Source: Akkermansia sp. (GTDB taxonomy: Bacteria; Verrucomicrobiota; Verrucomicrobiia; Verrucomicrobiales; Akkermansiaceae). From it: a stretch of 64,000 bases of DNA. The notes below the pieces were generated by a model. It was not told the DNA's origin, searched no databases, and worked only from the letters and a program-made list of their open reading frames with translations. This document shows positions 1 through 64,000 of this stretch, piece after piece. A program made the translations under genes and the position numbers. The stretch spans positions 64,961 through 128,960 of the forward strand of contig JAFVIC010000003.1 in assembly GCA_017477935.1 (NCBI GenBank). Direction: 5' to 3'. How positions within the stretch are numbered: the first letter of the stretch is position 1; each line of letters starts with the position of its first letter.

Positions 1-562
1 CCGAGCGAAAGTAACCGACATGCTGCGCGGCTCCCAACGCGCCGGGCTCCCCCCGCAGCTCACCCGCCTGAGCACTTACGGCATACTCTCCAACCTCACC
101 GGCCCCAAACTCCGCGCCCTTTTCCGCGCCCTGCAAGAGGGCGGCCTCATCTGCACCTCCGGCGGCGAAATGCCCCTCATCACCCTCACAGCCAAGGGCG
201 AAGAGGTCATGAAAGAACAAGCCCCGGCACGGCTCTCACGCCGCATTTGGGCGGCAGACGCCATCAAGCAGGTGCGGGCCTCCACCCTCAAGCGCCGCTC
301 CGAGCGCGTGCTCAATGCCATGCAGCTCGGCCGCATAGACAAGGCGCTCTTCGAGCACCTCACTGAGCTGCGCCGTGACCTCGCCGCCGAGTACCGCATG
401 CCCGTCTTCCGCGTGCTCAGCACCGAAACCCTACGCGCCATGGCCACCGTCAAACCCACCACCCTCGAAGCCGCCTCGCGCCTCAAAGGCGTCGGCCCCT
501 GGGCTAAACAACACGTCCTCCGCGCCTTCGTGGAGTTGATTTGCGATTACGAACAGGTTTGA
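1..562 (+). CDS. recQ: RecQ-family helicase, C-terminal part (RQC + HRDC); 5' end outside window
   Basis: Frame is open from the window edge. RQC-like segment (TYGILS...LITLTAKG) is followed by an HRDC domain (LFEHLTELRRDLA..MPVFRVLSTETL.AMA..KP.T....LKGVG). Confidence 0.8.
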   Translation, partial: RAKVTDMLRGSQRAGLPPQLTRLSTYGILSNLTGPKLRALFRALQEGGLICTSGGEMPLITLTAKGEEVMKEQAPARLSRRIWAADAIKQVRASTLKRRSERVLNAMQLGRIDKALFEHLTELRRDLAAEYRMPVFRVLSTETLRAMATVKPTTLEAASRLKGVGPWAKQHVLRAFVELICDYEQV

Positions 563-670
563 TTCCGGCTTCTATCCCGCCTGCAATCTGCAACTTACCG
601 AATATCGGGCAATTATACGCATTCGCCTCTATTCATTGAATGCTTTGCATAAATAAAGAGGACTATCGCA

Positions 671-1702
671 CTAACTGTCCGAACTTGTGGACTCCAACCG
701 TCGTTTCCACTGCGCGACCTCTTCAACACGGCCTGTTTCTTCCAGAAGTTCGCAAAGTACATCTATAGCCTCTATATAACCTTCGTTTGCAGCCCTTTCG
801 TAATATTTTATTGCCATATCTACGTCTGGATCTATACGTTCATTCCCATAATGGTAAATTTCTGCAAGGGACATATTTTCTCTAACCTTCACATCTTTTT
901 CACTTAAAGCCACGTCAGATTTCATTGGCATCGAGTCGCAAAAATTGTCAGATACTATTTTGAATAACTTCTTATGTATCTTTACTCGTTCTACAACGAT
1001 AGAGGGAAAAGTCGGTTGTGAACCCATTTGTTTCTGTTTTTCCTGACTTATAATTTTCTCCACATATTTTTTTTGCAATTTACAATTTATACCAAGCAAA
1101 ATACCAACGCAATACTTTCGAATATTACGGCAAAAATAAAGGCCGTCATTTACTTCAATCTCAGGCGAACTTAACTGATTAGTAAAATCCAAACGATACT
1201 CATTTTCGTACCACCAGTCTCTCCCCTTATATGCTAAAGGTGTATACAATTTATCCCACGATGGTTTTCCGGATTTGTCTTTTGACCACCCTAAATCTTG
1301 AGATCTTAAAAATACGCGATGAATATTATAAACAACCTTCAATAATCTAATATCTGAATCGAACGTCGTGTAAATAACACGGCCGTTTTTAAAAACATGA
1401 TCATACGGGATATCGAATACCAGACATACACCTTGGTGTGAATCTCCATAATTCCCCCATATAGAAAGGGAACTCATCAATCTGGAGCACGACAGTATTA
1501 AAAATGGTGTATCGCGTCTGACTGATTCGATTACGTATTTTGCCATATAATAATCAGCTGGCGACTCCGACAAATGTGTAGGCAAATATTCAGCAGGATC
1601 GTTAGTCCTGCTAATGTCCGTTAATTTAAGCTTCCCCTCCAATAAAAACTCCGTAAGATATTCAGCTTTGATGTAGTGATACAGCCTTAATATTTTACCC
1701 AT
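671..1702 (-). CDS. DUF2971-like protein with a C-terminal Sel1-like repeat
   Basis: N-terminal LYHY..., NDPAE, LSCS...SLSIWGNYGDSHQGVCLVF and YKGRDWWYENEYRL match the DUF2971 pattern (MW.HY...H.G.C..F; K...W.YE.E.R). C-terminal LAEIYHYG...DVDMAIKYYERAANEG resembles Sel1. Confidence 0.75.
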   Translation of the reverse strand: MGKILRLYHYIKAEYLTEFLLEGKLKLTDISRTNDPAEYLPTHLSESPADYYMAKYVIESVRRDTPFLILSCSRLMSSLSIWGNYGDSHQGVCLVFDIPYDHVFKNGRVIYTTFDSDIRLLKVVYNIHRVFLRSQDLGWSKDKSGKPSWDKLYTPLAYKGRDWWYENEYRLDFTNQLSSPEIEVNDGLYFCRNIRKYCVGILLGINCKLQKKYVEKIISQEKQKQMGSQPTFPSIVVERVKIHKKLFKIVSDNFCDSMPMKSDVALSEKDVKVRENMSLAEIYHYGNERIDPDVDMAIKYYERAANEGYIEAIDVLCELLEETGRVEEVAQWKRRLESTSSDS

Positions 1703-1802
1703 ATTCTATAACTTATCAATACTAATTTTTACCTACTAACCTCCTTACTTAAGCAACTTAATCGCTCATAAATACGTCAGGGTATTATATCTGCTCACCT
1801 CA

Positions 1803-2723
1803 TTATTTATTCACAATACCAAAAGGTATATGAACAGATGGCGTTATCTGGCTTGCCGGTTCAAGATGTCCCATCTGGTCATCGAAAAACAAATGAGGTC
1901 TAAAAATTTCCAATACCTTTTTCTTTTCTACCCCTCCCAAGAAAAATGCTTCTGCAGCAGTTATCCCCCATTGCCTTAATGTGGTCACTACTCGTTCGTG
2001 CGCAGGGGCATTTCGAGCTGTAACAATTGCGATGCGCAATCGAGGATTATATTCTCTGTTTCTTTCTTGCAAGCGTTGTTCCCAAGCCTGAATTTTTGCG
2101 AGTTTTTCTATCAATTTCTGCAATGGTCCTGCCATCATTGGTATTTGAGCTTTCTCGCGTTCTTCTTTCTGATACTCAGGCAATCCTTTTTCCTGATATA
2201 CAACTTCAGATGAATCATCTGCGATAACTCCGTCAAAATCAAACGCTATTCGTAACTCCCTCGTTTGAGGATCTTCGGGTGCTGATGTTGTAAGGACGCA
2301 ACCGGCTGGCAACCCCTGTTTAATAGCATTCTCAACATCAGTATGGTCGGCACTCAAAAAGAGACAACAATCAAAGGCCTCCATGTACGGATATGGATCT
2401 CGCCCTGCTGTAAAAACACCCCTCGTTATCCCCAATTCGTAATACTCACACGATTTGAAGGCCCTTAATCCGCTAATGGGTGAATTTCGCGATAGAAGAA
2501 TAACCTCTATAATTTGATTTTTTGTAAGTGAATTAAACTGTAACAATCTTTTTACGAAAGGAAAAGCGATACCCTTCTCTAATATCTTATCTCTATTATC
2601 CCATTGATATCCCATGTACTCGCGTTCTCCTTTTTCGAGAAAAATTCTATTTTCTTCTTCCAAGTCAAACAACGCTCTACTTGACACAGCAATAACTAAC
2701 TTGTTATCTGTACTAAATCCCAT
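1803..2723 (-). CDS. 5'-nucleotidase (PF06189 / cN-I-like, HAD fold)
   Basis: LVIAVSSRALFDL, LLSRNS, LRIAFDFDGV, IVTAR.APAHERV..TLR.WGI...EAFFLGG, HLFFDDQ: the characteristic motif set of this family. Confidence 0.9.
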   Translation of the reverse strand: MGFSTDNKLVIAVSSRALFDLEEENRIFLEKGEREYMGYQWDNRDKILEKGIAFPFVKRLLQFNSLTKNQIIEVILLSRNSPISGLRAFKSCEYYELGITRGVFTAGRDPYPYMEAFDCCLFLSADHTDVENAIKQGLPAGCVLTTSAPEDPQTRELRIAFDFDGVIADDSSEVVYQEKGLPEYQKEEREKAQIPMMAGPLQKLIEKLAKIQAWEQRLQERNREYNPRLRIAIVTARNAPAHERVVTTLRQWGITAAEAFFLGGVEKKKVLEIFRPHLFFDDQMGHLEPASQITPSVHIPFGIVNK

Positions 2724-2735
2724 ATTTGCTATATT

Positions 2736-3140
2736 CTAACTCAATAGTTTAGAAAGATTATAACTTTCTTGTAATAATCTTTTCACCTCACATTCCCAAA
2801 TAACAACTACCTTCCACCCTAATACTTCCAACTTTTCATAAATACACTTATCTCTGGCAACATTCTCTGCAAATTTGGCATTCCAGAAGTCAACATTTGT
2901 CGCAGGAGTACTAGCATATTTGCAACCAACGTGCCTGTGCCAAAAGCAACCGTTCACAAAGATCGCCACTTTATGCCGAGGGAGAACAATATCCGGCTTT
3001 CCTGGCAAATCATTGCGATGAAGACGAAACCTGTACCCCATAGCATGCAAAGCCCTCCGAACAAGCATCTCAGGTTTTGTATGCTTTCCCTTAATTGCCG
3101 ACATGTTACGTCGCCGCTGTTCTGGAGTATGAACATCCAT
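2736..3140 (-). CDS. vsr: Very short patch repair endonuclease
   Basis: MDVHTPEQRRRNMSAIKGKHTKPE, PGKPDIV, FVNGCFWHRH, FWNAK..NV.RD, GWKVVVIWEC. Confidence 0.95.
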   Translation of the reverse strand: MDVHTPEQRRRNMSAIKGKHTKPEMLVRRALHAMGYRFRLHRNDLPGKPDIVLPRHKVAIFVNGCFWHRHVGCKYASTPATNVDFWNAKFAENVARDKCIYEKLEVLGWKVVVIWECEVKRLLQESYNLSKLLS

Positions 3141-3199
3141 ACGTTAACACACTCTACTACAAAATATTTTTTTGTCAAGTCTTCCACTCTGCTATCCAG

Positions 3200-3736
3200 G
3201 GCAGACGCATTTGAGTTGTGTCATAAGCTCTCGAGGTACGCCCCGGCAGTGTTTTTACAGAAGTAGACGCAGGGCATGGGAGAGTGGAGGAACGAGTAGA
3301 TCGGGATTTGAGTTTTGTCACAGGGGGATGGAATTGGGAAAAACTTTCAGCTCTGGTAGTAGTGGAAAGCACGAGCTACAATAAAAAGAAGCAGACGGAA
3401 AGCACAGAAAACCGTTGCTATATAACAAATTTACCCAGAGGGAGTAGCGCAATTATCACACATGCAATTCGTAATCATTGGCAGGTTGAAAGCATGCATT
3501 GGGTGCTTGATGTAGTTTTCGGAGAAGATACTTGTCGAAAACGAGTGTACAATGCAGCAGAAAACTATTCACGAATGATGAAAGTGGTATTGAGCTTGTT
3601 GCGCAATCATAAGAAGAAGTCCGGGGGAACAAAATCGTTGGCAAGAATGAGAAAACAAGCCGCATAGAATACACGAGTACTGGAGGAAATCCTCTTTAGT
3701 GCATTCGGCGCAAAAAACGAAACAGCGGAAAGTCAA
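3200..3736 (+). mobile_element. ISAs1-family (H-repeat) transposase remnant, pseudogenised
   Basis: In-frame GHGRVEER (3272-3295), RCYITNL, IRNHWQVESMHWVLDVVFGED and NAAENYS. The N-terminus is missing. TAG at 3665 interrupts KQAA*NTRVLEEIL, where ISAs1 transposases usually have W. Confidence 0.85.
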
Positions 3737-4096
3737 TAAGAAATCCCGACATCGAAATGCGTTTGCCCTGCTCTGCTATCTGCCCAAGAATATGAAAATT
3801 GAAGAAGTCTGCCAGATATGAACCTGCAATATATAGTAAGATAGAGCGCAGCGACTACATACCCTGAGTATATTGAATTGAGATAGTCGTTTCTGATAGG
3901 GTAGAGCGTTGAACGTAAGCATACATCCTGCCACTTTAGATATGGTTCTGAAATAACCATCCGCTCATGTATCGCAAAAACCGCGACATCCTTTTCCTTC
4001 GAGTTTTTGCTGATTTTTCTGCTCCGCTAAGGTTCTTCCACCTCACTACATTCAGAGCACCTCCCAACTACGCAATAGTATCATGACAAAAATGAA

Positions 4097-4126
4097 TTGA
4101 CATCAGGGGGGATGGAATGATATAAG
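4097..4126 (+). promoter_or_regulatory. sigma70-type promoter of the MTase-REase operon
   Basis: TTGACA (4097-4102), 18 bp spacer, TATAAG (4121-4126) preceded by TGn. Confidence 0.6.
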
Positions 4127-4216
4127 TATCACATACGCCAGACGTACACCAGAGAGGGAGATAAAATACCTTCCTAAGAGCCTAAAGGAAGACGCAAGTC
4201 TCAATAATATTAGAAT

Positions 4217-5494
4217 ATGTCCAATCTCAGCCACTGTCAGCAGCTCATTTTCGATATAATTCGAAAACATCCAACCTTCTCAAACATACAAGCTAACGAG
4301 GCAATTGCTGCTGCTTCCCATTTTCTTCAAAATCCATATGGGGATATTCCTTTAATCAACAAAAAGCTGCAATCCGAGTTACTTTCTGCTATTGACGCAA
4401 CATATAATCGAGAACAAGGAATCATGGGAGCCGAAGATACTGACGAGCTTCCTAATATTGAACTTCCTTCACTTTTCGATGATGTTCCTTACCCCCCACC
4501 AGCTGAATACAATTTTACATTCATAGATTTATTTGCTGGCATTGGAGGCTTCAGACAGGCTTTCCAAAACGCTGGTGGGAAATGTGTATTCAGCTCCGAG
4601 TGGAACAAATACGCACAGAAAACATATGCTGCAAATTATGGAGAAATTCCATATGGTGATATTAGAGCTATCCCAAAAGAACAAATCCCCAGACATGATG
4701 TTCTTTGTGCGGGCTTCCCCTGCCAACCCTTCTCTCTGGCAGGAGTTTCTAAAAAGAATTCACTTGGGAGAAAGCATGGCTTTGAAGACGAGACCCAAGG
4801 TACTCTTTTCTTCGAAATTAAAGAAATCCTTCGACTGAAGAGACCAAAAGCGTTTATGCTGGAAAATGTCAAAAATCTTTTAGCTCACGATAAAGGAAAA
4901 ACATTTGAAGTAATCAGACGCTCACTTGTAGACGAGTTGGGATATGTGATCAGCTACAAAATAGTAAATGGTGCTGCTTGGGTTCCTCAGCATCGTGAGC
5001 GTATTTACATACTCGGATTTGACCCGAAACAGGTAAATATTAAATGCGATGAAATCAATGTACCTGATAAACCGGAGTCTGGCTACATATACCCCAAACT
5101 TTCCGGAATAATTAAGCGGCGTCTGGACGGTTATACACTCGGTCCTGGCACCTGGGCAACCTTGGAACGTCACAAAGCCCACCACGAAAAGGCCGGCAAC
5201 GGATTTGGTTACGGATTGCTAACGTGGCCGATGAAGGCCAACGCCGTCACCAGAACAATTTCTGCCAGATATCACAAAGATGGCGCTGAAATACTAGTTG
5301 AGCAAGAGGGTGACAGACCCCGCAAGCTCTCTGTTGAAGAAGCCATGCAACTCCAAGGCTACAACCCCGGCAGATTTGTATTCCCTGTCTCAGCTACACA
5401 GGCTTATACCCAAATAGGTAACAGCGTTGTTGTGCCAGCAATTGAGGCTTCGGCAAAGGTGATAGCAAAGATACTAAAAGAAAAATCCATATGA
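4217..5494 (+). CDS. dcm: DNA (cytosine-5)-methyltransferase, Dcm/M.EcoRII type (probably CCWGG)
   Basis: FIDLFAGIGG, GFPCQPFS, ENVKNL, QHRERIY and IGNSV motifs. Target-recognition region H..AGNGFGY...TISARYHKDGAEIL resembles Dcm/M.EcoRII. Confidence 0.93.
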   Translation: MSNLSHCQQLIFDIIRKHPTFSNIQANEAIAAASHFLQNPYGDIPLINKKLQSELLSAIDATYNREQGIMGAEDTDELPNIELPSLFDDVPYPPPAEYNFTFIDLFAGIGGFRQAFQNAGGKCVFSSEWNKYAQKTYAANYGEIPYGDIRAIPKEQIPRHDVLCAGFPCQPFSLAGVSKKNSLGRKHGFEDETQGTLFFEIKEILRLKRPKAFMLENVKNLLAHDKGKTFEVIRRSLVDELGYVISYKIVNGAAWVPQHRERIYILGFDPKQVNIKCDEINVPDKPESGYIYPKLSGIIKRRLDGYTLGPGTWATLERHKAHHEKAGNGFGYGLLTWPMKANAVTRTISARYHKDGAEILVEQEGDRPRKLSVEEAMQLQGYNPGRFVFPVSATQAYTQIGNSVVVPAIEASAKVIAKILKEKSI

Positions 5495-6723
5495 ACTGGA
5501 GCCCGGGACACCTTTCAAAATACTTCAAAGGCGTATGCGTCAAACGACTTTCTGCAACAGAAAGTGATCCGACCGTATCTCACGGTCATGAGTTTCAAGG
5601 AGTCCGTGCCTTTGTCGATTTATTTGGCAAACCAACTGACGGGGAAAAAATCGTACTCCCAGCTCGCTTTATCTATTTGAGCGATGAAGCACAACATAAT
5701 GCCAATGGCACTCTGACCTTCTACGATAGCCGATGGAACAAGCCTCACAGAGCGGCTGAATACAGGCTCTATTACACAGACAACCTCGTAACCGAGGCCA
5801 TGTACACCGATGATTGCCTACTTATAGCCAAAGATACCAATGACGAGGCCCTTGTCATTATCGCTAAGGCAGAAAGTTTGATTCTATCAGATATATTGTG
5901 GCTCTTCGGACTTACGCAAGATATTAAAGCAGGCAGATTTAATTATGTACCTGCAAAAGAACTCGATAACAGAGAACTTCCTGCTACTTTTACTTGGTTA
6001 CTGGAGTTGCTAGGTATCCCCTTACCCTCTACAACAGATTACCTTGCAGAGATGCATGAGCGCTTTGGACTTGTATTTCCCGACACTGTTACGTTCTCTG
6101 CATTTGCCAGAAGCAAGAGTAATTATCCCCACGCGCTGGATGGCAGCGCTGATGATGTACTTTATGACTGGTATAATACCGAAGAACATCTTTTTACAAT
6201 CTTTGAAGAATCAATTATTGCCAAACGAATAGAAGCAGGCTTTACGCCTAAGAGCTTTATAGAATACGCTCTGTCAGTTTTAAATCGAAGAAAGTCACGA
6301 GCCGGGCAAGGTTTGGAAAATCACCTTTCACAATTATTTGATGACCACCAGATTCGCTATTCCCGAACACCAGTAACCGAGAACAAATCAAAACCTGATT
6401 TCCTGTTCCCGGGTATTACATACTACCGCGACTCTGATTTCCCGGCGAACTTACTCCACATGCTCGGCGTAAAAACCACCTGCAAGGACCGATGGAGACA
6501 AGTTCTCGTAGAAGCAGACAGAATACCGAACAAACACCTTCTTACTCTTCAGGGGGCTATTTCTGTAAATCAAACATCAGAAATGCAACATCACAACCTC
6601 CAGCTTGTAGTACCTAAAGCCATCCATAGCTCATACACACCAGCACAGCAAAGTTGGTTGATGACAGTAGATGACTTTGTTACAAATATGCGCAACACGC
6701 AATTTGAATTCATGCTAAACTAA
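5491..6723 (+). CDS. Type IIE restriction endonuclease, EcoRII family (N effector + C catalytic domains)
   Basis: N-terminal KRLSA...RL.YY. C-terminal NRRKSRAGQGLENHL, KPDFLFPG, LGVKTTCKDRWRQVL.EADRI and HLLTLQ..IS.NQ. ATGA overlap with the MTase stop. Confidence 0.9.
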   Translation: MNWSPGHLSKYFKGVCVKRLSATESDPTVSHGHEFQGVRAFVDLFGKPTDGEKIVLPARFIYLSDEAQHNANGTLTFYDSRWNKPHRAAEYRLYYTDNLVTEAMYTDDCLLIAKDTNDEALVIIAKAESLILSDILWLFGLTQDIKAGRFNYVPAKELDNRELPATFTWLLELLGIPLPSTTDYLAEMHERFGLVFPDTVTFSAFARSKSNYPHALDGSADDVLYDWYNTEEHLFTIFEESIIAKRIEAGFTPKSFIEYALSVLNRRKSRAGQGLENHLSQLFDDHQIRYSRTPVTENKSKPDFLFPGITYYRDSDFPANLLHMLGVKTTCKDRWRQVLVEADRIPNKHLLTLQGAISVNQTSEMQHHNLQLVVPKAIHSSYTPAQQSWLMTVDDFVTNMRNTQFEFMLN

Positions 6724-6958
6724 AGAAGTATAACACCTATTTGTAACATCGTAATTTTACGCAACTTCAGAATAGCATAACGAGATTTTTCGGAATAGAG
6801 ATCACGCAATCAGGCTTCTCTGCGAATCCGAAGCTCTGGGCAAAAAGGTCTTCTATATTACCTGCGCTGCTCGTTAATTCCGTAGCTTTACTCGCCCAGC
6901 GTCGAAAGTTTACTGTTGAAGTTCTTTAGTGAGCTTTAGAAGCTATCCCCCCAAAAAA

Positions 6959-6993
6959 CTCCGGCTCGCGTTGCGGGAGCAAGCGAGCCGGAG
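6959..6993 (-). terminator. Intrinsic terminator after the Sel1 gene
   Basis: CTCCGGCTCGC/GCGAGCCGGAG stem followed on the minus strand by a T-run. Confidence 0.7.
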
Positions 6994-7025
6994 AACCCAA
7001 TAAAAACCAAAACAACAAATGCAAA

Positions 7026-7586
7026 TCAGCGGCGGCCGAGGCGTTCGAGCTGGGCGACGGCATCGGCGTGGCCGGTGGCGGCGGCGAGTTCGAGGAAGCG
7101 AACAGCCTTGCGGCGGATGAGGGAGTGGGGAGCGGAGTCCACGGAGAGGAGGTAACGAGCGTAGTCGTAGTGGTGCTCGGAGCTGGGGAAGCCGGAGACG
7201 AGGGTGCGGTAGAGAGAGTCGAGCTCGGCGCGGTCCTCCTCGGTATTGCGCTTAAGGAGCAGCGAGATGAGGGTGCAGAGGGGTTGCTCGAGGTCGTATA
7301 CATTCACCACCTCGTGCAGCCAGTTGATGGCGCGGTCGTTGTCACCGATGGAGAGGTAATAGTCGGCGAGGGCGCAGAGGGATTCGGGGTCTTCGAGCTC
7401 AGCGGCTTTCTGCCAGCAGGCAACGGCGGTCTGCAGGTCCTGAGGGCAGCCGTCAGTGCCCTGAGCGTGTGCCTTGGCGCAGGCGCGAAGTTGCTCAATG
7501 AGTTCATTGTAGGCGGCGATGTAAGCATCGTCGTCATCGTAGAGAGAGTAATCGATTTCGGTAGCAAGCAGAGTGGTGGCGTCCAT
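7026..7586 (-). CDS. Sel1/TPR-like repeat protein
   Basis: AVACWQKAAELEDPESLCALADYY and AVRFLELAAATGHADAVAQL. Confidence 0.75.
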   Translation of the reverse strand: MDATTLLATEIDYSLYDDDDAYIAAYNELIEQLRACAKAHAQGTDGCPQDLQTAVACWQKAAELEDPESLCALADYYLSIGDNDRAINWLHEVVNVYDLEQPLCTLISLLLKRNTEEDRAELDSLYRTLVSGFPSSEHHYDYARYLLSVDSAPHSLIRRKAVRFLELAAATGHADAVAQLERLGRR

Positions 7587-7593
7587 GGTTTAG

Positions 7594-7622
7594 AGTCTAC
7601 TATATGTTTGAGCTGAGGTAAA
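7594..7622 (-). promoter_or_regulatory. Promoter, leaderless-type, of the Sel1 gene
   Basis: TTTACC-17bp-TAGACT on the minus strand, with ATG 7 nt after the -10. Confidence 0.5.
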
Positions 7623-7734
7623 GGAAAAAGTACAATCCGGCCGCCACAATCGGCAAAGTTTTTTTGAGTAGAGCCCCCGGCATGAGCAAGGCGAGTCCCT
7701 CAGCTCATCGAAAACGAAGAGCTGAGAGCCAATC

Positions 7735-9099
7735 TCAGGCCCGCCCCAACACCTCGCTCAGCTCAGCAGGGGCAGAAGCCACGGCATAGAGCGGCACATC
7801 GACCACGGTATAGCTGAAGCCCTGCGAGTCATTTTTACCGGGGGCAATATGGATGGTGCTGACGTTGTGCAGGCTCATGGAAACACGCAAGGCGATGGGG
7901 TGGTGATACCGCTTGCAGAAGCTGCGCAGACTTTTGGCCTGCAGGTTCAGCTCCGCCTTCACCTCGACGGGGAAGATGCGGTAATCGCTCTCGATAAGGA
8001 AATCCACCTCTGCCTGAGCGCGCTCTGCGCTCCAGTAATAGGGCGAGATTGCGCACTCCGCGCGGAGCTGCTGCTGCACATACTGCTCGGTAAGAGCGCC
8101 CTTGTACTGGCCGAAGATGCTGTTGCCCTCCAGTATGACGGACGGGGGCTGTTTGCAGGCAGCCCCCAGCAGTCCGACATCGAGAAAGAACATCTTAAAC
8201 GCGCCGTCCTTGCAGGCAGAAAGCGGCATTTCCGGCTTGCGAACACGCGGCACCATCTGCACCAGAGCCGCGTCATCCAGCCAGCGGATGGGGCCGCGCA
8301 GCTGCGGAGCGCGAACTTTCTCACCCACATCAGCATGCACAAAACGCTTATCCTCGCGGGCGAGCTGGTCGGGCACAGAGTCCCATATCTGTGTGATATA
8401 GTGAGTCTCGGCATCTGTGGCATGTTTGCTGAAATCGTTGCGATAGTCTGAAAGCAGCGCCGCCTGCACACGGCGCACGGCGTGCGGGTTGCGAGATTCC
8501 ACATATTCCTGCACGGCAGCGGGCATGCCACCCACAAAGTAGTACTGGCGCAGCAGTTCCACAAATTTATCGTGGAAAGTGTCCATCATCTCCCAATTAC
8601 GTTTGCGGATAAGCTCCACATACATGCCGAAGCCGGTGGCGTCCAGAAACTCGGTAAAGCTCATGGGGTACATATATACCCGATCCACCTTACCCACGGG
8701 AAAACCGGTACCGGTATGGACGGAAAGCCCCAGCAGTGAACCGGCCGCAATGATGTGGTGCTCCGGTACGTCTTCACAGAAATATTTGAGCGATGTGAGG
8801 GCACAGGGGCACTCCTGTATCTCATCCAGAATGATAAGAGTCTTGCCCGGCACTATCTGCACACGGCTATGCACCTGCAGGGTGTCCATCAGGCGGGGAA
8901 TATCGAAATCCTTCTCGAACGATTGGCGCACAAAATCATCGCGGTCAAAACGCACATAGACTACATTTTTATAATGTTGCCGCCCGAATTCGCGGGCAAG
9001 CCAAGTCTTGCCCACCTGACGTGCGCCAAGGAGCAGCAAGGGTTTTCGGCGTGGATTATTTTTCCACTCTACCAGCTCAGCCATGCACCATCGTTTCAT
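7735..9099 (-). CDS. AAA+ ATPase with DUF4143 / PD-(D/E)XK-like C-terminus
   Basis: GARQVGKT Walker A, LIILDEIQ Walker B, AAGSLLG, PMSFTEFL, GGMP, K.FFLDVGLL, AEVDFLI...PVEVK. Start set at MKRW (9099) because an AGGAG SD and a TTGACT-17-TACATT promoter lie upstream of it. Confidence 0.9.
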   Translation of the reverse strand: MKRWCMAELVEWKNNPRRKPLLLLGARQVGKTWLAREFGRQHYKNVVYVRFDRDDFVRQSFEKDFDIPRLMDTLQVHSRVQIVPGKTLIILDEIQECPCALTSLKYFCEDVPEHHIIAAGSLLGLSVHTGTGFPVGKVDRVYMYPMSFTEFLDATGFGMYVELIRKRNWEMMDTFHDKFVELLRQYYFVGGMPAAVQEYVESRNPHAVRRVQAALLSDYRNDFSKHATDAETHYITQIWDSVPDQLAREDKRFVHADVGEKVRAPQLRGPIRWLDDAALVQMVPRVRKPEMPLSACKDGAFKMFFLDVGLLGAACKQPPSVILEGNSIFGQYKGALTEQYVQQQLRAECAISPYYWSAERAQAEVDFLIESDYRIFPVEVKAELNLQAKSLRSFCKRYHHPIALRVSMSLHNVSTIHIAPGKNDSQGFSYTVVDVPLYAVASAPAELSEVLGRA

Positions 9100-9245
9100 T
9101 CCGGTCTCCTTCCTATCCTTCACCGCCAATGTAGCAAACATGCTCAAAAAAGTCAACATTTTTCTTTATTTTTTAAGGGCGATATTTCACAAAAAACCAA
9201 AACATCCGCAACATATTGTATTTTCTGCGTTTCTATTTTTTTATT

Positions 9246-9399
9246 TGCACTTTTACAAAGGACTTTTGGCCTTACACCTGCACTTTTACAAAGGACTTTT
9301 GACCTTACACATGCACTTTCGCAAAGGACTTTTGACCTTGCACATGCACTTTTGCAAAGGACTTTTGGCCTTACACATGCACTTTTGCAAAGGACTTTT
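9246..9399. repeat. 33-bp tandem repeat, ~4.7 copies (TGCACTTTTRCAAAGGACTTTTGRCCTTACACM)
   Basis: Units start at 9246, 9279, 9312, 9345 and 9378, with few substitutions and no spacers. Confidence 0.95.
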
Positions 9400-9415
9400 A
9401 AAATCTGCACTAGAG

Positions 9416-9452
9416 AAAAAGCCCCGCACGCCGGGTAGACGTGCGGAGCCTT
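9416..9452 (-). terminator. Intrinsic terminator of gcvTHP
   Basis: Minus strand GGCTCCGCACG...CGTGCGGGGC followed by TTTTT. Confidence 0.7.
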
Positions 9453-9475
9453 AAATGAAGTTCTACGAGCTGTTA

Positions 9476-12304
<2,829 letters not shown>

Positions 12305-12409
12305 AGAATGGTATGAAGTACGAAGGTGAAAAAGCAGCAAAGCCTTGCAGGGCTCGAGCCGGGAGAATACCCCTACTCTGCGCCACATGCAAGGCTTTGT
12401 GGTGATTTC

Positions 12410-12793
12410 TTACTTGTTGCAGAAGTCGGTGTAAGCAGCGGCGTCCATGAGCTCGTCGAGCTCTGCGGCGTCGTCCAACTTAATCTTGCAAATCCAGCCG
12501 GCACCGAAGGCATCGCTGTTCACGGTGTTAGGCTCAGCATCGAGAGCCTCGTTCACCTCCACGATTTCACCGGAAACGGGGGTGTAGATGTCGGAAGCAG
12601 CCTTGGTGGACTCTACAGCACCGATGCTGTCCTCCTTGGAGAAGGTGTCGCCCACAGAGGGAAGGTCTACGTAAACAACCTCACCCAGCTCAGCCTGGGC
12701 AAAGTCGGTGATGCCGAGGGTCACCACGCCGTCCACGGCGGGGCTAATCCATTCGTGCTCGGAGGAATACTTGTAATCAGCGGGATTGCTCAT
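12410..12793 (-). CDS. gcvH: Glycine cleavage H protein
   Basis: [27 protein letters not shown], lipoyl-lysine motif [16 protein letters not shown]. Confidence 0.97.
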
Positions 12794-12815
12794 AGTTTGT
12801 ATATAGTGTCAGGGG

Positions 12816-13901
12816 TTATTTTTTAAGGAAAGGTTTCTTAACAATGACGGCAGGCACAGCTTTGTTGCGCACGATGACGTTCACCTCGGTACCGACCTTA
12901 CAGTGGGCAGCGGGAACATAGAGCATGGCGATGCCCTTGCCGAGAGAGGGGGAAAGCACGCCACTGCAAATCTGGCCAAGCGGGGTACCGTCGGGCAGCT
13001 GTACCTCGTAGCCGTGACGGGGAGGAGCGCCCTTGCCGGTGTACTCGATAGCCACGAGAGCGGTGGGGCGGCCGGCGGCTTTCTGCTCACGCAGCACGTC
13101 CACGCCGATGAAATCCTTGGTCAGATCGCAGCACCAGGACAAGCCGGCTTCGAGCGGCGTCTTCTCAGGGGAAAGGTCGGAGCCGTTGAGCGAGTAGCAC
13201 ATCTCCAGGCGCAGGCTGTCGCGAGCTCCCAGACCGCAGGGCTGAGCGCCGCAGGCAATGCTCTTCTCGAACCACTTGACGCCCTGCTCTGCGGGGCAGA
13301 AGAACTCAAAGCCATTCTCGCCGGTGTAACCGGTACGGCACACAATGCAGGCGTCACCCTCGCACTCGAACTGCAGAATACCGTTGCGCACGGGCAGCTC
13401 CACGCCGGGGCACATCTTGGCGAACACAGCCTCACTGTTCGGGCCCTGAATAGCCAGGCCCACATAGTCGGCGCTCTTGTTCACCAGGGAAATCCCCTCA
13501 GGCTTTCGGGCGGAAAGCCAGGCATAGTCCTCATCAATCATGCTGGCGTTCACCACCACAAAGAAAGCATCCTTACCGGTCTGGTAGATGATAAGGTCAT
13601 CAATCACGCCGCCCTTTTCATTGAGCATCATAGAGTACTGACCCATGCCGTCCACCAGCTTATTGAGATTATTGGTGAACATGCCGTTGAGCCACTCAGT
13701 AGCACCGGCGCCGCTCACGAGGAACTGCCCCATGTGCGAAATATCGAACACACCGCAATCGGTGCGCACGGCATTGTGCTCAGCTAATATACCTGCGTAC
13801 TGCACCGGCATGTTCCAGCCGGCGAAGGGCACCATCTTGGCTCCGAGCTCCACGTGCTTGTCGCACAGCGGTGTGCTCTTGATAGATTCTTCGGCGTTCA
13901 T
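12816..13901 (-). CDS. gcvT: Glycine cleavage T protein (aminomethyltransferase)
   Basis: FAGWNMPVQY, FDISHMG, RTGYTGENGFE, GLGARDSLRLE. Confidence 0.97.
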   Translation of the reverse strand: MNAEESIKSTPLCDKHVELGAKMVPFAGWNMPVQYAGILAEHNAVRTDCGVFDISHMGQFLVSGAGATEWLNGMFTNNLNKLVDGMGQYSMMLNEKGGVIDDLIIYQTGKDAFFVVVNASMIDEDYAWLSARKPEGISLVNKSADYVGLAIQGPNSEAVFAKMCPGVELPVRNGILQFECEGDACIVCRTGYTGENGFEFFCPAEQGVKWFEKSIACGAQPCGLGARDSLRLEMCYSLNGSDLSPEKTPLEAGLSWCCDLTKDFIGVDVLREQKAAGRPTALVAIEYTGKGAPPRHGYEVQLPDGTPLGQICSGVLSPSLGKGIAMLYVPAAHCKVGTEVNVIVRNKAVPAVIVKKPFLKK

Positions 13902-13910
13902 GAGGTCGGT

Positions 13911-13938
13911 ATTATACGCTCGCGCACGGGAAAGTCAA
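13911..13938 (-). promoter_or_regulatory. gcvT promoter
   Basis: TTGACT-16bp-TATAAT on the minus strand, with ATG 9 nt after the -10. Confidence 0.65.
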
Positions 13939-14213
13939 GCACGAGCGGTATGCCTTTTGATTGTATGACGCGGAGCCAGTCACGTCATAAGTGTGAAAAT
14001 CAGCAGGCTTCCGCACCTTTCATACATACCCTTTTCATGCACAAATTACTAAATACGATGCAAGAAAAATTACTTGCCAGCAAAAATCGTTAATGCTACA
14101 ATTCGGAGAAAGTAAGTTTGCCCTCAGCAACACTCAGGCAGCATGCGCATGGTCAAATATATTTTTTCCATCTAAATTGTCAGCCCACAACATTACAGAA
14201 ACAATCGCAACAA

Positions 14214-15689
14214 ATGAAAAATCTTCATTACTTATACCTGCTCATTATCTCTATTTATATCACAACCTTATGCTCTGACACATCGCCTCTCTTTCATTTC
14301 AATCCTTCACCCGATCCATCGATATTCTTTATATCCGGGCAAGCCTTCCGCGAAGGATTAGTTCCCTATGTTGAGTTTGCTGACACAAAAGGGCTTTTAC
14401 TAATCTACATTTACAGTCTATCAACGTATATAAGCAACACTTCCTTCGCCGGAATCTACCTCATCCAGTGCTTCCTTCTTTTTGTAACACTGGCATTTGC
14501 ACAAAAGACTGCAAAAATATATGTTTCTGAAAACGGAAGTTTTGTAGCAGCTCTTTCACTGTGCGTCTTTCTTTTCAATTCATACCCCTATCAACGAGGC
14601 GGCGGAGCCGAAGAATTACTCTGGCCTTTCATGTCAGCTCTTGTATATTGCCTTGCGCGTCACTTTTCTGGCAAGGACGATTTATTTTCTAAATGGTTAT
14701 ACCTGAGTATAGGCATCACTGCAGGAGCCTCGTTCATGATAAAGTATTCGGTCACACTGCCTATAATCATTCTGTTTATTGCTATACTCGCCTACGAGTG
14801 GAAGCGAGTACCTCTGAAAAAAGTTTTGCAGTCTGCACTGTGGGCTCTGTGCGGAGCATCCATAGTCATTTTACCCTGCATCATCCATTTATGGTCCATG
14901 GGCGCGCTTCAAGAATTTGCGGATGAGTACATCCTGACATCCGCACGCTATGGCACCACCGGCCAACAACGAGAATGGTACGTTCACTTACTACGCCCCA
15001 TGCCGGTAAGAAGCCTGTCCGACTTACTCATGTGGATTGCGCTAATCTGGGGTGTGAAATCATACGGTTTCAAATCAATCATCCACACTACACCCTTAAT
15101 GTTTACCATTCTGCTATACCTTCTTTACAAAGGGGAGACGATATCATACTACAACCATTATTACAACTCCATAAATTCCCCATTGATGATAGCATGCTGC
15201 ATATTTTTTGTATCGAAAGCGGAAGAAAAGAAAGAATTAAGAAAAAACAAAGTATTATGTATATCCGCGATAATACTGATTTTTATGACAGCGGGCACAC
15301 AATTCCACCTGTTCGGCGCGGTAGAGAAAGGCCCCCTTGTCTGGAGAGAATCTGCCCACACACCTCTGTACGAGACATTATCTACCCGGCAAAATAAAAA
15401 AGTTCTTTACCTGGGCTGGTTAGACCGAGGGTTCGGCATTCCCAGCAACTGGCGCCCTTGTGGGAGGTATTGGTTCTTGCAAAACTCACCCTCCGACTCC
15501 ATGCGTGCAGAGCAGATGGAGTACATCCGACAAGGAAAACCTGATATCATTCATACGTATTCCAAAGAGTTCGATGATTTCTTTCAAAAATACGGATACA
15601 GTCTTTTCTACACCTATAAGGGCAACTATTTTTATGAGCGAAACAAGCCCATCAACATACCAACCGACAATAAACCAGCCCTCAACTAA
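14214..15689 (+). CDS. Polytopic membrane protein, probable GT-C (ArnT/PMT-like) glycosyltransferase
   Basis: About 10 hydrophobic segments. Periplasmic DPSIF...GLVPYVEFADTKG.L loop, EE motif (AEELLWP) and IKYS are typical of GT39-like proteins. AT-rich. Confidence 0.6.
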   Translation: MKNLHYLYLLIISIYITTLCSDTSPLFHFNPSPDPSIFFISGQAFREGLVPYVEFADTKGLLLIYIYSLSTYISNTSFAGIYLIQCFLLFVTLAFAQKTAKIYVSENGSFVAALSLCVFLFNSYPYQRGGGAEELLWPFMSALVYCLARHFSGKDDLFSKWLYLSIGITAGASFMIKYSVTLPIIILFIAILAYEWKRVPLKKVLQSALWALCGASIVILPCIIHLWSMGALQEFADEYILTSARYGTTGQQREWYVHLLRPMPVRSLSDLLMWIALIWGVKSYGFKSIIHTTPLMFTILLYLLYKGETISYYNHYYNSINSPLMIACCIFFVSKAEEKKELRKNKVLCISAIILIFMTAGTQFHLFGAVEKGPLVWRESAHTPLYETLSTRQNKKVLYLGWLDRGFGIPSNWRPCGRYWFLQNSPSDSMRAEQMEYIRQGKPDIIHTYSKEFDDFFQKYGYSLFYTYKGNYFYERNKPINIPTDNKPALN

Positions 15690-15740
15690 GCGACATCCGT
15701 ACAAAACATAATATACAAACGACCGTATTCGTAAATTAGG

Positions 15741-15769
15741 TTGACCTCAGTGAGCAAATAGGCTATAGT
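15741..15769 (+). promoter_or_regulatory. mscS promoter, leaderless-type
   Basis: TTGACC-17bp-TATAGT, with ATG 6 nt downstream. Confidence 0.65.
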
Positions 15770-15775
15770 GCCGAC

Positions 15776-16597
15776 ATGGCAGAATGGTTTCAGAAGGTAT
15801 ATGGCTATATATCCGGCCCGATGGGGATGGGCTGGGTCACTTTTGCGGTTTATGTCATCATCGGCTGGGTAGCCTGTATCGGACTGGGGCGCCTGCAACG
15901 CAGAATCGACCACACCCGCCGTGAGCAACGGCAGATTTTCACCCTGCTGCTGAAAGCGGCCAAGGGCATCATCTGGGCGCTCGTGCTGGTACAGGGACTT
16001 CGCAGCGTGGGGGTGGATGTCGTGAGCATATTGGGTGCGGCAGGTGTAGCCGGTGTAGCTATCGGCTTTGCCTCGCAGACGGCGCTCAGCAACCTCATCA
16101 GCGGAGCTTTCGTGGTAAGCGAACGCAGTTTTCGCATGGGCGATTACATACAAGTGGGCGGCGAAGAGGGCACAGTGGAGAGCATTAACCTGCTCTCCGT
16201 CTACCTGCGCCGGCCCGACAACACCCTGGTACGCGTGCCCTGTGAAATGCTCATTAAGACCCCGGTGCGCAACCTCACCGGCGCTGAGCTGCGCCGTATT
16301 GACCTCGATATCGGGGTGGACTACTCCAGCGATCTGACCGAAGTGAAAGAGATAATCATGAGTGTTATCACCGAGCGACCGCTGCTCATGAACGAACCGG
16401 CACCGACCGTCACCTTCAGCGGCTTCGGGGACAGCTCGCTCAACCTGCACATCGGCGCCTGGTGCAAGACGGATGTTTACCACGCCGTGCGCTATGAGTT
16501 CGCCACAGCTCTGCTGGCTGCGTTCGCGGAGCGCGGCATCAACATCCCCTTCCCCGTGCGAGCCTTCACAAAATACCAACCGGGCTCGAACGCATGA
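15776..16597 (+). CDS. mscS: Small-conductance mechanosensitive channel
   Basis: GAAGVAGVAIGFASQTALSNLISG, FRMGDYI, GTVESI, IGVDYSSD, GFGDSSLN, GINIPFP. Confidence 0.92.
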   Translation: MAEWFQKVYGYISGPMGMGWVTFAVYVIIGWVACIGLGRLQRRIDHTRREQRQIFTLLLKAAKGIIWALVLVQGLRSVGVDVVSILGAAGVAGVAIGFASQTALSNLISGAFVVSERSFRMGDYIQVGGEEGTVESINLLSVYLRRPDNTLVRVPCEMLIKTPVRNLTGAELRRIDLDIGVDYSSDLTEVKEIIMSVITERPLLMNEPAPTVTFSGFGDSSLNLHIGAWCKTDVYHAVRYEFATALLAAFAERGINIPFPVRAFTKYQPGSNA

Positions 16598-16789
16598 ACC
16601 TACGCCCCCTGTTGCACGACAACCGCCCCCTCATCCCCATCGCCATGAGCGAGCGTTTCTACACCGGAGATGATATACTGACCCTGGCAGATATATCTCA
16701 GACTCAGTAAAACTCAGACCAAAAAAATAGCATTCAGAGGGTAGTTGGTGCTTTACTTGGCGTGCTCAATCTGCTATAATAGCACTGCT

Positions 16790-17968
16790 ATGGATTTAGA
16801 GCAACGCGAAATCAGTGCTGCAACCATCAGCCCGTACTTCGAGGAGTACTTCGGCCAGAAACCCACCGTGGTGGCCGCCTCTCCCGGGCGCGTGAACCTG
16901 ATAGGTGAGCACACAGACTACAATAACGGCTTTGTACTGCCGATGGCCCTCAACAATATCAACGTGGTGGCCGTCGCCCCCTCCCCCACCGGCAAACACC
17001 GCTGGGTGGGCTCTCTGGGTGACACCATGATTGAAATTGACCCGGCAGACGTCACAAAACCCGGCGACCCCTTCTGGAGCAACTATGTGCGCGGTGTCAT
17101 CTGCATGCTTGAGCGCCGCGGCGTGAAGGTTCCGGCAGTGGATATGCTCATCGACTCTAACGTACCTCGTGGCGGCGGTCTGTCCTCCAGTGCCGCATTC
17201 GAAGTATCCGCCTGCACCGCGCTCGCTGCTCTGTGCGGCGTTGACATCACCCCGACCGACCGCGCCCTCATCGGTCAGGCTACGGAGCACGAATTCGTGA
17301 ATGTTCCCTGCGGTATCATGGATCAATTCATCTCTGCCAACGGCAAGGAAGGGCACGCCCTCATGCTCGACTGCAAAGACCTGAGCTACAAGCATATCCC
17401 CATGACCGACCCCAGCGTGAGCGTGCTCGTCATCGACTCCGCTGTCAAGCACTCCCTGGCCGACGGCGGCTATGCAGCCCGCCGCAAGAACTGCGAGGAC
17501 GCCTGCGCCATACTCGGTGTACCCTCCCTGCGCGAAGCCACCCTCGAAATGCTCGAAGAAAAGAAAGCCGAGCTGGGCGACCTGTGCTACCGCCGTTCCC
17601 GCCACGTCATCGGCGAAAACCTTCGTGTGGACGCCTTTGCCGCCGCCCTGCAGAAGGGCGACTGGGACGCCGCCGGTGTCGCCATGCGCAGCTCGCATGA
17701 TTCGCTGAAGAATGACTTTGAAGTATCCTGCGCCGAGGTCGACACCCTGGTGAGCCTGGCAGATACCATTCCCTCCGCAGCCTCTGTCTACGGTGCCCGC
17801 ATGACGGGTGGCGGATTCGGCGGTTGTATCGTGGCTCTGGTGAAGAGCGAAGACGTGGAAAAGGTAGCAGAAGAGATGATTGAGGCCTACCGCACCACAC
17901 TCGGCATCGAAACCACCTACCTCGTAACCCGACCGGGCGAGGGTGCACGCGTGCTCTACAAGGCATAA
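16790..17968 (+). CDS. galK: Galactokinase
   Basis: [50 protein letters not shown]. Confidence 0.96.
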
Positions 17969-17983
17969 CCGACAGAAAGACTT

Positions 17984-20128
17984 ATGAAACATATTCTGAC
18001 AACACTGAGCGCACTTGCGCTGCTGGCTATGGGCGCAAACGCCCAGGAGGCCGCCGCTGCCGCTGCGGAGCCCGAGGCACTCCCGCTCTGGGAGATGATT
18101 GTGTTCTGCATCGTGGTGGTTGGCGTTATCGGCCTGGGTATCTGGAAATCCGGCGACTCCGGCGAGAGCGCAGAAGAGAAAAAGGAAAAGGGCGCAGCCG
18201 ACTACTTCCTGGCCGGCCGTGGCCTGAGCTGGTGGTTGGTAGGTTTCTCCCTGCTGGCAGCCAACATCTCTACCGAACAGTTCGTAGGCATGAGCGGCCA
18301 GTCCGCCGACTGGCTGGGTCTGGCCATTGCCGGTTATGAGTGGCTGGCAGCCATCGTGCTGGTGATTGTGGCTTTCACCTTCCTGCCCATGCTGCTCAAG
18401 CGCGGGGTATTCACCATTCCCCAGTTCCTGGAGGAGCGTTACAACGGCATTGCCCGTGTGACGATGGCCCTCGTGAACCTGCTCATTCTGGTGGGCGTAC
18501 CCACTGCAGCCGTGATTTACGCCGGCGCCAGCGTGGTTTCGGTATACTTCAACCTGTCGCTGACGGTCGGCTGTCTCATCATCGCCGGTGCGGCTACCGT
18601 CTATGTGTATGTGGGTGGTCTGAAAGCCTGCGCCTGGACTGACCTCATCTGGGGTGCCGCTCTCATCGTAGGCGGCGGCGTGGTGGCCTACTTCGCCATC
18701 ATGGCCTTGGGCGGTATGAACCCCGTACCCGAAAACGTGATGGCCACCGCCGTCAGCACCGCCAACACCGGGGCAGACGCCATGGCCTCCACCGGTTCCC
18801 AATTCAGCGACGGCCTTTCCCGCATGTGGAATCTGAACGCCGGCGAAGTCAGCGGTGCCACCAACGGCATCGGCGGCAAGTTGCACATGATGCGCGAGAG
18901 CTCCGACCCCACCATGCCCTGGACGGTTTACCTGCTGGGCCTGTGGATTCCCAACTTCTTCTACTGGGGCCTCAACCAGTACATCATGCAGCGCACCCTG
19001 GCCTCCAAGAGCCTGGAGGAAGGCCAGCTGGGTATCGTGTTTGCAGCCTTCCTGAAGCTGCTTATCCCCTTCGTGGTTATCATCCCCGGCATTCTGGCCT
19101 ACAACCTGTACCGCGATGACCTGGCCGCCAAGGCTGACAGCAACACAACGGCCATCATCAAGAAGGCTGAAGAGAGCGGCAAGAAGGTCATCTACGACAT
19201 CTCCGCCAGCCGTCTGGTGCGAGAAGATTCCGCAGCTTCTTCCGTAGAGTACATCAAGAAGAACCTGGCTACCGTAGGTGCTGCCGACAAGGCTGCCGAG
19301 GTAGACACCAAGGCTGCTGAGCTGGCTGCCATGCCCGCCAAGGACATCGCCGCCCGTGAAGCCAAGGCTAAGGAGATTCTGGCCATCGACAAAGCCGCTA
19401 CGGAGACCGCCCGCGCTAACGTGACGGATTACACCGTGACCACCACGCTGACCGCCTATCAGTACGACTACGCCTTCGCCACCCTGCTGCGCAAGCTGCT
19501 GCCGGGCACCGGTTGGGCCTGGTTCGTGCTGGCCGCCCTGTTCGGTGCCGTGGTAAGCTCCCTGGCCTCCATGCTCAACTCGGCCTCCACCCTGTTCACC
19601 ATGGACATCTATGCCAAGGCCAAGGAGGTAGCCGGCAAGCCTGCCACCAACACGCAGCTGGTAGCCATGGGTAAGGTGGGCGTGCTGGTGTGCGCCATTA
19701 TCGCCACGGTCATCTCCCCCTTCCTGGATAACCCCGCCTTCGGTGGTATCTTCACCTTCATTCAGGAGTTCCAGGGCTTCCTGAGCCCGGGTGTTCTGGC
19801 CGTGTTCCTCTTCGGCTTCTTCGTTCCCAAGTGCCCCCGCATCTTCGGCTGGCTGGGTATTCTGATTGGTGCCGTTGCCTATGCCTCCTTCAAGTGGGTG
19901 AGCTTCCTGGGCTGCACCGACAGCTCCTTCCTCAACCGCATGGGCTACTCGCTCATCGTGGTATGCGTTGTGGGCATCATCCTCACCATTGTGAACTCCA
20001 TCAAGGGTGGTGAAGCCGTGGTACTGGGCGACAAGGGCATCATCGAAATGAAGACGTCCGGCCGCGCCAAGTTCTTCGGCCTGGCCGTGATTGTCGCCAC
20101 GATTGCTCTCTACATCCTCTTCTGGTAA
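17984..20128 (+). CDS. Sodium:solute symporter (SGLT-like, probable galactose uptake) with a large loop insertion
   Basis: DYFLAGRGL.WW.VG.SL.AANISTEQFVGMSG, FTIPQFLEERY, FYWGLNQYI.QRTLA, SSLASMLNSASTLFTMDIY. Lies downstream of galK. Confidence 0.9.
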   Translation: MKHILTTLSALALLAMGANAQEAAAAAAEPEALPLWEMIVFCIVVVGVIGLGIWKSGDSGESAEEKKEKGAADYFLAGRGLSWWLVGFSLLAANISTEQFVGMSGQSADWLGLAIAGYEWLAAIVLVIVAFTFLPMLLKRGVFTIPQFLEERYNGIARVTMALVNLLILVGVPTAAVIYAGASVVSVYFNLSLTVGCLIIAGAATVYVYVGGLKACAWTDLIWGAALIVGGGVVAYFAIMALGGMNPVPENVMATAVSTANTGADAMASTGSQFSDGLSRMWNLNAGEVSGATNGIGGKLHMMRESSDPTMPWTVYLLGLWIPNFFYWGLNQYIMQRTLASKSLEEGQLGIVFAAFLKLLIPFVVIIPGILAYNLYRDDLAAKADSNTTAIIKKAEESGKKVIYDISASRLVREDSAASSVEYIKKNLATVGAADKAAEVDTKAAELAAMPAKDIAAREAKAKEILAIDKAATETARANVTDYTVTTTLTAYQYDYAFATLLRKLLPGTGWAWFVLAALFGAVVSSLASMLNSASTLFTMDIYAKAKEVAGKPATNTQLVAMGKVGVLVCAIIATVISPFLDNPAFGGIFTFIQEFQGFLSPGVLAVFLFGFFVPKCPRIFGWLGILIGAVAYASFKWVSFLGCTDSSFLNRMGYSLIVVCVVGIILTIVNSIKGGEAVVLGDKGIIEMKTSGRAKFFGLAVIVATIALYILFW

Positions 20129-20165
20129 AGAAAAAGGTGTAGCAATACACACAACATCCATTTGC

Positions 20166-20199
20166 AAAGCGCGCTGTCCGATTGGGCAGCGCGCTTTTT
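20166..20199 (+). terminator. Intrinsic terminator of galK-SSS
   Basis: AAAGCGCGCTG-TCCGATTGGG-CAGCGCGCTTT followed by TT. Confidence 0.75.
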
Positions 20200-20243
20200 C
20201 TGAGGGCTTGCAAAAACAAGCCGGCTGTGCTAAGATGTTCGCC

Positions 20244-20936
20244 ATGAACATACCGCCAAACGCCACACAGAGTGAGCTGGAAAATATCTTGCGTGCCGGC
20301 ATACGCCACAGCACGCGCATGATAGTGCTGGCCGGGGTGCTGCTGAGCCCCTTCTGCTACCTGCGCTGCCTGCTCAACCCGCTCTGGGTACTGGGGCTGA
20401 AGGTACCGGGAATCTTCGTAACAGCCCTCTTTGCCTGCTATGTGGGGTGGCAATATGTGAACGGCAACCCGGCGGCCGGAGAAACCGCCCTGCTGTGGTG
20501 GGCTGTCTGGGCGGGTATCATGTTCATCATCCACTACATTTTCTACGCCCTCACCCCCATTAGCCTCCGCCGACAAAGCAAAAAATACCAACAGCCCACC
20601 GAAAAAGAAAAAAACGGAGTTACCGCGCCACAGGCTCACCCGCTGAAACTCCACAAAAATGACGAGGGGTATTTTCATGCTGAGGTACTGCTGCACGCCC
20701 CGCAGCGCGGGCTCTATGCCCTGCGCTGGGAGCTCACCGGCTATACAGGCGAGTTCACCCCGCAAAAAGGTGACGCCATCGCCCACCCCGTATGGTCGGA
20801 GCGAGCTACGGAACCCACCAACACCCTGACAGAGCTCTACAGGCTCGAACCCGGCACCCACCGACTGCGCCTGCTACTCACCGACCGAGACGCAACTCGC
20901 CCCACCTCGGCCACGCTGACACAACTGAACGCCTAG
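20244..20936 (+). CDS. Hypothetical membrane protein (3 TM + soluble beta domain)
   Basis: Hydrophobic N-half. Start set from a TTGCAA-17-TAAGAT promoter ending 7 nt before the ATG. Confidence 0.6.
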   Translation: MNIPPNATQSELENILRAGIRHSTRMIVLAGVLLSPFCYLRCLLNPLWVLGLKVPGIFVTALFACYVGWQYVNGNPAAGETALLWWAVWAGIMFIIHYIFYALTPISLRRQSKKYQQPTEKEKNGVTAPQAHPLKLHKNDEGYFHAEVLLHAPQRGLYALRWELTGYTGEFTPQKGDAIAHPVWSERATEPTNTLTELYRLEPGTHRLRLLLTDRDATRPTSATLTQLNA

Positions 20937-21000
20937 CCGTTGTATGCAACACAGTTTTTTCGCTTGACGCGGCGGGTGTGAAAGGATAAAGTGAAAGAGT

Positions 21001-21924
21001 ATGAAATACCTGCTGCCAATGGGCGCCATGCTGCCCCTGTGCCTGAGCCACTGTACCTGCCCCGATGATTACCGGCAGGTGCCACAACCGCACGCCACCA
21101 CCGTGGCACAGGTGCAAGCCCTGAGCGATTGCCAGATTCACCACTATGGCACAACCCTGCTGGCAGATGCCCCCGGCCCGGAGGTTGCACGGGCACTACT
21201 GGAGCGAGGCGCGCAGCCGGTGGGCAAAATCATACGCAACGGACAGATCGAGACAGGGAGTGCCATAGCGCAAACGGACAATGCGAGGGTCATGCGCGTG
21301 CTGCTCGATGCAGGGGCAGATGCCAACGTGGGCGGCGGCAGCACCCACCGCAACGCTCTCTGCAGCGCAGCAGCCACCGGCAACACTCAAGCGGTGAGCC
21401 TGCTGCTCGACAGCGGTGCCGACCCGAACCGCGTAGACTCGCGCGGGGAATCGCCCCTTTACCTCGCAGCCACCAACATGCACACCGATGCCTGTAACCT
21501 GCTGCTCACCCATGGAGCCCCACCCGACTACGGCCGCACCGCCGATGGCGAAAGCCCGCTGATGGGGGTACTGAAATCCGGTGCAGACCAGGCTCAGAAA
21601 ATAGCCATTGCACAAGCCTTGCTGGCCGGGGGCGCCGACCCGCTGCAGGCGGATGCCGATGGCAATACCCCCCTGCACTATGCCCCCGCTGAGCTGGTAC
21701 CCACCCTGCTGGCTGCCGGGGCAAATGTACAGGCCCGCAATTACATGGGCCGCACCCCGCTTTTCTGCTGCAATGACCTGCTGCAGGCCCAGGCTCTGAT
21801 TGAGGCCGGGGCCGATATGAACACGACAGACTACCAAGGCAACAAGCCCTTCGATATCATCACCAACGCACAGGTTAAGTCATACCTGCTTATCCGCGGT
21901 GCCGGCGGCGGCTCCCACTACTGA
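21001..21924 (+). CDS. Ankyrin-repeat lipoprotein
   Basis: Lipobox-like LSHC. Repeats G.SPLYLAA, GNTPLHYA, GRTPLF, LLDAGADAN. Confidence 0.85.
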   Translation: MKYLLPMGAMLPLCLSHCTCPDDYRQVPQPHATTVAQVQALSDCQIHHYGTTLLADAPGPEVARALLERGAQPVGKIIRNGQIETGSAIAQTDNARVMRVLLDAGADANVGGGSTHRNALCSAAATGNTQAVSLLLDSGADPNRVDSRGESPLYLAATNMHTDACNLLLTHGAPPDYGRTADGESPLMGVLKSGADQAQKIAIAQALLAGGADPLQADADGNTPLHYAPAELVPTLLAAGANVQARNYMGRTPLFCCNDLLQAQALIEAGADMNTTDYQGNKPFDIITNAQVKSYLLIRGAGGGSHY

Positions 21925-21940
21925 CCCTCCCCCCCTCCAC

Positions 21941-22630
21941 ATGCTCAGACACCTTATCATCGCCACGCTCTGCCTGTTCGCCCTGCCCGCCTGCAAAACG
22001 GTGCGCACGGTCTACGACATCAACGGCAACGAAGTCAAAGAACACGCCGGTGGCGAACGCTCGCTTGAAGATTACATGAGTGAAACCTTCGACAAGGAAG
22101 TCTCGCGTAAGAAAAATGAAGAAGGGGTTCCCGAATCATCTTCCAACAAAGTCAGCCGTTACCAGCGCGATATAGATGCCGCCCGCAAGAGCGACAAAAC
22201 CTTTATCACCGGCGCCTTCAGCGGGACCGGTTCCTACAGCGGCGCCGACCGCAATTTCAGCGGGGCCGGCAAAAAGTTCGATACAGGCAAACCTTACGCC
22301 GGCACTTACAACAGCGCCTACAGCACCGATTTGCGCCCCGATTTCATGAGCGACACCAAGGGCATCTACAGTCGGGATGACGCTTACGGCGTAAGCTCCG
22401 CCGACCGGGCCGCACAAGATGGCCAACCCTACGACGACTTCTCCCCCACTCACACGTACGGCACCGGTTACAGCGAAGATATATCGCGTGAGGATACCAG
22501 CGGCTATTTTGAAAGCCGTAAGGATAAGTTCGGCAAACCGCGCATCATCAGCCACCAGGACTACTACCGCAAAACCATCACCGAAACCCGCAGCATGCTC
22601 GGGCGAGATGAAGAACCGACCGAGGAATAA
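21941..22630 (+). CDS. Hypothetical lipoprotein
   Basis: MLRHLIIATLCLFALPAC signal/lipobox followed by a polar low-complexity body. Codon usage is gene-like. Confidence 0.65.
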   Translation: MLRHLIIATLCLFALPACKTVRTVYDINGNEVKEHAGGERSLEDYMSETFDKEVSRKKNEEGVPESSSNKVSRYQRDIDAARKSDKTFITGAFSGTGSYSGADRNFSGAGKKFDTGKPYAGTYNSAYSTDLRPDFMSDTKGIYSRDDAYGVSSADRAAQDGQPYDDFSPTHTYGTGYSEDISREDTSGYFESRKDKFGKPRIISHQDYYRKTITETRSMLGRDEEPTEE

Positions 22631-22652
22631 AGCGAAAAGAAGGGATAAAAAT

Positions 22653-23183
22653 ATGAAAACCTGTGCCGCCACCTTCATACTCTCCGCGATAACCCTTTGC
22701 ATGGGAGGAGCGACGCCTGCCATGGGGCATGATACCCCCAACTTCAGCAGTCTGCTACTGTACGGAGAATCTCTCAACACACTGCTCAACCGCCTGTTCC
22801 TCACACCGGGCTGTGACTGGACGCCCATTTTTGCCGGCTCGGTGGATACAGACGCCTGTATCGGCCAAACGCCTGCCGAAATGCACCCCACCCACTGCGG
22901 TCTGCCCTGCGTTCTCGGCCCCTGGTTCATGGCAGAAATCACGCAGGATAACACCACAACCCTATGCTGCATCGGCAGAACACCGGTTGCCATGCGCTGC
23001 TGCATTGTCTACACCTTCCGGGCAGATTCCCACGGCTGCTACCGCTTGGCGAGCGCAGATGTCGCCGCACCATTCCAGGGAGAATCAATCGGGAACATTT
23101 ACACCGGCTGGATCATCAGAGAGTATTGGGAGCACTTACCCGACTACCTGAAAGCAGCGAGCACTTTCGGTGACGAAAAATAG
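22653..23183 (+). CDS. Hypothetical secreted protein
   Basis: Signal-peptide-like N-terminus MKTCAATFILSAITLCMGG. Co-oriented with the upstream genes. Confidence 0.5.
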   Translation: MKTCAATFILSAITLCMGGATPAMGHDTPNFSSLLLYGESLNTLLNRLFLTPGCDWTPIFAGSVDTDACIGQTPAEMHPTHCGLPCVLGPWFMAEITQDNTTTLCCIGRTPVAMRCCIVYTFRADSHGCYRLASADVAAPFQGESIGNIYTGWIIREYWEHLPDYLKAASTFGDEK

Positions 23184-23232
23184 CCTTTGCTCTTGACGAA
23201 CAGGCGCCTTTTCTATATACTGCGCGCGCCGC

Positions 23233-24321
23233 ATGACCGCACTGACTCAAAATAACACCAAACGGCAAATTGTACAGTCACTCTATCTCTGCAAAGCCCT
23301 CATGGCTTTCCTGATTGTGACACGACATACAACATTCTGCTGCAAGGAGGCCCTGCTCCCACTCATCAGCATTGCCACGCCCACATTCTTCTGCATTACG
23401 GGCTATTTCCTCTACTCAGCCTCACAGGAACGAGAGCTGGGCAAATCCACCCGCTGGGCAAAGAAAGGGTTGATACTCTGTATCAGCATGAACCTCATTT
23501 ACCTGCTGCACCATACTATCGATGCAGCCCTGTGTGGTCGCACCTACACCCCCGCCTTCCTGGTCTGGGAGAGCCTTCCGTTCGGAGATTCAACAATCGG
23601 TAATTTCGTACTGAATATCATTACCGGCATATCCTACAGCTACCACCTGTGGTACCTGAGTGCCTTCTGGATGGCTATGCTCATTTTCTATGTGCTGCGC
23701 CGTTTCTGCCCGGCAGCCATCTACGCCACACCGCTGTTGTTTGCCTGGGCTCAGGTGTGCCACGCCTGGGGGCATGACATCTTCCCCGGCGCAAGCGAGG
23801 CCGTGCTGATTGTCCTGCGCTGCAATAGCCTGGCCATGGCGCTCCCCTTCATCTGCACCGGCTACATGATAGCCAAGCACAGTCAGGCACTGCTGCGTAT
23901 ACCCTACATACCCCTGTGGCTGGTTCTTTGCGGTGCTATTCTTTATAAGGGCGGGCTGTGGCTTTCGTACCTGCAAATCCACACCTATGGCTGGTGCTAC
24001 CACATCACAACCTACCTCATGGTCTGCTTCACCCTGCTGACCTGCCTGAAATACAGCCGAGCGCGTCTTCCTTTCCTCAATACCATCGGCCAACACCACT
24101 CAGCAAACATCTACTACACACACATTCTTATCTACATCCACCTCCTCCGCACAGACTTTCACCACGAATCGATTGATGCCCTGATTGTGTACCTGGCCAC
24201 CATCCCGCTCTCGTACGGTATCAATCACCTTGGAAGTGCCTGGAAATATATCCAAAAGCGAGTCTCCTCAAAGACGCAAGGCTCCGTTACCGGCGAAAAT
24301 AACATCAAAATCTCTGACTGA
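23233..24321 (+). CDS. Acyltransferase family 3 (membrane O-acyltransferase)
   Basis: K..MAFLIV.RH, ATPTFFCITGYF, YHLWYL, G.HSA.IY..H. About 10 TM segments. Confidence 0.8.
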   Translation: MTALTQNNTKRQIVQSLYLCKALMAFLIVTRHTTFCCKEALLPLISIATPTFFCITGYFLYSASQERELGKSTRWAKKGLILCISMNLIYLLHHTIDAALCGRTYTPAFLVWESLPFGDSTIGNFVLNIITGISYSYHLWYLSAFWMAMLIFYVLRRFCPAAIYATPLLFAWAQVCHAWGHDIFPGASEAVLIVLRCNSLAMALPFICTGYMIAKHSQALLRIPYIPLWLVLCGAILYKGGLWLSYLQIHTYGWCYHITTYLMVCFTLLTCLKYSRARLPFLNTIGQHHSANIYYTHILIYIHLLRTDFHHESIDALIVYLATIPLSYGINHLGSAWKYIQKRVSSKTQGSVTGENNIKISD

Positions 24322-24389
24322 ACAATACAATTTATCAGGCGTCTTTTTGCCTTGACTTACGGGGGAAAAAATGGTAGTAGTAAGTCACT

Positions 24390-26201
24390 ATGACCATCCC
24401 TCGCAAAATAGCCGCAGCGGCGGCCATGCTCGTGGGGTTGCTCGGCACAGCGACAGCAGCGGACGAGCGACCGAATATTCTCTTCATCATCTCCGATGAC
24501 CATGGCACGAATGCCCTGGGCACCTGTGAAAAAGACAGCCCCGTACCCCTGCCGGGCTTCCGCCGTCTGGCCAACGAAGGTATGGTGTTTGACCGCGCCT
24601 ACTGTGCAAACTCGCTGTGTGGCCCTTCCCGCGCCTGCATGCTCACGGGGCGCCACTCACACAACAACGGGTTCCTGTACAACTACGGTGGCCCGGCCTT
24701 CAACGGCGACCAGCCCACTTACCCCAAGATGCTGCAGAAAGCCGGCTACCAGACCGGTATTGTGGGCAAGTGGCACCTTATCTCCCGCCCTACAGGCTTC
24801 GACTCCTGGCAGGTGTTCCCCAGCCAGGGTGATTACCTGAACTCTACCTTCCTTTCCGCCGGCCCGAATGGCAGCACCCGCACCAACCGCATGCGTGGCT
24901 ATGTGACTGATGTGGTGACCAACATGGCTATCACCTGGATGGAGAGCCGCGACCGCAGCAAGCCCTTCGCCCTCATCGTAGGTCACAAGGCCCCCCACCG
25001 CAACTGGCTGCCCGCCGTGCGCCACCTCGACCTCATCAAGAAGCATGTGGCCAAGATGACCCCGCCCGCAACCCTGCACGATGACTGGAGCGACCGCCCC
25101 GAGTTCATGCGCCACAACCGCCAGAGCGTGGGCTGGGACCTCTGCAACTGGAACGACAACCACCTGGTATACGAGCGCATTCCCTTCGATGTCATGAAAG
25201 ACATCGTACCCAAGGGGCAGCTGCGCAACAAGATTAAGAACGGCGAGTTCAAGGGACAAATCCCCGCTGACTTCGACATCGAAAAACACGAACCCCGCTT
25301 CGCCCCCAAGACCAACCTCGGTTGGGGGATGGACTGGATTGAACCCGGCCTGCAGACTGTGTACCGCAACCACTTCAACACCCGTACAGATGAGTTCGTG
25401 GCTAACTTCCGCGCCGGCAAGTACAAGACCCAGCGCGACATGACCGAGCAGCGCTGGCGCTGGTACATGGAGGACTACCTCGGCTGCATTCTCTCGCTGG
25501 ATGAGTCCATCTCCTCCCTGCTGGATTACCTCGACAACGCCGGGCTGTCCGAAAACACGCTCGTAATTTACGTAGGCGACCAGAGCTTCTACCTCGGTGA
25601 GCATGGCCTGTACGACAAGCGCTGGATTTTCGAGGAGTCGATGCGCATGCCGCTCATCATGCGCTGGAAGGGGCAAATCCCCGCCGGCAAGCGCAGTCAG
25701 GCCATGGTGCAGAATATCGACTACGCTCCCACTCTGCTCGAAGTAGCCAAGGCCGATACACCCGAAAACACCCGCACTATGGAGGGTACTTCCCTCGTGC
25801 CGCTCTTTGCCACGGGTGAAGCCCCTCAGTTCGTCGACCGTCCGCTCTACTATGCCTTCTACGAGCAGCCGGGTGAGCACAACGCCCCCCGCCACGACGG
25901 CATCCGCACGCAGCGCTACACCTTCGCCCGTATCTGGACCCCGCTCGACTATGAGCGCAAGAGCGGCAAACGCGTGCCGGCCAACGAGTGGTTGCTCATT
26001 GACAATGAGAAGGACCCGCAGCAGATGCACAATGTCTCCCAGGACCCCGCCTATGCTGAGGTCATGAAGGAGCTGACGGAGAAGTACAACGCCGCCCGCG
26101 CCCTGTACCGTGTGCCCGCCGACTGCCCCGGCAGCGGTAACCGCATACCCGACTTCCTGCCCTCCTGGGGGCCGGGGGAGGATGACCGCATTAAGAAGTA
26201 A
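24390..26201 (+). CDS. Secreted formylglycine-dependent sulfatase (GlcNAc-6-sulfatase-like)
   Basis: Signal peptide, RPNILFIISDDH, CANSLCGPSRACMLTG (CxPxR), GKWHL, DQSFYLGEHG.YDKRW.FEES.R.P. Confidence 0.92.
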   Translation: MTIPRKIAAAAAMLVGLLGTATAADERPNILFIISDDHGTNALGTCEKDSPVPLPGFRRLANEGMVFDRAYCANSLCGPSRACMLTGRHSHNNGFLYNYGGPAFNGDQPTYPKMLQKAGYQTGIVGKWHLISRPTGFDSWQVFPSQGDYLNSTFLSAGPNGSTRTNRMRGYVTDVVTNMAITWMESRDRSKPFALIVGHKAPHRNWLPAVRHLDLIKKHVAKMTPPATLHDDWSDRPEFMRHNRQSVGWDLCNWNDNHLVYERIPFDVMKDIVPKGQLRNKIKNGEFKGQIPADFDIEKHEPRFAPKTNLGWGMDWIEPGLQTVYRNHFNTRTDEFVANFRAGKYKTQRDMTEQRWRWYMEDYLGCILSLDESISSLLDYLDNAGLSENTLVIYVGDQSFYLGEHGLYDKRWIFEESMRMPLIMRWKGQIPAGKRSQAMVQNIDYAPTLLEVAKADTPENTRTMEGTSLVPLFATGEAPQFVDRPLYYAFYEQPGEHNAPRHDGIRTQRYTFARIWTPLDYERKSGKRVPANEWLLIDNEKDPQQMHNVSQDPAYAEVMKELTEKYNAARALYRVPADCPGSGNRIPDFLPSWGPGEDDRIKK

Positions 26202-26227
26202 AGTTTCACAGCTTTCCCCCTCACACA

Positions 26228-26268
26228 ACCGCCGCCGCAATCATTCGCAGCGGCGGTTGTTTTTTTTT
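26228..26268 (+). terminator. Intrinsic terminator after the sulfatase
   Basis: AACCGCCGC...GCGGCGGTT followed by a T-run. Confidence 0.75.
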
Positions 26269-26389
26269 GCGGGAGGGGTAAAGTCGCCGCGAAGGGTGAC
26301 GCCGCCGCAATGGTTCATTTTCGATTTGCTCTCTGCAAAAATCTGCGGTAAATAACAGGCGTCGACTCAACCGCTCGGCACCTGATACC

Positions 26390-26908
26390 ATGCAAACAAT
26401 AGAAACTCAGCTACATCGGCAATACGCCATCACCGCCACCAGCCCCTGCACAGTCACCGCCAATGACGGCATGTTACTTTGCACCGCTCAACCGGGAGAG
26501 CAGAAGATTTTTACGGCCATTTCCGGCAGCGTTAATGTAAGTGATCCCGCCGCTGTCATCTCACTTCTGTTCGGAAAATTCACGGAAAACAGTGCGACAG
26601 ATGTGCCCCAGCCCTTCCATACCGGAGCCCGGCCTGACATACTGCAAGCCGGCCATGTATATGACCTCGGCGTTCTTTCTACGGATACCGATTTGACAGG
26701 ACTAATGTTCTCTGCAAAAGAACATGTTCAAACGGCGGAACTCTGGTTCAGCACCGGAAGTACAGCTCCGACTATCATTTGGCCGGTCGATTGCATTTGG
26801 ATTGGCCTTTTTCCGGCTCTGACAACCAACATGGCTTACCGATTTGCTATACGCCAAGAACCTTCCGGCAAACTCTTCATCAACCTCGCTTATGAATATC
26901 CCGCATAA
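26390..26908 (+). CDS. Hypothetical protein, phage tail-associated-like
   Basis: 172 aa, beta-rich. The C-terminal 'LDLTGLMF...AELWF.TG...IWP..W..P....YRFAIR' pattern resembles tail-fibre appendage domains. Overlaps the next ORF. Confidence 0.5.
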   Translation: MQTIETQLHRQYAITATSPCTVTANDGMLLCTAQPGEQKIFTAISGSVNVSDPAAVISLLFGKFTENSATDVPQPFHTGARPDILQAGHVYDLGVLSTDTDLTGLMFSAKEHVQTAELWFSTGSTAPTIIWPVDCIWIGLFPALTTNMAYRFAIRQEPSGKLFINLAYEYPA

Positions 26909-27929
26909 ACTCTACCCACTTGGCAATACTCTCACCCTGCCGGTTGGTTATATAGAGCTGGATTTCTTAGAAAGTACCGGTGAACAGTATATCAATACAG
27001 ATTACATACCTGACAACAACACAGGGATTAGCTGTATACATGAATACCGCTCTGCATCAGACACCATCATATTCGGCTGCAGAAATTCCGCTTCCACCGA
27101 AACTCGATTTTACTGCACCCGAGGGGTTCGTTCATCGGAACACACCGCCACAGATGGTTTCGGCTGGGGACAATGGACCATCATAAGGAGCACCATCCAA
27201 ACCATACGCACCCGTCTGACTGGCTCGCTCAATTGGTTGAACTCCATGAAGGCACGCCACCCCATCTATCATACTAACCTAACAGAGCTACCATATAGGC
27301 CTAATTGTCCGCTTTACCTTTTTGCCGCTAATATAGGGAATCAGGTTTCCCTGGCCGCATCGGCACGTATATGGCGTGCCGGAATTTCAGCATATAATCA
27401 CATTGTACATTATTTTATACCTGCTCTTACATCAGACGGTATTCCCTGTATGTACTGCCCCCTGTCAAAAAAAACAATTTTCAATGAAGGCAACGGCAGT
27501 CCCCTGGTGGCAGGAGTAGCGTCCATTGAAGCCCTACGCAAATTACTCATCGCTTTGCCTTCCACCGGCGGAGATATCAAGTTAAGCCTGCCGAGCAATG
27601 CCAACACCCCTGACCTTGCTGAACAAATGGCCTTAACTGCCGCAACCAAGGGATGGACCCTTACCATCTATGAATATCGAAAGAACGTGCCTGCGACATA
27701 TTCACTGCGCCGCGTGCGCGAAGGAGTGTGGTGCCGCAAGACTCCGTCTGAACACGGCCGATACGCTGATAACTCCGGGAAGCGCTGGCAGGTGGAATAC
27801 TGTGCCGACATCTTCACACCCCATGGCCACCCCCCATCTGAACTCGGTTATGAACTTTTTGAAACAGTAAATGAAGCGACCGAAAACTGGGGATTATACC
27901 TGATGGAAGAGTCAGCAACTACTATCTGA
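26892..27929 (+). CDS. Hypothetical protein with phage tail-fibre-like LPxGY.ELxxLESTGxQYI motif and a ConA-like domain
   Basis: TLPVGYIELDFLESTGEQYINTDY; LYLFAAN...RIWRA...FIPAL...G.PCMY. Start ATG 26892 overlaps the upstream stop. Confidence 0.55.
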   Translation: MNIPHKLYPLGNTLTLPVGYIELDFLESTGEQYINTDYIPDNNTGISCIHEYRSASDTIIFGCRNSASTETRFYCTRGVRSSEHTATDGFGWGQWTIIRSTIQTIRTRLTGSLNWLNSMKARHPIYHTNLTELPYRPNCPLYLFAANIGNQVSLAASARIWRAGISAYNHIVHYFIPALTSDGIPCMYCPLSKKTIFNEGNGSPLVAGVASIEALRKLLIALPSTGGDIKLSLPSNANTPDLAEQMALTAATKGWTLTIYEYRKNVPATYSLRRVREGVWCRKTPSEHGRYADNSGKRWQVEYCADIFTPHGHPPSELGYELFETVNEATENWGLYLMEESATTI

Positions 27930-27933
27930 CAAC

Positions 27934-27968
27934 TAAAATGCCATGTGCATATTTTCACATGGCATTTT
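27934..27968. terminator. Bidirectional hairpin between convergent genes
   Basis: AAAATGCCATGTG-CATATTTT-CACATGGCATTTT. Confidence 0.75.
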
Positions 27969-27994
27969 AACTTTCTCCTAATATCTTTTTGAGC

Positions 27995-29461
27995 TTAACA
28001 ATCCTTTTTGGCTACGGAAAACTTTTTCTGGAACTGCTTCTTCACCTCTGAGAAAATCTCACAAAAAGCTTCTTCTTTCATCGCATACAACACTCCAAAA
28101 TATATCAACACTGAAATGCCACCGCCCAGCAAAATCTGGAAAAACGGATGCAACTCACACTGAGTGATACAATACGCAGGAATCACACTAATAAAAGCCA
28201 GCGCAAAATAAGGCAAATAATCTCGCTGCTGGCGCCACCACGACAAGTTAATCAGTTTACCCGTATAAAAAGAATTAATGATAACTGCAATCTGAGTATA
28301 AATCACCATTCCCCAACAAATAGCTTCCACTCCTATAGTGGCAGCATATAAAAGAATGGCCACTGATATGCTCTTCTTAATAACCTCGAGCTTCAGCACA
28401 ATTCCAGAACGCCCCTTCACTTTCAACAAATTAAGATTGATGCTACAGATATGATCAAATGCGTACGCAAAGCTCAGAATCTGTATATAAACTGCGCAGG
28501 GCACCCACGAAGCACCATAAAGAATATACACTCCCGGAGCTGCCAATGATGCCATCAGCACACAAAGCCAAGCTATACACACGGTACTAACCTTTATATA
28601 TTTGCGATATGCTCTGGCCAACCGTTCATCATCATGCTGGACCGTTGCCAAAATAGGGTAAGTAATTGATGCCAACACACCATTGATTGTGACAGGTGCC
28701 AACTCAGACAAATGCTGGCCGCGGCTGTACAACCCAAGCTGTGCGGCGGAATAAAATTTACCTATGATAAATGTTCGAAGCTGGGTATACAGGGTATGCA
28801 GCAAACCGGCACAGGCTAACTTACTACCAAAACCAAACAGGCTACGGAAAGATTGTGTGGAAAAAACTAATCGAGGTTTCCAAGGGGAGCGAATCCATAA
28901 CAGTGATAATGAGACGAATGACGCTACAACATTCTGCGCCATCAGGGCCCATACGCCCCAGCCCAGCCATGCCAGCAACAGACATATCGGCATGCCGCTA
29001 AATGCACTCAGCATGCCTATCTTAGCCAAAGTTTTGAAATCTCTGCGCCGCTGAAAAAGTGTTTTGTGTACACTCGTTGTGGACATCATCAACATCATCA
29101 CGGCAGATACACGAGTCAACCACAATAACTCCGGCTGCTGATAAAAAGACGCAAACCAAGGCGCTAAAAGAAACAGCGTAAGACTGAGCACAAAACTCAT
29201 CAACAGATTGAACCAGAACATCGTGTCGACGTCCTCGTCCGTCATGTCGCTTTTGCGTATGAGTGCAGATCCGAATCCGGCCTCAGCCAAACACCCTGCA
29301 ACAGCAAAGAATATGGCCGTCAGCCCCAGAATACCCATCTCTGACGGCGTAATCAAACGGGCCAGCACCATACCAAAAACCATCTGCACAGGCTGCACAG
29401 TGAGAGTTTGTAAAAAACTCCACTTTGCACTCTTAACGGTTTCTGATTTGATGCTGCCCAT
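27995..29461 (-). CDS. wzx: Polysaccharide flippase (Wzx/WzxC type)
   Basis: VKSAKWS, LARLITPSEMG, GFGSALIR, LF.FGSKL, IIGKFYSAAQLGLYSRG. 12-14 TM segments. Confidence 0.92.
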   Translation of the reverse strand: MGSIKSETVKSAKWSFLQTLTVQPVQMVFGMVLARLITPSEMGILGLTAIFFAVAGCLAEAGFGSALIRKSDMTDEDVDTMFWFNLLMSFVLSLTLFLLAPWFASFYQQPELLWLTRVSAVMMLMMSTTSVHKTLFQRRRDFKTLAKIGMLSAFSGMPICLLLAWLGWGVWALMAQNVVASFVSLSLLWIRSPWKPRLVFSTQSFRSLFGFGSKLACAGLLHTLYTQLRTFIIGKFYSAAQLGLYSRGQHLSELAPVTINGVLASITYPILATVQHDDERLARAYRKYIKVSTVCIAWLCVLMASLAAPGVYILYGASWVPCAVYIQILSFAYAFDHICSINLNLLKVKGRSGIVLKLEVIKKSISVAILLYAATIGVEAICWGMVIYTQIAVIINSFYTGKLINLSWWRQQRDYLPYFALAFISVIPAYCITQCELHPFFQILLGGGISVLIYFGVLYAMKEEAFCEIFSEVKKQFQKKFSVAKKDC

Positions 29462-29480
29462 CTGTTGACAAACTCAAAAT

Positions 29481-30371
29481 CTATTTGGCTATCAGCTCAT
29501 ATAAATGGTGAGCAAACACTATGTCATGCAATGCTAAACCTATATTGTAACTGAGAATTTGCTCCTCATCATTTTGTCTACCTTGGACAGTTCCGTCCAA
29601 CACATCAGGCAATTCTGCAAATGATTTAAAACGATTAAAATATTTAAACCCGTCTACATGTGAAGTATCATCTGCAAATACCCGGTCAAACGTCAAGTCA
29701 CAATTTTGAAAGCCTCGCGTATGAACCGGGACAACAAGACAACCGGGACGATAGGCCTCGACAGGAGCAATCAAATCACCAGCGTACGTAATACACGAGA
29801 TAACAACATCACTAGCGCGAACCATCTCCTCCGGAGTTTCGGATACTACAATATTCCAACAGGTATTGTCTCGTATCCACCCCTCAATTCTCTCAACATG
29901 ATCTTTGTATTTCAATAAATTGAGAGTTATCTTTCGTTCAGAATAAATGGCAGCCAGACATTTGATGGTTGCCACACCGGTAGAGCCCAGCCCCATAACA
30001 CCGATGCTCTCAAAATCCGATTTAGCCAAAGTTTCTACCGCGACAGCCGCCACCGCACCGGTGCGGAATGTCGTAATATGGTATGCATCCATCAGGCTCA
30101 ATAACTCACCATCAGAATAGCGATACAACAACAACTCACCATCCACAGATGGCACCCTATTCGAGTATCTGGTTACTATCTTTGCACCAAATACGTTCAA
30201 TGAAGGAACCATGCACGGCATGGTATTCATGAAATTCAGTTCTTCGAATGGAATACTAATCTTATGCGGCAATTTAGATTTCTTTTTAAGGGAAAAGGAC
30301 TCCTTTACCCAAGTTACAGCCTTCGCATAAGACAACTGAGCTTCAACCTGTTCGTTAGTAATGATTTTCAT
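29481..30371 (-). CDS. Ornithine cyclodeaminase / mu-crystallin family protein
   Basis: GAKIVT, LLSLMDA..IT.FRTGAVAA, GVMGLGSTG Rossmann motif, SDVVIS, GLAL.DI..A. Confidence 0.85.
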   Translation of the reverse strand: MKIITNEQVEAQLSYAKAVTWVKESFSLKKKSKLPHKISIPFEELNFMNTMPCMVPSLNVFGAKIVTRYSNRVPSVDGELLLYRYSDGELLSLMDAYHITTFRTGAVAAVAVETLAKSDFESIGVMGLGSTGVATIKCLAAIYSERKITLNLLKYKDHVERIEGWIRDNTCWNIVVSETPEEMVRASDVVISCITYAGDLIAPVEAYRPGCLVVPVHTRGFQNCDLTFDRVFADDTSHVDGFKYFNRFKSFAELPDVLDGTVQGRQNDEEQILSYNIGLALHDIVFAHHLYELIAK

Positions 30372-30382
30372 AATTAGATTGA

Positions 30383-32203
30383 TTAAATGTTTTTCATTGC
30401 CTCAGTCAAAGCATTATTATCCTTTTCATCTCGTACCGCGATACGGATGAAATTGCGCCCCTTCATGGCATTCTTTCCACTGCAATCTTTAATGAGGATA
30501 TCATGCTTCTCAAGAAGTGTCTCAGTAAGCTGGCGAGAGGTATAAGGCGGCAGCACTTCACAGAGGAAATAATTCGCCTGACTGGGCAAAACACGGAGGA
30601 AAGGAACGGCTGAGAGTTCATTCATAAAACGCCTGCGCTCATTCATAAACTGAACACAAGCCTGCTGATAATTTTTCTCATACTTGCCGAAAATCTGCAT
30701 GTAGAACTCACCCAGAGAATTGATATTCCATATAGCAACATCTTTCTTGAGCCAACTGATAAATTGCTCATCACCGCTTGCCATGATACCGAGTCTCAGT
30801 CCGGGTACACCGTAGGACTTAGAGATACTCTTAACCACTACAAGGTGGGGATAGCTCTCAAGCACTGAGTTGGTCAAAAGTGTGTTATTCGGTGTACCTT
30901 CGGAGAAATCAACAAAAGACTCATCAATGATAAGCTTAATTCCCTTCTTACTGCTCCATGCGCACAGGCGCAACACATCTGCCCTGGGTATAAAATTGCC
31001 GCTGGGATTATCAGGGTTAACCACCAACAGAGTGCTGATATCCTTATCTTCAAAATACTCCATCAGCATATCTGCCGTATAGGCAAAATCATGCTCCACA
31101 GTTTCAAAACAGACCAATCGATCTTTGCTGAGTCTGTTCGGGTATTCCTCGAAGGTTGGCAACACCACGCCCAGCTTACCCTCGAGAGACTCCATAAGCC
31201 CCTTGATAAGTTCAGCCGCACCATTACCCACACATACATAATTGTGCTTAATGCCGAAATATTTGCCGGCAAGCAGGCTATTAACTCTCATACCGGAGGG
31301 ATAATTGCACACCAAGCGATCAAAATTAGCCTTCAGCTCCGACATCAAGCGAGAATTCGGGAAATAGGGATTAACCAGATAGCAGAAGTCCAGAATGCGG
31401 GGATAACGCCAATAGCCACCATAGCGGCCTTCCATTTTTTTGAGTTTCTCTTCCGGTTTGCAGAACATAGATTCCGCAATATCAAGATCCTGAACATCGT
31501 CAATCTCATACCATGCTTCACCGCTCAAACGCAAAGCCTTGATTTCCGGTTTATCCAGCAGTGCGATAACACGCAATACCTGTTCATAATATTCGTTATT
31601 ACCCAGAGCTTTGCTATATGCTGCAAGGAACGGTACATAGTGAGAAGTTGAGAACTCTTTGCTGAACTTATAGATGTTGACCGTTTTGTAATAATTCTCT
31701 GTGGCCTCGTGTGAGAATTTGCTGCCGGGAATAAAGCTCTTGATATTATCCTCGTAGTCTAAGGTAACGACGGTACCATCCATCCAGCTCTCAAACTTGT
31801 CCACCAGAGCCAAACTGGGATAAGGATTCTGAACAATACGCTCAATCACAGAATCTTCCATAATCAAGTCCGATTCAAACAAGAGGGTATCTTCCCGCAT
31901 CAGATAATCCTTTGCAAGATAGAGAGAGTAAATATTATTTGTCGTGGCGTAGATAGGATTGTCAACATACTCAATGGCGCACTTTATGCCCAGAGTATCC
32001 ACATACTCTCTGAGTTTGCGGCCTTCATAACCGGTAACAATAACTATACGGGAAAGGGCTTCCGGTGCTTTCACCTTCTCCAATTGCCTGAGCAAGCGTT
32101 CAATGAGCGTCACCCCGTTGACCTTGACCATACATTTGGTATTATTCTGGGTGAGATCGCCAAGGCGCTTTCCCATACCAGCGGCTAAAATAATGGCTTG
32201 CAT
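30383..32203 (-). CDS. Fusion: LicC-like nucleotidyl(cytidylyl)transferase + class I/II PLP enzyme (CobD/HisC-like)
   Basis: N-terminal QAIILAAGMGKRLG..T...KCM, NNIYSL, WYEIDD.QDL. C-terminal GNGAAELI, NPDNPSG, IIDESF, PLP-lysine KSISKSYGVPGLRLG, SQANY. Confidence 0.88.
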   Translation of the reverse strand: MQAIILAAGMGKRLGDLTQNNTKCMVKVNGVTLIERLLRQLEKVKAPEALSRIVIVTGYEGRKLREYVDTLGIKCAIEYVDNPIYATTNNIYSLYLAKDYLMREDTLLFESDLIMEDSVIERIVQNPYPSLALVDKFESWMDGTVVTLDYEDNIKSFIPGSKFSHEATENYYKTVNIYKFSKEFSTSHYVPFLAAYSKALGNNEYYEQVLRVIALLDKPEIKALRLSGEAWYEIDDVQDLDIAESMFCKPEEKLKKMEGRYGGYWRYPRILDFCYLVNPYFPNSRLMSELKANFDRLVCNYPSGMRVNSLLAGKYFGIKHNYVCVGNGAAELIKGLMESLEGKLGVVLPTFEEYPNRLSKDRLVCFETVEHDFAYTADMLMEYFEDKDISTLLVVNPDNPSGNFIPRADVLRLCAWSSKKGIKLIIDESFVDFSEGTPNNTLLTNSVLESYPHLVVVKSISKSYGVPGLRLGIMASGDEQFISWLKKDVAIWNINSLGEFYMQIFGKYEKNYQQACVQFMNERRRFMNELSAVPFLRVLPSQANYFLCEVLPPYTSRQLTETLLEKHDILIKDCSGKNAMKGRNFIRIAVRDEKDNNALTEAMKNI

Positions 32204-32217
32204 AATAACTGATAAAA

Positions 32218-33477
32218 TTAAGGGTTAAGCAAATCTGTGATAATATTCTGAACGGGTGACTGATTGTTGGGGCAGAGGTAACTCTGTAAGAAAGCTGCTC
32301 TTTTTTCAGCCAGAGGATCTTCTTCGGCCAAAACCAGCTGAATGAATTTCTCGACATCCTCAGAGGTCTGCCCTTTCTGATAACACTCCAAAGCCTGCTT
32401 TGTTGACTCGTTAAACTCAGGCCTGCTATCATCACGCTCCATGTAAAGACAGGGCTTATCCATAAGAAGGTATTCCAGAATAAACGATCCACAATCATGA
32501 ATCATGGCATCAGAACGGCCGAATAATTCAGCATAGTCGCCATCAACAAGAGAGGTATTGGAACCTTCTACCCATGCCTGATAATATGCATCTGTTCGCT
32601 CTTGCCCCCATTCCTCGTCTTTGTAAAGAGAGCGTTTCAGTATGGGATGAGGCTTAAACACCAGCTCCACCTGCTCAGCATACTTCTGGGCAATCTTCAA
32701 CATATCATCAGCAATCAGCAAGAAGGTAGAAACATTAAGAGCTCGCCTCTCCATATTTCTCACGGTCCAATGCGGAGCCCATATTATTCGCTTACGCCCC
32801 TCAGTTCGTTCAACCTTCGAATTGAGAAGCCAATCAGCCATAGGCAACCCGGTCACTCTCGTGTTGCGGGCTTTGTTCTTCATATACTTACGGGCCTCCT
32901 GTTGTATATAGGCAGATTCTACGTAGTAACGATAGAAATATTTTAATTTCCAACCTCCATATACAAGGTTTGTTGCCATATTGCTGAACCCGTATGGAAC
33001 AAAAATCGGCAAAATTCCCTTCAATTCATATATATCGAAAGGAATCACGTGGTCATAAGGTTTTACTACGAACAGGAAATCCGGAACAAATTGCTGCCTA
33101 AGCTCTTGCAGAGATGCAGCTTCATAATACAGAAAATTATGCTTGCGGACGTATTCTTTACAAGCATTGCGAATCTCTTGCCGAACTTCATCATTCGCCA
33201 CGCGAGGCTCATCAGTAAGCCAAAAAGCAGGGATAAAGCGTTCGTCTGCTTCCATAGCTTTAAACAAAGGCTCATTCTTCCAGAACGGCAGCTCATAAAG
33301 CAAAAATGCCACACGGAGAGGACGCTTATGCTGATGCAGTTCACGCACTTTTTTCAGGGCAATTCGCCGCTGGCAAGCAGCAACCCAGCAAAGTCTCACT
33401 CCACGCATCACACTGTAGGCCAGGTCACGTACATACTTGGTCAAAACATTTTTACCCATTTTGTCGTAAATATTCAT
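32218..33477 (-). CDS. CDP-glycerol glycerophosphotransferase (TagB/TagF-like) family protein
   Basis: RVTG.P..D, IIWAPHWT, FKPHPIL, SDAMIHDCGSFILEYL..DKP.LY. Confidence 0.8.
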   Translation of the reverse strand: MNIYDKMGKNVLTKYVRDLAYSVMRGVRLCWVAACQRRIALKKVRELHQHKRPLRVAFLLYELPFWKNEPLFKAMEADERFIPAFWLTDEPRVANDEVRQEIRNACKEYVRKHNFLYYEAASLQELRQQFVPDFLFVVKPYDHVIPFDIYELKGILPIFVPYGFSNMATNLVYGGWKLKYFYRYYVESAYIQQEARKYMKNKARNTRVTGLPMADWLLNSKVERTEGRKRIIWAPHWTVRNMERRALNVSTFLLIADDMLKIAQKYAEQVELVFKPHPILKRSLYKDEEWGQERTDAYYQAWVEGSNTSLVDGDYAELFGRSDAMIHDCGSFILEYLLMDKPCLYMERDDSRPEFNESTKQALECYQKGQTSEDVEKFIQLVLAEEDPLAEKRAAFLQSYLCPNNQSPVQNIITDLLNP

Positions 33478-33829
33478 TTTCTTTGTTTTGTACTGTTACT
33501 AAACCCGATTTAGAATCAACTTTGTAATGAAGGTGCTGCGGCTAAACGTTGCTACCTGAAGGAGAGAACATTCTCACAAAGCATAAACGCCACGCACATT
33601 ATACCAGAAAGGCTTATTCTTTCAAGCAATTTTCCCGTTCATTCAAAGATTTGCTATTCGCAACACTAAACGCCACCCGCTCAGTTCCACCCTGAGTAGA
33701 AATGAAAGCAGTAAGGTAAACAAAAATAATATTCATAATCGAAGAGGCCCGTTAATTAAATACGATGTATTTTCGGACTGCTATATTTCTTTTTCAGAAA
33801 ATTAAGTGCCTGTTTACGGTCCTTGCCTG

Positions 33830-34305
33830 TAGATATTTCACTATGGGATGCGAATACGAGATCAGGAAAAAGCAGGGGATAACTTTCGCCCTACAAAGCA
33901 ATCATCGTTGGCATAAATAAAATGCTCTACCAAATTGGGAATCTTATGCAAGCAGCATTCCAATGCCTCTGAATTAAAGCAAGGACGTGCAGATTCCAGC
34001 GGGATTTCCGTGTGAACGACAATGGTAATTTTTTCGTGCGTGTAATACCATTTCGGCACCTGTTTATTGGTGATAATATAGATGTGGTGAATCCAGAGCA
34101 TGTACATAGCCAAGCTTCTGAGGCAAAGTCGTAAGTTCAGGCAGTCTGCTGCAGTATAACTCCGAACCGCGTTTCCTCTCTGGCCCTCACTACCGAAAAA
34201 AACGTACGCCGTACTCAGGTTCCCTAGAGCCATTAGAGCCCCTAAGCATTTTGCGATATCTTGCTCAGAACCAGAGTAACCGTTAAACTCGATACAAATT
34301 GACAC
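33830..34305 (-). pseudogene. Truncated/degenerate duplicate of the Stealth gene (CR2 only)
   Basis: WIHHIYIITNKQVPKW..HEKITIV.H.EI..ESARPCFNS.ALECCLHKIPNL.EHFIYANDD.FVGRK is nearly identical to part of 34636..35571. CR1 is absent and there is an early stop at 33862. Confidence 0.8.
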
Positions 34306-34635
34306 CTAGCCGACTCAGGGCATCAAGGATGAAGGCTCAGACAGAGCTTGTAACTGTTTTTTCGTTCTTCTATATCACGGCCAGAATTGAGAAAAAGCAA
34401 TTGGATAATTGAAGTTGTTTTATGTCGTCTACTGCTGCATCTGTGACAGATAATAGATATTATGCCCCGTTTCCTGTAGACTGCTGATCACGCAGTGTGT
34501 TACACGTTCAATGCCTCCTCTCGAGGGAATAATTACTGTAATATAAACAAAAAAATATTCATAATATCAGCCTAATGGCTAATAAAAGACATTGCAGTAT
34601 TGCGAACTCTATAGCTATGTTGTTTTCTATCAGGC

Positions 34636-35571
34636 CTAACGTTCAAAGGGGGATTTTACTGGAAAGCGAGATTCAAGAAAGCATCGTGTGCGGGCGCGGT
34701 CTTCGTCTGTCGCAACTTCGCAATCGTTGATACAAAATAAGGCCGGATGATTAGGGGCAAGGTGTTTCATGGGACTATGGTTGGATTCAACCATAGAGTC
34801 AAGATATGCCATGTGAATTTTTTTCATGACGCGTTGCAAAAATGTCCTGCTGACATCTTTCAAAACAGCTTGTTTTTTGACCAGAGCATACATAAGAAAC
34901 AAAATTCGCTGCAAGCATGATTCATTGCGGAATGGTTGATGGATAGTGTGATGGAACCAATCTGGAAATTCCTTTTCACAACCAGCTAGGATCGTTTTAG
35001 TGTATGCGTCCATATTATGGTGGGAACTATAGTTACCAAAGGTTATACCAAAGCGTTGTTTAATAGCCTCATGTGCGGTTTTTATCGTATGCCAATATAG
35101 CCCACCCCCTATTATGGATTTTTTCCATCTGACTATGGGTTTTCCCATCCGTTCGTAAAAGAAATTGGGTGTTATTTTTCTTCCTACAAACATGTCATCG
35201 TTGGCATAGATAAAATGCTCTGCCAGATTGGGGATCTTATGCAAGCAGCACTCTAATGCCTGAGAATTAAAGCAGGGACGTGCAGATTCGGGAAGGATTT
35301 CGGAGTGGTCGACAATGGTAATTTTTTCGTGCGGGCGGAACCATTTTGGTATCTGGTTATTTGTAACAATATAAATGTGGTGAATCCATGGCATATGCAT
35401 GACTACGCTTCGGAGACTGTACTTCAGCTCATCAATTTGAACATAGCGGCAATCCGGGTTTTCTTTCATAGCGGCGTTGCATTGTCTCATTCGTTCACGC
35501 CTTTGTCGGGCGAAATTCTCATCATTGCCATCGCACCACAGATAGACAAGATCTATATCATAATCTTTCAT
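34636..35571 (-). CDS. Stealth-family hexose-1-phosphate transferase
   Basis: CR1 IDLVYLWCDG, CR2 ELKYSLRSV..MPWIHHIYIVT..Q.P.W...FNS.ALE..LHKIP.L.EHFIYANDD, CR3 HHNMDAY.K, CR4 FCIND. Confidence 0.92.
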   Translation of the reverse strand: MKDYDIDLVYLWCDGNDENFARQRRERMRQCNAAMKENPDCRYVQIDELKYSLRSVVMHMPWIHHIYIVTNNQIPKWFRPHEKITIVDHSEILPESARPCFNSQALECCLHKIPNLAEHFIYANDDMFVGRKITPNFFYERMGKPIVRWKKSIIGGGLYWHTIKTAHEAIKQRFGITFGNYSSHHNMDAYTKTILAGCEKEFPDWFHHTIHQPFRNESCLQRILFLMYALVKKQAVLKDVSRTFLQRVMKKIHMAYLDSMVESNHSPMKHLAPNHPALFCINDCEVATDEDRARTRCFLESRFPVKSPFER

Positions 35572-35761
35572 AATTTAGGGATACCAGTAAAAGTTAATAT
35601 GCTACCGTCCGATTTTTTCTCAGGTTGAGGAAAAGTCTAAACGAAAAAGTGTTATGAGAGCTTTGAATATGAATGCCGAAGACGGAAATATCGACTTATT
35701 TCAAGATGAGCAACTTCTCACTGCAGATATTCGTTATGGACGTGTTTGTGAAAGAGCGGAA

Positions 35762-36751
35762 TTATATAACCACCAGCGAGTCTTCGACATTTTTGCGGGG
35801 AGAAATGGCTAACGGGAAATTGTGCTCAGCGAGTGTCCCGCAGACCATAAGAGCTATGATGGATTCTGAGTCAGGGATGCCGATGAGTTTATGAATTTTC
35901 CTGAGACTTCCCGCTGTGCATGGCATACCCAGAATACAATGAGCTACTTTATTGTAATGCAAAGCATAAGAGAGGTTCATAAGGTAAATACCTCCGTTTA
36001 CATAGAGGGACATCCCTTCTAAAGCGTAGAAACTACTCCTGTCGCATGTGATGACAAGTGCCTTATCCGCAAACTGGCCGAACCCGCGGTTTCCACCTTG
36101 TAATTGCAGTAGTTGTGCCCGTTTTTCATTATCTGCCACACAATATACTTTCCAAGGCTGCCTGTTACAGGCGGAAGGGGAGTTATTTGCAAGTTCGACC
36201 GCAGCTTGAATTTGCTTCATAGAAACGGGAGTTTTGCCGAAGTTTCGTACGCTATGCCGAGATGCTGAGAACTTTGCAAAGTCTGCGTTCAAGTGACGCC
36301 AATATTCTTCAGGGGAGGATTCAATTTGTGCCGAGCTTGTAATATTTGCTGTAGCTAAAATGGATTCAAGAGCGGACTCTATGCTGGATTCAAGAGGGAA
36401 ATGTTCTCTTTGATGCAGGTGGTAATATTCTGACAGTACAGCAAGTGCATGGTGGCATACGTCGCTGTATTCACCATTGTTGAGTTTGTGCACGAGCTGC
36501 AGTTGCTTAATAGTCTGCAACACCATAGGTTGACCAAATCCGAGCCTACGTTCAGGCATTGTCAGCCCTTTTTCCAATACATGATACATGGCTGTGAGTC
36601 TTGCTTCTTCCCCTTTGCAAGTGCAGCAAGTATCCATACAGTATTGTGCGTGCTTTTTGCAGAAATAGGCAAAGTATTTTATGATTGACAATTTTTGTCG
36701 CAACTTGACATAGTAGCGGAAGAGTGCGGTTTTTTTGAGTATAGCTTTCAT
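35762..36751 (-). CDS. Nitroreductase-family protein
   Basis: HVLEKGL N-terminal region, SRHSVRNF, A.NSPSACNRQPW.VY. Confidence 0.85.
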   Translation of the reverse strand: MKAILKKTALFRYYVKLRQKLSIIKYFAYFCKKHAQYCMDTCCTCKGEEARLTAMYHVLEKGLTMPERRLGFGQPMVLQTIKQLQLVHKLNNGEYSDVCHHALAVLSEYYHLHQREHFPLESSIESALESILATANITSSAQIESSPEEYWRHLNADFAKFSASRHSVRNFGKTPVSMKQIQAAVELANNSPSACNRQPWKVYCVADNEKRAQLLQLQGGNRGFGQFADKALVITCDRSSFYALEGMSLYVNGGIYLMNLSYALHYNKVAHCILGMPCTAGSLRKIHKLIGIPDSESIIALMVCGTLAEHNFPLAISPRKNVEDSLVVI

Positions 36752-37917
36752 TTTGCGGATAAAGGGAAAGGGTTATCAGTCTGGTTTAATATATTGAAAA
36801 GGATTTGCATAGAATGCTGTTTGCTGGTTTCCAGCTGTTTCATATCATGGGTATCTGGAGATACGATTTTTACTAATCCATCAGGGGTGATAATTTCTTC
36901 TAAATTGCTGGGGCAAATGCCGAAGTATTTGAAAAGGGAATCAAAACGGCTATTTCTATGAGATGCTTTTAGCTTGTTTTCCTGCAATACATGCAAGGGT
37001 TTTCGGAACAACAGCGAGAATGCGGAACCATGAAAGGACGTCGTCACCACTGCTCTGGCATGACGTATAAGCCACACAAACTCGGCAGGCCCCACTCCCG
37101 ACAATGCCTGGGAGCTATCATCACTGACAGTCCCGACAATCGGCGGCTGAATAGAATATACAGCACAGCCTTCAGCCTTGGCTAAATCTCTAGCATACGG
37201 CATAAGCTCCATCTTACCACCAACACTATACACCAGTATGTAATCGGAGGAACGCAAGGGATAAGGACGTTCAAAACTTTTCCACTCCTCATCGGATAAC
37301 AATAGTACCGGATCACAAACAACCCCAACCGGACGATTTAACAGCGCCTCCAACACTTCCGCTGCTACATGTTCTCGCACGGTTATATTAGTAAAACCAC
37401 TCAATTTTTCACGATAGATTTTGCTAACTTCATCTCCCAGTACAGATACTCCAATACTGGCAGCATACGAGTTTTTCTTGCTTGCCGATTTTACAAAATC
37501 AAGAAGATAAGAACAGTCTCCGGCTTCCCCCGCTACTGCAACTATATCAGGATTCCATATCTGATCACTACCGGCAACGAACAAATCGTACAATTCATTG
37601 GAACATTGTAACTCTGACGGGGAAGTATATACCTGAGAAGATATCTTCATCACCTCCCTGCGAAACGCCGCAAAAGCACGATATGTTTTACCATCTCGAA
37701 GATAACGATGATGCATCAAAGCACAAAATCCCTTTAAATTTTTCGCCCGGGGAATATACGAATGATAAAATCTCTCAGCTTTATCAGGGCGATAATCGAG
37801 GATTTCAGCTTCTGCTCCCAACTTATTAATGACATTAGTCAGCGCATGAGCCTGAAGAACAGCTCCGTAATTATTAGCTCTGTGAAAAGTAAGAACGGCT
37901 ACTTTTTTCATAAGCAC
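36748..37917 (-). CDS. Polysaccharide pyruvyl transferase family protein
   Basis: LTFHRANNYGAVLQA.AL, VAGSDQIWN, SYAASIG, ITVRE, VCDPVLLL, TTSFHG.AFS. Confidence 0.92.
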   Translation of the reverse strand: MLMKKVAVLTFHRANNYGAVLQAHALTNVINKLGAEAEILDYRPDKAERFYHSYIPRAKNLKGFCALMHHRYLRDGKTYRAFAAFRREVMKISSQVYTSPSELQCSNELYDLFVAGSDQIWNPDIVAVAGEAGDCSYLLDFVKSASKKNSYAASIGVSVLGDEVSKIYREKLSGFTNITVREHVAAEVLEALLNRPVGVVCDPVLLLSDEEWKSFERPYPLRSSDYILVYSVGGKMELMPYARDLAKAEGCAVYSIQPPIVGTVSDDSSQALSGVGPAEFVWLIRHARAVVTTSFHGSAFSLLFRKPLHVLQENKLKASHRNSRFDSLFKYFGICPSNLEEIITPDGLVKIVSPDTHDMKQLETSKQHSMQILFNILNQTDNPFPLSAK

Positions 37918-37939
37918 AACATATTAATGTTCTTTAAAT

Positions 37940-38875
37940 TCATTCAGCAGAAATCAGGCGCCCGTAATATGTCAGCAAACCGTCTTCCGTATATTCCTTG
38001 AACGGTATTTTATACGACAATTTAAACCAACGGCACTCATCGCACATCTTACGAAACTTTTCTTCATCGCAGGGTTCATTAGCAATCTTTTCAAACTCCA
38101 GAATATGTGGGGCCAATTCCACACCGGCATCTACTCCACATTGAGTATCTTCATTGTGATCATAGGCTGCCAATAATAAATAATCCATAATAAGATAATC
38201 TACCGCGTAATCCATCGTTTTCCAATACTCCTGTTTCATTTCTGCTGCACAACAAAACCAAGGAGAACGAGCAACAGCTCCCATCAAAAAACATTTCCAC
38301 AGACATCGATTGACTCCGACATAATTAAAATCAAAGACAGTACGCACAGAAAAGTATGGCTTATTGAAAATTGATTCCGGTATAGCCCTATGAACATATA
38401 TAGTACTATCTATCCATATTCCACCTCGTTCAGCCAGAAGAGACATACGCATGACATCAGAAAAGTGAATATAACTCATTTTACCTTTGCGCAATTTTTC
38501 ATAAATACACTCAGGCAATTGAACATATTGAGCGATATTCCCCATATGAAGCAGCACCACCTCTCGCCCCTTCGGAGCCATTAACTTCAAGCGTTCATAA
38601 CAAAGTTTAACGATAGGAGGCATATTCTCCTCCCCCTGAAGCCAACACACCCATATCGGCCCGGAATTCTCGTATCCAGGACTTACAGCAGACTTATATT
38701 TTTCTAGAATTTTCGAAAAACGCCGCTCAAAGAAAGCATGATTCACACTTCGCATAGCCTTTCGTCGCAGAATTGGATCCTTGTACTTAAGATGAGTAAA
38801 AATACATGGGATGATATACTCCCAATCCATATCCCTGAAAAAATAAAATATTTTTTTTATCCTTGCTCCAAACAT
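37940..38875 (-). CDS. Capsular polysaccharide synthesis protein (Caps_synth, DXD glycosyltransferase)
   Basis: IWVCWLQGEENMP.IV..C, HFSDVMR.SLLAERGGIWIDST, DYLIMDY, KLSYK. Confidence 0.9.
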   Translation of the reverse strand: MFGARIKKIFYFFRDMDWEYIIPCIFTHLKYKDPILRRKAMRSVNHAFFERRFSKILEKYKSAVSPGYENSGPIWVCWLQGEENMPPIVKLCYERLKLMAPKGREVVLLHMGNIAQYVQLPECIYEKLRKGKMSYIHFSDVMRMSLLAERGGIWIDSTIYVHRAIPESIFNKPYFSVRTVFDFNYVGVNRCLWKCFLMGAVARSPWFCCAAEMKQEYWKTMDYAVDYLIMDYLLLAAYDHNEDTQCGVDAGVELAPHILEFEKIANEPCDEEKFRKMCDECRWFKLSYKIPFKEYTEDGLLTYYGRLISAE

Positions 38876-39171
38876 ATGCCTTATCCAGCCTAAACGCTTG
38901 AACTAAGCCTACCATATTGTCCTATCCATGTCAAGTCCATGTTCCATCTTGCGATTTTTGGCGGCATGTTACTGTGAGGCCACCGTTGAAAATGCTTGTG
39001 ACATTTGCTGAGCAACAAAGTTCTCCATATCGTTGTTACACAACAAAAAACAGCTACGGACAAACACATGGAATGTCCGTAGTAATTAGTTAAGCTTTGC
39101 AAACCTCGGTACTAATTCAAGGTATGAATCTCATCACTACCTTACTCTGCACCGAGCAGCAGCCCCCCACC

Positions 39172-39648
39172 TCAATACCCATCGGGGGTGAAGTGAGCAT
39201 CGGAGCCGTGGTGATAGTTACCGTGCATGCCGGGGGACAGCGGGCCGAACTCCTTGTAAACAGGCTGTACGAAGGAGTAGGTGGGACCATTCTTGCCGTC
39301 AACCTTCACGGTGACACGCTGGCAGCGGGTGTTGCCCATGGAGTCCGTCAGGTAGCGACCGGCAAGAGCACCGGCTACACCGAAACCGGCAGCGGATACG
39401 ATACGACCGGAGCCACCGCCGAGGAGCTGACCAAGACCGGCACCCAGCACACCACCGGCAACCGTGCCGACGTTCTTGGCAGAGGAGGAGGTCTCACCCT
39501 TCACCTCGTAAGCGGAAATAACGGTGGCGGGCAGAACCTGCTGGGTCACGCCGATTTTGTTTGCGGAAACGGAACCATAGCTGGAGTCCCATGCGCAGGA
39601 AGAAAGCCCCAGCGCAACGGCAACAAGAAGAAGGGTTGATTTGTACAT
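39172..39648 (-). CDS. Glycine-zipper outer-membrane lipoprotein (SlyB-like)
   Basis: Lipobox LSSC. GTVAGGVLGAGLGQLLGGGSG..G.GVAGALAG glycine zipper. Confidence 0.8.
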   Translation of the reverse strand: MYKSTLLLVAVALGLSSCAWDSSYGSVSANKIGVTQQVLPATVISAYEVKGETSSSAKNVGTVAGGVLGAGLGQLLGGGSGRIVSAAGFGVAGALAGRYLTDSMGNTRCQRVTVKVDGKNGPTYSFVQPVYKEFGPLSPGMHGNYHHGSDAHFTPDGY

Positions 39649-39863
39649 GATGTTCTGACTGTTTGTGATTGTGAATGATACGTGCCCGACAGCGGGCGCA
39701 CCGGCGCCCCTCGTCACGCCTATATCCTAGCTTTTTTGCCAAGACACGTCAAGCAGAATTTAGTTCAGTATTAAAAAATAAATTCTTTTCCAATGTTAAA
39801 TCAAGCGGGCAAGGCACCACATAAGTGCCCTGCCCGCCTGTTAGTTACAATGTTTGGAGGTTA

Positions 39864-41714
39864 TCACTCTGCGCTTTCAGCTGCAGCGGCCTTCTCAGCC
39901 TCGAGTTTCTGGCGGAGTTTCTCAGGCAGCTTGACCTGAATGTGAATGTCACGCAGCTGGTTAGGCTCAGCCGGCGCGGGGGATTCGCTCATGAGGTCGG
40001 CACCGCGATTGTTCTTGGGGAAGGCAATCACCTCGCGGATAGAGTCGCACTGCCCGATAAGCATGACCACGCGGTCGAGACCGAGTGCCAGACCACCGTG
40101 GGGAGGTGCGCCGAAGGAGAAGGCGGCCAGCAGGTGGCCGAACTGCTCTTCGATGGTGGCGTCATCCAGCCCGAGGGCTCGGAAAGTAGCATCCTGCAGC
40201 TCTTTCTCATGAATACGAATAGAACCACCGCCCAGCTCATTGCCGTTGAAGATGACATCGTATGCCTCGGCGCAGATGTCGGTGGAAATCTCGCCCTTGA
40301 GCACCTTCTCCACATCCTCCGGTACGGGACGGGTGAAGGGGTGGTGAATGGCGCAGTAGCGCTGTTCCTCAGCATCCCACCCGAAGAGAGGGAAGCGATT
40401 GACCCAGAAGAGGTCGATGTCGGTGTTGCCCTTGAGCAGCTCCATGAACTCGCCGCAGGCCAGGCGCACGCGGCCGAGAATGGTGCAGCTCTGCTCCCAC
40501 TCGCCGGCGGCAAAGAAGATGCAGTCGCCGCTCTCGATGTTCAGGCGCTCAACGAGGGCATCTATCTCAGCTTGGGAGAGACGCTTGGTGATGGGGCTCT
40601 TCCACTCCTTGGTGTTGTTGACGTCGCGCACTTTAATGTAGGCCAGGCCCTTGGCGCCGGCCTCAATAGCGGTCTGGGTGAGGGAGTCCACCTGGCCGAC
40701 GGAGGGGTTGAAGCCCTTGGCATTGATGGCTTTCACCACGCCACCGTTGGCAATGGCGCCGGAGAACACACGGAATTCGCTGTTAGCAAAGATGTCGGAG
40801 CAGTCGGTAATCTTCATTTCGAAGCGGCGCTCAGGCTTGTCGGAACCGTACTGATCCATAGCATCCTTCCAGGTCATGCGGGGGAAGGGAGTGACGATAT
40901 CGCGGCCGACGGATTCTTTGAACACGCGCTTAAGCATGGCTTCAATCCAGGCGTAAATATCCTCAGGGGTAATGAACGAAGCCTCGATATCAATCTGAGT
41001 GAACTCGGGCTGACGGTCGGCGCGCAGGTCTTCGTCGCGGAAGCAACGAGCCACCTGGAAATACTTCTCCATACCGGCGACCATGAGCAGCTGCTTGTAC
41101 TGCTGGGGAGCCTGGGGCAGAGCGTAGAAGGTGCCGGGGTTCAGGCGGCTGGGCACCAGGAAGTCGCGGGCACCCTCGGGGGTACTCTTGGAAAGGATGG
41201 GGGTTTCAATCTCGAGGAATCCCTGTTCGTCGAGATAGTCGCGCATGGTCTTGGTGATGCGGTGGCGCAAAATCATGTTGCGCTGCATGGGGGTGCGGCG
41301 CAGGTCGAGGAAACGGTACTTCAGGCGGATATCCTCGTTGGCGATGTTGCGGTCGAGCTGGAAGGGGAGAACGGCGGCGCGGTTGAGCACGGTCATGGAG
41401 GCGGCATCCACCTCAATCTCACCGGTGGCGAGGTCGGGGTTGGTAGCGTCCACCTCATCGGTCTTCAGACGGGCAACCACCTTGCCGGTGACCTGAATAA
41501 CGGATTCCACACGCAGATTCTCAGCATCATTGGCCAGCGCAGCATTATTCTCGGGGTGGAAAACCACCTGGGTTTTGCCGGCGCGGTCACGGAGGTCGAT
41601 GAAAATCACACCGCCGTGGTCGCGAACTGTATCCACCCAGCCTACAAGCGTAACCTGCTTGTCGACATCAGAAAGGCGGAGCTCATCGCACGTATGGGTA
41701 CGGTAACTGTTCAT
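39864..41714 (-). CDS. aspS: Aspartate-tRNA ligase (RDHGG motif suggests the non-discriminating type)
   Basis: YRTHTC, RDHGGVIFIDLRD, RLKYRFLDLRR, EGARDFLVPSR, LPQAPQQYKQLLM, CFRDEDLRADRQPEFTQID, GAPPHGG.A.GLDR. Confidence 0.98.
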   Translation of the reverse strand: MNSYRTHTCDELRLSDVDKQVTLVGWVDTVRDHGGVIFIDLRDRAGKTQVVFHPENNAALANDAENLRVESVIQVTGKVVARLKTDEVDATNPDLATGEIEVDAASMTVLNRAAVLPFQLDRNIANEDIRLKYRFLDLRRTPMQRNMILRHRITKTMRDYLDEQGFLEIETPILSKSTPEGARDFLVPSRLNPGTFYALPQAPQQYKQLLMVAGMEKYFQVARCFRDEDLRADRQPEFTQIDIEASFITPEDIYAWIEAMLKRVFKESVGRDIVTPFPRMTWKDAMDQYGSDKPERRFEMKITDCSDIFANSEFRVFSGAIANGGVVKAINAKGFNPSVGQVDSLTQTAIEAGAKGLAYIKVRDVNNTKEWKSPITKRLSQAEIDALVERLNIESGDCIFFAAGEWEQSCTILGRVRLACGEFMELLKGNTDIDLFWVNRFPLFGWDAEEQRYCAIHHPFTRPVPEDVEKVLKGEISTDICAEAYDVIFNGNELGGGSIRIHEKELQDATFRALGLDDATIEEQFGHLLAAFSFGAPPHGGLALGLDRVVMLIGQCDSIREVIAFPKNNRGADLMSESPAPAEPNQLRDIHIQVKLPEKLRQKLEAEKAAAAESAE

Positions 41715-41913
41715 GGTAATGATGCTTGATAGAAATTACGGTCGGCTGCGCACACATGCGAGCCGAAGCGGCCAAGATTCTACTCTCTGCCACCTGATTG
41801 TCAAGACAAATTTGGCTATTCAGGCGGCACTGCCGCAAAAAATGAACAGGTGCCCTGCCAGGGGGAAGAACCGATAGCGGAAGCCGACCAAAGGAGCGGG
41901 TTACGTTTTGGCC

Positions 41914-43530
41914 TTAACTGCGCGCCGCCTTGCGCAGAAGACGGGCACATTCCTCGTGTCCATACTTCCCGGCCACGTGCAGTGCTGTCTCGCCATAGGC
42001 ATTCAGAGCGTCCGGGGTAATACCCGGGGCTTTCAGCAGCAGGCGCACACTGTCAGCGTGGTTACGCATGGCAGCGTAGCCCAGGGGAGTCCAACCATTC
42101 GGGGTGAAGCGATTCACATTTGCGCCGGCTTCTATCAAGGCACTCAGGCAATCAGGATTCGGCGCCCGCAGAGCCACATGCAGCGGTGTATAACCTTGCC
42201 TGTCAGTCAAATCAACCTGAGCCCCGTAATTGAGCAGCACCCGCACACAATCAGCATGCCCCGTGAGCACAGCATACATCAGGGGGTAGTTACCACTCTC
42301 ATCCGGGCTGTTGACATCCGCACCGGCGGCCAAAACCGCGATAAGTTCATTGGCATCCCCCTTCTTCGCAGCCTGACACAAATCAGCGCCGTCAGTCGGG
42401 GGCGGAGTGACAGTCCCCTGCCCCGGGGTACGGTATTGCCCCAGCAGTACAGCACCTATCACGACTGACTCTGCCACTTTCCCCCAACAGCGTGTTTTAA
42501 GAAAGTCACCGTCTCGGTTCAACGGCACCGCCTGTACCAGCTGCTCAGCCACATAATCAAACAAAGTCACGCCACCTGTCAGCAGCAGCACCTCAGGTGA
42601 GTGAGGGGGCGCCGAGGCACTGTAGAGTTCCTTGAGGTAACCTGCTACCGTAGTAACCTCATTCGCCAGCAACCGCACATATTCATCGCGAAGCACCGTT
42701 GCGATGTACATGAACCCGTCGTTCAGACAGCTGAACAGCCCGTCAGCCTCACCCTTGGCAGAAAGAGCGTGCTTAGCCTTGCGCACCCCCTGCATCACTC
42801 CGCCATGCGGCAACGCGTCAACCTGCCCACGGTCAATCCCGGCAGATTCGAGCAATTTATCCATCACCAGTTTGCGAATCTCCGCATCCACCTTATCACC
42901 GGCGCATTCAGAATTACCGAGCCCCCGCTGCAGGGCAATATCCCCGTTTTCACAGCGTGTTACGCAGGCAATATCAGCCGAGCCGGCGCCCCAGTCCAGC
43001 ACCAGAGCACTGCGTTGGAACGCTTTTTCCGGCACGCATGAGCAATAGGCTGCGGCAACAGCCTCGGGGGCAGATACCAGCACAATTTCCGGGAATCCGG
43101 CGCGACCGGCAGCTGACAGCAATTCCGCCCGCTGCTCCGATGTAAAACCAAGCGGGCATGTCAACACGGTTTTACCGATAGTACACCCCTGCATGGAAGG
43201 CGCAGCCTTTACCCGGTCGTGCACACAGGTCAGAAAGCTTGCCACAATATCAACAGCGGGCTTCTGCCCCAAAACGGCCCGACCGCTCCCCAGCATATGC
43301 AGAAAACCGGGCAGATAGGGGAGAGAATCATGCCGTGCTACATCATCAGCCTCGTCACCGAACAGCAGAGTACCATCATCCATCAACGCCGCTGTAGTAG
43401 GCAGTTCCATTGCAGAGCGGCCGATAGCAAGCAGTTCCGGCTGTCCATCCGTTTTTTCACGGGCAACCCGGGTCGTGGCAGTGCCTAAATCAATAGCAAT
43501 CGTTATCACTTGTTCCTCCATGGCGGGCAA
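41914..43530 (-). CDS. Hsp70/DnaK-like ATPase domain fused to C-terminal ankyrin repeats
   Basis: IAIDLGTATT, LPT....LFGDEA, VLTCP..FTSEQR.EL..AA..AG, PEAVAAAY, VLDWGAGSADI, LLLTGG. No substrate-binding domain; instead ~4-5 ankyrin repeats (GNYPL.YA, GYTPLHVA, GWTPLGYA, GETALHVA). Confidence 0.85.
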   Translation of the reverse strand: MPAMEEQVITIAIDLGTATTRVAREKTDGQPELLAIGRSAMELPTTAALMDDGTLLFGDEADDVARHDSLPYLPGFLHMLGSGRAVLGQKPAVDIVASFLTCVHDRVKAAPSMQGCTIGKTVLTCPLGFTSEQRAELLSAAGRAGFPEIVLVSAPEAVAAAYCSCVPEKAFQRSALVLDWGAGSADIACVTRCENGDIALQRGLGNSECAGDKVDAEIRKLVMDKLLESAGIDRGQVDALPHGGVMQGVRKAKHALSAKGEADGLFSCLNDGFMYIATVLRDEYVRLLANEVTTVAGYLKELYSASAPPHSPEVLLLTGGVTLFDYVAEQLVQAVPLNRDGDFLKTRCWGKVAESVVIGAVLLGQYRTPGQGTVTPPPTDGADLCQAAKKGDANELIAVLAAGADVNSPDESGNYPLMYAVLTGHADCVRVLLNYGAQVDLTDRQGYTPLHVALRAPNPDCLSALIEAGANVNRFTPNGWTPLGYAAMRNHADSVRLLLKAPGITPDALNAYGETALHVAGKYGHEECARLLRKAARS

Positions 43531-43547
43531 TTCGGTTTAATCTATTC

Positions 43548-45395
43548 TCACAGATCCGCGAACAGGGTGCTGCATTCCGCGTGACCATTTTCAGCAGCAA
43601 GTTCAGCAGCCGTCTGCCCCAGTATATCCTGCACCGTAGTATCAATACCCGGCACAGCCAGCAATAGCCTGACCACCTCGGCATGACCGGCAGCCGCAGC
43701 AACATGCAGCGGGGTTGAGCCGTCAAAATCCCAGAGCACATTCACATTCACGGCAGGCGATTTGAGCAGGAGTTTCAGCAGCGCAACATTTCCATCTTCC
43801 GCGGCTGTGTGCAACAGAGAATAGCCGCTTTCATTGCACACATTGACATCAGCCCCGTGCGCAACGAGACTTTCAGCGCAATCGAGGTGGCCGGCCACTA
43901 CGGCAGCCTGCAGCGGAGTCCAGCCATAATCATTGCGCGACTCCAGCTCAGCGCCCCCGTTCAGCAGGCACGGCAGCAACGCCGCAGCTCCCGTGCCGGC
44001 AACAATGTGCAGGGGAGTATTGCCGACGGAATCCGCCGCTGCTACATCTACACCGGGCAAAGCCAGTGCAGAACTCAGAGCAGCGGCATCCTGCGCATGC
44101 AGCGCTTCCCACAAAGCGGATTGAGCATCGACGGGGTTCTCGACGGGGTTCTCGACGGGCTTCTCGGCAGGCTTCTCGACGGGTTTCTCGACGGGTTTCT
44201 CGACGGGTTTCTCGGCAGGCTTCTCGGCAGGCTTCTCGACGGGCTTCTCGGCAGGTTTCTCGACGGGCTGTACCTTCGGTTGAGGCGCAGGTTGCTGAGC
44301 CTGCTGCGACATTGACAAGGCACCATTCTGTTTCAGGTAGAGGGCTGCGCCTTCAACGGCATCCGTTGGCTTGGTGCGGTAGTAAACGGGCTTACCCAGG
44401 GTTTCAGCCAGTATTTTCTGCGCACCGGGCAGCAACGCAAGGTCACCGGTAATAAGCACGACCTCAGGCTTACCATACCTGAGAGCACTCATGTAGAGCG
44501 ACTTCACGGCACTAGCCATGCGCTCCAGATAGGGCACCAGAAGGCGTGCATAGTCATCCCCGGGAATCTGCACCTCGACGGAATGCCCCGCTATCAAAAA
44601 ACTCCGTACATTCAATTGCTGAGTTGAGAGAGCTCGTTGAGCATCGCGCACCGGGCACTGTTCCCGCACCTGTCGCAACAACGCAGGCCAGGCGACCCTG
44701 CCGACAGGCCGCATTCGTGCCACCTTTGCCATAATATAGTTGGCCAAATCTTCATATATCTCTTCACCGCCGAGTTCGACCTGCCCGCCCACGGCTCGGG
44801 GGTTAATCTTGCCACCGGCGGCCTCTGCAACCATGTGGGCATACTCCACACGGGCCGGAGACCAGTTAACCAACAGGGCATTCTTTTCGTACAGCGGGGC
44901 AAAACCACGGCTGCGCAACCTGTCAGCCCACACGCAATATATGGCCCCGGTATCAGTCACCAGCTCCACAGTACGAGCACCGGCCTTCAGCGCAGCCTCT
45001 CTCAGCTCCGATTGCTGATTCGGAGTGCGGGAAACAGGGCAGCACAACACTACATCAACAGCCCCCTCCGCTGCACAACCGCAACGTTCTTTGACCAAGG
45101 GGAACACATACGCCAGGAACTTCCCGAGCAAATCTGCTGCGGTATACCTTCCCATGAGTAGTTTAGCTGAACTGCCGAGTTTGCGCACAAAGGCGCGACA
45201 ATACCCGGCAGGATGTACCTCTGCCATCTTCTCAGCAGCCTCACCGAAGTGAAGCACGTCATCAGGGGTCAGGCATACAGCCGTCGGAATGCCGTATTGG
45301 TATTTACCGAGCCTGACAAGCTCCGATTTTTCACCGGCAATGACGGCGGCATAAGTCTCTGCAGCTCCCGGATCGATGACGAGTTTGATTGACAT
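43548..45395 (-). CDS. Degenerate Hsp70-like domain + PxEK linker + ankyrin repeats (paralog of the adjacent gene)
   Basis: LVIDPG, IPTAV...LHFGEAA, VVLCCP...[25 protein letters not shown]. Ankyrins GNTPLH, GWTPLQ, GYSLLH, GSTPLH. Confidence 0.8.
44127..44267 (-). repeat. 12-bp coding tandem repeat encoding P(V/A)E(K/N) x11 + PVD
   Basis: Read directly in DNA (TTCTCGACGGG(T/C) / TTCTCGGCAGG(T/C) on the plus strand) and in the translation. Confidence 0.95.
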
Positions 45396-45535
45396 AACTA
45401 CTGTATATAATAATTGACTGAGAACGTGCGGAACAACACGAGGGTGCACACCTGTATCGACCCACTCGTGAATATATACCACGCCCGGCGGGGGGATGTC
45501 AATCCCATTCCCGAGTCAATCAGATATTCAACAAC

Positions 45536-45568
45536 AAAACTGTGCCGACAAGCGGCACAGTTTTGAAA
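45536..45568 (-). terminator. Hairpin after CASDH
   Basis: AAAACTGTGCCG-ACAAG-CGGCACAGTTTT. Confidence 0.7.
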
Positions 45569-45591
45569 ATAACGGGCATGTAAAAACCAAC

Positions 45592-46821
45592 TTAATCCGC
45601 CACTCTGAGGGCGCGGGCCTGGTCTTCCGTCAACTCAATGCACTGCCAGGGCAAGCCGTACTGATTAAGGGCCTCCATGAAGGGATCGGGGTCGTTCTGC
45701 TCCATATTGAACACACCGGCACCGCTCCAGGTACCGCTCATAATCATGCGGCCACCGATAGCTGCAGGCACGCCGGTGGTGTAGGAGATAGCCTGGGAGC
45801 CCACCTCGCGGAAGCATTCCTCATGGTCACAGATGTTGTAGATGTAGACAGCCTTGTACTTGCCGTCTTTCTTACCCTGAATCACGCAGCCAATGCAGGT
45901 GCGGCCATGGGTGGTCTTGCCCAGATCGCCGGGGTTGGGCAACACGGCTTTGAGGAACTGCAGCGGCACGATTTCCACGCCATTGTACATCACGGGGTCG
46001 ATTCGGGTCATGCCGACATTCTTCAGCACGGTGAGGTGGTTAATGTAGTTGGGAGAGAAGCTCATCCAGAACTGAGCACGCTTGATGGTGGGTATGTGTT
46101 TGACAAGCGACTCCATCTCCTCATGGTACATTCGGTAGATTTCGTAGGTACCCACACCATCAGGGCAGGTGAAGGGCTGGTGCATGCTCATGGCACCGGT
46201 CTCCTGAAAATCACCATTCTCCCAGTGACGGCAGGGAGCGGAAACCTCGCGTATATTGATTTCGGGGTTAAAATTGGTAGCGAAGGCCTGACCGTGGTCG
46301 CCACCGTTCACATCAATGATGTCGAGGTACTCTATTTCGTCGAAATGGTGCTTCAAGGCCCAGGCGGTGTAAACGTTGGTCACACCAGGGTCGAAACCGG
46401 AACCGAGCAGAGCGAAAAGGCCGGCCTTCTGAAAACGCTCCTGGTAAGCCCACTGCCAGCTGTACTCGAACTTGGCCACATCGCGGGGCTCATAGTTGGC
46501 GGTATCGAGGTAGTTCACGCCGGCCTCAAGACAGGCATCCATAAGGGGAAGATCCTGGTAAGGCAGAGCGACATTGAGCACAAGGTCCGGCTGCACCGAT
46601 TTGATGAGAGCCACCGTAGCGGCCACATCATCGGCATCCACCGCATGGGTGGTAATCTGCACACCGCTGCGCGCCAGCACATCGGCCGCAATCGCATCGC
46701 ACTTGCTCTTGGTACGCGAAGCCAGATGGATGTTCTTGTAAACATCTGCCATCTGGGCACACTTGTGAGCCACCACATGGCCCACACCACCAGCTCCGAT
46801 TATGAGTACAGTGTTGTTCAT
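45592..46821 (-). CDS. Saccharopine dehydrogenase family / carboxy(nor)spermidine dehydrogenase
   Basis: VLIIGAGGVG.VVAHKC, NVALPYQDL..MDACL, YLDTANYEP, FEYSWQWAY, GSGFDPGVT, FATNFNPEINIRE, SQAISYTTGVPA. Confidence 0.88.
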   Translation of the reverse strand: MNNTVLIIGAGGVGHVVAHKCAQMADVYKNIHLASRTKSKCDAIAADVLARSGVQITTHAVDADDVAATVALIKSVQPDLVLNVALPYQDLPLMDACLEAGVNYLDTANYEPRDVAKFEYSWQWAYQERFQKAGLFALLGSGFDPGVTNVYTAWALKHHFDEIEYLDIIDVNGGDHGQAFATNFNPEINIREVSAPCRHWENGDFQETGAMSMHQPFTCPDGVGTYEIYRMYHEEMESLVKHIPTIKRAQFWMSFSPNYINHLTVLKNVGMTRIDPVMYNGVEIVPLQFLKAVLPNPGDLGKTTHGRTCIGCVIQGKKDGKYKAVYIYNICDHEECFREVGSQAISYTTGVPAAIGGRMIMSGTWSGAGVFNMEQNDPDPFMEALNQYGLPWQCIELTEDQARALRVAD

Positions 46822-46954
46822 TGCGCCGCAAGAGTGCACTATAGCGAACGCAAAGTCAAGCGAAAATGCAAATGGTGCCAAATAAGTTCAGGTCATACAC
46901 ACAGGCAGGGCGACCTGAAAGAATCGCCCTGCCTTAGTATTCTGCTCAGCCGAC

Positions 46955-48319
46955 TCAGCGCAGGAAAATGCGCAGCAGCTTCTCTGCAAATGAGGTATAG
47001 GGATGGTAACGCATGGGCAAATCAAGCCAGTTTGCCTTAGTGAGCACTGATTTATAGTGCGTAAAGGTATCGAAGCCGGCCTTGCCGTGGTAGGAGCCCA
47101 TACCGCTGTCGCCCACACCGCCGAAGGGCAGCCCGTGCACAGCGAGATGAATGATGGTATCGTTCACGCACCCGCCGCCGAAGGAAAGGTTGTTGACGAA
47201 ACGGCGCTCATTTGCCGAGCTGGTGGTGAACAGGTAAGAGGCCAGCGGGCGCGGGCGGCTGAGCACGAACTGCTCTACCTCCTCCCACTTATCCCAGGTC
47301 ATCATGGGCAGGATGGGTCCGAAAATTTCCTCCTGCATGCAGGGGGAATCGGGCGTAACGTCATCCAGCAGCGTAGGCTCAATGCGGAGAGAGGCAGAGT
47401 CACCCTTGCCGCCGATAATGGCGGTAGCTCCGCCCATAAGCCCCATGAGGCGATTGAAGTGCTTTTCGTTGACGATGTGGGTAAATGTCTCGTCCTTCAA
47501 CGGCTCAGCGCCCAACATACGCTCTACCTCTGCACGATAGGCCGCAATGAACTCCTGCTTGCGGCTGCTGTGAATAAAGAGGTAATCGGGAGCCACACAG
47601 GTCTGACCGGCGTTGAGAATCTTGCCGAAAGCGATACGGCGGGCCGCAACGCGGATGTTGGCCGTCTCGTCCACGATACAGGGGCTCTTACCGCCCAGTT
47701 CGAGGGTCAGCGGGGTGAGATTCTCCGCGGCGGCGCGCATGACCACATGACCGACCACGGGGCTACCGGTGAAGAAGATGTAGTCAAACTTCTCCTTGAG
47801 CAGCGCGCCGATTTCGTTGCGCCCGCCCAACACGGTGGTCACATATTCCGGCGGAAATATACTGCCGAGCATCTCGGCAATCACGGCAGAAGTGGCAGGC
47901 GACATGGAAGAGGGCTTCACCACGGCGCAGTTACCGGCTGCCAATGCAGCAGCCAGCGGGTCGAGACAGAGCAGGATGGGGTAATTCCACGGGCTCATGA
48001 TGAGGGTGACGCCGTAAGGCTCAGGCTGCACCCGGCAGGTAGAGGGGAACTGAGCAAGCGGGGCCATCACCTTTTTCGGTCGGCTCCAACGGCGCAGGTG
48101 GCTGATATTTTCGCTCAGTCCGGCAAGCACCATACCGATTTCGGTCATGTAGGTCTCCGTACCGCATTTACCGAGGTCAGCCTGCAGCGCCTCAGCGATA
48201 CGGGGTTCCCACTCAACGATGGTCTTGCGGAGCTTCTTGAGCGCAGCGAGACGGTATTTCACATCGCGCGTGGCATGGGTCAGGAAAAAGCGGCGCTGTG
48301 TTTCAACAATGTCGTGCAT
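46955..48319 (-). CDS. NAD(P)-dependent aldehyde dehydrogenase (ALDH3-like)
   Basis: EPYGV.LI.SPWNYP, FFTGS, TLELGGKSP, catalytic GQTCVAPDY, EEIFGPILP, LPFGGVG.SGMG.YHG. Confidence 0.95.
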   Translation of the reverse strand: MHDIVETQRRFFLTHATRDVKYRLAALKKLRKTIVEWEPRIAEALQADLGKCGTETYMTEIGMVLAGLSENISHLRRWSRPKKVMAPLAQFPSTCRVQPEPYGVTLIMSPWNYPILLCLDPLAAALAAGNCAVVKPSSMSPATSAVIAEMLGSIFPPEYVTTVLGGRNEIGALLKEKFDYIFFTGSPVVGHVVMRAAAENLTPLTLELGGKSPCIVDETANIRVAARRIAFGKILNAGQTCVAPDYLFIHSSRKQEFIAAYRAEVERMLGAEPLKDETFTHIVNEKHFNRLMGLMGGATAIIGGKGDSASLRIEPTLLDDVTPDSPCMQEEIFGPILPMMTWDKWEEVEQFVLSRPRPLASYLFTTSSANERRFVNNLSFGGGCVNDTIIHLAVHGLPFGGVGDSGMGSYHGKAGFDTFTHYKSVLTKANWLDLPMRYHPYTSFAEKLLRIFLR

Positions 48320-48320
48320 A

Positions 48321-49502
48321 TCAATAGGCGGCGTTAAGGATTTCGATGACCTGAGCTTCGTCTGCCGCGCGGGGATTGACGATGAGGGCACCGTCATTCA
48401 CTGCGACTTCCGCCACATGGGCGAAGGCATCTTTCGGCACGTTCACCTCACTGAGAGTGAGCGGTATACCACAGATGGCATTCAACTCGCGAGCCAGCGC
48501 CACGACGGCATCTATAGCGGCCTGCGCACGTTTTTCTACAGGCACATGCATGGCTTCCTCATCCCCCACAAGCCAGGGCAGCAGGCGGGCGTACCCCTCA
48601 GCACAGTGGCTCAGATTATAGCGCATGACATGGGGCAACAAGATGGTCATGGCAACCGCGTGCGGCACATGGCACACCCCACCCAGCGCGTGACCGATAG
48701 CATGCACAGCACCCACCATGGAGTTCGAGAAGGCGATACCGGCCATAGTCGAGGCCAGCGCCATGGCGAAGCGAGCCTGCTTATCCTTGCCATTGCGGGT
48801 GGCGGCAACTACGTTTTCGGCAATCATGCGTATGGCGGCGGTACCATAGGCCGAGCTCAGGGGGTTGGCCTGCTGGCAGGTGCAGGCCTCGATAGCATGC
48901 ACGAGGGCATCCATTCCCGTGGTGGCGGTAGCTTTCGGCGGCAGGCCCTGGGTCATGCGCGTGTCAATCACAGCGATATCAGGCTCGACATAGGGGGAGA
49001 GGAACTCCATCTTCACGCCGTTAGAGTCATTGCGAATCACGGCCACCCCTGTGCACTCTGAACCGGTACCGGCTGTTGTGGGCACCACCACGAAGGGAAT
49101 GTGACGCCCACGCACCAGATTATCCAACCCACTGAGCGAGAGAATATCCTGCTTATTCTGAGAGAGCACCAGGCGCACGCCCTTGGCAGTGTCAATCACG
49201 GAACCGCCACCCACGGCCACGATAGAGTCGCAGCCCTGCTCACGGTAGAACACAGCAATCCGGTTCACCACCGCCAGCGATGAATCCACCGGTATGTCGG
49301 AATAAACGGCGGCGGGTTCCAGCCCCTCAGACTCCATGGCCTTAATCACCGTGGAGAGAGTGCCGATTTTGGTCAGCACGGCGTCCGAGAGCATGAGCGG
49401 TTTCTCGCAGCCCAGGTTTTCGAGTTCGATGGCGATACGCTCCAGCGCGAGCTCACCGCAAAGCAACTTTACGGCATTATGAAATTCAAAGTACGGTACC
49501 AT
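48321..49502 (-). CDS. Iron-containing alcohol dehydrogenase
   Basis: AVGGGSVIDTAK, PTTAGTGSE, GMDAL.HAIE, HAIGH.LG...H.PH. Confidence 0.93.
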   Translation of the reverse strand: MVPYFEFHNAVKLLCGELALERIAIELENLGCEKPLMLSDAVLTKIGTLSTVIKAMESEGLEPAAVYSDIPVDSSLAVVNRIAVFYREQGCDSIVAVGGGSVIDTAKGVRLVLSQNKQDILSLSGLDNLVRGRHIPFVVVPTTAGTGSECTGVAVIRNDSNGVKMEFLSPYVEPDIAVIDTRMTQGLPPKATATTGMDALVHAIEACTCQQANPLSSAYGTAAIRMIAENVVAATRNGKDKQARFAMALASTMAGIAFSNSMVGAVHAIGHALGGVCHVPHAVAMTILLPHVMRYNLSHCAEGYARLLPWLVGDEEAMHVPVEKRAQAAIDAVVALARELNAICGIPLTLSEVNVPKDAFAHVAEVAVNDGALIVNPRAADEAQVIEILNAAY

Positions 49503-49505
49503 AAT

Positions 49506-50006
49506 TTATCGGGAAAATTTATATTTGCAGGTCAGGAACCCCAGGGCAATGCGCCCGTAGGCTCGCAGGAAGTTCACTTCCGTTTCAGGCACATCAGTCA
49601 TGATGTGCCGGGTGATGATTTTGGGAAAGAGGTAGGCTTCGACGATATTCACCAAGCGGGCCAGGCGCATGACGTCAGCCACCTCACCACCCATGGTAAA
49701 GGCATGGCGAGCGTAGGCTTGTGCCAGCCCCATCTGCCCGGTGAACAGGCGGAACGCCAACGGCATGCTCTTAATACGCAGTGCACAGCCGGGATTCGTC
49801 AGTTCGCGCAGTCGCAACACTTCCTGCCCGTTCCACTCCACGAAAAGTGTTGGGCCACGGTGCCCGGTGCGGATAGCGTAGCTCAGCCCCTCGGGCATGC
49901 GGGCGAACTCCTGCGCCACGCGGCTATCAAGCTCGCGTAGCTCTACCAGCGCCGCGTGTACCACACGCAGCACGATGGCGACAACCAGGGATTGTATGGC
50001 TCTCAT
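49506..50006 (-). CDS. Hypothetical protein, possibly SCP2-like
   Basis: Packed in the operon with 3-10 bp gaps. The 'LRIKS...AF..FTGQ..LAQAYARH...MGG.VAD.M' pattern resembles the SCP2 fold. Confidence 0.6.
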   Translation of the reverse strand: MRAIQSLVVAIVLRVVHAALVELRELDSRVAQEFARMPEGLSYAIRTGHRGPTLFVEWNGQEVLRLRELTNPGCALRIKSMPLAFRLFTGQMGLAQAYARHAFTMGGEVADVMRLARLVNIVEAYLFPKIITRHIMTDVPETEVNFLRAYGRIALGFLTCKYKFSR

Positions 50007-50016
50007 AACGGCGGTG

Positions 50017-51063
50017 TCAGGCTTCCTCCCTCTTGGCGGCTGCTCGACGCAGGCGATCCATCATGGCGCACCCCAATCCGGTTTCGGGCAGTTCTTCAGC
50101 TACAATTACCTGCACATTCTCATTTTCATCCATGGCACGCATGACGGCAAACAGGCGCACGGCAGCCTCTGCCAGTCGACCGCTGCCGGGCGAAAGCGGC
50201 ATCACCTCAGCCCAGCAATCCTGTTGCGCCAGGGGTGATTCGCCCTCATAGCTGATAAGCCCGTAGCAGACGCCCGCCTCAGGGGTGAACTCTGTGTGCG
50301 GGTCATGCAGCAGCAAGGGCTTACCGGGGGCGTAGTGGCTCTTGAGCTGGCCCGGGGCATTCGGCAGCACTTCTTCAGCGCCCTTCCCCTTGCCGGGTTT
50401 GAGTACGCGGCAGATACCGCGCAGCTTTTCACGGGTAATGGGGCCTTCACGCAGCAGACGCACGGCGGGCTTGCCTTTTTCATCCAGGCAGGGCATGAGG
50501 ATGGTACTCTCGAGCCCCTCGGAACAGGCCCCGGCATCGAGCACCAGGGGAATGGAACCTCCCAGTTCCTTCTGTACAGCCTGAGCGCTGGTGGGCGATA
50601 TGTGCCCGAAACGGTTAGCACTGGGTGCAGCAATGGGGTGCCCCAGGGCGCGGGCCACACCGCGCATCACCTCATGCGAGGGAACTCGGCAGGCCACCGT
50701 GGGCAGACCGCTGGTCACGATATCAGGTATAATCGGCTTGCGCGGCAACACCAGCGTCATCGGCCCCGGCCAGAATTCCTTCGCCAGCTTATCCACCAGC
50801 GGCTGCAGTTCAGCCGGCACCTCGGTGTAGTCCGCTATATCCTTTGCACGGGCAAAGTGGCAGATAAGCGGGTCAAAACTCGGGCGAGCCTTCACGGCAA
50901 ACACATTTGCCACGGCCTCGGTATTCAGGGCATCCGCCCCCAAGCCGTATACCGTCTCGGTCGGTATGGCCACCAACCCACCCCCGGCCAGCACGGCCGC
51001 AGCCTCTTTGTACACACTGCGGCAGTCCTCAAGCGGGTCCACCTCTATCACTCGTGTTTCCAT
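50017..51063 (-). CDS. sua5: L-threonylcarbamoyladenylate synthase (Sua5 type)
   Basis: VAIPTETVYGLGADA, K.RPSFDPLI.H, FWPGPMT, APSANRFG..SPT, GLEST, APGQL.SHYAP, Sua5 C-domain. Confidence 0.95.
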   Translation of the reverse strand: METRVIEVDPLEDCRSVYKEAAAVLAGGGLVAIPTETVYGLGADALNTEAVANVFAVKARPSFDPLICHFARAKDIADYTEVPAELQPLVDKLAKEFWPGPMTLVLPRKPIIPDIVTSGLPTVACRVPSHEVMRGVARALGHPIAAPSANRFGHISPTSAQAVQKELGGSIPLVLDAGACSEGLESTILMPCLDEKGKPAVRLLREGPITREKLRGICRVLKPGKGKGAEEVLPNAPGQLKSHYAPGKPLLLHDPHTEFTPEAGVCYGLISYEGESPLAQQDCWAEVMPLSPGSGRLAEAAVRLFAVMRAMDENENVQVIVAEELPETGLGCAMMDRLRRAAAKREEA

Positions 51064-51069
51064 GCGCTC

Positions 51070-51098
51070 ATCATACCCCCACCAGAGCGATTTGTCAA
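51070..51098 (-). promoter_or_regulatory. sua5 operon promoter, leaderless-type
   Basis: TTGACA-17bp-TATGAT on the minus strand, with ATG 6 nt after the -10. Confidence 0.75.
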
Positions 51099-51164
51099 CG
51101 CAAAACACACAGCCCCGGCAGCACTACTCCCTTGAAAGTGCTGCTCTTGGCGTAAAATCAGACT

Positions 51165-51674
51165 TCAGCGCGCAGCGAATTCTTGAGCTAACTCTACATA
51201 ACCGAGCGCATGGCGGTAGTTTTCCGCCTCCACATCCGGGGAAAGTTGTTTTACAACTTTGGCAGGAGCCCCCAACACAAGACTATGCGGAGGAATGATG
51301 GTTCCCTTGGTCACCAGAGCATGCGCCCCGACAATGGAGCCATGCCCCACCACAGCACCATCAAGCACAACTGCCCCCATGCCGATGAGGCATTTATCCT
51401 CCACCGTACAGGCATGCAGTGTTACACTGTGCCCCACAGTCACATATTCACCCAAGTGGCAGCCCAGCTCATAGTCTACATGCAGGCAGCAGTTATCCTG
51501 CACATTGCTGCCACGCCCGATGGTGATGGGTGCCACATCGCCGCGCACGGTAGCATTGTACCATACGGAAGCCCCCTCGCCCACGCTCACATTGCCGATG
51601 ATATCCGCACTCGCGGCAATGAAAGCCGGACTGTCCAACTGCGGTTCCTTCCCCCTGAATTGCTCAATAGCCAT
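51165..51674 (-). CDS. Gamma carbonic anhydrase family (YrdA-like) hexapeptide protein
   Basis: AFIAASADIIGNV.VG..ASVWY...VRGD, IG..SNVQDN..LH, VTVGH.V.LH.C, IGMGAVVLD. Confidence 0.93.
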   Translation of the reverse strand: MAIEQFRGKEPQLDSPAFIAASADIIGNVSVGEGASVWYNATVRGDVAPITIGRGSNVQDNCCLHVDYELGCHLGEYVTVGHSVTLHACTVEDKCLIGMGAVVLDGAVVGHGSIVGAHALVTKGTIIPPHSLVLGAPAKVVKQLSPDVEAENYRHALGYVELAQEFAAR

Positions 51675-51680
51675 ACGCGG

Positions 51681-51709
51681 AGTATAGCGCAACAGCTCCC
51701 TGTTGGCAA
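51681..51709 (-). promoter_or_regulatory. Gamma-CA promoter, leaderless-type
   Basis: TTGCCA-17bp-TATACT on the minus strand, with ATG 6 nt after the -10. Confidence 0.7.
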
Positions 51710-51717
51710 GACAATGA

Positions 51718-51829
51718 ATTTACAATTTACGATTTACGATTTACGATTTACGATTTACGATTTACGATTTACGATTTACGATTTACGATTTACGATTTAC
51801 GATTTACGATTTACGATTTGTGATTTTTC
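51718..51829. repeat. Heptanucleotide microsatellite (ATTTACG)13 with degenerate flanking units
   Basis: 13 perfect units at 51725-51815, flanked by ATTTACA, ATTTGTG and ATTTTTC. Confidence 0.97.
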
Positions 51830-51962
51830 GGCATTCATCGCAGAGGCGCACCCCGACACAGCCATAAACGAAGCGGAGGCACCAGCCAACCGAACAAATT
51901 GTAAATTATGCATGCTTTGCACTTGCAATTCATGCACATATATGATAGCATGCCGCCCGTTC

Positions 51963-53021
51963 ATGATAACTGACCACCAGTCACTGACCGAATGGAAGAT
52001 TCGCGCGATGGCACAGCCCCGAGGGCGCACCGTGCTGGATCTGGAGGCCGACAGCATGCACCGCCACCACGAGAAGCTCTGTCTCATTCAATATGCAGAC
52101 GAAGAAGGGGTGACCATCATCGACCCTCTCGCTATCGAAGATTTGCGACTCTTCGCCATCTGGATGGAAGAGGCCGATGTCTGGATGCACGGCGCCGACT
52201 ACGACATGAACCTGCTGCAGACAGCCTTCGGGACCCTGCCCCACCTCATTCTCGACACTCAAATAGCCGCGCGCCTGCTGGGGTTCCGCCAGTTCGGCCT
52301 CGCCGCCTTGGTAGAGCACTTCTTCAACGTAACACTCAGCAAGAAAAACCAGAAAGCTGACTGGGGGCTGCGCCCCATGAGCGATGAAATGAAAGAGTAC
52401 GCCCAGGGCGATGTGAAGTACATGCTCGCTATGGCTGACATACTTGTGGAGCGACTGAAAAAAGCCGGGCGTTACGACTGGTTTATCGAGAGTTGTGAGC
52501 TGCAGATGAAAAAAGGCCGTGAGCGTCACCAGGCCGGTAGTGTTGACCCCTGGCGTATCAAGGGCAGCGGCAACCTCGAAGCCCGCGGTCTGGCCGCCCT
52601 GCGCGAACTGTGGAACTGGCGTAACGATGAGGCCGCCCTGTGGGACCGCCCGGCCTTCATGGTATGCTCGAATGATGAGCTTACACGCTGGAGCTACGCC
52701 CTGCAGGAGTTCCGCAGTGTTTACCCACCGCACCATTTCCATGCCCACCGCGCTGCAAGATTCCGCAAAGCAGTGGAGCGTTTCCAGCTACTCGACGAGA
52801 GCGACTACCCCCAGCCGCCCAAGCGCACCCGCCACGAAACCGACCCCGAGTTCGATGAGCGCCTGGAGCACTGGCAGAAACGCCGCAACACCATCGCCGA
52901 AACCCTCGGCATGGAACCCTGCATCATCGCCACGCGCAGCCAGCTTGAATCCATCGCCGCAGACTACGAGCACGGCATGGCCAAACTCATGAACTGGCAG
53001 CGCCGACTACTGCAAAACTGA
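51963..53021 (+). CDS. rnd: Ribonuclease D (3'-5' exonuclease + HRDC)
   Basis: LDLEAD.MH....KLCLIQ, HGADYD, LDTQIAARLLG, GLAALVE....LSK..QKADW..RP, YAQGDV. HRDC LRELW.WR..EA...DRP. Start is 51963 or 51942. Confidence 0.92.
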   Translation: MITDHQSLTEWKIRAMAQPRGRTVLDLEADSMHRHHEKLCLIQYADEEGVTIIDPLAIEDLRLFAIWMEEADVWMHGADYDMNLLQTAFGTLPHLILDTQIAARLLGFRQFGLAALVEHFFNVTLSKKNQKADWGLRPMSDEMKEYAQGDVKYMLAMADILVERLKKAGRYDWFIESCELQMKKGRERHQAGSVDPWRIKGSGNLEARGLAALRELWNWRNDEAALWDRPAFMVCSNDELTRWSYALQEFRSVYPPHHFHAHRAARFRKAVERFQLLDESDYPQPPKRTRHETDPEFDERLEHWQKRRNTIAETLGMEPCIIATRSQLESIAADYEHGMAKLMNWQRRLLQN

Positions 53022-53191
53022 GCCGCCCCGCGGCAATACCGGCACATTCGCTGCCCGGCGGAATCATAAATCCGTTTTTTTCCCACCCTGACCCGTTTTT
53101 AACTTGCCACGGGACGAGGTTGGGGGTAGAATAGAGTCAGAGAATAGGGGGAGTGTCTTCCGCGCGCCCCCGCAACATTCTATACAATACC

Positions 53192-54334
53192 ATGAAAACG
53201 CTCATTACCAATGCACGTATCATCTCCCCCGGCGTAGATATCGCGGGTGGTTCCGTACTTATCGACGGCACAAAGATTGCCGCCGTACTCATGCCCGGCG
53301 AAACGGCCGAGGCCGACAAGACGATTGATGCCAAGGGCGCCATGCTGATGCCGGGCTTTATCGACATCCACTCCCACGGTGCCGGCGGTTGCGACACCTG
53401 CGATTGCAAGGTAGAGAGCATTCGCACCATCGCTGACTGCAAGATGAAGGAAGGCGTGACCACCTGGCTGCCCACCACTCTGACCCTGGGCACCAACACC
53501 CTGGCCGATGTCTGCCGCGTGGTGAAAGAATATGCAGCCAATCCGAACGGCTCGAAGACCCCCGGCGTGCACCTCGAAGGGCCCTACATCAACCCCAAAC
53601 AGTGCGGCGCCCAGAACCCCGCCTTCGTGCGTCCCGCCGACTTTGAAGAGGTTAGCATGCTCAACGACATCTACCCCGTGCTTTACATCTCGATGGCACC
53701 CGAAATGCCCGGAGCCGTTGACTTCATCGCCAAAGCCAGCGCCATCGGCATCACCTGCTCGGCCGGTCACTCCGCCGCCAGCTATGCCGACTTCAAGAAA
53801 GCCAAGGCTGCCGGCCTGAAGCACCTCACCCACTTCTGCAACCAGATGAGCCCCCAGCACCACCGCGAAATCGGCCTTGTGGGTTCCGGCATGCTTGATA
53901 AAGACATCAAGATTGAAATCATCTGCGACAAGATTCACCTGTGCGAAGACATGCTTAACCTGACCTTCACCAACAAGGACATCTCGCAGATGATTATGAT
54001 TACCGACTCTCTCGCCTGCTCCTGGATGCCCGATGGCCCCGGCCAGCTGGGTGGCCTGCCCATCATTGTGAAGGGCGGCGTGGCTCGCCTGGAGAGCGGC
54101 AACCTGGCCGGCTCCACCCTGCGTTTTGCCAAGGGGCTGAAGAATGTGCAGGAAATCACCGGCAAACCCCTCAGCGAGCTGGTGAAGGCCACCTCGTGGA
54201 ACGCCGCCCAGTCTCTCGGCCTGTATGACTTGGGCAAGGTCGCTCCGGGTTACACCGCTGACCTGGTACTGCTCGATTCCGAGTACGACACCGTGATGAC
54301 CATCATCGACGGCGAGGTTCGCTACACAGCCTAA
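53192..54334 (+). CDS. nagA: N-acetylglucosamine-6-phosphate deacetylase
   Basis: PGFIDIHSHG, GVHLEGPY, GHSAA, THFCNQMS, D.IH, LITDS, LAGSTL, G...PG..ADLV. Confidence 0.95.
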   Translation: MKTLITNARIISPGVDIAGGSVLIDGTKIAAVLMPGETAEADKTIDAKGAMLMPGFIDIHSHGAGGCDTCDCKVESIRTIADCKMKEGVTTWLPTTLTLGTNTLADVCRVVKEYAANPNGSKTPGVHLEGPYINPKQCGAQNPAFVRPADFEEVSMLNDIYPVLYISMAPEMPGAVDFIAKASAIGITCSAGHSAASYADFKKAKAAGLKHLTHFCNQMSPQHHREIGLVGSGMLDKDIKIEIICDKIHLCEDMLNLTFTNKDISQMIMITDSLACSWMPDGPGQLGGLPIIVKGGVARLESGNLAGSTLRFAKGLKNVQEITGKPLSELVKATSWNAAQSLGLYDLGKVAPGYTADLVLLDSEYDTVMTIIDGEVRYTA

Positions 54335-54341
54335 ACCGCCA

Positions 54342-54374
54342 AAATCCCCCGGCTGCCGGGCAGCCGGGGGATTT
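54342..54374. terminator. Palindromic hairpin after nagA
   Basis: AAATCCCCCGGCTGCC-G-GGCAGCCGGGGGATTT. Confidence 0.7.
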
Positions 54375-54412
54375 ACCCGCATCTCGTAAATTACCGCCCA
54401 CTCACTGCTGCC

Positions 54413-55171
54413 ATGCTCATCTCCCCCTTAGCTGCCAGATTATGCGCTGCCCGAGGAATTTCCCCCGCCACTCTGCGAGGCTCCGGCCCCCGGGGGCGAA
54501 TCATGGCGGCGGATGTACTCTCAGCCGGCACTGCCCCACAACGCCGAGGCGGCACCACCCTGGCAGATGCCGCTATCCCCCCCACGCGGGGGCAAAAAGA
54601 CGGCTATTACATTTATGACGATGAGGTGGACATGAGCGCGCTGGTAGCCATCAGCATGCCCATAGCCGTGCAGTGTGAAAAACTGCTTGAAAACCGCTAC
54701 TCTCTCTTCGATTACATCATCCGCGCAGTTGTAAAGGCCTGCGCCACCTGCCCCTCATGGCAGGAACTTTCGGGCAAAATTGACGTTATGCTCTTTGAAC
54801 ACAAGGGCAGCCAGGTCACAGCCATTGAAGACGCCGGCAACAAGAGCATTTACCGCCTGGCCAAAGAAACCGCCAACCCACAGCCCGTACCGAACAACTT
54901 TGCCCCTCATATCGTGGTGTGCGACGCTCACACCACCCGAGAACAGGTTGCAAACCATCTCATCAACGGCAAGCGACCGGGCTTTGCCATGCTTGCCCGC
55001 GGCAGCCGCGAAAAAGACGGCATACGAGCCGGCGGAGACGAGAAATACAAAAACACCCTCGCCTACACATTTTACGCCGCCTCAACCCTACCTGAACAGG
55101 AGGCCAACCGTATAGCAGCCACCCTTCGTGCCCTGCTTTACAACCCGGTGCGGCTGCTTTTACTCTCTTAA
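54413..55171 (+). CDS. E3-binding (PSBD) domain + degenerate 2-oxoacid dehydrogenase E2 core, no lipoyl domain
   Basis: ISPLAARL....GI....L.GSGPRGRI.AADV (PSBD). EVDMSAL, S..DYIIRAVVKA and the terminal LRALLYNPVRLL are E2-core-like, but DHRxxDG is replaced by YAASTLPE. Confidence 0.75.
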   Translation: MLISPLAARLCAARGISPATLRGSGPRGRIMAADVLSAGTAPQRRGGTTLADAAIPPTRGQKDGYYIYDDEVDMSALVAISMPIAVQCEKLLENRYSLFDYIIRAVVKACATCPSWQELSGKIDVMLFEHKGSQVTAIEDAGNKSIYRLAKETANPQPVPNNFAPHIVVCDAHTTREQVANHLINGKRPGFAMLARGSREKDGIRAGGDEKYKNTLAYTFYAASTLPEQEANRIAATLRALLYNPVRLLLLS

Positions 55172-55280
55172 CAAAACCGCTTTTTTACCGAAAGTCGGCA
55201 AAAACAGCGGAATCTCATTGACTTCGCCTGCCGATTGCGGCATAATATACACATCAACAAACGCACATAAACTTACACCC

Positions 55281-56099
55281 ATGTCCTTCAATATCCAGAA
55301 CGTAGAAATCGGCGGCAAGGCTCCCTTCTATCTGCTCGGGCCCTGCTCTCTCGAGAATGAAGAATTTGCCTGGCAGATGGCTCGCAGCATCAAAGAAATC
55401 TGCACCCGCCTGGGCGTACCGTTTATCTTCAAAGCCTCGTACGATAAAGCCAACCGCACCAACGTGAAGAGCTTCCGCGGTCTGGGTATCGTTGAAGGCT
55501 GCCGCATTCTTTCCGAAATCGGCAAAGAACTGCAAATCCCCGTGGTAACGGACGTACACACGGAAGAACAGGCCGAGTACGCTGCTCAGTATGTTGACCT
55601 GCTGCAGATTCCCGCTTTCCTGTGCCGCCAAAGCGACCTGCTCGAAGCCTGCGCCAAGACCGGCCGCCCCGTCAACATCAAGAAAGGCCAGTTCCTTGCC
55701 CCCTGGGACTGCAAGAACATCTGCGAGAAGATGCAGGCCTTCGGTTGCGACCAATACATGCTCTGCGAGCGCGGAACCAGCTTCGGCTACAACAACCTGG
55801 TGGTAGATATGCGCGGCCTGTATTGGATGCGCCAGTTCGGCTGCCCCGTTGTATTCGACGCCACGCACTCTGTACAGCGCCCGGGCGGTCTGGGCGGCTC
55901 GACCGGCGGCGATCGCGACCTAGCTCCGGTACTGGCCAATGCTGCCATGGCGGTCGGCATTGACGGCGTGTTCATGGAGGTACACAGCGACCCCGACAAC
56001 GCCATGTCTGACGGCCCCAATCAGGTGCGACTGGACGACCTTGAGCGCATACTCACCAACATGCAGCTCGTACGCGGAGCATACGACCGGATGTCCTGA
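55281..56099 (+). CDS. kdsA: 3-deoxy-8-phosphooctulonate (KDO8P) synthase
   Basis: GPCSLE, FKASYDKANRT, QIPAFLCRQSDL, NIKKGQF, ERGTSFGYNNLVVDMR, FDATHSVQRPGG. Confidence 0.97.
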   Translation: MSFNIQNVEIGGKAPFYLLGPCSLENEEFAWQMARSIKEICTRLGVPFIFKASYDKANRTNVKSFRGLGIVEGCRILSEIGKELQIPVVTDVHTEEQAEYAAQYVDLLQIPAFLCRQSDLLEACAKTGRPVNIKKGQFLAPWDCKNICEKMQAFGCDQYMLCERGTSFGYNNLVVDMRGLYWMRQFGCPVVFDATHSVQRPGGLGGSTGGDRDLAPVLANAAMAVGIDGVFMEVHSDPDNAMSDGPNQVRLDDLERILTNMQLVRGAYDRMS

Positions 56100-56575
56100 T
56101 GAAGCACCACTTGCTCACCCTTTGCGCACTGGCAGCCCTTGCCCCCGCAGCTGTGGGGCAAGAGCTGCAGGATACTGTCAGCCAACATGAGTTCCCGGGG
56201 CTGCAACTGCTGCCGGCCGGCAGCAAAATCAGCGGAATTTCCCTGACACGCTACGAGCAGCACCGCGTCTCAGCGCTTCTCATATCCAAGCTTATGGAGA
56301 TAGCGACTCGTTCTGAGGTGTACTTCACCGGTATACGAGCGAATCTCTATGCTGCAAACGGTGAGACAACCACCATCACCTGCCCCGAGGCAGAGTACAG
56401 CTTCCGCACTTCCGTAGTTCAATCAGAGGAAATAACCGAGGTAGACAGCGAGCGATTCTCGGCAAGTGGCAAGGGGGTCATTTTCAGCACAGCCAACAAC
56501 AAGGGTTTCCTCAAAGGGGCGGTGCGAACCACTGTTAAGAATTCAGCCTTCAACAAAGAGACCAGCGAAAAATGA
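56099..56575 (+). CDS. Probable LptC-like LPS export protein
   Basis: Position between kdsA and lptA/lptB, translationally coupled. Beta-jellyroll-like pattern (I.CP.A.Y, SGKG..F). Confidence 0.55.
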   Translation: MKHHLLTLCALAALAPAAVGQELQDTVSQHEFPGLQLLPAGSKISGISLTRYEQHRVSALLISKLMEIATRSEVYFTGIRANLYAANGETTTITCPEAEYSFRTSVVQSEEITEVDSERFSASGKGVIFSTANNKGFLKGAVRTTVKNSAFNKETSEK

Positions 56576-58896
56576 AGCCGCTGCCAGCCGTTCTTTTTCT
56601 GCTCAGTGCCATGCTGAGCGCCGGAGCCGACAGACTGTCGGAAATTCAACAGGCCATAACAGAGCAAGAGTCCACACTGAACCAACTTCAATCCGCACGG
56701 AAAGCGGCGGATGAGGATCTCATTGCGCTTGTAGGCGAACTGCCCCCTCCTCCGACCGAAAGAGATGAAAGCATGCCGGAGCGTAACGGTAACGAAACAG
56801 TTGCCGTGGCAGACAGCGGCATGATGTTCGATGCGAACAACTACCGGGTGGTCTATATACACAACGTACGTGTAGCCGACCCGCGCATGGAACTTCGTTG
56901 CGCCGACCGCCTGTTCATACATTTCCCTAAAAAAACCGCCGACTCCGGCAAGAGCGCAGCCAAAAACACGGCAACAACAGGTCTCAACAAAGATAAACCT
57001 GCACGACCGGAACAGCAAAAGCAACAACCGGCAGCCACGACTGAAGCCCCCCCTGCCACAGCGACAGCACCTACTCCGCCGTCAGTCATCCGGGTTAATA
57101 CCACCACAACCATGGTGAATGCGGTCAGCAACCTCATTTACCTGGAAGGCACAGCCGAAGCCGGAAACACCGTGACCCTGAGTCGAGAGCAGGATGAGCT
57201 GAAACTCACTTCGACAGCGGAACAGGCCGCTGCCCTGCTGGCTGCCCCTAATGGTAACCTGCTTATCAAATCAGGCCAAATTGACCTGAAATGGACTGAC
57301 AGTCGCGGCAAGCCCTGCACCCTGCACAATGAACAAGGTACTGCTTTCTACCAGTCCGACACTCAGGAACTGCATTTCCTCGGCCACACGGAGGCACATA
57401 CCGCCGAAGGCAGCATACGCAGCGAAAAACTGCTCACCCTCAAACTGATAGTAAAAGAAAGCGGTAAAACCAGCAGCTTCATGCCCCGGTTCACCGATAT
57501 TCGCATTGAGGGTGTGGAATCAGCAACAGCGGAAGGGCAGGTTCACCTTACCCGCCCCGCAACTGATAGTGCACCGGCCTCGACCGTAAGCGGCGAGCAC
57601 CTGACCTACAACAGCAAAACAGGTACCGTTACCGTCAGCGGCCCCCAGACCACCCTTACCTACGGCGAGCAGAAACTCAGTACCGATGGCTCTCTGCACT
57701 TGGCTGAAAATGGCGATATTACCCTGCGGGGAGATACCATTAACGGCGTGTACCAGCGCCCGGCCGGAGAAAAGGGAGCGCCCCCGATTGCAGGTACATT
57801 CAGCACCTCCGGCAACATCACCTTCACGGCTGCCACGCACACCATCTCCATGCCCAACGGCATTAAGGCGCAAGATTCGCTCAGCCACATTACCGCTCTC
57901 GGGCAGGTGGATATCGTCTTGCAGCCGGATCCGCAGGCCAAAGCGCCCGAGCGCAGCAAAACCGGCATGCTGAACCTGGCCATCGCGCAGCACAAGGATA
58001 TAGCAGCCATACGCGCCACAGGCGGGGTTGACCTGCAGTACCGCGACAACACGCAGGAGGAAGGGCTCACCATCGTGGCAGATGACGCTGACCTGAACTT
58101 CCTGACTGCTGAAGCAACCTTCACCGCAGCAGCAGGCAAAACCAACAATCTGAAATACAACGGCTACCACATTTCCGCAATATCAGACGCCGCCATCTCG
58201 ACCCTGTACCTGGCTCCGAACGGCGACCTGACCCTGACCGGTGACAAGGTAGCAGCCACCCTGCCCGACAAAGACAAAACCACACAGGTTAACTGCACCG
58301 AAAGCCTGACACTGGCACGCGAAAGCGGCGTGCTGACCCTGGGGCCGAAATCGAAAGTTCACGCCGCTGAAGGCATACTGACGGCGAAGGGCAAACTGCA
58401 CCTGCAACTCTACCCCGGCCCGGCCGAAAAGAACCGCCCGGCCATGAAGCGCTACCCGCACCTCGTGTTCAACTATGCCGGTCTGAAACAGGCTGACACT
58501 GAGAACGGCGGCACTCTGCAGGCCAAGCAAGGCTCCATGCAGTGCAGCGGGCCCATACATGTGGAAATGTTGCCGGAAAATAAAACGGATAAACCCATGG
58601 GGGCCATCCGCAGGGCAACCGCTCGTGGCAATGTGGCCCTGGCCGGAAAAGACAACAAGGGACGCCTGATGCGCGCAACGGGTGACCTGCTCACCATTGA
58701 TGGCAAGACCGGTACCAAGGTACTCTCCGGCGACCGTGTAACCCTGCAGGATGTCAACAACACCCACATAGCCTCCGGCGGCGGTGCCAAAGTAGTGCTT
58801 GACAGCCGGAATAACGTTCGAATCAGTGGAGCCAAACAGAGCACCACGGCCACCAAACTCAACGAGCAGATTGATAAAAATCAAGACAAAAAATAA
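56572..58896 (+). CDS. Very large LptA/OstA-like periplasmic beta-jellyroll protein
   Basis: Signal peptide. Repeated OstA-like strands (VYIHNVRV.DPRMEL.CAD.L; ATAEGQV; IRATGGV; ATARGNV; RATGD.LT.DG). Directly upstream of lptB. Confidence 0.65.
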   Translation: MKPLPAVLFLLSAMLSAGADRLSEIQQAITEQESTLNQLQSARKAADEDLIALVGELPPPPTERDESMPERNGNETVAVADSGMMFDANNYRVVYIHNVRVADPRMELRCADRLFIHFPKKTADSGKSAAKNTATTGLNKDKPARPEQQKQQPAATTEAPPATATAPTPPSVIRVNTTTTMVNAVSNLIYLEGTAEAGNTVTLSREQDELKLTSTAEQAAALLAAPNGNLLIKSGQIDLKWTDSRGKPCTLHNEQGTAFYQSDTQELHFLGHTEAHTAEGSIRSEKLLTLKLIVKESGKTSSFMPRFTDIRIEGVESATAEGQVHLTRPATDSAPASTVSGEHLTYNSKTGTVTVSGPQTTLTYGEQKLSTDGSLHLAENGDITLRGDTINGVYQRPAGEKGAPPIAGTFSTSGNITFTAATHTISMPNGIKAQDSLSHITALGQVDIVLQPDPQAKAPERSKTGMLNLAIAQHKDIAAIRATGGVDLQYRDNTQEEGLTIVADDADLNFLTAEATFTAAAGKTNNLKYNGYHISAISDAAISTLYLAPNGDLTLTGDKVAATLPDKDKTTQVNCTESLTLARESGVLTLGPKSKVHAAEGILTAKGKLHLQLYPGPAEKNRPAMKRYPHLVFNYAGLKQADTENGGTLQAKQGSMQCSGPIHVEMLPENKTDKPMGAIRRATARGNVALAGKDNKGRLMRATGDLLTIDGKTGTKVLSGDRVTLQDVNNTHIASGGGAKVVLDSRNNVRISGAKQSTTATKLNEQIDKNQDKK

Positions 58897-58904
58897 AGAC
58901 TTCT

Positions 58905-59642
58905 ATGGACAGCGAGATTCTATTAAAAGCTAACGGTCTGTGCAAATCCTACAATGAGCGCATGGTCGCCAACCATGTGAGCCTGGAGGTGCGGGCCGGC
59001 GAAATCGTTGGCCTGCTGGGGCCGAACGGTGCCGGCAAGACCACCTCGTTCTACATGGTTGCCGGCTTGGTGCGCCCCGATGAAGGCAGCGTGATGTTTG
59101 CCGGGCAAGATGTCTCCGGCCTGCCCATGCACATGCGTGCCCGCCTGGGCATGGGTTACCTGCCGCAGGAAGAATCCATCTTCCGCAAGCTCTCCGTCAT
59201 CGAAAACCTGATGGCCATTCTTGAGACTCGTAAAGACCTTACGTCCAAGCAGCAGAAAGCAAAGGCCGATGAACTGCTCGAGCGTTTCAACATCACCAAG
59301 CTGCGCAACAGCCAGGCTATTCAGCTCTCCGGTGGTGAAAAACGCCGCCTGACCATCGCCCGAGCTCTGGCGAGCAATCCCACCCTGCTCATGCTTGACG
59401 AACCCTTCGCCGGTGTGGACCCCATCGCCGTGCAGGATATTCAGCACATCGTGGCCTCCCTCCGCGAGACGGACGGTCTCTCCATCCTCATCACCGACCA
59501 CAACGTCCGTGAAACCCTCGGCATCGTTGACCGCGGCTACATCCTCTTCGAAGGCAAGGTTATCAAGCAAGGTTCTGCTGAAGAAATCGCCAAAGACCCC
59601 AAAACCCGAAAAATCTACCTCGGCGAACACTTCAAGATGTAA
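58905..59642 (+). CDS. lptB: LPS export ABC transporter ATP-binding protein
   Basis: GLLGPNGAGKTT.FYM, GMGYLPQE.SIFRKL, LSGGEKRR, LDEPFAGVDPIAV, ITDHNVRETL, YLGE.F. Confidence 0.96.
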   Translation: MDSEILLKANGLCKSYNERMVANHVSLEVRAGEIVGLLGPNGAGKTTSFYMVAGLVRPDEGSVMFAGQDVSGLPMHMRARLGMGYLPQEESIFRKLSVIENLMAILETRKDLTSKQQKAKADELLERFNITKLRNSQAIQLSGGEKRRLTIARALASNPTLLMLDEPFAGVDPIAVQDIQHIVASLRETDGLSILITDHNVRETLGIVDRGYILFEGKVIKQGSAEEIAKDPKTRKIYLGEHFKM

Positions 59643-59671
59643 CTCCATCAGCCCGCCCAAGACGATTTTCC

Positions 59672-59706
59672 CGGCAGTGCGTACCTCTTGCGCACTGCTT
59701 TTTTTA
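59672..59706 (+). terminator. Intrinsic terminator of kdsA-lptB
   Basis: GCAGTGCG-TACCTCTTG-CGCACTGC followed by TTTTTTT. Confidence 0.75.
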
Positions 59707-59836
59707 GCCAAATAGCCCCAAATCTTCCCGAAAATACATTTTAGAATCATTTTAAACTTGATTTTTCAGAAAAAGCGTGCTATATTACGGAAAGCCGCCG
59801 GAAGAAGGCGGGAAACATACACGACAACACACGAAG

Positions 59837-60376
59837 ATGAAAGATCTGAAAGGCACAAAGACGGAGGCCAACCTGGCGGCAGCCTTTGCCGGAGAGTCAC
59901 AGGCCCACACGAAGTATCTGTACTATGCATCCCGCGCGAAAAAGGATGGTTATGTGCAGATTGCCAAGATTTTCGAAGAAACGGCCCACAACGAGAAAGA
60001 GCACGCCAAGCTGTGGTTCAAGTACCTGCACGGCGGCATGCCCGACACCATGGCCAACCTGGCCGATGCAGCTGCCGGCGAAAACTATGAGTGGACCGAC
60101 ATGTACAAGAAGTTCGCGGCCGAGGCTCGCGAGGAAGGCTTCGACGAAATCGCCGAAAAGATGGAGGGCGTAGCCGTCATCGAGAGCCAGCACGAGGAGC
60201 GCTATCGCAAGCTACTGGCCAACATTGAAGAAGGTATCGTATTCTCCCGCGAGGGTGACACCATCTGGCAGTGCGCCAACTGCGGTCACATCTGCATTGG
60301 CAAGAAAGCCCCCGAGGTGTGCCCTGTGTGTGACCACCCGCAGGCTCACTTTGCCATTCTGGCACAGAATTACTAA
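59837..60376 (+). CDS. rbr: Rubrerythrin
   Basis: [29 protein letters not shown]...MY, E..HEERY, C-terminal CANCGH...CPVC.HP. Confidence 0.96.
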
Positions 60377-60444
60377 TCCCCCCCCCTCCCATTCAACACG
60401 GCGCACAGGTTAGCCCCTGTGCGCTTTTACCATACACCACGCAC

Positions 60445-61215
60445 ATGTTCTGGAAAGCAAACAAGGGAGCAGCCATTGTGCTGCTGATAGGTATGCTTGC
60501 GGCGTTTGCCGCCTACTTCATCATCGGCAGCGGGTCACAGGGCGATATAGACCTGGCGAAAAAAGTGCTCTCCACAGCCATTTGCGTGGTGTTATTTACA
60601 GCGGCGCTTCTGTCGTTCATCCAAGCGAAAACCGGTCCCTCTCTGGAGATTGTGGAAGAACTGACCGAGCAGCACTTCGAACAGATGGCCGCCCTCGAAG
60701 CGCAATACTACGGAGCAGACTGCATCACCCCACCGGCGGAGGCCTACCGCTGGTACAAGCGCTACCCTGCCACCACCATAGCCGCCGCCATCGGTGGGCA
60801 GGTTGTGGCCTTTGTCAACCTGTTTCCCGTTAAAGAAAGCATCTATACTGCCCTGCGCGAGGGTAAGTTCAATGACCATACCCTCACCCTCGATGGTCTG
60901 GCCGACCCCTTTGACGGCTCAGATGAGCCCCTGCACATGTTCCTGTGCTGCGTGCTCACCGAGCCGGCCTACCGCCGCCTGGGACTCACACGCCACCTGC
61001 TCGCCCTGGCTGTGGAGCAATACGAACCGGTACAGCAGCGCTGCCGCCGTATCATCACCGACAACGTAACTCCCGCCGGGGCCGAGTTCTCCCGCCGCTA
61101 CGGCTTTGAGCAGGTACAGCTCAGCGGGCACGATTCGCTCATCTTTGAGCAGGACTACGCCGACTTCGTCGCGCACGTGTCCGGCACACAGCAGGCCGAA
61201 CCGACAGAGCGCTAA
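60445..61215 (+). CDS. Membrane-anchored GNAT-family acetyltransferase
   Basis: Two N-terminal TM helices. Acetyl-CoA motif P.YRRLGL and 'G..F.RRYGF'. Confidence 0.7.
   Translation: MFWKANKGAAIVLLIGMLAAFAAYFIIGSGSQGDIDLAKKVLSTAICVVLFTAALLSFIQAKTGPSLEIVEELTEQHFEQMAALEAQYYGADCITPPAEAYRWYKRYPATTIAAAIGGQVVAFVNLFPVKESIYTALREGKFNDHTLTLDGLADPFDGSDEPLHMFLCCVLTEPAYRRLGLTRHLLALAVEQYEPVQQRCRRIITDNVTPAGAEFSRRYGFEQVQLSGHDSLIFEQDYADFVAHVSGTQQAEPTER

Positions 61216-64000: not shown

What the first reader, a model, noticed from the sequence alone, without database searches (positions are those of the whole stretch)
1803..3140. A cN-I-type 5'-nucleotidase co-transcribed with vsr inside a m5C R-M island
Seen: vsr ends 13 bp before a PF06189 5'-nucleotidase, which is followed by a DUF2971-like gene. 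All three are on the minus strand, AT-rich, and divergent from a Dcm-type MTase and EcoRII-type REase. Established: Vsr repairs G:T mismatches from m5C deamination, and nucleotide-pool depletion is a known anti-phage strategy (dGTPase, dCTP deaminase). Inference: the nucleotidase is an uncharacterised accessory of the R-M system. It may dispose of 5-methyl-dCMP from DNA turnover, or deplete (d)NMPs during infection. This makes a candidate five-gene defence system.
Basis: partly seen in the sequence, partly recalled or inferred. Interest (0 to 1): 0.75.

Follow-up and report, generated by a model that had tools for sequence, protein, structure and literature searches.

The report
Nucleotidase cargo gene beside vsr
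A 5'-nucleotidase gene sits just after the mismatch-repair gene vsr in a foreign restriction-modification island, but closely related islands lack it, so it is an add-on from an already catalogued, untested family of defence candidates, not a dedicated partner of vsr.

Summary
Window 1803-2723(-) encodes an intact PF06189 (cN-I type) HAD 5'-nucleotidase. It starts 12 nt after vsr (2736-3140) and is followed by a DUF2971-Sel1 gene. All lie in a 6.4 kb low-GC island that also carries a divergent Dcm/EcoRII-C pair.

Two related Akkermansia-like genomes carry the same EcoRII-Dcm-Vsr core at the same recQ/Sel1 site without the nucleotidase. There vsr is followed directly by DUF2971-Sel1, or by DUF4238. 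So the position after vsr is a variable cargo slot.

None of 102 more distant nucleotidase loci has vsr, dcm, EcoRII or DUF2971 within 10 kb. The closest homologues sit inside or beside type I R-M operons, beside a D12-methylase type II R-M, or beside AbiD.

The protein matches PADLOC PDC-S08 over its full length. PADLOC's PDC candidates, 145 in all and untested, were defined because they occur embedded in R-M and BREX systems. No experimental test was found in the papers searched.

Most likely it is a mobile single-gene defence candidate, a nucleotide monophosphatase with a degenerate second HAD domain, that rides in R-M islands. A role specific to m5C or Vsr is unlikely.

The parts
563..6952 (.). 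Low-GC (about 0.42) genomic island between recQ and a Sel1-repeat gene. This site is a variable defence hotspot in this lineage.
   Evidence: GC and GC3 contrast with the flanks. Similarity to the sister genome L133 at the flanks ends at window 562 and resumes at 6953. In a contig that encodes the identical Sel1 protein (L100), a PLD-type type IV methyl-directed REase lies next to that gene instead.
671..1702 (-). DUF2971 plus Sel1-repeat protein (343 aa). It is a weak match to the PADLOC candidate PDC-S31.
   Evidence: Pfam DUF2971 1e-05 and Sel1 1.5e-05. PDC-S31 1.3e-11. Its orthologue in L133 follows vsr directly with a 4-nt overlap, and the two proteins are only 41% identical.
1803..2723 (-). 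PF06189 (cN-I type) HAD 5'-nucleotidase, 306 aa. It consists of an N-terminal degenerate HAD-like domain and a C-terminal catalytic HAD domain. It matches PADLOC PDC-S08.
   Evidence: Pfam 4.1e-123. PADLOC 4.9e-132. D162, D164, T235, K267, D281 and D282 are invariant in 21 homologues. N-half against C-half by hhalign: probability 90%, E 1.7e-6. AF2 model pLDDT 89. The C-terminal domain matches AphA.
2724..2735 (-). 12-nt spacer between the vsr stop codon and the nucleotidase ATG.
   Evidence: Sequence read directly. No terminator-like site was found here.
2736..3140 (-). vsr, the very-short-patch (T:G mismatch) repair endonuclease, 134 aa.
   Evidence: Pfam Vsr 5.2e-31. TIGR00632 at 150 bits. 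80% identical to the Akkermansia sp. Vsr P0128. Similarity to the sister islands stops just after the WECE motif, at about window 2788.
3151..3178 (-). Best sigma-70-like promoter match, upstream of vsr. It is a candidate promoter for vsr, the nucleotidase and DUF2971.
   Evidence: TTGACA-16-TAGAGT, 10 of 12 matches. This is a consensus match only, and such sites are not enriched over shuffles.
3284..3667 (+). Truncated IS4-family (DDE_Tnp_1) transposase remnant between vsr and dcm.
   Evidence: Pfam DDE_Tnp_1 2.9e-4, covering only profile positions 131-195 of 200. In the sister island L133 the gene called between vsr and dcm is an 81-aa HTH gene.
4217..5494 (+). Dcm-type C5 cytosine DNA methyltransferase, 425 aa.
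   Evidence: Pfam DNA_methylase 7.8e-79. TIGR00675 at 283 bits. PADLOC MTase_II 1.4e-123.
5491..6723 (+). EcoRII-C-domain restriction endonuclease, 410 aa. It overlaps dcm by 4 nt.
   Evidence: Pfam EcoRII-C 3.4e-68, with no EcoRII-N hit. PADLOC REase_II 6.7e-39.

Best explanation
The island is a composite. Its conserved core is an ordinary EcoRII-type/Dcm restriction-modification pair with its cognate Vsr, which repairs T:G mismatches that arise from deamination of 5-methylcytosine. The position immediately 3' of vsr is a variable slot, probably read from the vsr promoter, that holds different single-gene defence candidates in different lineages.

In this lineage the slot holds the PF06189 nucleotidase in front of DUF2971-Sel1. 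The nucleotidase is a self-contained, horizontally mobile gene of the family PADLOC lists as candidate PDC-S08. It is not a dedicated partner of Vsr or Dcm.

Biochemically (inferred) it is a Mg2+-dependent HAD phosphatase acting on nucleoside 5'-monophosphates. Catalysis is in the C-terminal domain. The N-terminal HAD-like domain has lost the catalytic aspartates and probably serves as a regulatory or ligand-binding module.

The most likely biological role (inferred, untested) is anti-phage protection through nucleotide-pool manipulation. It would dephosphorylate (d)NMPs so that nucleotides released by DNA breakdown during infection or restriction cannot be re-used for phage DNA synthesis.

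My confidence by layer:
- Independent cargo rather than a Vsr partner: about 0.85.
- Nucleotide monophosphatase chemistry: about 0.75.
- Defence role: about 0.45.
- The specific (d)NMP-salvage-blocking mechanism: about 0.25.
For: Architecture:
- Sister islands at the same site have the EcoRII-Dcm-Vsr core but no nucleotidase. In L133/L134, vsr overlaps DUF2971-Sel1 by 4 nt. In L138, vsr is followed by DUF4238.
- Flanks are 77-87% identical and island genes 68-76% identical between window and L133.
- vsr similarity between the variants ends at its 3' tail, so the boundary of the variable region is there.

No specific partner:
- 0 of 80 GTDB-representative loci and 0 of 22 metagenome or viral loci have vsr, dcm, EcoRII or DUF2971 within 10 kb.
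- The largest neighbour family occurs in only 8 of 80 loci.

Defence association:
- PDC-S08 match at 4.9e-132. PDCs were defined by being embedded in type I RM, BREX or DISARM systems.
- Homologues at 68-70% identity sit between hsdS and hsdR. The 74% homologue sits beside a KAP NTPase and a type I RM. The 69% homologue sits after AbiD. The 60% homologue sits after a D12 MTase and a type II REase.
- Two E. coli chromosomal copies lie in integrase-bearing islands beside a tRNA gene, with type I RM-type genes, a Septu-like ATPase plus HNH gene, and a PT-dependent REase.
- L113 again has the gene between hsdM and hsdR.

Chemistry:
- Full-length PF06189 match, which is the human NT5C1A family (PMC5098729).
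- Residues I assign to HAD motifs I-IV are invariant.
- The C-terminal domain resembles AphA nucleotidase/phosphotransferase, probability 0.99.
- Internal duplication is supported.

Precedent for HAD phosphatases in nucleotide-depleting defence: Chp (PMC12715507) and PUA-Cal-HAD (PMC12871103).
Against: - No experimental test of any PF06189 protein in phage defence was found. In one P. aeruginosa panel, PDC-S08 carriers split 50/50 between phage-resistant and phage-susceptible strains (PMC10855318).
- In 71 GTDB loci most immediate neighbours are housekeeping genes such as porins, RecC, Mfd, topoisomerase and transporters. By my rough reading of the per-family counts, only about 10-15% have strong PADLOC hits.
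- The family is unusually conserved for a defence effector, about 50-55% identity across phyla. Its eukaryotic members are metabolic enzymes.
- An NMP phosphatase is a weaker lever on DNA synthesis than the known dNTP-directed effectors.
- No sensor or trigger has been identified.
- Whether the nucleotidase was gained in the window lineage or lost in the sister lineages is not resolved.
Confidence: 0.6

Rival explanations
1. Metabolic passenger. The nucleotidase is a nucleotide-pool or salvage housekeeping enzyme that spreads horizontally. It happens to lie in the island and has no role in phage defence or in R-M or Vsr function.
For: - Immediate neighbours in 71 representative genomes are mostly housekeeping genes.
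- The 67% homologue P0007 sits alone between a NUDIX gene and an MFS transporter.
- Cross-phylum conservation is very high, about 50-55%.
- Eukaryotic family members are metabolic cN-I enzymes.
- PDC-S08 showed no bias towards phage resistance in one strain panel.
Against: - Six of eight near-homologue contexts are R-M or Abi loci, including repeated embedding between hsdS and hsdR.
- E. coli copies lie in integrase-bearing islands beside a tRNA gene.
- Type I RM lies within 10 kb in 4 of 102 distant loci. By my own rough estimate, not computed here, chance would give about 1% or less.
- The gene is rare and accessory: found in at least 6 of 5,426 complete E. coli genomes, a lower bound from a blastn search.
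Confidence: 0.28
2. The nucleotidase is a dedicated accessory of the m5C R-M/Vsr module, for example disposing of 5-methyl-dCMP, and the five genes form one defence system.
For: - A 12-nt spacer and the same strand as vsr, with no terminator-like site.
- Island-like composition shared with the other four genes.
- The identical arrangement occurs in contigs from at least six samples.
Against: - Two sister islands have the same R-M/Vsr core without the nucleotidase.
- No vsr or dcm lies near any of 102 other family members.
- The closest homologues accompany m6A-type R-M systems or AbiD.
- The 68% Vsr homologue P0140 sits in a classical MTase-HpaII-Vsr operon without a nucleotidase.
Confidence: 0.04
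3. General R-M companion acting on methylated nucleotides. The enzyme removes, or responds to, methylated dNMPs (m6-dAMP, m5-dCMP) released when modified DNA is degraded. It would tune a danger signal or prevent re-incorporation, whatever the R-M type.
For: - Five of eight near-clade contexts are R-M loci of three kinds: type I, D12 type II, and Dcm/EcoRII.
- m6-dAMP derived from the methylome is a demonstrated trigger for a HAD-containing defence system (PMC12871103).
- The conserved but catalytically dead N-terminal HAD-like domain could be a ligand sensor.
Against: - Purely inferential, with no substrate data.
- R-M operons host many unrelated embedded defence genes, so the adjacency needs no functional link.
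- Most family members have no R-M nearby.
Confidence: 0.08

Closest known systems
PADLOC phage defence candidate PDC-S08 (Payne et al. 2024, 'guilt-by-embedding')
   Same: Full-length HMM match: 4.9e-132, residues 1-306 on profile 15-317 of 323. The close homologues P0003 and P0004, and the locus L113, are embedded in type I R-M operons, which is how these candidates were defined.
   Different: The window copy is not embedded in a type I RM, BREX or DISARM system. It lies downstream of vsr in a type II m5C R-M island. PDC-S08 is itself an untested candidate with no known mechanism.
Eukaryotic cytosolic 5'-nucleotidase I (cN-IA/NT5C1A, Pfam PF06189)
   Same: Same Pfam family over the whole length, 410 bits. 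It is a HAD-type phosphatase, and the residues I assign to the catalytic motifs are conserved.
   Different: This is a bacterial, horizontally mobile, rare accessory gene. Substrate preference and allosteric regulation are unknown. There is no solved structure of a close relative.
Nucleotide-depleting anti-phage effectors with HAD phosphatases: Chp (CARF-HAD, type III CRISPR) and PUA-Cal-HAD
   Same: These are HAD phosphatases that protect by collapsing nucleotide pools (PMC12715507, PMC12871103). The window protein is also a HAD phosphatase in defence islands.
   Different: Those effectors act on (d)NTPs and, for Chp, IMP. They have identified sensor domains or partners (CARF; PUA-Calcineurin-CE) and known triggers (cA4; m6-dAMP). 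The window protein belongs to a different HAD family and is predicted to act on monophosphates. It has no recognised sensor apart from its degenerate N-terminal HAD-like domain.
EcoRII/Dcm/Vsr module of enterobacteria
   Same: A C5-MTase and an EcoRII-C endonuclease in an overlapping operon, with a Vsr gene adjacent.
   Different: Here vsr is divergent from dcm rather than overlapping its 3' end. The endonuclease shows no EcoRII-N domain hit. An IS remnant separates the two units, and extra cargo genes follow vsr.
Class B acid phosphatase AphA (HAD/DDDD superfamily)
   Same: Best structural match of the catalytic C-terminal domain: probability 0.97-0.99 over about 160 residues. AphA is a nucleotidase/phosphotransferase.
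   Different: Only 12-17% identity, TM about 0.4. AphA is periplasmic and single-domain. The window protein has an additional N-terminal pseudo-HAD domain.

Membership tests
Pfam PF06189 5'-nucleotidase (cN-I type) | Full-length match to the family profile above the gathering threshold | tested here: met
   410.4 bits against a cutoff of 28.2, residues 3-305 on profile 3-301 of 302.
Pfam PF06189 5'-nucleotidase (cN-I type) | HAD catalytic motifs I-IV: DxD nucleophile/acid pair, Thr/Ser, Lys, and the acidic DD pair | tested here: met
   D162, D164, T235, K267, D281 and D282 are invariant in 21 homologues. Assigning these residues to the motifs rests on my knowledge of the HAD superfamily.
Pfam PF06189 5'-nucleotidase (cN-I type) | Hydrolysis of nucleoside 5'-monophosphates | not testable with these tools
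   Needs an enzyme assay. No bacterial member of the cN-I family is listed among the characterised microbial enzymes in a 2021 review (PMC8475336).
PADLOC PDC-S08 defence candidate | Match to the PDC-S08 HMM | tested here: met
   PDLC04900 at 4.9e-132, 437.7 bits.
PADLOC PDC-S08 defence candidate | Occurs embedded in type I RM, BREX or DISARM systems (the basis on which the candidate was defined) | tested here: met
   Met for family members P0003 and P0004 (between hsdS and hsdR) and L113. The window copy itself is in a type II R-M island, not embedded in a type I system.
PADLOC PDC-S08 defence candidate | Confers protection against phage | not testable with these tools
   The 145 PDCs are described as untested. 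No experimental paper was found.
Vsr very-short-patch repair endonuclease | Match to the Vsr profiles above threshold, with the core sequence motifs present | tested here: met
   PF03852 at 106.8 bits. TIGR00632 at 150.2 bits against a cutoff of 97.85. The PGKPDI, GCFWHRH and WECE segments are conserved against P0128. That these segments carry the catalytic and zinc-binding residues is from my own knowledge of E. coli Vsr.
Vsr very-short-patch repair endonuclease | Genomic linkage to a C5 cytosine methyltransferase | tested here: met
   dcm lies 1,076 nt away on the other strand. The same linkage is seen in L133, L138 and L135.
EcoRII-type type II R-M | EcoRII-C catalytic domain adjacent to a Dcm-type MTase | tested here: met
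   EcoRII-C 3.4e-68, with a 4-nt overlap with dcm.
EcoRII-type type II R-M | N-terminal EcoRII-N effector domain (type IIE behaviour) | tested here: not met
   Residues 1-234 give no Pfam hit at E <= 0.01.
Proposed five-gene defence system (vsr, nucleotidase, DUF2971, dcm, EcoRII) | Conserved co-occurrence of the five genes in related loci | tested here: not met
   Sister islands lack the nucleotidase. L138 also lacks DUF2971. 0 of 102 nucleotidase loci carry the other four genes.
Nucleotide-depletion defence effectors (dCTP deaminase, dGTPase, Chp, PUA-Cal-HAD) | Infection-triggered depletion of (d)NTP pools, with an identified sensor or trigger | not testable with these tools
   No sensor domain is recognised. 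The N-terminal domain is a degenerate HAD copy of unknown role. Pool measurements need experiments.

The most novel reading that the evidence does not exclude
The PF06189 nucleotidase is a companion of restriction-modification systems in general. Through its degenerate N-terminal HAD-like domain or its active site, it would recognise methylated deoxynucleoside monophosphates (m5-dCMP here, m6-dAMP next to type I or D12 systems) released from modified host DNA during infection. It would then either clear this methylome-derived signal or be switched on by it to drain the dNMP pool. That would link the host's own methylation mark to a nucleotide-level defence.
Probability: 0.07. Interest if true: 0.7.

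Novelty: new member of a known kind. Interest (0 to 1): 0.3.

Why it matters
The R-M/Vsr core is textbook biology. The nucleotidase family has already been flagged as a defence candidate, so this locus adds an instance rather than a new concept.

Its value is as a natural comparison. The same island exists with and without the nucleotidase, and with three different cargo sets after vsr. This shows that the vsr-distal position of an R-M island can act as a slot for add-on genes, much like the embedded positions in type I R-M operons.

If PF06189 proteins do protect against phage, they would be the first defence effectors acting at the nucleoside-monophosphate level. They would also be bacterial relatives of human cN-I enzymes. 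That is worth a simple plating test but is not established here.

Tried and rejected
- RNA evidence for co-transcription: no RNA run holds the stretch.
- Laying contigs of four low-share gut metagenome runs on window 1-7700, to look for island variants that skip the nucleotidase. The contigs were only fragmented and low-depth, and no informative joint was found.
- JGI metagenome scan with the window protein, meant to enlarge the near clade. It returned only relatives at 53% identity or less, apart from one 62-residue fragment at 58%.
- Phage origin. Only 6 relatives in 2.9 million IMG/VR contigs, three of them at contig ends, and 3 short unannotated INPHARED records. The gene is not typically phage-borne.
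- Sequence search of the PDB found nothing. Foldseek of the whole model gave only spurious two-Rossmann (GT-B type) matches with rmsd above 15 Angstrom. Only the C-terminal HAD domain gave meaningful hits.
- Compositional separation of the nucleotidase from the rest of the island. GC and GC3 are the same as for vsr, DUF2971, dcm and EcoRII, so composition cannot date the insertion.
- Shared flanking cassette sequence between the window nucleotidase and its near homologues. DNA similarity is confined to the coding region plus at most 12 nt upstream, and I looked for no mobile-element signature beyond that.
- A conserved operon partner across the family: none. The largest neighbour cluster occurs in 8 of 80 loci.
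- Literature search for an experimentally characterised bacterial PF06189 defence protein: none found.
Full report
**1. What is in the sequence**

Window 563-6952 is a 6.4 kb island with GC about 0.42 and GC3 of 0.34-0.41. The host flanks have GC 0.62-0.66 and GC3 0.77-0.82: recQ C-terminus at 20-562, a Sel1 gene at 7026-7586, and gcvP.

On the minus strand, in order of transcription:
- vsr, 2736-3140. Pfam Vsr 5.2e-31; TIGR00632 at 150 bits.
- A 12-nt spacer.
- A 306-aa PF06189 5'-nucleotidase, 1803-2723, at 4.1e-123 and full length.
- A 100-nt spacer.
- A DUF2971 plus Sel1-repeat gene, 671-1702.

Upstream on the other strand:
- A truncated DDE_Tnp_1 transposase remnant, 3284-3667.
- A Dcm-type C5-methyltransferase, 4217-5494.
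- An EcoRII-C endonuclease, 5491-6723, overlapping dcm by 4 nt, with no EcoRII-N domain detected.

Two details need adjusting: the spacer is 12 nt rather than 13, and the IS remnant was not mentioned.

Co-transcription is plausible. The spacing is tight and no terminator-like site lies between the genes. The best promoter-like match is upstream of vsr. However, promoter-like sites here are not more frequent than in shuffled sequence, and no RNA run holds the region.

The same arrangement, with an identical nucleotidase protein, occurs in contigs from at least six samples. Sequencing runs that hold the stretch are gut metagenomes, several of them labelled bovine or sheep. The named relatives of the island proteins are 'Akkermansia sp.' MAGs.

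**2. The decisive comparison: the same island without the nucleotidase**

The closest Vsr relatives led to orthologous loci.

In an Akkermansia sp. MAG (L133, and also L134) the same chromosomal site reads: AAA_14/DUF4143 - Sel1 ... recQ. It carries EcoRII-C, Dcm, a small HTH gene, and Vsr (80% identical). DUF2971-Sel1 starts 4 nt before the vsr stop. There is no nucleotidase.

Flank DNA is 77-87% identical to the window. EcoRII/dcm are 75% identical, vsr 76%, and DUF2971 68% over the part that aligns.

A third variant (L138) has EcoRII-Dcm-Vsr (75%) followed 18 nt later by a DUF4238 gene.

DNA similarity between the vsr genes stops right after the conserved WECE motif. Each variant has its own Vsr tail and its own downstream gene.

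A further contig that encodes the identical Sel1 protein has a PLD-type type IV methyl-directed endonuclease next to that gene instead.

Two conclusions follow. The site is a variable defence hotspot. EcoRII-Dcm-Vsr is the conserved core, and the position 3' of vsr is a cargo slot. The nucleotidase is one optional occupant. Whether it was gained here or lost elsewhere is not resolved.

**3. Neighbourhood survey of the nucleotidase family**

Distant loci:
- In 80 loci from GTDB representative genomes (+/-10 kb) and 22 metagenome or viral loci, tblastn found no vsr, dcm, EcoRII or DUF2971.
- All-against-all clustering of flanking ORFs found no conserved partner. The largest neighbour family occurs in 8 of 80 loci.
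- Pfam scans of the immediate upstream and downstream genes of 71 loci show mostly housekeeping functions.
- PADLOC scans show a minority with strong defence hits: Mokosh three times, Cas7, JetD, dGTPase, HsdS, DruE and DpdF. By my rough reading of the per-family counts this is about 10-15% of neighbours.
- Type I R-M lies within 10 kb in L019, L045, L086 and L113. In L113 the gene is again between hsdM and hsdR.

The closest homologues give a sharper picture:
- 74% identity: beside a KAP NTPase and a type I R-M.
- 70% and 68%: between hsdS and hsdR inside type I operons.
- 69%: directly after AbiD.
- 60%: after a D12 adenine methylase and a type II REase.
- 67%: alone, between a NUDIX gene and an MFS transporter.
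- One more on a contig that ends at the gene.

Two E. coli chromosomal copies, of a more distant branch (E. coli plasmid copies are about 40% identical to the window protein), lie in integrase-bearing islands beside tRNA-Sec and tRNA-Leu genes. These islands also carry type I R-M-type genes, a Septu-like ATPase with an HNH gene, and a PT-dependent endonuclease.

The gene is rare in E. coli, found in at least 6 of 5,426 complete genomes. It is present on 46 plasmids and almost absent from phages.

**4. Relation to what is known**

The protein matches PADLOC PDC-S08 over its full length at 4.9e-132. According to Payne et al. (bioRxiv 10.1101/2024.01.29.577857), PDC models were built from gene families found embedded in type I RM, BREX or DISARM systems. 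The 145 candidates are untested.

So the idea that this nucleotidase is a defence candidate is already catalogued. My survey independently reproduces its basis.

I found no experimental characterisation of a bacterial PF06189 protein. One strain-panel study found PDC-S08 evenly split between phage-resistant and phage-susceptible P. aeruginosa.

**5. The protein**

PF06189 is the family of human cN-IA/NT5C1A. D162, D164, T235, K267, D281 and D282, which I assign to HAD motifs I-IV, are invariant in the alignment.

The AlphaFold model is confident: pLDDT 89, pTM 0.86. Only its C-terminal half finds solved relatives. The best are AphA class B nucleotidase/phosphotransferase and other HAD domains.

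Profile-profile comparison shows that the N-terminal half (1-150) is a diverged copy of the C-terminal HAD domain: probability 90%, E 1.7e-6, 118 aligned columns. Ser-Ser replaces the two motif I aspartates, and Ser-Ala-Asp replaces the DDQ motif.

The N-terminal half is nevertheless highly conserved. I infer a regulatory or ligand-binding pseudo-enzyme domain. The helical insert between motifs I and II fits a small-molecule substrate, by my knowledge of HAD cap types.

**6. Mechanism and rivals**

The best-supported account has these parts:
- The R-M/Vsr core works as in enterobacteria. Dcm methylates, the EcoRII-C enzyme restricts, and Vsr corrects T:G mismatches from m5C deamination (established knowledge).
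- The nucleotidase is an autonomous add-on.
- Its chemistry as a nucleoside-monophosphate phosphatase is a strong inference.
- A defence role is moderately supported by genomic context.
- The specific idea that it prevents re-use of (d)NMPs released by DNA degradation is speculative. Precedent comes from HAD phosphatases that defend by nucleotide depletion, namely Chp and PUA-Cal-HAD.

Rivals:
- A purely metabolic passenger. This has substantial support from the housekeeping contexts and the high conservation.
Sections 2 and 3 largely refute it.
- A general R-M companion acting on, or sensing, methylated dNMPs. This is not excluded and is the most novel reading.

**7. Verdict**

The finding is real as an observation. 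It is ordinary in its R-M/Vsr part. In its nucleotidase part it is an instance of an already listed but untested defence-candidate family.

The useful new information is the natural with/without comparison, the variable slot after vsr, and the tandem-HAD architecture. Interest is modest.

Noticed in passing
window 671-2790; L133:5314-6752; L138:5672-7297: The position immediately 3' of vsr behaves as a cargo slot. Three island variants at the same chromosomal site carry DUF2971-Sel1 (overlapping vsr by 4 nt), DUF4238, or nucleotidase plus DUF2971-Sel1. vsr similarity ends right after the WECE motif. Whether a cargo slot downstream of vsr is general was not surveyed.
   Followed up: partly
window 671-1702: The DUF2971-Sel1 protein is only 41% identical to its positional orthologue in L133, while the neighbouring Vsr is 80% identical. 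It weakly matches PADLOC PDC-S31 (1e-11). This is a fast-evolving gene of unknown function that may be the more constant partner of vsr in this lineage.
   Followed up: partly
window 3284-3667: A truncated IS4-family DDE transposase fragment lies between vsr and dcm. In the sister island L133 the gene called between vsr and dcm is an 81-aa HTH gene, probably a controller protein. No open reading frame of 50 aa or more on the dcm strand lies just upstream of dcm in the window, so regulation of this R-M copy may differ.
   Followed up: partly
window 7735-9159: The flanking AAA_14/DUF4143 ATPase gene, which has host-like GC and is conserved in the sister genomes, matches PADLOC candidate PDC-S01 at 5.7e-164.
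   Followed up: no
L100:1866-2852: A contig that encodes the identical Sel1 protein carries a PLD/NgoFVII-like type IV methyl-directed restriction enzyme next to that gene (PADLOC mREase_IV 2.3e-35), in place of the Dcm/EcoRII island. I would expect such an enzyme to be incompatible with a resident Dcm (my inference, not tested).
   Followed up: partly
window 1803-2723 (protein residues 1-150 against 151-306): The PF06189 protein is an internal tandem duplication of a HAD domain. The N-terminal copy has lost the catalytic aspartates but stays highly conserved across phyla (hhalign probability 90%).
   Followed up: yes
L089:6029-7977; L092:6009-7978: In the type I R-M operons that embed the nucleotidase homologues, the specificity subunit is fused to a nucleotidyltransferase (NTP_transf_2/Polbeta) domain. 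It is preceded by an NTase_sub_bind gene, an MNT/HEPN-like pair inside the operon.
   Followed up: no
window 27000-39000 and 14000-16000: Two further low-GC regions. One is a roughly 12 kb surface or capsular polysaccharide biosynthesis cluster (Polysacc_synt_3, Stealth, Caps_synth, PS_pyruv_trans, Glyphos_transf). The other is a PMT_2 glycosyltransferase gene. Neither is related to the finding.
   Followed up: partly
L094:7081-8939: The 67% nucleotidase homologue with no defence neighbours is divergently paired with a NUDIX hydrolase gene. One GTDB locus has a dGTPase immediately upstream. These are possible nucleotide-metabolism pairings.
   Followed up: no

Follow-up and report, generated by a model that had tools for sequence, protein, structure and literature searches.

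What purpose does a run of near-identical 33-bp direct repeats serve in front of a single gene, and which protein would recognize them? The question was raised by a 64,000-nt stretch of an Akkermansia sp. contig (the window), in which such an array lies on the DNA that separates the gcvP terminator from the promoter of an AAA_14/DUF4143 gene. The minus strand carries the gene and its promoter, and it also gives the array its functional orientation. A preliminary description had counted about 4.7 near-identical units and had proposed that they form a phased platform for the ATPase itself, serving autoregulation or self-marking, or a VNTR tuning its expression. The count was borne out by Tandem Repeats Finder (period 33, 4.7 copies, 93% matches, 0 indels, score 259), and the array was by far the strongest non-coding array of the 64-kb window. 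In pattern searches, the 33-mer consensus with at most 3 mismatches gave 4 matches versus 0.00 expected from shuffles, and a 19-nt core gave 5 versus 0.05. The repeat unit consisted of a 22-nt asymmetric box and an 11-nt linker, the box reading AAAAGTCCTTTG[C/T]AAAA[G/A]TGCA on the gene strand. All five boxes were direct and lay on a single side of the gene, as in nearly all relatives. The decayed edge of the array came directly after the terminator of gcvP, the upstream gene (9476-12388, Pfam GDC-P), and this terminator formed the upstream boundary of the module. The coordinates are collected in the table.

Table. Features of the array, its promoter, and the adjoining gene in the window.
Feature	Coordinates	Strand	Basis
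Gene for a 454-aa protein, AAA_14/DUF4143	7735..9099	-	Pfam, PADLOC, invariant residues, AlphaFold2, Foldseek, RNA contigs
Shine-Dalgarno AGGAGA, 5 nt before ATG	9105..9110	-	sequence
Promoter TTGACT-17-TACATT (-35 at 9151-9156, -10 at 9128-9133, 17-nt spacer with TGn)	9128..9156	-	consensus scan
AT-rich spacer, 89 nt, 26% G+C, last box to -35	9157..9245	-	sequence, measured distances
Array of five direct 33-bp units	9246..9399	-	Tandem Repeats Finder, pattern searches versus shuffles, in-register listing, box/linker conservation
Boxes 1-5 (+ strand coordinates)	9246-9267, 9279-9300, 9312-9333, 9345-9366, 9378-9399		in-register listing
Decayed array edge, 3' end remnant AGTGCA of a sixth box at 9406-9411	9400..9411	-	read from sequence
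gcvP terminator, hairpin and T-run	9418..9452	-	inverted repeat, sequence

One element of the preliminary description did not stand. The quasi-palindrome that it had stressed, TTTGCAAA, was considered as a dimer site and rejected, since it was perfect in only 2 of the 5 boxes and was not conserved. Its central C/T fell on a position of the box that varies freely, as does one other, and the palindrome was missing from the boxes of paralogues. The palindrome is incidental, and the conserved feature is the asymmetric 22-nt box repeated in one orientation.

The promoter named in the preliminary description was recovered as a promoter-like site by a consensus scan, and TTGAC-N17-(TG)nTAnnnT was conserved in 14 related loci. 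ATG at 9099, and not 9159 of the ORF finder, was assigned as the start codon because homologues align from MKRW. The AT-rich tract was likewise found where it had been placed, between the array and the promoter, and it contains a clade-conserved degenerate half-box, GAAAATACAA. A spacer length of 87-90 nt was kept in the gcvP-linked clade, with 18-20 nt in five other lineages, and in six PVC lineages the array ended 7-20 nt before the -35 element. The array overlapped or followed the core promoter in Vibrio (L030), Acinetobacter (L031), L047/L048, and S. copri RS14125, and likewise in a 390-aa subfamily (L075/L076); these are typical operator positions for repression. A promoter held in 33-bp register with the array was considered and rejected, as distances of 7, 18-20, 74-78, and 87-90 nt gave no fixed phase. 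Across clades, the last box and the -35 element were not separated by multiples of the helical repeat.

The identity of the gene as AAA-DUF4143 was upheld by Pfam matches to AAA_14 (1e-27, 97 bits, cut-off 27) and DUF4143 (3e-30, 105 bits, cut-off 28). The domain order was an AAA+ ATPase, a helical lid, a winged helix (about residues 229-305), and a PD-(D/E)XK nuclease, with Walker A GARQVGKT, Walker B ILDEIQ, and predicted nuclease residues D366 and E379-x-K381. G25-x4-GKT32, D92-E93, D366, and E379-x-K381 were invariant in 57 homologues. Variability in the winged-helix segment was modestly higher than in the cores of the ATPase and the nuclease, a weak signal as a test of specificity determinants. 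The AlphaFold2 model of the protein had a pLDDT of 92. Its best PDB match in Foldseek was the archaeal Walker ATPase PABY2304 (2qen, E 4e-8), and further fold matches were ORC/Cdc6 proteins, including Orc1/Cdc6 on origin DNA (2qby), and the STAND proteins Avs3 and MalT (8bob). The ORC/Cdc6 chains, 2qby among them, matched with E about 5e-5 over about 390 columns and TM-scores of 0.27-0.33, and these low scores place the similarity at the level of architecture only. The predicted structure is an ORC/Cdc6-like AAA+ domain joined to a winged helix and a PD-(D/E)XK nuclease.

An exact-sequence look-up of the window protein gave no match. The protein matched the PADLOC candidate PDC-S01 (PDLC04786) over residues 1-442 with an E value of 8.8e-164, and the gene adjoins an EcoRII/Dcm restriction-modification island (EcoRII-C/Dcm). 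PDC-S01 is reported to rank fourth in abundance among candidate defence families of prokaryotes and is described as experimentally untested; the literature searched covers its domain architecture and prevalence (PMC12988326; bioRxiv 10.1101/2024.01.29.577857; PMC3424549), with about 39,000 loci counted (PMC12988326).

Within Akkermansia, the same box was found 5' of the orthologue with exact 33-bp spacing and in 1-8 copies (loci within L001-L013 and L018). The order gcvP-array-gene was chromosomal and syntenic in several Akkermansia species, and the genomic contexts numbered at least four: following gcvP, following an unrelated gene (L008/L009), following a PEP-CTERM-type gene (L010), and one other (L005). 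No other genes were conserved alongside the array and the orthologue at the Akkermansia loci. Box identity between species was 91%, with 17 of 22 positions invariant, and linker identity was 56%, with length always 11. Linkers were more alike within an array than between species, and therefore evolved in concert by duplication. Comparison of these sequences showed an array that is under selection.

Copy number differed between close relatives, with 5 boxes in the window versus at least 6 at L018, whose protein is 99% identical. An identical 5-unit allele occurred in four metagenomes; other metagenome assemblies break inside the array. Because copy number varies among strains and species, the VNTR aspect of the preliminary description holds too, with tuning of expression as its putative outcome. 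As anecdotal observations, L013, the only locus whose gene is broken, had a single box, and a truncated gene copy of S. copri had none.

Variable copy number and the concerted evolution of linkers would also be expected of a neutral slippage minisatellite without function. A small RNA, or a peptide repeat of 11 residues, as the product of the array would be suggested by the divisibility of 33 by 3, by some open frames, and by a fold z-score of about -2.3. However, independent lineages carried unrelated box sequences, yet the same period and position, and the neutral-minisatellite reading already fails this comparative test. The box was invariant at all three codon positions whereas the linkers varied, no frame was consistently open, and six arrays had stops in all six frames. 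Folding gave no defined structure (MFE frequency 0.0004), and an Rfam search returned sub-threshold chance matches only. Among the contigs of a low-depth metatranscriptome, low-level RNA contigs covered 7841-9011 and none lay over the array. The coding and small-RNA explanation was rejected on frames, structure, and RNA contigs, and a neutral, coding, or RNA origin of the repeat as a whole is scarcely credible.

The array extended well beyond Akkermansia. As the preliminary description had anticipated for homologous genes, 30 of 40 non-redundant relatives (<90% identity, scored by the strongest 20-mer self-offset at 31-34 or 63-67 bp) had a 32/33-bp array at the promoter, and a clear one was missing in the other 10. 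These relatives covered seven phyla (Verrucomicrobiota, Lentisphaerota, Bacteroidota, Pseudomonadota, Fusobacteriota, Chlamydiota, and Bacillota), and the period was 32 in a third of lineages. Family members were also found on plasmids and predicted viral contigs. In control upstream regions, at most 1 of ~110 gave a signal; across 118 such regions, signal was confined to those sharing the AAA intergenic region or belonging to a second AAA_14/DUF4143 gene. Genome-wide scattering of the repeat, which would have spoken against a link to this gene, was not seen: the 64-kb window held one array and no box elsewhere, and no window box lay away from the gene in any fetched locus. A metagenome collection yielded one further array, again before the gene, and two single chance matches inside unrelated ORFs. 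A scan of viral contigs found no window box, and there was therefore no sign of phage-target mimicry by the box.

The sequence of the box changed with the protein clade while the spacing stayed constant, which is the co-variation that the preliminary description had called for. Paralogues at 53-70% identity kept the 33-bp spacing and had different boxes. The proteins at L011 (67% identity) and L012 (60%) each had their own box, AAAGTCGTTCGAATTTTGT and AAAGTCCTTTGTCTTTTGC respectively, three times with a 33-bp period, and each of L019 (64%), L021 (57%), L022 (Lentisphaeria, 53%), and L024 (55%) had its own box with a 33-bp period. The box of one locus was recognisable upstream of the other in 77% of pairs at 75% or more protein identity, in 12% at 60-75%, and in 0-3% below. 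In a Mantel test, the observed correlation was reached in 1 of 2000 permutations. Paralogues of the same genome also had different boxes, as in L008 versus L011 (MAG SUVL01), the two genes in L007, and RS14040 versus RS14125 on the S. copri DSM 18205 plasmid.

This behaviour makes it very unlikely that the boxes are bound by some other protein of the host, for instance a nucleoid protein or a global regulator, in control of the gene. Nothing direct speaks for such a factor; a motif of an A-tract with TGTG/TGCA (AAAA[AG]TGTG) recurred in many lineages and could reflect a shared structural preference. Against it, the array travels with the gene over seven phyla, plasmids, predicted viral contigs, and unrelated contexts, is paralogue-specific within one genome, and was seen at other promoters in at most 1 of ~110 controls and nowhere else in the 64-kb window.

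We consider it probable, at roughly 0.6, that the protein encoded immediately downstream has its cognate DNA site in the array, and that the gene regulates itself. Its sites lie at its own promoter and co-vary with the putative regulator. The phased platform for the ATPase and the autoregulation put forward in the preliminary description thus gain support from linkage, co-variation, and spacing, with binding as the putative step. We infer that this protein is the binder, with one protomer recognising each 22-nt asymmetric box through an AAA+/winged-helix/PD-(D/E)XK chain, much as an Orc1/Cdc6 monomer covers about 30 bp with its AAA+ domain and winged helix. A spacing of exactly 33 bp, three helical turns, would place consecutive protomers head to tail along the same face of the helix, where neighbours may touch via their AAA+ domains and bind cooperatively. 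The complex at its own promoter would then set the expression level of a potentially dangerous ATPase-nuclease. The sign of regulation would most likely be autorepression with nucleotide- or signal-dependent release, and gain or loss of units by slippage or unequal recombination would change the number of sites and shift the set-point. Several considerations weigh on this operator reading. Among them are the variable distance between array and -35 element, the 10 of 40 relatives in which a clear array was missing, the modest extent of the winged-helix variability, and the low depth of the contigs on which the apparent lack of transcription over the array is based. The co-variation could in principle reflect any factor encoded by the cassette, although the cassette contains no second gene. 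Moreover, the window-clade array, 89 nt upstream of the -35 element, speaks against simple occlusion and is compatible with activation or looping.

The same distance would also suit a protein that binds the array for a chief purpose other than transcription, either as an assembly or parking platform (self-marking) or as a recombination substrate that moves the cassette. As a platform, the array would nucleate or sequester an ATPase-nuclease oligomer whose nuclease stays inactive until titrated by foreign DNA. Oligomerisation commonly activates STAND/AAA+ defence nucleases, and Avs3 was among the fold matches. Near-identical arrays flanked the gene on both sides at L010 (93% over 119 bp) and L011 (99% over 87 bp), where the homology began at the first box and stopped at the last, and direct repeats of 50-250 bp flanked other cassettes (L012, L025, L042). 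The occurrence of the same orthologue and array in four or more contexts would also fit mobility. However, most loci had an upstream array only, always at the promoter. The flanking repeats differed in kind, with arrays at two loci and unrelated sequence at three others, and they fit ordinary single-crossover insertion no less than a dedicated mechanism. No empty site or solo array was found, and the plasmid collection held no empty insertion site for the Glaesserella cassette. Such a purpose is possible but unlikely. Quite unlikely, in our judgement, is a self-contained, self-addressing cassette of a new kind, in which an ORC-like ATPase-nuclease would polymerise head to tail on a private 33-bp-phased address serving as both licensed assembly site and mobility sequence. 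If this were true, the address would restrain the nuclease or mark self, the cassette would duplicate or move through it, and rapid turnover of the boxes would insulate co-resident paralogues.

The ORC-like fold and the direct repeats also suggest an iteron-type replication origin of a small mobile replicon with the ATPase as its initiator. A 22-nt box every 33 bp, five times over, agrees with the helix-phased direct repeats of about 17-22 bp of iteron-type origins; the repeats adjoin a tract of 26% G+C, the fold is similar to that of Orc1/Cdc6 on its origin boxes (2qby), and plasmids and predicted viral contigs carry family members. The neighbouring gene, however, is AAA_14/DUF4143 and not Rep, and the locus is chromosomal and syntenic after gcvP across several Akkermansia species. 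In most lineages there is no AT-rich tract, and the array abuts or overlaps the promoter. Several paralogues share one replicon, and the annotated replication initiator of the S. copri plasmid lies elsewhere. The boxes are unidirectional and one-sided, unlike ORB pairs around an unwinding element, and we regard an origin as highly improbable.

The archaeal Orc1/Cdc6-ORB system nevertheless resembles the operator reading in several respects. It shares the predicted architecture of AAA+ domain, lid, and winged helix, has repeated boxes of about 20-35 bp by its own gene, and lets one monomer cover its stretch of DNA through two domains. It differs in that inverted boxes flank an unwinding element, whereas here tandem boxes with a fixed 33-bp spacing lie at the promoter on one side of the gene, the protein has a C-terminal PD-(D/E)XK nuclease, and the module occupies unremarkable sites on chromosomes or plasmids, where one replicon often harbours several paralogues. 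In plasmid iterons with their Rep proteins (RepA, pi, TrfA), parC-ParR of R1, and sopC-SopB of F, the product of the adjacent gene binds phased direct repeats cooperatively. These arrays double as autoregulation operators, their specificity diverges (incompatibility groups), and their repeat copy number matters. By comparison, an AAA+ ATPase-nuclease takes the place of the winged-helix Rep or ribbon-helix-helix/HTH adaptor as the putative binder here, the repeats recur every 33 (or 32) bp where those systems use 11, 22, or 43, and the module is a single gene in defence-island contexts without replication or partition partner genes. MalT, a STAND ATPase, forms an NTP-dependent oligomer on asymmetric direct-repeat boxes just upstream of the -35 element at mal promoters, and DnaA controls its own gene by way of DnaA boxes in the dnaA promoter. 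Both serve regulons or an origin, have no nuclease, and use boxes of 9-10 bp with irregular spacing, whereas the protein considered here has no detectable target beyond its own promoter.

The window protein is a member of PDC-S01 (AAA_14 and DUF4143, COG1373), and the literature searched described no cis-element for PDC-S01 or AAA_14-DUF4143. The array as a cognate site has no published description that we found, and it would add to the family a cis-element absent from its descriptions. A conserved, clade-specific DNA address beside each gene would be the first concrete, testable molecular property for PDC-S01. It predicts for each protein a sequence-specific DNA target, one protomer per three helical turns, and a regulatory circuit, and the proteins with their boxes would make up a naturally occurring set of orthogonal protein-operator pairs. 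In genome annotation, an array of 32/33-bp period may serve as a signature that helps to place the start codons and promoters of these genes correctly. A further question that the address raises is whether the family deserves its defence label or consists of autoregulated DNA-scanning nucleases or selfish cassettes.

In the window, which comes from a species of Akkermansia, the minus strand was the biologically relevant strand for both the array and the ATPase gene. Tandem Repeats Finder detected a strong non-coding array over the five boxes (period 33, 4.7 copies, 93% identity, no indels). Within the 64-kb window the consensus unit occurred 4 times and its 19-nt core 5 times, compared to 0.00 and 0.05 expected from shuffles. 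On the gene strand the unit consisted of the box, AAAAGTCCTTTG[C/T]AAAA[G/A]TGCA, followed by 11 nt (e.g. TGTGTAAGGCC). The preliminary description had noted a quasi-palindrome in the unit. The TTTGCAAA palindrome was perfect in only 2 of 5 boxes and its central base was one of the two freely varying box positions; the box is therefore best viewed as asymmetric and present in a single orientation. Downstream of the ATPase gene, a low-G+C stretch at 500-7000 (35-47%, in a genome of roughly 60%) was a probable horizontally acquired defence island adjoining the gene.

Features of the window and of related loci (% identity, protein)
Locus	Feature	Position or size	Strand	Remark
Window	gcvP (Pfam GDC-P)	9476-12388	minus	upstream neighbour of array
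Window	gcvP terminator, hairpin and T-run	9418-9452	minus	at gcvP end
Window	Five boxes	9246-9399	minus	between gcvP terminator and spacer
Window	Spacer	89 nt	minus	after boxes; 26% G+C
Window	Promoter-like site TTGACT-17-TACATT	9156..9128	minus	after spacer
Window	Shine-Dalgarno AGGAGA		minus	between promoter-like site and ATG
Window	AAA_14/DUF4143 protein, 454 aa	ATG at 9099	minus	
Window	EcoRII-C (EcoRII-type) endonuclease gene	5491-6723		low-G+C island
Window	Dcm-type C5 methylase	4217-5494		low-G+C island; overlaps endonuclease gene
Window	PF06189 5'-nucleotidase	1803-2723		low-G+C island
Window	DUF2971/Sel1 protein	671-1702		low-G+C island
L011	Box AAAGTCGTTCGAATTTTGT	three copies		67% identity
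L012	Box AAAGTCCTTTGTCTTTTGC	three copies		60% identity
L019	Box AAAGTTCCTTTGCATTTTGCC	three copies		64% identity
L021	Box TTTATCTTTGCTTTAGGTGCA	three copies		57% identity
L022	Box AAAAAGTCRTTGCCAAAAYGTGG			53% identity; Lentisphaeria genome
L024	Box AAAAGTCCTCAAGAAAATGTGG	four copies		55% identity
L012	Cassette direct repeats	2349-2776 vs 4467-4733		
L025	Cassette direct repeats	1249-1315 vs 2822-2888		
L042	Cassette direct repeats	about 300 nt before the ATG vs 165 nt past the stop		

Away from the gene, the box was found neither in the window (one array in 64 kb), nor in any fetched Akkermansia locus, nor in viral contigs. The metagenome scan revealed one more array, again before the gene, and two single matches within unrelated coding sequences, which is about the chance level for a pattern with 19 specified bases. 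As far as tested in these four sets, the box was not scattered irrespective of the gene. Two other repeats were noted in the window. A near-perfect heptanucleotide microsatellite at 51718-51819 (ATTTACG x 14.6, 98% identity), just past the start of minus-strand ORF 51165-51692 and inside plus-strand ORF 51210-53021, looks like a slippage-prone contingency tract. The 12-bp repeat TCGACGGGCTTC at 44128-44269 (11.8 copies; 3 copies when scored with a 48-bp unit) was inside the long minus-strand ORF 43548-45482 and presumably encodes a tetrapeptide repeat.

Of the 15 loci that the genome-collection scan gave, 13 belonged to Akkermansia or Akkermansiaceae. In close relatives the same box occurred 1 to 8 times upstream of the orthologue, always spaced by exactly 33 bp. 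The identical 5-unit allele was present in four gut metagenomes, and a metagenome contig whose protein was 99% identical carried at least 6 units versus 5 in the window. Orthologue and array followed gcvP in six loci (window, L001, L002, L003, L007, and L013) and unrelated genes in L008/L009, L010, and L005, with no co-conserved neighbour among the Akkermansia loci compared. That the array is an origin of replication is unlikely, given the chromosomal synteny of the locus, the unidirectional and one-sided boxes, and the several paralogues per replicon. Between species the box was 91% identical (17 of 22 positions invariant) and the linker 56%, with linker length constant; judged from these comparisons, the pattern marks selection acting at the DNA level, on the site and its spacing, and differs from that of a neutral minisatellite. 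Linker identity was higher within arrays than between species, which together with the gain and loss of units showed ongoing duplication and contraction. As a group, a neutral VNTR, a peptide repeat, and a small RNA were excluded by the conservation of period and position across lineages, box invariance at all codon positions, a period of 32 in a third of lineages, inconsistent reading frames, and the absence of an Rfam match and of a stable fold. In an Akkermansia MAG (L013:3001-3894) the orthologue after gcvP was broken, with an internal deletion and the DUF4143 part alone annotated, and the array had shrunk to a single box. Upstream of the array in L005 (611-900) and L006 (871-1160), short motifs of the form AATTTCGCT / GTGAAATC were numerous and occurred in both orientations.

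Six distant relatives (L011, L012, L019, L021, L022, and L024) carried other boxes, all with a period of 33 bp, in arrays directly preceding a conserved TTGAC-N17-TGnTAnnnT promoter. L008 and L011, paralogues from one metagenome-assembled genome, had two different boxes. When pairs of loci were compared, the box of one could be recognised upstream of the other in 77% of those with protein identity >=75%, in 12% of those at 60-75%, and in practically no pair of lower identity. The observed correlation was reached in only 1 of 2000 Mantel permutations. Other phyla were sampled from plasmids (tblastn) and predicted viral contigs. Arrays with a period of 32 or 33 bp lay before the gene in Glaesserella, Parabacteroides/Bacteroides, Segatella, Fusobacterium, Vibrio, Acinetobacter, Criblamydia, and a number of Firmicutes-type contigs. 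A related motif, AAAA[A/G]TGTG, formed the end of many of these boxes. With proteins clustered at 90% identity and an array called at a best 20-mer self-offset of 31-34 or 63-67 bp with >=15/20 matches, 30 of 40 representatives gave a 32/33-bp-type signal. As controls, 118 regions upstream of the remaining ORFs of these sequences were scored, and eight passed the threshold; seven of the eight either lay in the intergenic region of the AAA gene itself or belonged to a second AAA_14/DUF4143 gene (L007 4746-5924), and the eighth scored 15, giving a control rate of at most 1 of about 110. The preliminary description had proposed to test whether tandem repeats upstream of the homologues co-vary with the protein clade and to compare copy number across strains; in our results such repeats were present, co-varied with the clade, and differed in copy number. 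Binding of the boxes by a different host factor is unlikely, in view of the horizontal spread across phyla and the paralogue-specific boxes.

Other geometries were also observed. The plasmid of Segatella copri DSM 18205 (NZ_CP085933.1, L066-L069) carried four family copies: RS14040 had AAAAGTCCCTCATAAAAGTGTG x3 abutting the promoter, RS14125 had CGTCAAAACGTGAGAAATAG x3 between promoter and ATG, and a truncated copy had no array. RS14575 (at 144505) was without a 33-bp array; upstream of it were clusters of the 9-nt motif GGAGTTAAG in inverted arrangement, suggesting that the operator architecture differs in this branch. Promoters of a ~390-aa family branch also carried repeated boxes of differing geometry; for example, those of L075 and L076 had periods of 22-23 bp and overlapped -35 and -10, and L070 and L073/L074 had palindromes. 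L007 contained a second, canonical 392-aa AAA_14/DUF4143 gene (4746-5924, minus strand) 370 nt downstream of the first, which had two boxes of its own, TTGCACATAATCGGCAGGAA, spaced by 33 bp (about 6016-6064). A 39-bp palindromic element, TGCAAATTTAAGATTCAAT..TTAAATTTGCA, occurred twice, once in the leader of this second gene and once past its stop codon (5939-5977, 4656-4694). The gene was adjoined by a restriction-type helicase gene and by a fragment (6105-6365) from the C-terminal part of a third member of the family.

The 454-aa protein was assigned to PDC-S01 by PADLOC (E 9e-164), and Walker A, Walker B, and the D...E-x-K nuclease residues were invariant in 57 homologues. It had no sequence match in the PDB. 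AlphaFold2 with the 57-homologue alignment gave a confident model (pLDDT 92, pTM 0.91) comprising, in order, an AAA+ core, a helical lid, a helix-turn-helix with beta-hairpin wing (~229-305), and a nuclease domain. The best Foldseek match was the Pyrococcus Walker ATPase PABY2304 (2qen), followed by many ORC/Cdc6 chains, including Orc1/Cdc6 on origin DNA (2qby), and by the STAND proteins Avs3, NLRs, and MalT. These matches indicated a protein with the predicted parts for bipartite recognition of a ~22-bp site and for oligomerisation. The winged-helix segment was somewhat less conserved (0.46-0.49) than the enzymatic cores (0.66 and 0.60), which agrees with, without proving, a role as specificity determinant.

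We propose that each box would be bound by one protomer, and that the exact three-turn spacing would place protomers on one helix face, allowing AAA+ contacts and cooperative binding. The complex would control the ATPase gene's own promoter, and unit duplication or contraction would tune the number of sites. We lean towards repression, since boxes overlapped or followed the core promoter in Vibrio, Acinetobacter, L047/L048, S. copri RS14125, and L075/L076. The last box ended 18-20 nt before -35 in five PVC lineages, so that -35 would be covered by one additional protomer. For the clade of the window, the distance from array to -35 was 87-90 nt, with a conserved degenerate half-box between, an arrangement that would need spreading, looping, or activation. 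Alternatively, the bound array may be non-regulatory, serving as an assembly platform, in self-marking, or in cassette mobility. Consistent with this, the gene was bracketed by two near-identical arrays in the same orientation, linkers included, in L010 (2809-2927 and 4391-4509, 93% identity) and L011 (2830-2916 and 4374-4460, 99%), with homology limits exactly at the boxes and no promoter or gene after the second array. In L011 an 82-bp piece of a neighbouring reverse-strand gene was also duplicated in non-collinear order (2717-2798 / 4498-4579). Three other array-promoter-gene cassettes (L012, L025, and L042) had direct repeats of 50-250 bp on either side, unrelated in sequence, which could reflect insertion of circular cassettes by a single crossover (Campbell-type); a search of the plasmid collection revealed no empty insertion site.

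The full-text literature searched on the DUF4143/PDC-S01 family covered domain classification, prevalence surveys, and a guilt-by-embedding paper nominating candidates, and mentioned no cis-element or DNA binding; on this literature, the module of array and ATPase-nuclease is undescribed. It resembles iterons/Rep, ORB/Orc1, parC/ParR, and MalT boxes in having phased direct repeats by the gene of an oligomerising DNA-binding ATPase. It differs from them in its partner, an ATPase-nuclease from a family that is very abundant and uncharacterised, in the conservation of the 32/33-bp period between phyla, and in the rapid turnover of the boxes.

What the first reader, a model, noticed from the sequence alone, without database searches (positions are those of the whole stretch)
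29481..33477. Candidate pathway for an opine-like phospho-substituent (e.g. N-carboxyethyl-ethanolamine phosphate) on a surface glycan
Seen: adjacent genes for a TagB/F-like CDP-alcohol phosphotransferase, a LicC-like cytidylyltransferase fused to a CobD/HisC-like PLP enzyme, and an OCD/mu-crystallin enzyme, next to wzx. Established: CobD-type enzymes decarboxylate L-Thr-P or L-Ser-P to amino-alcohol phosphates; LicC makes CDP-choline; OCD-family members include imine reductases (archaeal alanine dehydrogenase, SbnB). From memory, 2-[(1-carboxyethyl)amino]ethyl phosphate occurs in a Proteus mirabilis O-polysaccharide. Inference: Ser-P to EtN-P to CDP-EtN, then reductive condensation with pyruvate, then transfer to the glycan. 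I am not aware of a biochemical description of this route.
Basis: partly seen in the sequence, partly recalled or inferred. Interest (0 to 1): 0.72.

Follow-up and report, generated by a model that had tools for sequence, protein, structure and literature searches.

The report
Opine-type phospho-ethanolamine glycan decoration cassette
An Akkermansia surface-sugar gene cluster carries a compact cassette, widespread in gut bacteria, that most likely makes a CDP-activated amino-alcohol phosphate, adds a carboxyalkyl group to its nitrogen (an "opine"), and attaches it to a glycan; I found no published description of this route.

Summary
On the minus strand of a low-GC island in an Akkermansia sp. 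genome lie wzx (27995-29461), an OCD/mu-crystallin gene (29481-30371), a LicC-like cytidylyltransferase fused to a CobD-like PLP enzyme (30383-32203) and a TagF/TarL-like phosphotransferase (32218-33477).

- The fusion-OCD pair is conserved: 67 of 80 genome loci chosen by OCD have the fusion within 1.5 kb. The transferase partner swaps between LicD and TagF-like.
- In loci chosen by the fusion, the slot next to it holds OCD (15), an octopine/nopaline dehydrogenase (ODH) family gene (16) or nothing (41).
- Two Akkermansia loci with 94-96% identical flanking proteins differ at that slot only: OCD in one, ODH in the other.
- The documented activity both families share is NAD(P)H-dependent condensation of an amine with an alpha-keto acid.
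- The same OCD subfamily also sits in a bona fide 2-aminoethylphosphonate cluster.
- The fusion shows no residue differences between partnered and unpartnered forms, so OCD/ODH looks like optional tailoring, probably of CDP-ethanolamine.

Not shown: any enzyme activity, the amino alcohol, the keto acid, the step order, or the glycan. N-[(R)-1-carboxyethyl]ethanolamine phosphate is known in Proteus. I found no paper on its biosynthesis.

The parts
32218..33477 (-). TagB/TagF/TarL-like CDP-alcohol phosphotransferase (419 aa). Predicted to transfer the substituted amino-alcohol phosphate from the CDP donor to the glycan.
   Evidence: PF04464, E 1.2e-10, above the gathering score. The family profile hits TarL 8va1 at 1.7e-9, with H277 invariant in the PHP motif.
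31469..32203 (-). N-terminal LicC/PntC-like cytidylyltransferase domain of the 606-aa fusion (about residues 1-245).
   Evidence: NTP_transf_3 at 6.9e-10 and NTP_transferase at 3.1e-7. LicC 1jyk at 1.9e-12 and PntC-AEPT 6pd1 at 4.5e-11. G9-x-G11-x-R13...K23 matches the GXG(T/S)RX4-8PK signature described in PMC6697681 and is invariant in 143 fusions.
30383..31435 (-). C-terminal CobD/SMUL_1544-like PLP domain of the fusion (about residues 257-606). Predicted L-serine-O-phosphate decarboxylase that makes ethanolamine phosphate.
   Evidence: TIGR01140 CobD at 8.3e-48 against HisC at 4.1e-38. Best PDB hit 6oux at 5e-44, then CobD 1lc5; true HisC entries score much lower. The PLP lysine lies in SKSYG. 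The DESF motif matches SMUL_1544 (DESF) and CobD (DEAF), not HisC (DEAY).
29481..30371 (-). OCD/mu-crystallin-family NAD(P)H oxidoreductase (296 aa) of a distinct subfamily. Predicted opine-type synthase that N-carboxyalkylates the amino-ethyl phosphate donor.
   Evidence: PF02423 at 1e-25. Far below every NCBIfam equivalog cut-off. AF2 pLDDT 94 and Foldseek TM 0.82-0.87 to family members at about 20% identity. The signature K37 K64 R68 R103 K156 H217 R/K219 C224 D225 D234 R265 Y275 N276 H282 D283 is invariant or nearly invariant in 102 homologues.
27995..29461 (-). Wzx/MOP-family flippase, a frequent member of the cassette.
   Evidence: Polysacc_synt_3 at 7.3e-84. A Wzx homologue lies within 2 kb of OCD in 15 of 80 genome loci, and next to ODH in L090.
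34636..35571 (-). Stealth-family protein (CR1, CR2, CR4) in the same island. Stealth proteins are hexose-1-phosphate transferases (from memory).
   Evidence: Stealth_CR2 at 1e-39, CR4 at 4.9e-6 and CR1 at 1.1e-5.
33862..34305 (-). Truncated second Stealth copy (CR2 region only), a probable pseudogene or recombination scar.
   Evidence: Stealth_CR2 at 3.7e-29 in a 147-aa ORF. The equivalent fragment in L006 is 64% identical to the intact window Stealth protein.
35762..36751 (-). Nitroreductase-family protein, overlapping the pyruvyl transferase gene by 4 nt.
   Evidence: PF00881 at 1.9e-17.
36748..37917 (-). Polysaccharide pyruvyl transferase.
   Evidence: PF04230 at 6.4e-33.
37940..38875 (-). 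Caps_synth-family glycosyltransferase with a DXD-containing Gly_transf_sug region; the first gene of the island.
   Evidence: PF05704 at 2.9e-61 and PF04488 at 6.2e-5.

Best explanation
The three genes form a donor-synthesis and transfer cassette for an opine-like phospho-substituent on a surface glycan.

1. Inferred from homology: the PLP domain of the fusion decarboxylates L-serine O-phosphate, a central metabolite, to ethanolamine phosphate.
2. Inferred from homology and from the fusion: the LicC-like domain joins it to CTP to give CDP-ethanolamine.
3. Inferred from gene displacement and family precedent: the OCD-family enzyme uses NAD(P)H to condense the free amine with an alpha-keto acid. 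Pyruvate is the most likely partner and would give N-(1-carboxyethyl)ethanolamine. This step most likely acts on the CDP-linked form.
4. Inferred from homology: the TagF/TarL-like enzyme transfers the substituted amino-alcohol phosphate to a sugar of the lipid-linked unit. The adjacent Wzx then flips that unit.

In other genomes the same fusion works with LicD instead of TagF. It pairs with an octopine-dehydrogenase-family enzyme instead of OCD, or with no tailoring enzyme at all (plain phospho-amino-alcohol).
For: Domain assignments.

Cassette conservation: the fusion lies within 1.5 kb of OCD in 67 of 80 genome loci (65 on the same strand). LicD is present in 47 loci and TagF-like in 10.

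Gene displacement:
- L002 and L088 share flanking proteins at 94-96% identity and the fusion at 92%. The slot after the fusion holds OCD in L002 and an Octopine_DH (PF02317) protein in L088.
- L089 has TagF-like, then a fusion 87% identical to the window's, then ODH. This is the window's architecture with ODH in place of OCD.
- L008 carries a truncated ODH remnant right after a 99%-identical OCD.
- In a tree of 143 fusions, OCD and ODH partners mix within clusters of >=85% identity, with at least 14 state changes.

The A. muciniphila ODH keeps the His, Arg and Asp aligned with Pecten octopine dehydrogenase motifs VHP, NRY and TED.

The OCD/CRYM superfamily includes tauropine and strombine dehydrogenases (PMC4141209) and an enzyme that alkylaminates alpha-keto acids (PMC8446579).

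The same OCD subfamily, with an identical signature, follows a Ppm-Ppd-PntC/AEPT cluster. That cluster makes CMP-2-aminoethylphosphonate, a near-isostere of CDP-ethanolamine.

The fusion is found without OCD or ODH but with TagF-like or LicD in 41 of 72 fusion-selected loci. No residue distinguishes partnered from unpartnered fusions.

N-[(R)-1-carboxyethyl]ethanolamine phosphate is a known O-polysaccharide component (PMC9630907).
Against: - No biochemical or structural-chemistry data exist for any of these proteins.
- The PLP domain scores below the CobD equivalog cut-off (163 against 290 bits). The same subfamily includes a transaminase, Cj1437, which converts DHAP to serinol-P. The amino alcohol could therefore be serinol.
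- OCD and ODH occur together and intact in L017, L059, L072, L040 and L075. This is unexpected if they are strictly redundant.
- The OCD family also holds NH3-dependent amino-acid dehydrogenases, so a helper role is not excluded.
- Published A. muciniphila LOS analyses mention no amino-alkyl phosphate.
- No Wzy or initiating transferase is in the island, so the acceptor glycan is unknown.
Confidence: 0.6

Rival explanations
1. Same cassette logic, but the PLP domain is a transaminase like C. jejuni Cj1437 rather than a decarboxylase. The activated alcohol would be serinol phosphate, made from dihydroxyacetone phosphate. If the substrate were Thr-P instead, the product would be aminopropanol phosphate. 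OCD or ODH would still N-carboxyalkylate it.
For: Cj1437 (a transaminase) and Cj1436 (a Ser-P decarboxylase) are both capsule enzymes of this general class. The domain is below the CobD equivalog cut-off. In L040 and L075 the OCD sits with a class-V transaminase and a TagD-like cytidylyltransferase fused to a GFO/IDH/MocA dehydrogenase. That combination would fit a route to CDP-serinol.
Against: The best matches are decarboxylases: 6oux at 1.2e-43 and the CobD model, both above HisC. The DESF motif is shared with decarboxylases, while HisC has DEAY. The link to 2-aminoethylphosphonate clusters points to an amino-ethyl substrate. Thr-P would need a dedicated kinase, and none is in the cassette.
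Confidence: 0.15
2. The OCD protein is an NH3-dependent amino-acid dehydrogenase, like archaeal alanine dehydrogenase. It would regenerate the amino donor or supply the amino-acid substrate for the PLP enzyme. The final substituent would then be a plain amino-alcohol phosphate. ODH, where present, would do something different.
For: Archaeal AlaDH 1omo is among the closest sequence and fold matches. OCD is always next to a PLP enzyme, including class-V transaminases that use alanine/pyruvate. OCD and ODH co-occur in several loci.
Against: The fusion works without any such helper in 41 of 72 loci, and its sequence is unchanged. A decarboxylase needs no amino donor. Same-slot replacement by an opine-dehydrogenase-family gene between near-identical loci would then be coincidence. 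The subfamily has extra invariant basic residues (R68, K156, R/K219, H217, H282) that the aligned AlaDH, Pyr2C reductase and CRYM sequences lack at R68, H217-R219 and H282. TIGR02371 scores 73.8 bits against a cut-off of 409.
Confidence: 0.12
3. The OCD protein is unrelated to the phospho-substituent. For example, it could make proline, pipecolate or another amino acid that is attached elsewhere. Alternatively, it could be an ordinary metabolic gene caught in the island.
For: A few homologues lie outside any visible cassette, for instance next to nadC in L044 and L079.
Against: Adjacency to the fusion holds in 67 of 80 loci across phyla, usually with overlapping or near-abutting reading frames. 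No amide ligase or amino-acid-handling gene is in the cassette. Scores against the ornithine cyclodeaminase models are negligible: 24.4 against 350 and 41.5 against 337.
Confidence: 0.05

Closest known systems
Lic phosphocholine pathway (LicC cytidylyltransferase, LicD transferases, TacF flippase) of Streptococcus pneumoniae and Haemophilus
   Same: A LicC-type enzyme makes a CDP-amino-alcohol. A LicD (or here TagF-like) enzyme transfers the phospho-alcohol to a glycan. A dedicated MOP flippase sits in the locus (TacF in PMC13385700).
   Different: No kinase or uptake step: the phospho-alcohol is made de novo by a fused PLP enzyme. An extra reductive tailoring enzyme (OCD or ODH) is present. 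The substituent would be anionic or zwitterionic rather than a quaternary amine.
Pnt pathway for 2-aminoethylphosphonate decoration (PntC-AEPT fusion Tde1415, PDB 6pd1/6pd2; Rice et al. 2019, PMC6697681)
   Same: A nucleotidyltransferase is fused to the PLP enzyme that makes the amino-ethyl-P compound, with LicD-like transferases nearby. The same OCD subfamily is found in one such cluster, L051.
   Different: Here the PLP domain is class I/II CobD-like, not class V. The predicted chemistry is decarboxylation, not transamination. The product is a phosphate ester, not a phosphonate. The paper does not mention OCD or ODH partners.
L-Ser-P / L-Thr-P decarboxylases: SMUL_1544 (6oux), CobD (1lc5), C. 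jejuni Cj1436
   Same: They are the best sequence matches of the PLP domain. The PLP lysine and the DE(S/A)F motif are shared. Cj1436 makes ethanolamine-P for a capsule.
   Different: Here the domain is fused to a cytidylyltransferase. It scores below the CobD equivalog cut-off. In C. jejuni the product is used by an amide ligase, not activated with CTP.
Opine dehydrogenases: sponge tauropine and strombine dehydrogenases (OCD/CRYM superfamily), and the octopine/nopaline dehydrogenase family (Pecten OcDH 3c7a, CENDH 1bg6)
   Same: NAD(P)H-dependent condensation of a primary amine with pyruvate or glyoxylate. Taurine is the sulfonate analogue of 2-aminoethylphosphonate and of ethanolamine phosphate (established chemistry). 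Both families occupy the same slot in the cassette.
   Different: The window protein is only about 20% identical to solved family members, and I could not compare it with the sponge enzymes. The proposed amine is a phosphate or nucleotide-linked compound. The role is glycan decoration, not anaerobic redox balance or plant-tumour opines.
N-[(R)-1-carboxyethyl]ethanolamine phosphate substituent of Proteus mirabilis O-polysaccharide
   Same: It is exactly the kind of product predicted (PMC9630907).
   Different: The organism differs, and the genes are not assigned in the Proteus O-antigen survey I could read. Whether Proteus uses this cassette is untested.
TagF/TarL teichoic-acid CDP-alcohol phosphotransferases
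   Same: Pfam family and catalytic-motif conservation.
   Different: Very divergent: no PDB hit with the single sequence. It probably adds a single substituent rather than polymerising. This could not be tested.

Membership tests
OCD/mu-crystallin superfamily (PF02423) | Pfam model above the gathering score | tested here: met
   90.8 bits against a cut-off of 24, covering residues 4-294.
OCD/mu-crystallin superfamily (PF02423) | Two-domain fold with a Rossmann NAD(P)-binding domain | tested here: met
   AF2 pLDDT 94.2. Foldseek TM 0.82-0.87 and E of about 1e-24 to 6t3e, 4bv9, 1omo and 4mpd. The GLGSTG motif is at residues 127-132.
OCD/mu-crystallin superfamily (PF02423) | Basic residues that bind the substrate alpha-carboxylate (Arg/Lys, Lys, Arg; the roles are recalled from the P. 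putida OCD structure) | tested here: inconclusive
   K37, K64 and R103 align with PxR/PxK, GxK and RTGA of 6t3e and 1omo, and are invariant. No coordinates were available to confirm their geometry.
Ornithine cyclodeaminase proper, archaeal AlaDH, SbnB, Pyr2C reductase (NCBIfam equivalogs) | Score at or above the curated equivalog cut-off | tested here: not met
   Scores against cut-offs: PRK07589 24.4/350, PRK06407 41.5/337, TIGR02371 73.8/409, TIGR03944 63.9/327, PRK06141 86.5/322. The protein belongs to none of the named subfamilies.
Opine (tauropine/strombine-type) dehydrogenase activity | NAD(P)H-dependent condensation of a primary amine with an alpha-keto acid | not testable with these tools
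   Indirect evidence only: same-slot replacement by a PF02317 protein and family precedent.
CobD / L-Ser(Thr)-phosphate decarboxylase (TIGR01140) | Score at or above the equivalog cut-off | tested here: not met
   163.2 bits against 290.55. It is still the best-scoring model, ahead of HisC at 131.2.
CobD / L-Ser(Thr)-phosphate decarboxylase (TIGR01140) | Fold-type I PLP enzyme with the Schiff-base lysine and PLP-binding Asn and Asp | tested here: met
   K462 in SKSYG aligns with the lysine of SMUL_1544 SKDFG and CobD TKFYA. N399 (NPDNP) and D427 (DESF) are invariant in 143 fusions.
CobD / L-Ser(Thr)-phosphate decarboxylase (TIGR01140) | Decarboxylation rather than transamination | not testable with these tools
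   The only indicators are the closest homologues and the Phe-for-Tyr change in DE(S/A)F against HisC DEAY. A structural-genomics entry annotated as Thr-P decarboxylase, 3fkd, has Tyr there.
LicC/PntC-type cytidylyltransferase | GXG(T/S)RX4-8PK signature and the LicC fold family | tested here: met
   AAGMGKRLGDLTQNNTK, with G9, G11, R13 and K23 invariant. The motif has K12 where the consensus has T/S, and T22-K23 where it has P-K. The signature is described in PMC6697681. 1jyk at E 1.9e-12 and 6pd1 at 4.5e-11.
TagB/TagF/TarL CDP-alcohol phosphotransferase (PF04464) | Pfam model above the gathering score and a conserved catalytic His motif | tested here: met
   41.3 bits against 22.1. 11 of 12 homologues match. 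The profile hits TarL 8va1 at 1.7e-9, aligning FKPHP with FKMHP. H277 is invariant.
Octopine/nopaline dehydrogenase family (PF02317), for the A. muciniphila counterpart and not the window gene | Pfam match plus residues aligned with the catalytic His-Arg-Asp of Pecten OcDH (their roles are recalled from memory) | tested here: met
   PF02317 is listed for L088 and L089. 3iqd and 3c7a hit at 1e-18, with LLHPS/VHP, SRY/NRY and TED/TED aligned.

The most novel reading that the evidence does not exclude
Gut bacteria of several phyla may decorate surface glycans with a previously unrecognised class of opine phosphates and phosphonates: N-carboxyalkyl-aminoethyl phosphate or phosphonate. These would be built on a cytidine-nucleotide donor. 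Two unrelated reductase families (OCD/mu-crystallin and octopine dehydrogenase) would have been recruited convergently to the same step and swapped between strains, possibly giving opposite stereochemistry as a form of antigenic variation. A. muciniphila carries the ODH version in a conserved locus. A cytoplasmic Ser-P -> CDP-ethanolamine route would itself be a new bacterial source of phosphoethanolamine decoration, independent of phosphatidylethanolamine.
Probability: 0.45. Interest if true: 0.85.

Novelty: new variant of a known kind. Interest (0 to 1): 0.74.

Why it matters
Small charged substituents such as phosphocholine, phosphoethanolamine and aminoethylphosphonate govern how host immunity, lectins, phages and antimicrobial peptides see bacterial glycans.

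If the reading is right, the cassette would give a genetic basis for a substituent known chemically only from Proteus. It would also define a de novo bacterial route to CDP-ethanolamine.

It predicts an uncharacterised surface modification in many Bacteroidales, Clostridia and Akkermansia. Homologues of the OCD enzyme are present in 541 of about 185,000 species-representative genomes. The ODH version lies in a conserved locus of A. muciniphila, an organism under development as a probiotic.

The prediction is directly testable with three purified proteins and cheap substrates. It also offers a clear case of two unrelated enzyme families replacing each other at one pathway step.

Tried and rejected
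- AlphaFold of the TagF-like protein without an alignment gave pLDDT 36.5, which is unusable. It was not searched further. A single-sequence PDB search for it found nothing. The profile search solved this.
- The Proteus O-antigen gene-cluster paper and its supplements carry no annotation for OCD, decarboxylase or cytidylyltransferase. I could not test whether P. mirabilis O14 uses this cassette.
- A cited SMUL_1544 paper (PMC4966446) is not held, so residues that decide Ser-P against Thr-P preference could not be taken from the literature.
- A. muciniphila LOS papers mention no amino-alkyl phosphate. This is uninformative about other glycans.
- No RNA runs hold the stretch, so there is no expression evidence.
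- The search for residues that separate OCD/ODH-partnered fusions from unpartnered ones found none, or three weak ones with lax thresholds. I use this as evidence that the fusion's product is the same in both.
- I considered that OCD is an alanine-dehydrogenase-type helper for a transaminase. I downgraded this after finding the ODH replacement and the partner-free fusions.
- I considered SbnA/SbnB-type diaminopropionate chemistry. I rejected it because the PLP enzyme is fold-type I CobD-like and the phosphate must be kept for cytidylylation.
- Four literature searches for a description of the pathway found nothing relevant.
- Model coordinates are not exposed, so active-site geometry could not be inspected.

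Full report
**Observation**

The window comes from an Akkermansia species. The closest homologues of the genes are named Akkermansia, and MAG contig JAZRKM010000057.1 carries a 100% identical OCD gene (L006).

A ~43% GC island at 27-39 kb lies in ~58% GC DNA. It holds one minus-strand gene string:
- a Caps_synth glycosyltransferase (37940-38875)
- a pyruvyl transferase (36748-37917)
- a nitroreductase-like protein (35762-36751)
- a Stealth protein (34636-35571)
- a truncated Stealth copy (33862-34305)
- a TagF-like protein (32218-33477)
- a 606-aa fusion of a LicC-like nucleotidyltransferase and a CobD/HisC-like PLP enzyme (30383-32203)
- an OCD/mu-crystallin protein (29481-30371)
- a Wzx flippase (27995-29461)

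The stretch occurs intact in at least six gut metagenome runs, so it is not an assembly artefact.

**The individual proteins**

TagF-like protein. It passes the Pfam gathering score (41.3 against 22.1 bits). A profile of 12 homologues hits the ribitol-phosphate polymerase TarL and aligns FKPHP with FKMHP. H277 is invariant.

Fusion, N-terminal domain. It carries the nucleotidyltransferase signature (G9, G11, R13, K23), which is invariant in 143 homologues. It matches LicC (1jyk, 1.9e-12) and the PntC domain of the Treponema PntC-AEPT fusion (6pd1, 4.5e-11). The signature is described in PMC6697681.

Fusion, C-terminal domain.
- It has the PLP lysine (SKSYG).
- Its best family model is CobD (8.3e-48), ahead of HisC (4.1e-38), though it is below the equivalog cut-off.
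- Its best solved relative is 6oux (1.2e-43). I recognise this as SMUL_1544, the L-serine-O-phosphate decarboxylase of norcobamide synthesis (my knowledge; the papers are not held). CobD 1lc5 comes next, and true HisC entries score far lower.
- It shares DE(S/A)F with SMUL_1544 and CobD, where HisC has DEAY.
- C. jejuni Cj1436 shows that Ser-P decarboxylation to ethanolamine-P is used in capsule synthesis. Its neighbour in the same capsule locus, Cj1437, is a transaminase that makes serinol-P (PMC11800397). The chemistry therefore cannot be read from family membership alone.

OCD protein.
- It folds confidently (pLDDT 94.2).
- It matches Pyr2C reductase, mu-crystallin, archaeal AlaDH, SbnB and iminosuccinate reductase at TM 0.82-0.87 but only 16-22% identity.
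- It is far below the cut-off of every named NCBIfam equivalog.
- It belongs to a sharply defined subfamily. K37, K64, R68, R103, K156, H217, R/K219, C224, D225, D234, R265, Y275, N276, H282 and D283 are invariant or nearly so in 102 sequences from several phyla.
- K37, K64 and R103 align with the carboxylate-binding positions of the family.
- R68, the H217-T-R219 loop and H282 replace non-basic residues of the aligned relatives. From the sequence I infer that these extra basic residues could hold a phosphate or pyrophosphate. Without coordinates this is unverified.

**Context: loci selected by the OCD protein**

A scan of one genome per species found 541 genomes with a relative. The best 80 loci span Akkermansia, many Bacteroidales, Clostridia, Desulfovibrio, an alphaproteobacterium and a Melainabacteria-type MAG (Candidatus Avigastranaerophilus). 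They include the cultured Bacteroides salyersiae DSM 18765.

| Feature, in 80 OCD-selected genome loci | Loci |
|---|---|
| Fusion within 1.5 kb of OCD | 67 |
| Fusion on the same strand as OCD | 65 |
| LicD-family transferase in the locus | 47 |
| TagF-like transferase in the locus | 10 |
| Wzx within 2 kb of OCD | 15 |

(Searches give the underlying gene tables.) Within Akkermansia, fusion-OCD pairs that are 95-99% identical sit beside a 97% TagF-like gene, a 56% TagF-like gene, or LicD genes (L006-L009).

This is the pattern of a donor-synthesis module (fusion plus OCD) coupled to interchangeable acceptor-specific CDP-alcohol phosphotransferases.

**Context: what occupies the OCD slot**

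This is the key result.

- The fusion homologue of A. muciniphila proper (P0095, 71% identical, found in 844 index blocks) lies in the locus LicD - fusion - X - [TagD-like cytidylyltransferase + GFO/IDH/MocA] - LicD. Sulfatase, OTCase, SufE and GlgB flank it on one side; a methyltransferase and UDPGP flank it on the other.
- In L002 and L003, X is an OCD homologue. In L088, X is a 349-aa octopine/nopaline dehydrogenase family protein.
- The flanking proteins are 94-96% identical and the fusion 92% identical between the two loci.
- L089, another Akkermansia contig, reads TagF-like - fusion (87% identical to the window's) - ODH. This is the window's own architecture with ODH in place of OCD.
- L090 and L091 read fusion - ODH - Wzx - LicD.
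- L008 has a 182-aa ODH remnant, the C-terminal domain only, directly after a 99% identical OCD.
- The A. muciniphila ODH aligns with Pecten octopine dehydrogenase over its length. It keeps the residues at VHP, NRY and TED, which I recall as the catalytic His-Arg-Asp.

**Context: loci selected by the fusion**

An independent sample of 80 metagenome loci was chosen by the fusion (59-70% identity). In the 72 loci not cut by a contig end, the slot held the following:

| Gene next to the fusion | Loci |
|---|---|
| OCD | 15 |
| ODH | 16 |
| Neither | 41 |

The partner-free loci still carry a TagF-like enzyme (fused to a YidC-like domain) or LicD.

In a tree of 143 non-identical fusions, OCD- and ODH-partnered proteins are mixed within clusters of >=85% identity (5 mixed clusters, at least 14 state changes). 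Partner-free fusions cluster mostly by themselves. Even so, no alignment position separates partnered from partner-free fusions. Between-group identity equals within-group identity in both domains.

**Context: other amine-forming modules**

In L051 the same OCD, with an identical signature, follows [cytidylyltransferase + PEP mutase] - phosphonopyruvate decarboxylase - [PntC + class-V transaminase]. That last protein passes the PhnW-AepZ equivalog cut-off. This is a bona fide CMP-2-aminoethylphosphonate pathway (PMC6697681).

In two Clostridia MAGs (L040, L075) the order is LicD - LicD - class-V transaminase - OCD - ODH - [TagD-like + GFO/IDH/MocA].

**Interpretation**

The fusion alone suffices to supply a LicD or TagF-type enzyme, so it makes a complete CDP-alcohol. 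By homology this is CDP-ethanolamine made from Ser-P. Ser-P is a central metabolite, and the cassette contains no kinase.

OCD and ODH are optional and occupy the same position. They are exchanged between near-identical loci. The documented activity I know both families to share is NAD(P)H-dependent reductive condensation of an amine with an alpha-keto acid:
- All biochemically characterised members of the PF02317 family that I know are opine dehydrogenases (my knowledge).
- The OCD/CRYM superfamily contains sponge tauropine and strombine dehydrogenases (PMC4141209).
- The superfamily also contains a yeast enzyme that alkylaminates alpha-keto acids (PMC8446579).

Taurine, 2-aminoethylphosphonate and ethanolamine phosphate are close analogues. 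The OCD subfamily's presence in both phosphate and phosphonate cassettes fits an amino-ethyl-P substrate.

The fusion's residues do not change with the partner. I therefore infer that tailoring happens after cytidylylation, on CDP-ethanolamine or CMP-AEP. This is the weakest link.

The predicted product is N-(1-carboxyalkyl)ethanolamine phosphate on a sugar. It has a chemical precedent in N-[(R)-1-carboxyethyl]ethanolamine phosphate of Proteus mirabilis O-polysaccharide (PMC9630907).

All enzymatic steps are inferred; none is shown.

**What does not fit, or is open**

- Five loci have both OCD and ODH intact (L017, L059, L072, L040, L075). They may make two products with a different keto acid or stereochemistry. 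ODH enzymes give D-configured opines, while OCD-family enzymes usually handle L-centres (my knowledge). They may also act in sequence. I cannot tell which.
- A few OCD homologues lie away from any cassette, for example after nadC in L044 and L079.
- The PLP chemistry is not settled: it could be a decarboxylase or a transaminase.
- The island has no Wzy or priming transferase.
- Published A. muciniphila LOS structures report no such group. The acceptor is therefore unknown.

**Novelty**

Four full-text searches and the phosphonate papers gave no description of this fusion-OCD/ODH cassette or of the biosynthesis of carboxyethyl-ethanolamine phosphate. The library lacks most subscription journals, so this is absence within what I could search.

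The system is a new variant of the known CDP/CMP-alcohol decoration systems (Lic, Tag/Tar, Pnt). It is built entirely from known enzyme families.

Noticed in passing
window 33862-34305 (-): A 147-aa ORF that holds only the Stealth CR2 region, lying 330 nt downstream of the intact Stealth gene. It looks like a truncated duplicate or a recombination scar between the Stealth gene and the TagF-like gene. L006 has the same fragment.
   Followed up: partly
L008:10985-11533: In an Akkermansia MAG whose OCD is 99% identical to the window's, a 182-aa remnant of an octopine-dehydrogenase-family gene (C-terminal domain only) lies directly after OCD. It looks like a fossil of the OCD/ODH replacement.
   Followed up: partly
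L040:7080-13611 and L075:7104-13574: Clostridia MAGs carry LicD - LicD - class-V aminotransferase (close to PDB 3f0h) - OCD - Octopine_DH - [TagD-like cytidylyltransferase fused to a GFO/IDH/MocA dehydrogenase]. This could be a route from CDP-glycerol through a keto intermediate to a CDP-amino-alcohol. The same TagD-GFO fusion sits next to the cassette in the Akkermansia core locus (L002, L088).
   Followed up: partly
L138:1823-3919 and L112:7828-9738: Next to partner-free fusions, the TagF-like (Glyphos_transf) domain is fused to an N-terminal YidC/60KD_IMP membrane-insertase-like domain. This is an unusual architecture.
   Followed up: no
L044:6090-7900 and L079:9102-10909: In two Bacteroides MAGs the OCD-subfamily gene, with its full signature, overlaps the end of nadC (quinolinate phosphoribosyltransferase). 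No cassette is visible on the contig.
   Followed up: no
L007 (JAZNZM010000040.1): A 5.5-kb contig binned as Oscillospiraceae carries a fusion, OCD and wzx that are 95-99% identical to the Akkermansia window, but its TagF-like gene is only 56% identical. This is either a mis-binned Akkermansia contig or a recent transfer, and it shows mosaic exchange of the transferase.
   Followed up: no
window 4217-6723 (+): A C-5 cytosine DNA methylase followed by an EcoRII-C-domain endonuclease, overlapping by 4 nt, in another low-GC patch (1-7 kb). This is a type II restriction-modification pair.
   Followed up: no
window 21001-21924 (+) and 41914-43530 (-): Two ankyrin-repeat proteins flank the island region. 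The second combines an Hsp70/MreB-like ATPase region with ankyrin repeats.
   Followed up: no
window 26390-27929 (+): Two overlapping ORFs (172 and 361 aa) with no Pfam match lie between the sulfatase gene and wzx, at the GC boundary of the island.
   Followed up: no
window 14118-15689 (+): A PMT_2 (ArnT/dolichyl-phosphate-mannose-type) membrane glycosyltransferase in a separate low-GC patch (14-16 kb).
   Followed up: no

Follow-up and report, generated by a model that had tools for sequence, protein, structure and literature searches.

A tandem pair of Hsp70-type and ankyrin-repeat proteins in Akkermansia

The locus described here raises the question of what a bacterium may do with two adjacent genes that each join an N-terminal Hsp70-type nucleotide-binding domain (NBD) to C-terminal ankyrin repeats. 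The two genes, A and B, are co-oriented on the minus strand of a contig from an uncultured gut Akkermansia sp. (GCA_017477935.1, contig JAFVIC010000003.1), and the 64,000 nt analysed, positions 64,961 to 128,960 of its forward strand, are referred to as the window. A preliminary description of this DNA had read the pair as tandem fusions without the Hsp70 peptide-binding domain (SBD), lying 17 bp apart behind a TTGACA/TATATA promoter. Pfam, AlphaFold and Foldseek bear out the fusion architecture, and the layout of the genes and of their control signals is given in Table 1.

The open reading frame of A spans 43548-45482, and its conserved start is the ATG at 45395, the N-terminus being conserved among the aligned orthologues from MSI(K/T)L onward. 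The frame of B runs from an alternative TTG (41914-43530), while the catalogued protein P0001 (535 aa, 100% identity) begins at the ATG at 43521; the spacer measures 17 bp, as had been stated, when B is read from the TTG and 26 bp when it is read from the ATG. The promoter is indeed present, and it is not listed by a simple consensus scan because position 6 of its second hexamer is an A. Its TTGACA together with TGGTATATA is invariant across five lineages, in the midst of intergenic and spacer sequence that has diverged. Further upstream, the hairpin of a saccharopine-dehydrogenase-like gene, which is maintained in other lineages through compensatory changes, is predicted to set that gene apart from the A-B unit. 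A metatranscriptome contig covers the A-B junction. One contig of the same metatranscriptome also crosses the upstream terminator, and contaminating DNA is possible.

Table 1. Positions of genes, domains and putative control signals in the window
Feature	Position	Strand	Description
Gene A (upstream)	43548-45395	-	615 aa: pseudo-NBD, Pro-rich repeat linker, ankyrin repeats
NBD of A (residues 1-357)	44325..45395	-	Foldseek to DnaK NBDs, E about 2e-18, TMt 0.76-0.79; nucleotide site eroded
Linker repeat of A	44128..44269	-	12-bp tandem repeat, 11.8 copies, in-frame, encoding P[AV]EK units (TRF)
Ankyrin-repeat domain of A (residues about 421-615)	43551..44135	-	Pfam Ank families, 1e-22 to 1e-29
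Gene B (downstream)	41914-43521	-	535 aa: Hsp70-like NBD and ankyrin repeats; start ATG 43521
NBD of B (residues 1-366)	42424..43521	-	Partly eroded (PDB profile search, Foldseek, motif tables)
Ankyrin-repeat domain of B (residues about 377-535)	41917..42393	-	Pfam
Promoter of the A-B unit	45473..45502	-	-35 TTGACA 45502-45497; 18-nt spacer; extended -10 TGG-TATATA, TATATA 45478-45473; read from sequence
Terminator of the upstream saccharopine-dehydrogenase-like gene	45531..45563	-	Intrinsic hairpin and T-run, ACTGTGCCG-CTTG-TCGGCACAGTTTTGTTGTT
Weak terminator-like hairpin 3' of B	41845..41859	-	Hairpin and T-run; consensus scan only
Candidate aspS promoter	41804-41777	-	TTGACA-16-TAGAAT, downstream of the hairpin after B; consensus scan only

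Both proteins combine an actin-like fold with ankyrin repeats

Pfam assigned HSP70 (7.7e-7 in A, 1.6e-14 in B) and Ank_2 (9e-29 and 1e-33, respectively) to the two proteins, and Ank, Ank_2, Ank_3, Ank_4 and Ank_5 all exceed their gathering scores in both. The AlphaFold models (mean pLDDT 86.6 for B and 75.4 for A) show helix-turn-helix repeats in the ankyrin regions and the two-lobed, actin-like fold of canonical Hsp70 in the N-terminal domains, which matched DnaK/Hsp70 NBDs in Foldseek with E values of 1e-18 to 1e-20 and target-normalised TM-scores of 0.7-0.8. A profile search of the PDB likewise placed the NBD of B with DnaK (1.5e-20). The HSP70 matches stop at residue 331 of B and 381 of A (ORF numbering), the rest being ankyrin repeats, and the SBD (SBD-beta and lid) is absent from both. 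With the NCBIfam DnaK and HscA models the two proteins score 16-61 bits, against cut-offs of 620-1019 bits. A and B both lack a signal peptide, and no secretion signal is recognisable in them: the first beta strand of the NBD begins at residue 4. Neither carries an effector domain.

In A, the linker between the NBD and the ankyrin repeats (residues 359-422) is predicted to be disordered, with pLDDT below 50, and its length ranges from 22 to 66 aa among strains whose NBDs are 96-99% identical, the repeat copy number being polymorphic. The window copy of A also has a 36-aa gap relative to L002, L003 and L006, that is, one ankyrin repeat fewer than in more distant lineages.

The nucleotide site is eroded in both genes

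The motif strings quoted in the preliminary description (DLGT, PEA.A, DWGAGS.D and TGG in B; TGD and others in A) are all found, and the erosion of the phosphate loops of A that it proposed is thorough: P1 reads IDPGAAETY, P2 reads NWSPARVE, and GD stands in place of the adenosine GG. From these motifs, A in the window cannot plausibly bind nucleotide. The downstream gene had been called near-intact, a view that its catalytic positions contradict. B has the P1 motif IDLGTATT, the P2 motif DWGAGSAD and the adenosine GG, but an Asp at the position of the DnaK catalytic lysine K70 (Glu in A) and an Ala at that of the catalytic glutamate E171 (Asp in A). The Glu of PEA, taken earlier for the catalytic one, aligns to DnaK T173. 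The phosphate-2 Asp varies among B orthologues, which have D, G or N there. B in the window might still bind nucleotide, though without either classical catalytic residue. With D-x-G-T, G-x-G-S-x-D and GG retained, some nucleotide-dependent behaviour is possible.

The loss of motifs is a lineage-specific mosaic that affects both genes. In L015 and L018 it is A that keeps GTT and B that loses GG; since the partner that retains its motifs varies by lineage, a division into an active ATPase and a pseudo-ATPase, as had been suggested, is not a conserved feature of the pair. The orthologues of the pair are a ready-made series of Hsp70 NBDs at successive stages of erosion, which could serve to study how pseudo-ATPases evolve and which raises the question of what follows when the ATP site of an NBD is left to decay.

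A and B are kept together and evolve fast

A and B are old paralogues: they share 28% identity over their full length (E 5e-42), and neighbour-joining groups the A-types with the B-types in a single clade of 15 members. The earlier expectation that the pair would be co-conserved holds strictly. In each of the eight distinct Akkermansia contexts recovered, A and B stand in the same order upstream of aspS, with no singleton A or B among them and with both reading frames intact in all eight lineages, although identity drops as low as 26-34%. Relative to the window, the two proteins lose identity in parallel across lineages (A/B 90/85, 59/56, 43/44, 32/37 and 26/34%), whereas neighbouring genes remain at 85-100%.

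At equal dS (0.11-0.25), dN/dS was 0.17 for A and 0.35 for B, as against 0.01-0.03 for four neighbouring genes, so that the pair evolves 10-20 times faster than its neighbours at nonsynonymous sites, with dN/dS still below 1 (0.13-0.40). Lobe II of the NBD of B (residues 181-360) evolves fastest, with a sliding-window dN/dS of 0.4-0.67, and the ankyrin domain of B is the best-conserved part of the pair (mean pairwise identity 49%; 38-40% in the remaining domains). Within the A-type alignment and within the B-type alignment, many residues do not vary. Such evolution, very fast yet still constrained, suggests a bound partner that is itself quick to change, perhaps a phage component, an envelope component or one that faces the host. 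A dN/dS below 1 throughout is compatible with relaxed constraint as much as with adaptive change.

The pair belongs to a family found beside dynamin-like proteins

A profile search retrieved 15,533 representatives with E<1e-3, 159 of them with E<1e-30, and in all of these the NBD is N-terminal and the C-terminus varies; outside the A and B orthologues, E values reach down to 1e-71. Ankyrin repeats are found in 20 of the 60 nearest relatives and Sel1 repeats in 16; TPR, WD40, L12_C and DnaJ_C are also present, the last in two family members. This NBD-repeat family is also represented in free-living and environmental metagenomes; its database label is "Hsp70 family protein", and it has no experimentally known function. 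Diagnostic for the family are FGDDA[DE]D and DWGGG, the latter with a phosphate-2 Trp; A and B have FG[DE]xA[DE] and this Trp, and their ankyrin repeats are the C-terminal protein-binding solenoid of the family plan. The entire family lacks the Hsp70 catalytic lysine. Its acidic residue at the K70 position may reflect a different catalytic mechanism.

The family members nearest to the pair are encoded immediately downstream of two genes for dynamin-like proteins (DLPs), which are GTPases. In the best metagenomic loci, DLP genes abut the NBD gene in 14 of 19 cases, and two of the remaining five have no upstream sequence. Within Akkermansia, L018 has the contiguous order DLP-DLP-NBD-NBD-A-B-aspS, and in the sister genome (L017) a DLP pair followed by four NBD genes lies away from the A-B locus. 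The 64-kb window holds no DLP gene, and L018 alone has A and B downstream of a DLP pair. In L018, too, the DLP/NBD array is separated from A by a terminator and by a promoter with the architecture of that in the window; the case for coupling to DLPs is therefore one of homology and adjacency, without a shared operon. The DLP-linked NBDs are uniform, with DFGTTKT, TEPEAAG, DWGGGTLD and VGG all invariant. A lacks all four motifs, and B lacks the E171 equivalent and has changed P1 and P2. A and B are a derived, fast-evolving and ATP-site-eroded branch of a large NBD-repeat family usually found beside DLP pairs.

The linkage itself had been noted before, in the "chaperone group" of cyanobacterial BDLPs, where a DnaK-domain gene lies downstream of the DLPs (Jilly et al. 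2018, PMC5827413). The DLP-adjacent proteins belong to the same NBD subfamily as A and B and share the C-terminal solenoid, and the pair of L018 comes directly after such an array; they differ in keeping the nucleotide residues, whereas A and B have their own promoter, no DLP in the window, a fixed paralogous pairing and much faster evolution. An SBD-less HSP70 is likewise part of the DO-GTPase (GAP1-N2) conflict systems, among GTPases and repeat proteins (Kaur, Burroughs, Iyer and Aravind 2020, PMC7159879), and a distant relative of 30% identity (L011) lies between a DLP pair and two Pfam DO-GTPase genes. That work describes neither the ankyrin fusion nor the paralogous pair, and around A and B, in the window as in every Akkermansia locus recovered, there is no DO-GTPase, GAP1, FNIII, DnaJ or GrpE gene. 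We found no functional description of the Hsp70-NBD and ankyrin architecture in the literature, and to that extent the earlier naming of the pair as a candidate for an undescribed system holds, although it is not an isolated one, being a branch of this large DLP-adjacent family.

A possible adaptor without an ATPase cycle

We tentatively favour the reading that A and B are adaptor or scaffold subunits without an ATPase cycle, tied to dynamin-like machinery. The two would be cytoplasmic paralogues derived from an old tandem duplication within the Akkermansia branch of an SBD-less Hsp70-like family, whose plan is an N-terminal NBD followed by a solenoid (ankyrin, Sel1, TPR or WD40), typically directly downstream of a DLP pair. 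An ATPase cycle is left out of the proposal because the DLP-linked paralogues keep their nucleotide motifs while A and B have lost several, and B lacks the catalytic residues. The pair would instead have a structural role as an adaptor, with the two NBDs probably joined in a heteromer. Its two ankyrin arms, that of A on a flexible tether of variable length, would bind partner proteins, and the adaptor may link these to, or modulate, a dynamin-like/NBD machinery at the membrane whose genes lie elsewhere in the genome. A hydrolysis-deficient Hsp70 homologue that partners another Hsp70-type NBD has a precedent in the Hsp110 and Ssz1 pairs, and the Foldseek matches include both Ssz1/RAC and an Hsp110:Hsc70 complex. 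In comparison with these and with DnaK and HscA, A and B share the NBD fold but have no SBD, no conserved interdomain linker and no K70 or E171 equivalent, and they end in ankyrin repeats.

A broader idea, which we regard as unlikely, is that a DLP pair with several Hsp70-like NBD-solenoid proteins constitutes an unrecognised bacterial machine for membrane surveillance or trafficking, expanded in Akkermansia (PVC group). Hsp70-fold NBDs would then stand in place of the P-loop NTPases of STAND proteins, or of Hsc70 beside eukaryotic dynamin, and A and B, fast-evolving and without catalytic activity, would act in it as specificity or decoy subunits whose ankyrin arms recognise phage, envelope or host proteins. 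If the family is such a membrane-defence or trafficking module, it would be an actin-fold counterpart to the P-loop-based bacterial sensors; if it is not, the pair would be an adaptor particular to its lineage, of limited wider interest. Placing this pair of Akkermansia, a prominent gut symbiont, in a DLP-linked family gives a testable question, namely the role of SBD-less Hsp70-fold domains beside membrane-remodelling GTPases.

Alternative roles for the pair

It is doubtful that B is an active ATPase and A its regulatory pseudo-ATPase in an ATP-gated, STAND-like sensor, whose ankyrins would recognise phage or other foreign proteins in an anti-phage or conflict module, possibly signalling to DLPs. 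The greater erosion of A in the window lineage, the fast evolution and the polymorphic linker count in favour of such a sensor, but B has neither K70 nor E171, its phosphate-2 Asp is unconserved, and the two roles swap or blur in other lineages. The likeness to STAND sensors (NACHT or NB-ARC with LRR, WD40, TPR or ANK) lies in an N-terminal nucleotide-binding module followed by exchangeable repeats and is an analogy only, as the STAND P-loop NTPase is unrelated to the actin-like Hsp70 fold and A and B have no effector domain. That L011 has a DLP pair on one side and two DO-GTPases on the other, the latter belonging to a conflict system already described (PMC7159879), also speaks for a sensor, as does the weak resemblance of the NBD-linked DLPs to LeoBC and LeoA of the Eleos anti-phage system (PADLOC, 1e-24 to 1e-7); these matches reflect general dynamin similarity, and Eleos has no Hsp70-like component. 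On A and B themselves, PADLOC matches are confined to the ankyrin regions (PDC-M72A, Ankyrin, MzaA), with none to the NBDs and no match as a core protein of Eleos or of any other catalogued defence system. The locus occupies a fixed core-genome slot in every lineage seen, outside variable defence islands, and the ankyrin domain of B is the most conserved part of the pair and not the most variable. The proposal that the pair senses phage or foreign proteins found no positive evidence.

Quite unlikely, in our view, is that A and B are eukaryote-like, host-directed ankyrin proteins, released for instance in DLP-assisted outer-membrane vesicles to bind host proteins, their fast evolution being adaptation to animal hosts. 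Ankyrin and Sel1 repeats are a typical feature of host-associated bacteria, a comparative study of Akkermansia speculated that ankyrin proteins mediate host interaction (PMC10540074), and a link between the LeoABC dynamins of ETEC and vesicle-associated toxin release has been reported (PMC4159319). The locus occurs in one run labelled as goat gut metagenome and in others whose labels are generic or coded and give no host range. The missing secretion signal, an NBD that starts at residue 4 and has no obvious extracellular role, and the occurrence of the family in free-living and environmental samples all argue against export to a host.

We consider it very doubtful that the pair is a client-specific chaperone or targeting factor, with the ankyrin repeats holding an endogenous client in place of the SBD, in the manner of ankyrin-based chaperones, and the NBD providing nucleotide-regulated release. 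This would agree with the placement of a binding module where Hsp70 has its SBD, with DnaJ_C in two relatives and with the comparatively conserved ankyrin domain of B, as expected for an endogenous client. It fits poorly with the absent catalytic residues, the lack of a nearby J-domain or GrpE partner in the window and the Akkermansia loci, NCBIfam scores far under the DnaK and HscA cut-offs, and an evolutionary rate unusually high for a housekeeping chaperone.

Finally, that the two genes are duplicates without a function, in decay under relaxed selection, as the raised dN/dS, the mosaic loss of active-site motifs, the deleted ankyrin repeat and the varying linker length might suggest, is highly improbable and already disfavoured by intact frames in all eight lineages, a dN/dS well below 1, many residues invariant within each type, a promoter conserved across lineages, and the presence of the locus in a metatranscriptome assembly.

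An Hsp70-like NBD-ankyrin gene pair

Two adjacent, co-oriented genes, A (upstream) and B (downstream), each encode a nucleotide-binding domain (NBD) of the Hsp70 type followed by ankyrin repeats. The spacer between them measures 17 bp with the TTG start of B and 26 bp with the ATG start of P0001, the catalogued protein for B. Pfam finds a partial HSP70 match (E = 7.7e-7 in A, 1.6e-14 in B) and four to five ankyrin repeats in each protein, and NCBIfam DnaK/HscA scores (16-61 bits, with cut-offs at 620-1019 bits) indicate that neither is a canonical Hsp70. The pair proposed in the preliminary description was confirmed by these data together with AlphaFold models (mean pLDDT 86.6 for B and 75.4 for A), whose N-terminal domains resemble DnaK/Hsp70 NBD structures by Foldseek (E 1e-18 to 1e-20, TMt 0.7-0.8) and thus adopt the expected actin-like ATPase fold. 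Weak Pfam MreB matches raised the possibility of an MreB- or ParM-like filament former; this was rejected, as the HSP70 scores exceed them and all structural neighbours are Hsp70 NBDs. Both proteins lack a signal peptide and their NBD begins at residue 4, so they are most likely cytoplasmic.

Coordinates of the features in the window and in loci of related genomes
Sequence	Feature	Position	Strand	Remarks
Window	Gene A	ORF 43548-45482; start ATG 45395	minus	615 aa; start from orthologue alignment
Window	Gene B	41914-43530 from TTG; ATG 43521 in P0001	minus	535 aa (ATG)
Window	A-B promoter	TTGACA 45502-45497; TATATA 45478-45473	minus	TTGACA, 18 nt, TGG-TATATA
Window	Hairpin and T-run closing the upstream saccharopine-dehydrogenase-like gene	~45563-45531	minus	
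Window	12-bp tandem repeat, A linker	44128-44269		11.8 copies, in frame, units P[AV]EK
Window	A ankyrin domain	43551-44135		
Window	Metatranscriptome contig	41804-43862		2,059 nt
Window	Low-GC region downstream of aspS	27995-38875		about 43% GC
Window	ORF antisense to aspS	39825-41729	plus	
Window	ORF antisense to saccharopine-dehydrogenase-like gene	45496-47040	plus	
L017	NBD-ankyrin-L12_C protein	3624-6986		1,120 aa
L011	DLP/NBD/DO-GTPase array	6374-13236		
L018	Hydrophobic ORF	9183-9335		50 aa
L010	NBD-Sel1 family member	9989-12877		962 aa

The A-B promoter was missing from the output of a simple consensus scan. In an intergenic alignment of five lineages, TTGACA and TGGTATATA are invariant within diverged surrounding sequence, which bears out the TTGACA/TATATA promoter first read before A, and the upstream terminator hairpin is preserved by compensatory changes. 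In a metatranscriptome assembly, a single contig extends over B and the spacer into the 3' end of A, and the NBD of A is covered by other contigs. This fits co-transcription of the two genes, with DNA carry-over as a possible alternative.

A and B are full-length paralogues (28% identity, E 5e-42), and A-types and B-types group together as a single clade of 15 members when 161 NBDs are placed in a neighbour-joining tree. By a genome-collection scan, the relatives are uncultured Akkermansia sp. MAGs. In all eight distinct contexts recovered, the A-B order is constant and lies directly upstream of aspS, and no singleton A or B occurs among them, so the co-conservation on which the earlier reading depended was upheld. 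The other flank is the saccharopine-dehydrogenase-like gene in seven contexts and an array of dynamin-like protein (DLP) and NBD genes in the eighth, L018.

A wider NBD-repeat family next to dynamin-like genes

A B-type NBD profile was run in an exhaustive HMMER search. It retrieved 15,533 representatives at E<1e-3, of which 3,785 pass E<1e-10 and 159 pass E<1e-30; the NBD is always N-terminal and total length ranges from 218 to 1,326 aa. Only such a profile makes the family visible, since in word-indexed protein searches ankyrin-only matches dominated the results for full-length B, and NBD-only queries returned almost nothing besides orthologues and DnaK. A-types rank only about 113th in the profile search, after many non-orthologous proteins. 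Among the 60 nearest relatives, the C-terminal module is ankyrin in 20 and Sel1 in 16, with TPR, WD40, ribosomal L12 C-terminal or DnaJ_C domains in others, so the NBD-ankyrin architecture is a frequent one in the family. Few cluster names are informative ('ankyrin repeat domain-containing protein', 'Hsp70 family protein', 'actin-like ATPase').

Genomic contexts place A and B in a DLP-associated family. In the sister genome (L017, from the same assembly as L001, the locus closest to the window), two Dynamin_N GTPases precede four tandem NBD genes, in the order NBD-ANK-L12_C, NBD-ANK, NBD only (441 aa) and NBD-Sel1. In the Akkermansia lineage of L018, whose AspRS is 98% identical to that of the window, the order DLP-DLP-NBD-NBD-A-B-aspS is contiguous, with a terminator and the conserved promoter type still between array and A. 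Dynamin-like genes abut the NBD gene in 14 of the 19 best metagenome-scan loci, and two of the other five have no upstream sequence. The member in L011, a more distant relative, has a DLP pair on one side and two Pfam DO-GTPase genes on the other. Within the 64-kb window itself no DLP gene was found.

Several members of the family have further features. In the first NBD protein of L017, the NBD is joined by about eight ankyrin repeats and by the C-terminal domain of ribosomal L7/L12 (Pfam 1.7e-13), which is present in 3 of the 60 nearest members. This L12 domain brings GTPases to the ribosome, which hints that C-terminal modules of the family may contact the neighbouring GTPases. The L011 array, from a Verrucomicrobiota MAG, consists of two dynamin-like GTPases, an NBD-only member and the two DO-GTPase genes, all co-oriented, and resembles a dynamin pair merged with a DO-GTPase conflict system. 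The interval from the DLP/NBD array to the A promoter in L018 contains a hydrophobic ORF with a predicted membrane span. L010, from another Akkermansia lineage, encodes a member in which NBD and Sel1 repeats are combined with hydrophobic segments and ankyrin-like repeats. Its neighbours are a PEP-CTERM protein and a Ser/Thr kinase, and upstream there is no dynamin-like gene. Part of the family may be anchored in the membrane.

Erosion of the ATP site in A and B

The five classical Hsp70 motif positions were read from the alignment of 161 NBDs, with a DnaK alignment as reference.

Hsp70 motif positions in the family consensus and in the window proteins
Protein	Phosphate-1	K70 position	E171 region	Phosphate-2	Adenosine GG
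Family consensus	IGIDFGTTKTL	FGDDADD (Asp/Glu)	TEPEAAG	DWGGGTLD	VGG
B, window	IDLGTATT	Asp	SAPEA, Ala at E171	DWGAGSAD	GG
A, window	IDPGAAETY	Glu	VTDTGA, Asp at E171	NWSPARVE	GD

The consensus motifs are nearly invariant in the paralogues adjoining dynamin-like genes, and an acidic residue replaces the catalytic lysine (K70) throughout the family. The Glu of the 'PEA' motif read earlier in B corresponds to DnaK T173 rather than E171. The phosphate-2 loop varies among B orthologues, with D, G or N at its first Asp position and D or E at its last. Erosion is a mosaic by lineage: in L015 and L018, A retains DFGTTSS and part of the phosphate-2 loop, and in B of the same lineages GS replaces the adenosine GG. 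A and B have thus both been freed from the constraint holding the ATP site in their paralogues. A near-intact gene beside a degenerate one describes the window lineage only loosely and is not a conserved arrangement.

Rapid divergence under constraint

Across lineages, identity to the window protein falls through 90, 59, 43, 32 and 26% for A and 85, 56, 44, 37 and 34% for B; four flanking housekeeping proteins remain at 85-100% (AspRS 95-99%). Relative to L001, dS is equal for all six genes (0.11-0.25) and dN/dS is 0.17 for A, 0.35 for B and 0.01-0.03 for the neighbours. By sliding window, the fastest segment is lobe II of the B NBD (dN/dS 0.4-0.67). The ankyrin domain of B is the best-conserved part of the pair. 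No 60-codon window reached dN/dS >=1 (maximum 0.67), leaving adaptive evolution unproven. Simple decay of duplicated genes is disfavoured: reading frames are intact in every lineage, dN/dS lies at 0.13-0.40, the promoter is conserved and metatranscriptome contigs give transcript evidence.

The A linker (residues 359-422) is disordered in the AlphaFold model and is coded by the tandem repeat. Its length varies from 22 to 66 residues among strains whose NBDs are 96-99% identical, which looks like a slipped-strand length polymorphism of the tether between NBD and ankyrin domain. The A ankyrin domain lacks one whole ankyrin-like repeat in the window and L001, a 36-aa gap relative to the more distant L002, L003 and L006, which have it.

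Proposed role of the pair and alternatives

The classification of A and B as a derived, ATP-site-eroded, fast-evolving paralogue pair of the DLP-associated Hsp70-like NBD-repeat family is secure. They would be a new form of an already known, functionally uncharacterised family. More tentatively, and at somewhat less than even odds, A and B may act as adaptor or scaffold subunits without ATP cycling. The two would probably pair as a heteromer, whose ankyrin arms would bind partners and link them to, or modulate, the dynamin-like/NBD machinery. Should the DLP/NBD-solenoid cluster prove to be a membrane-surveillance or trafficking machine, the importance of A-B would rise.

The pair could instead be an ATP-gated defence sensor, a host-directed effector or a client-specific chaperone; of the earlier interpretation, the architecture and co-conservation stood and the near-intact/degenerate split, as a property of the pair, did not. 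PADLOC matches of A and B are confined to the ankyrin region, PHROGs gave a single weak match of the B NBD to a function-unassigned family, and tblastn against phage genomes gave zero matches. These results led to rejection of both a prophage origin and a place in a catalogued defence system. Related arrangements are on record: among cyanobacterial dynamin-like proteins, a 'chaperone group' followed downstream by a gene with a DnaK domain, mentioned in passing (Jilly et al. 2018, PMC5827413); DO-GTPase conflict systems with HSP70 proteins devoid of the peptide-binding domain (Kaur et al. 2020, PMC7159879); and hydrolysis-poor Hsp70-like domains in another defence context, in the CoCoNuT study (PMC11090510). 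A literature search found no description of the NBD-ankyrin pair or architecture and no functional study of DLP/Hsp70-like clusters.

Neighbourhood of the pair

At the position of the low-GC region, related lineages carry capsule/polysaccharide genes whose content differs by lineage (Caps_synth, Stealth, PS_pyruv_trans, Glyphos_transf and glycosyltransferases). Read from these genes, the region looks like a variable surface-polysaccharide locus adjoining the conserved A-B slot. The two long antisense ORFs have low-complexity, Gly/Ala/Val-rich translations and are most likely high-GC artefacts, not genes.
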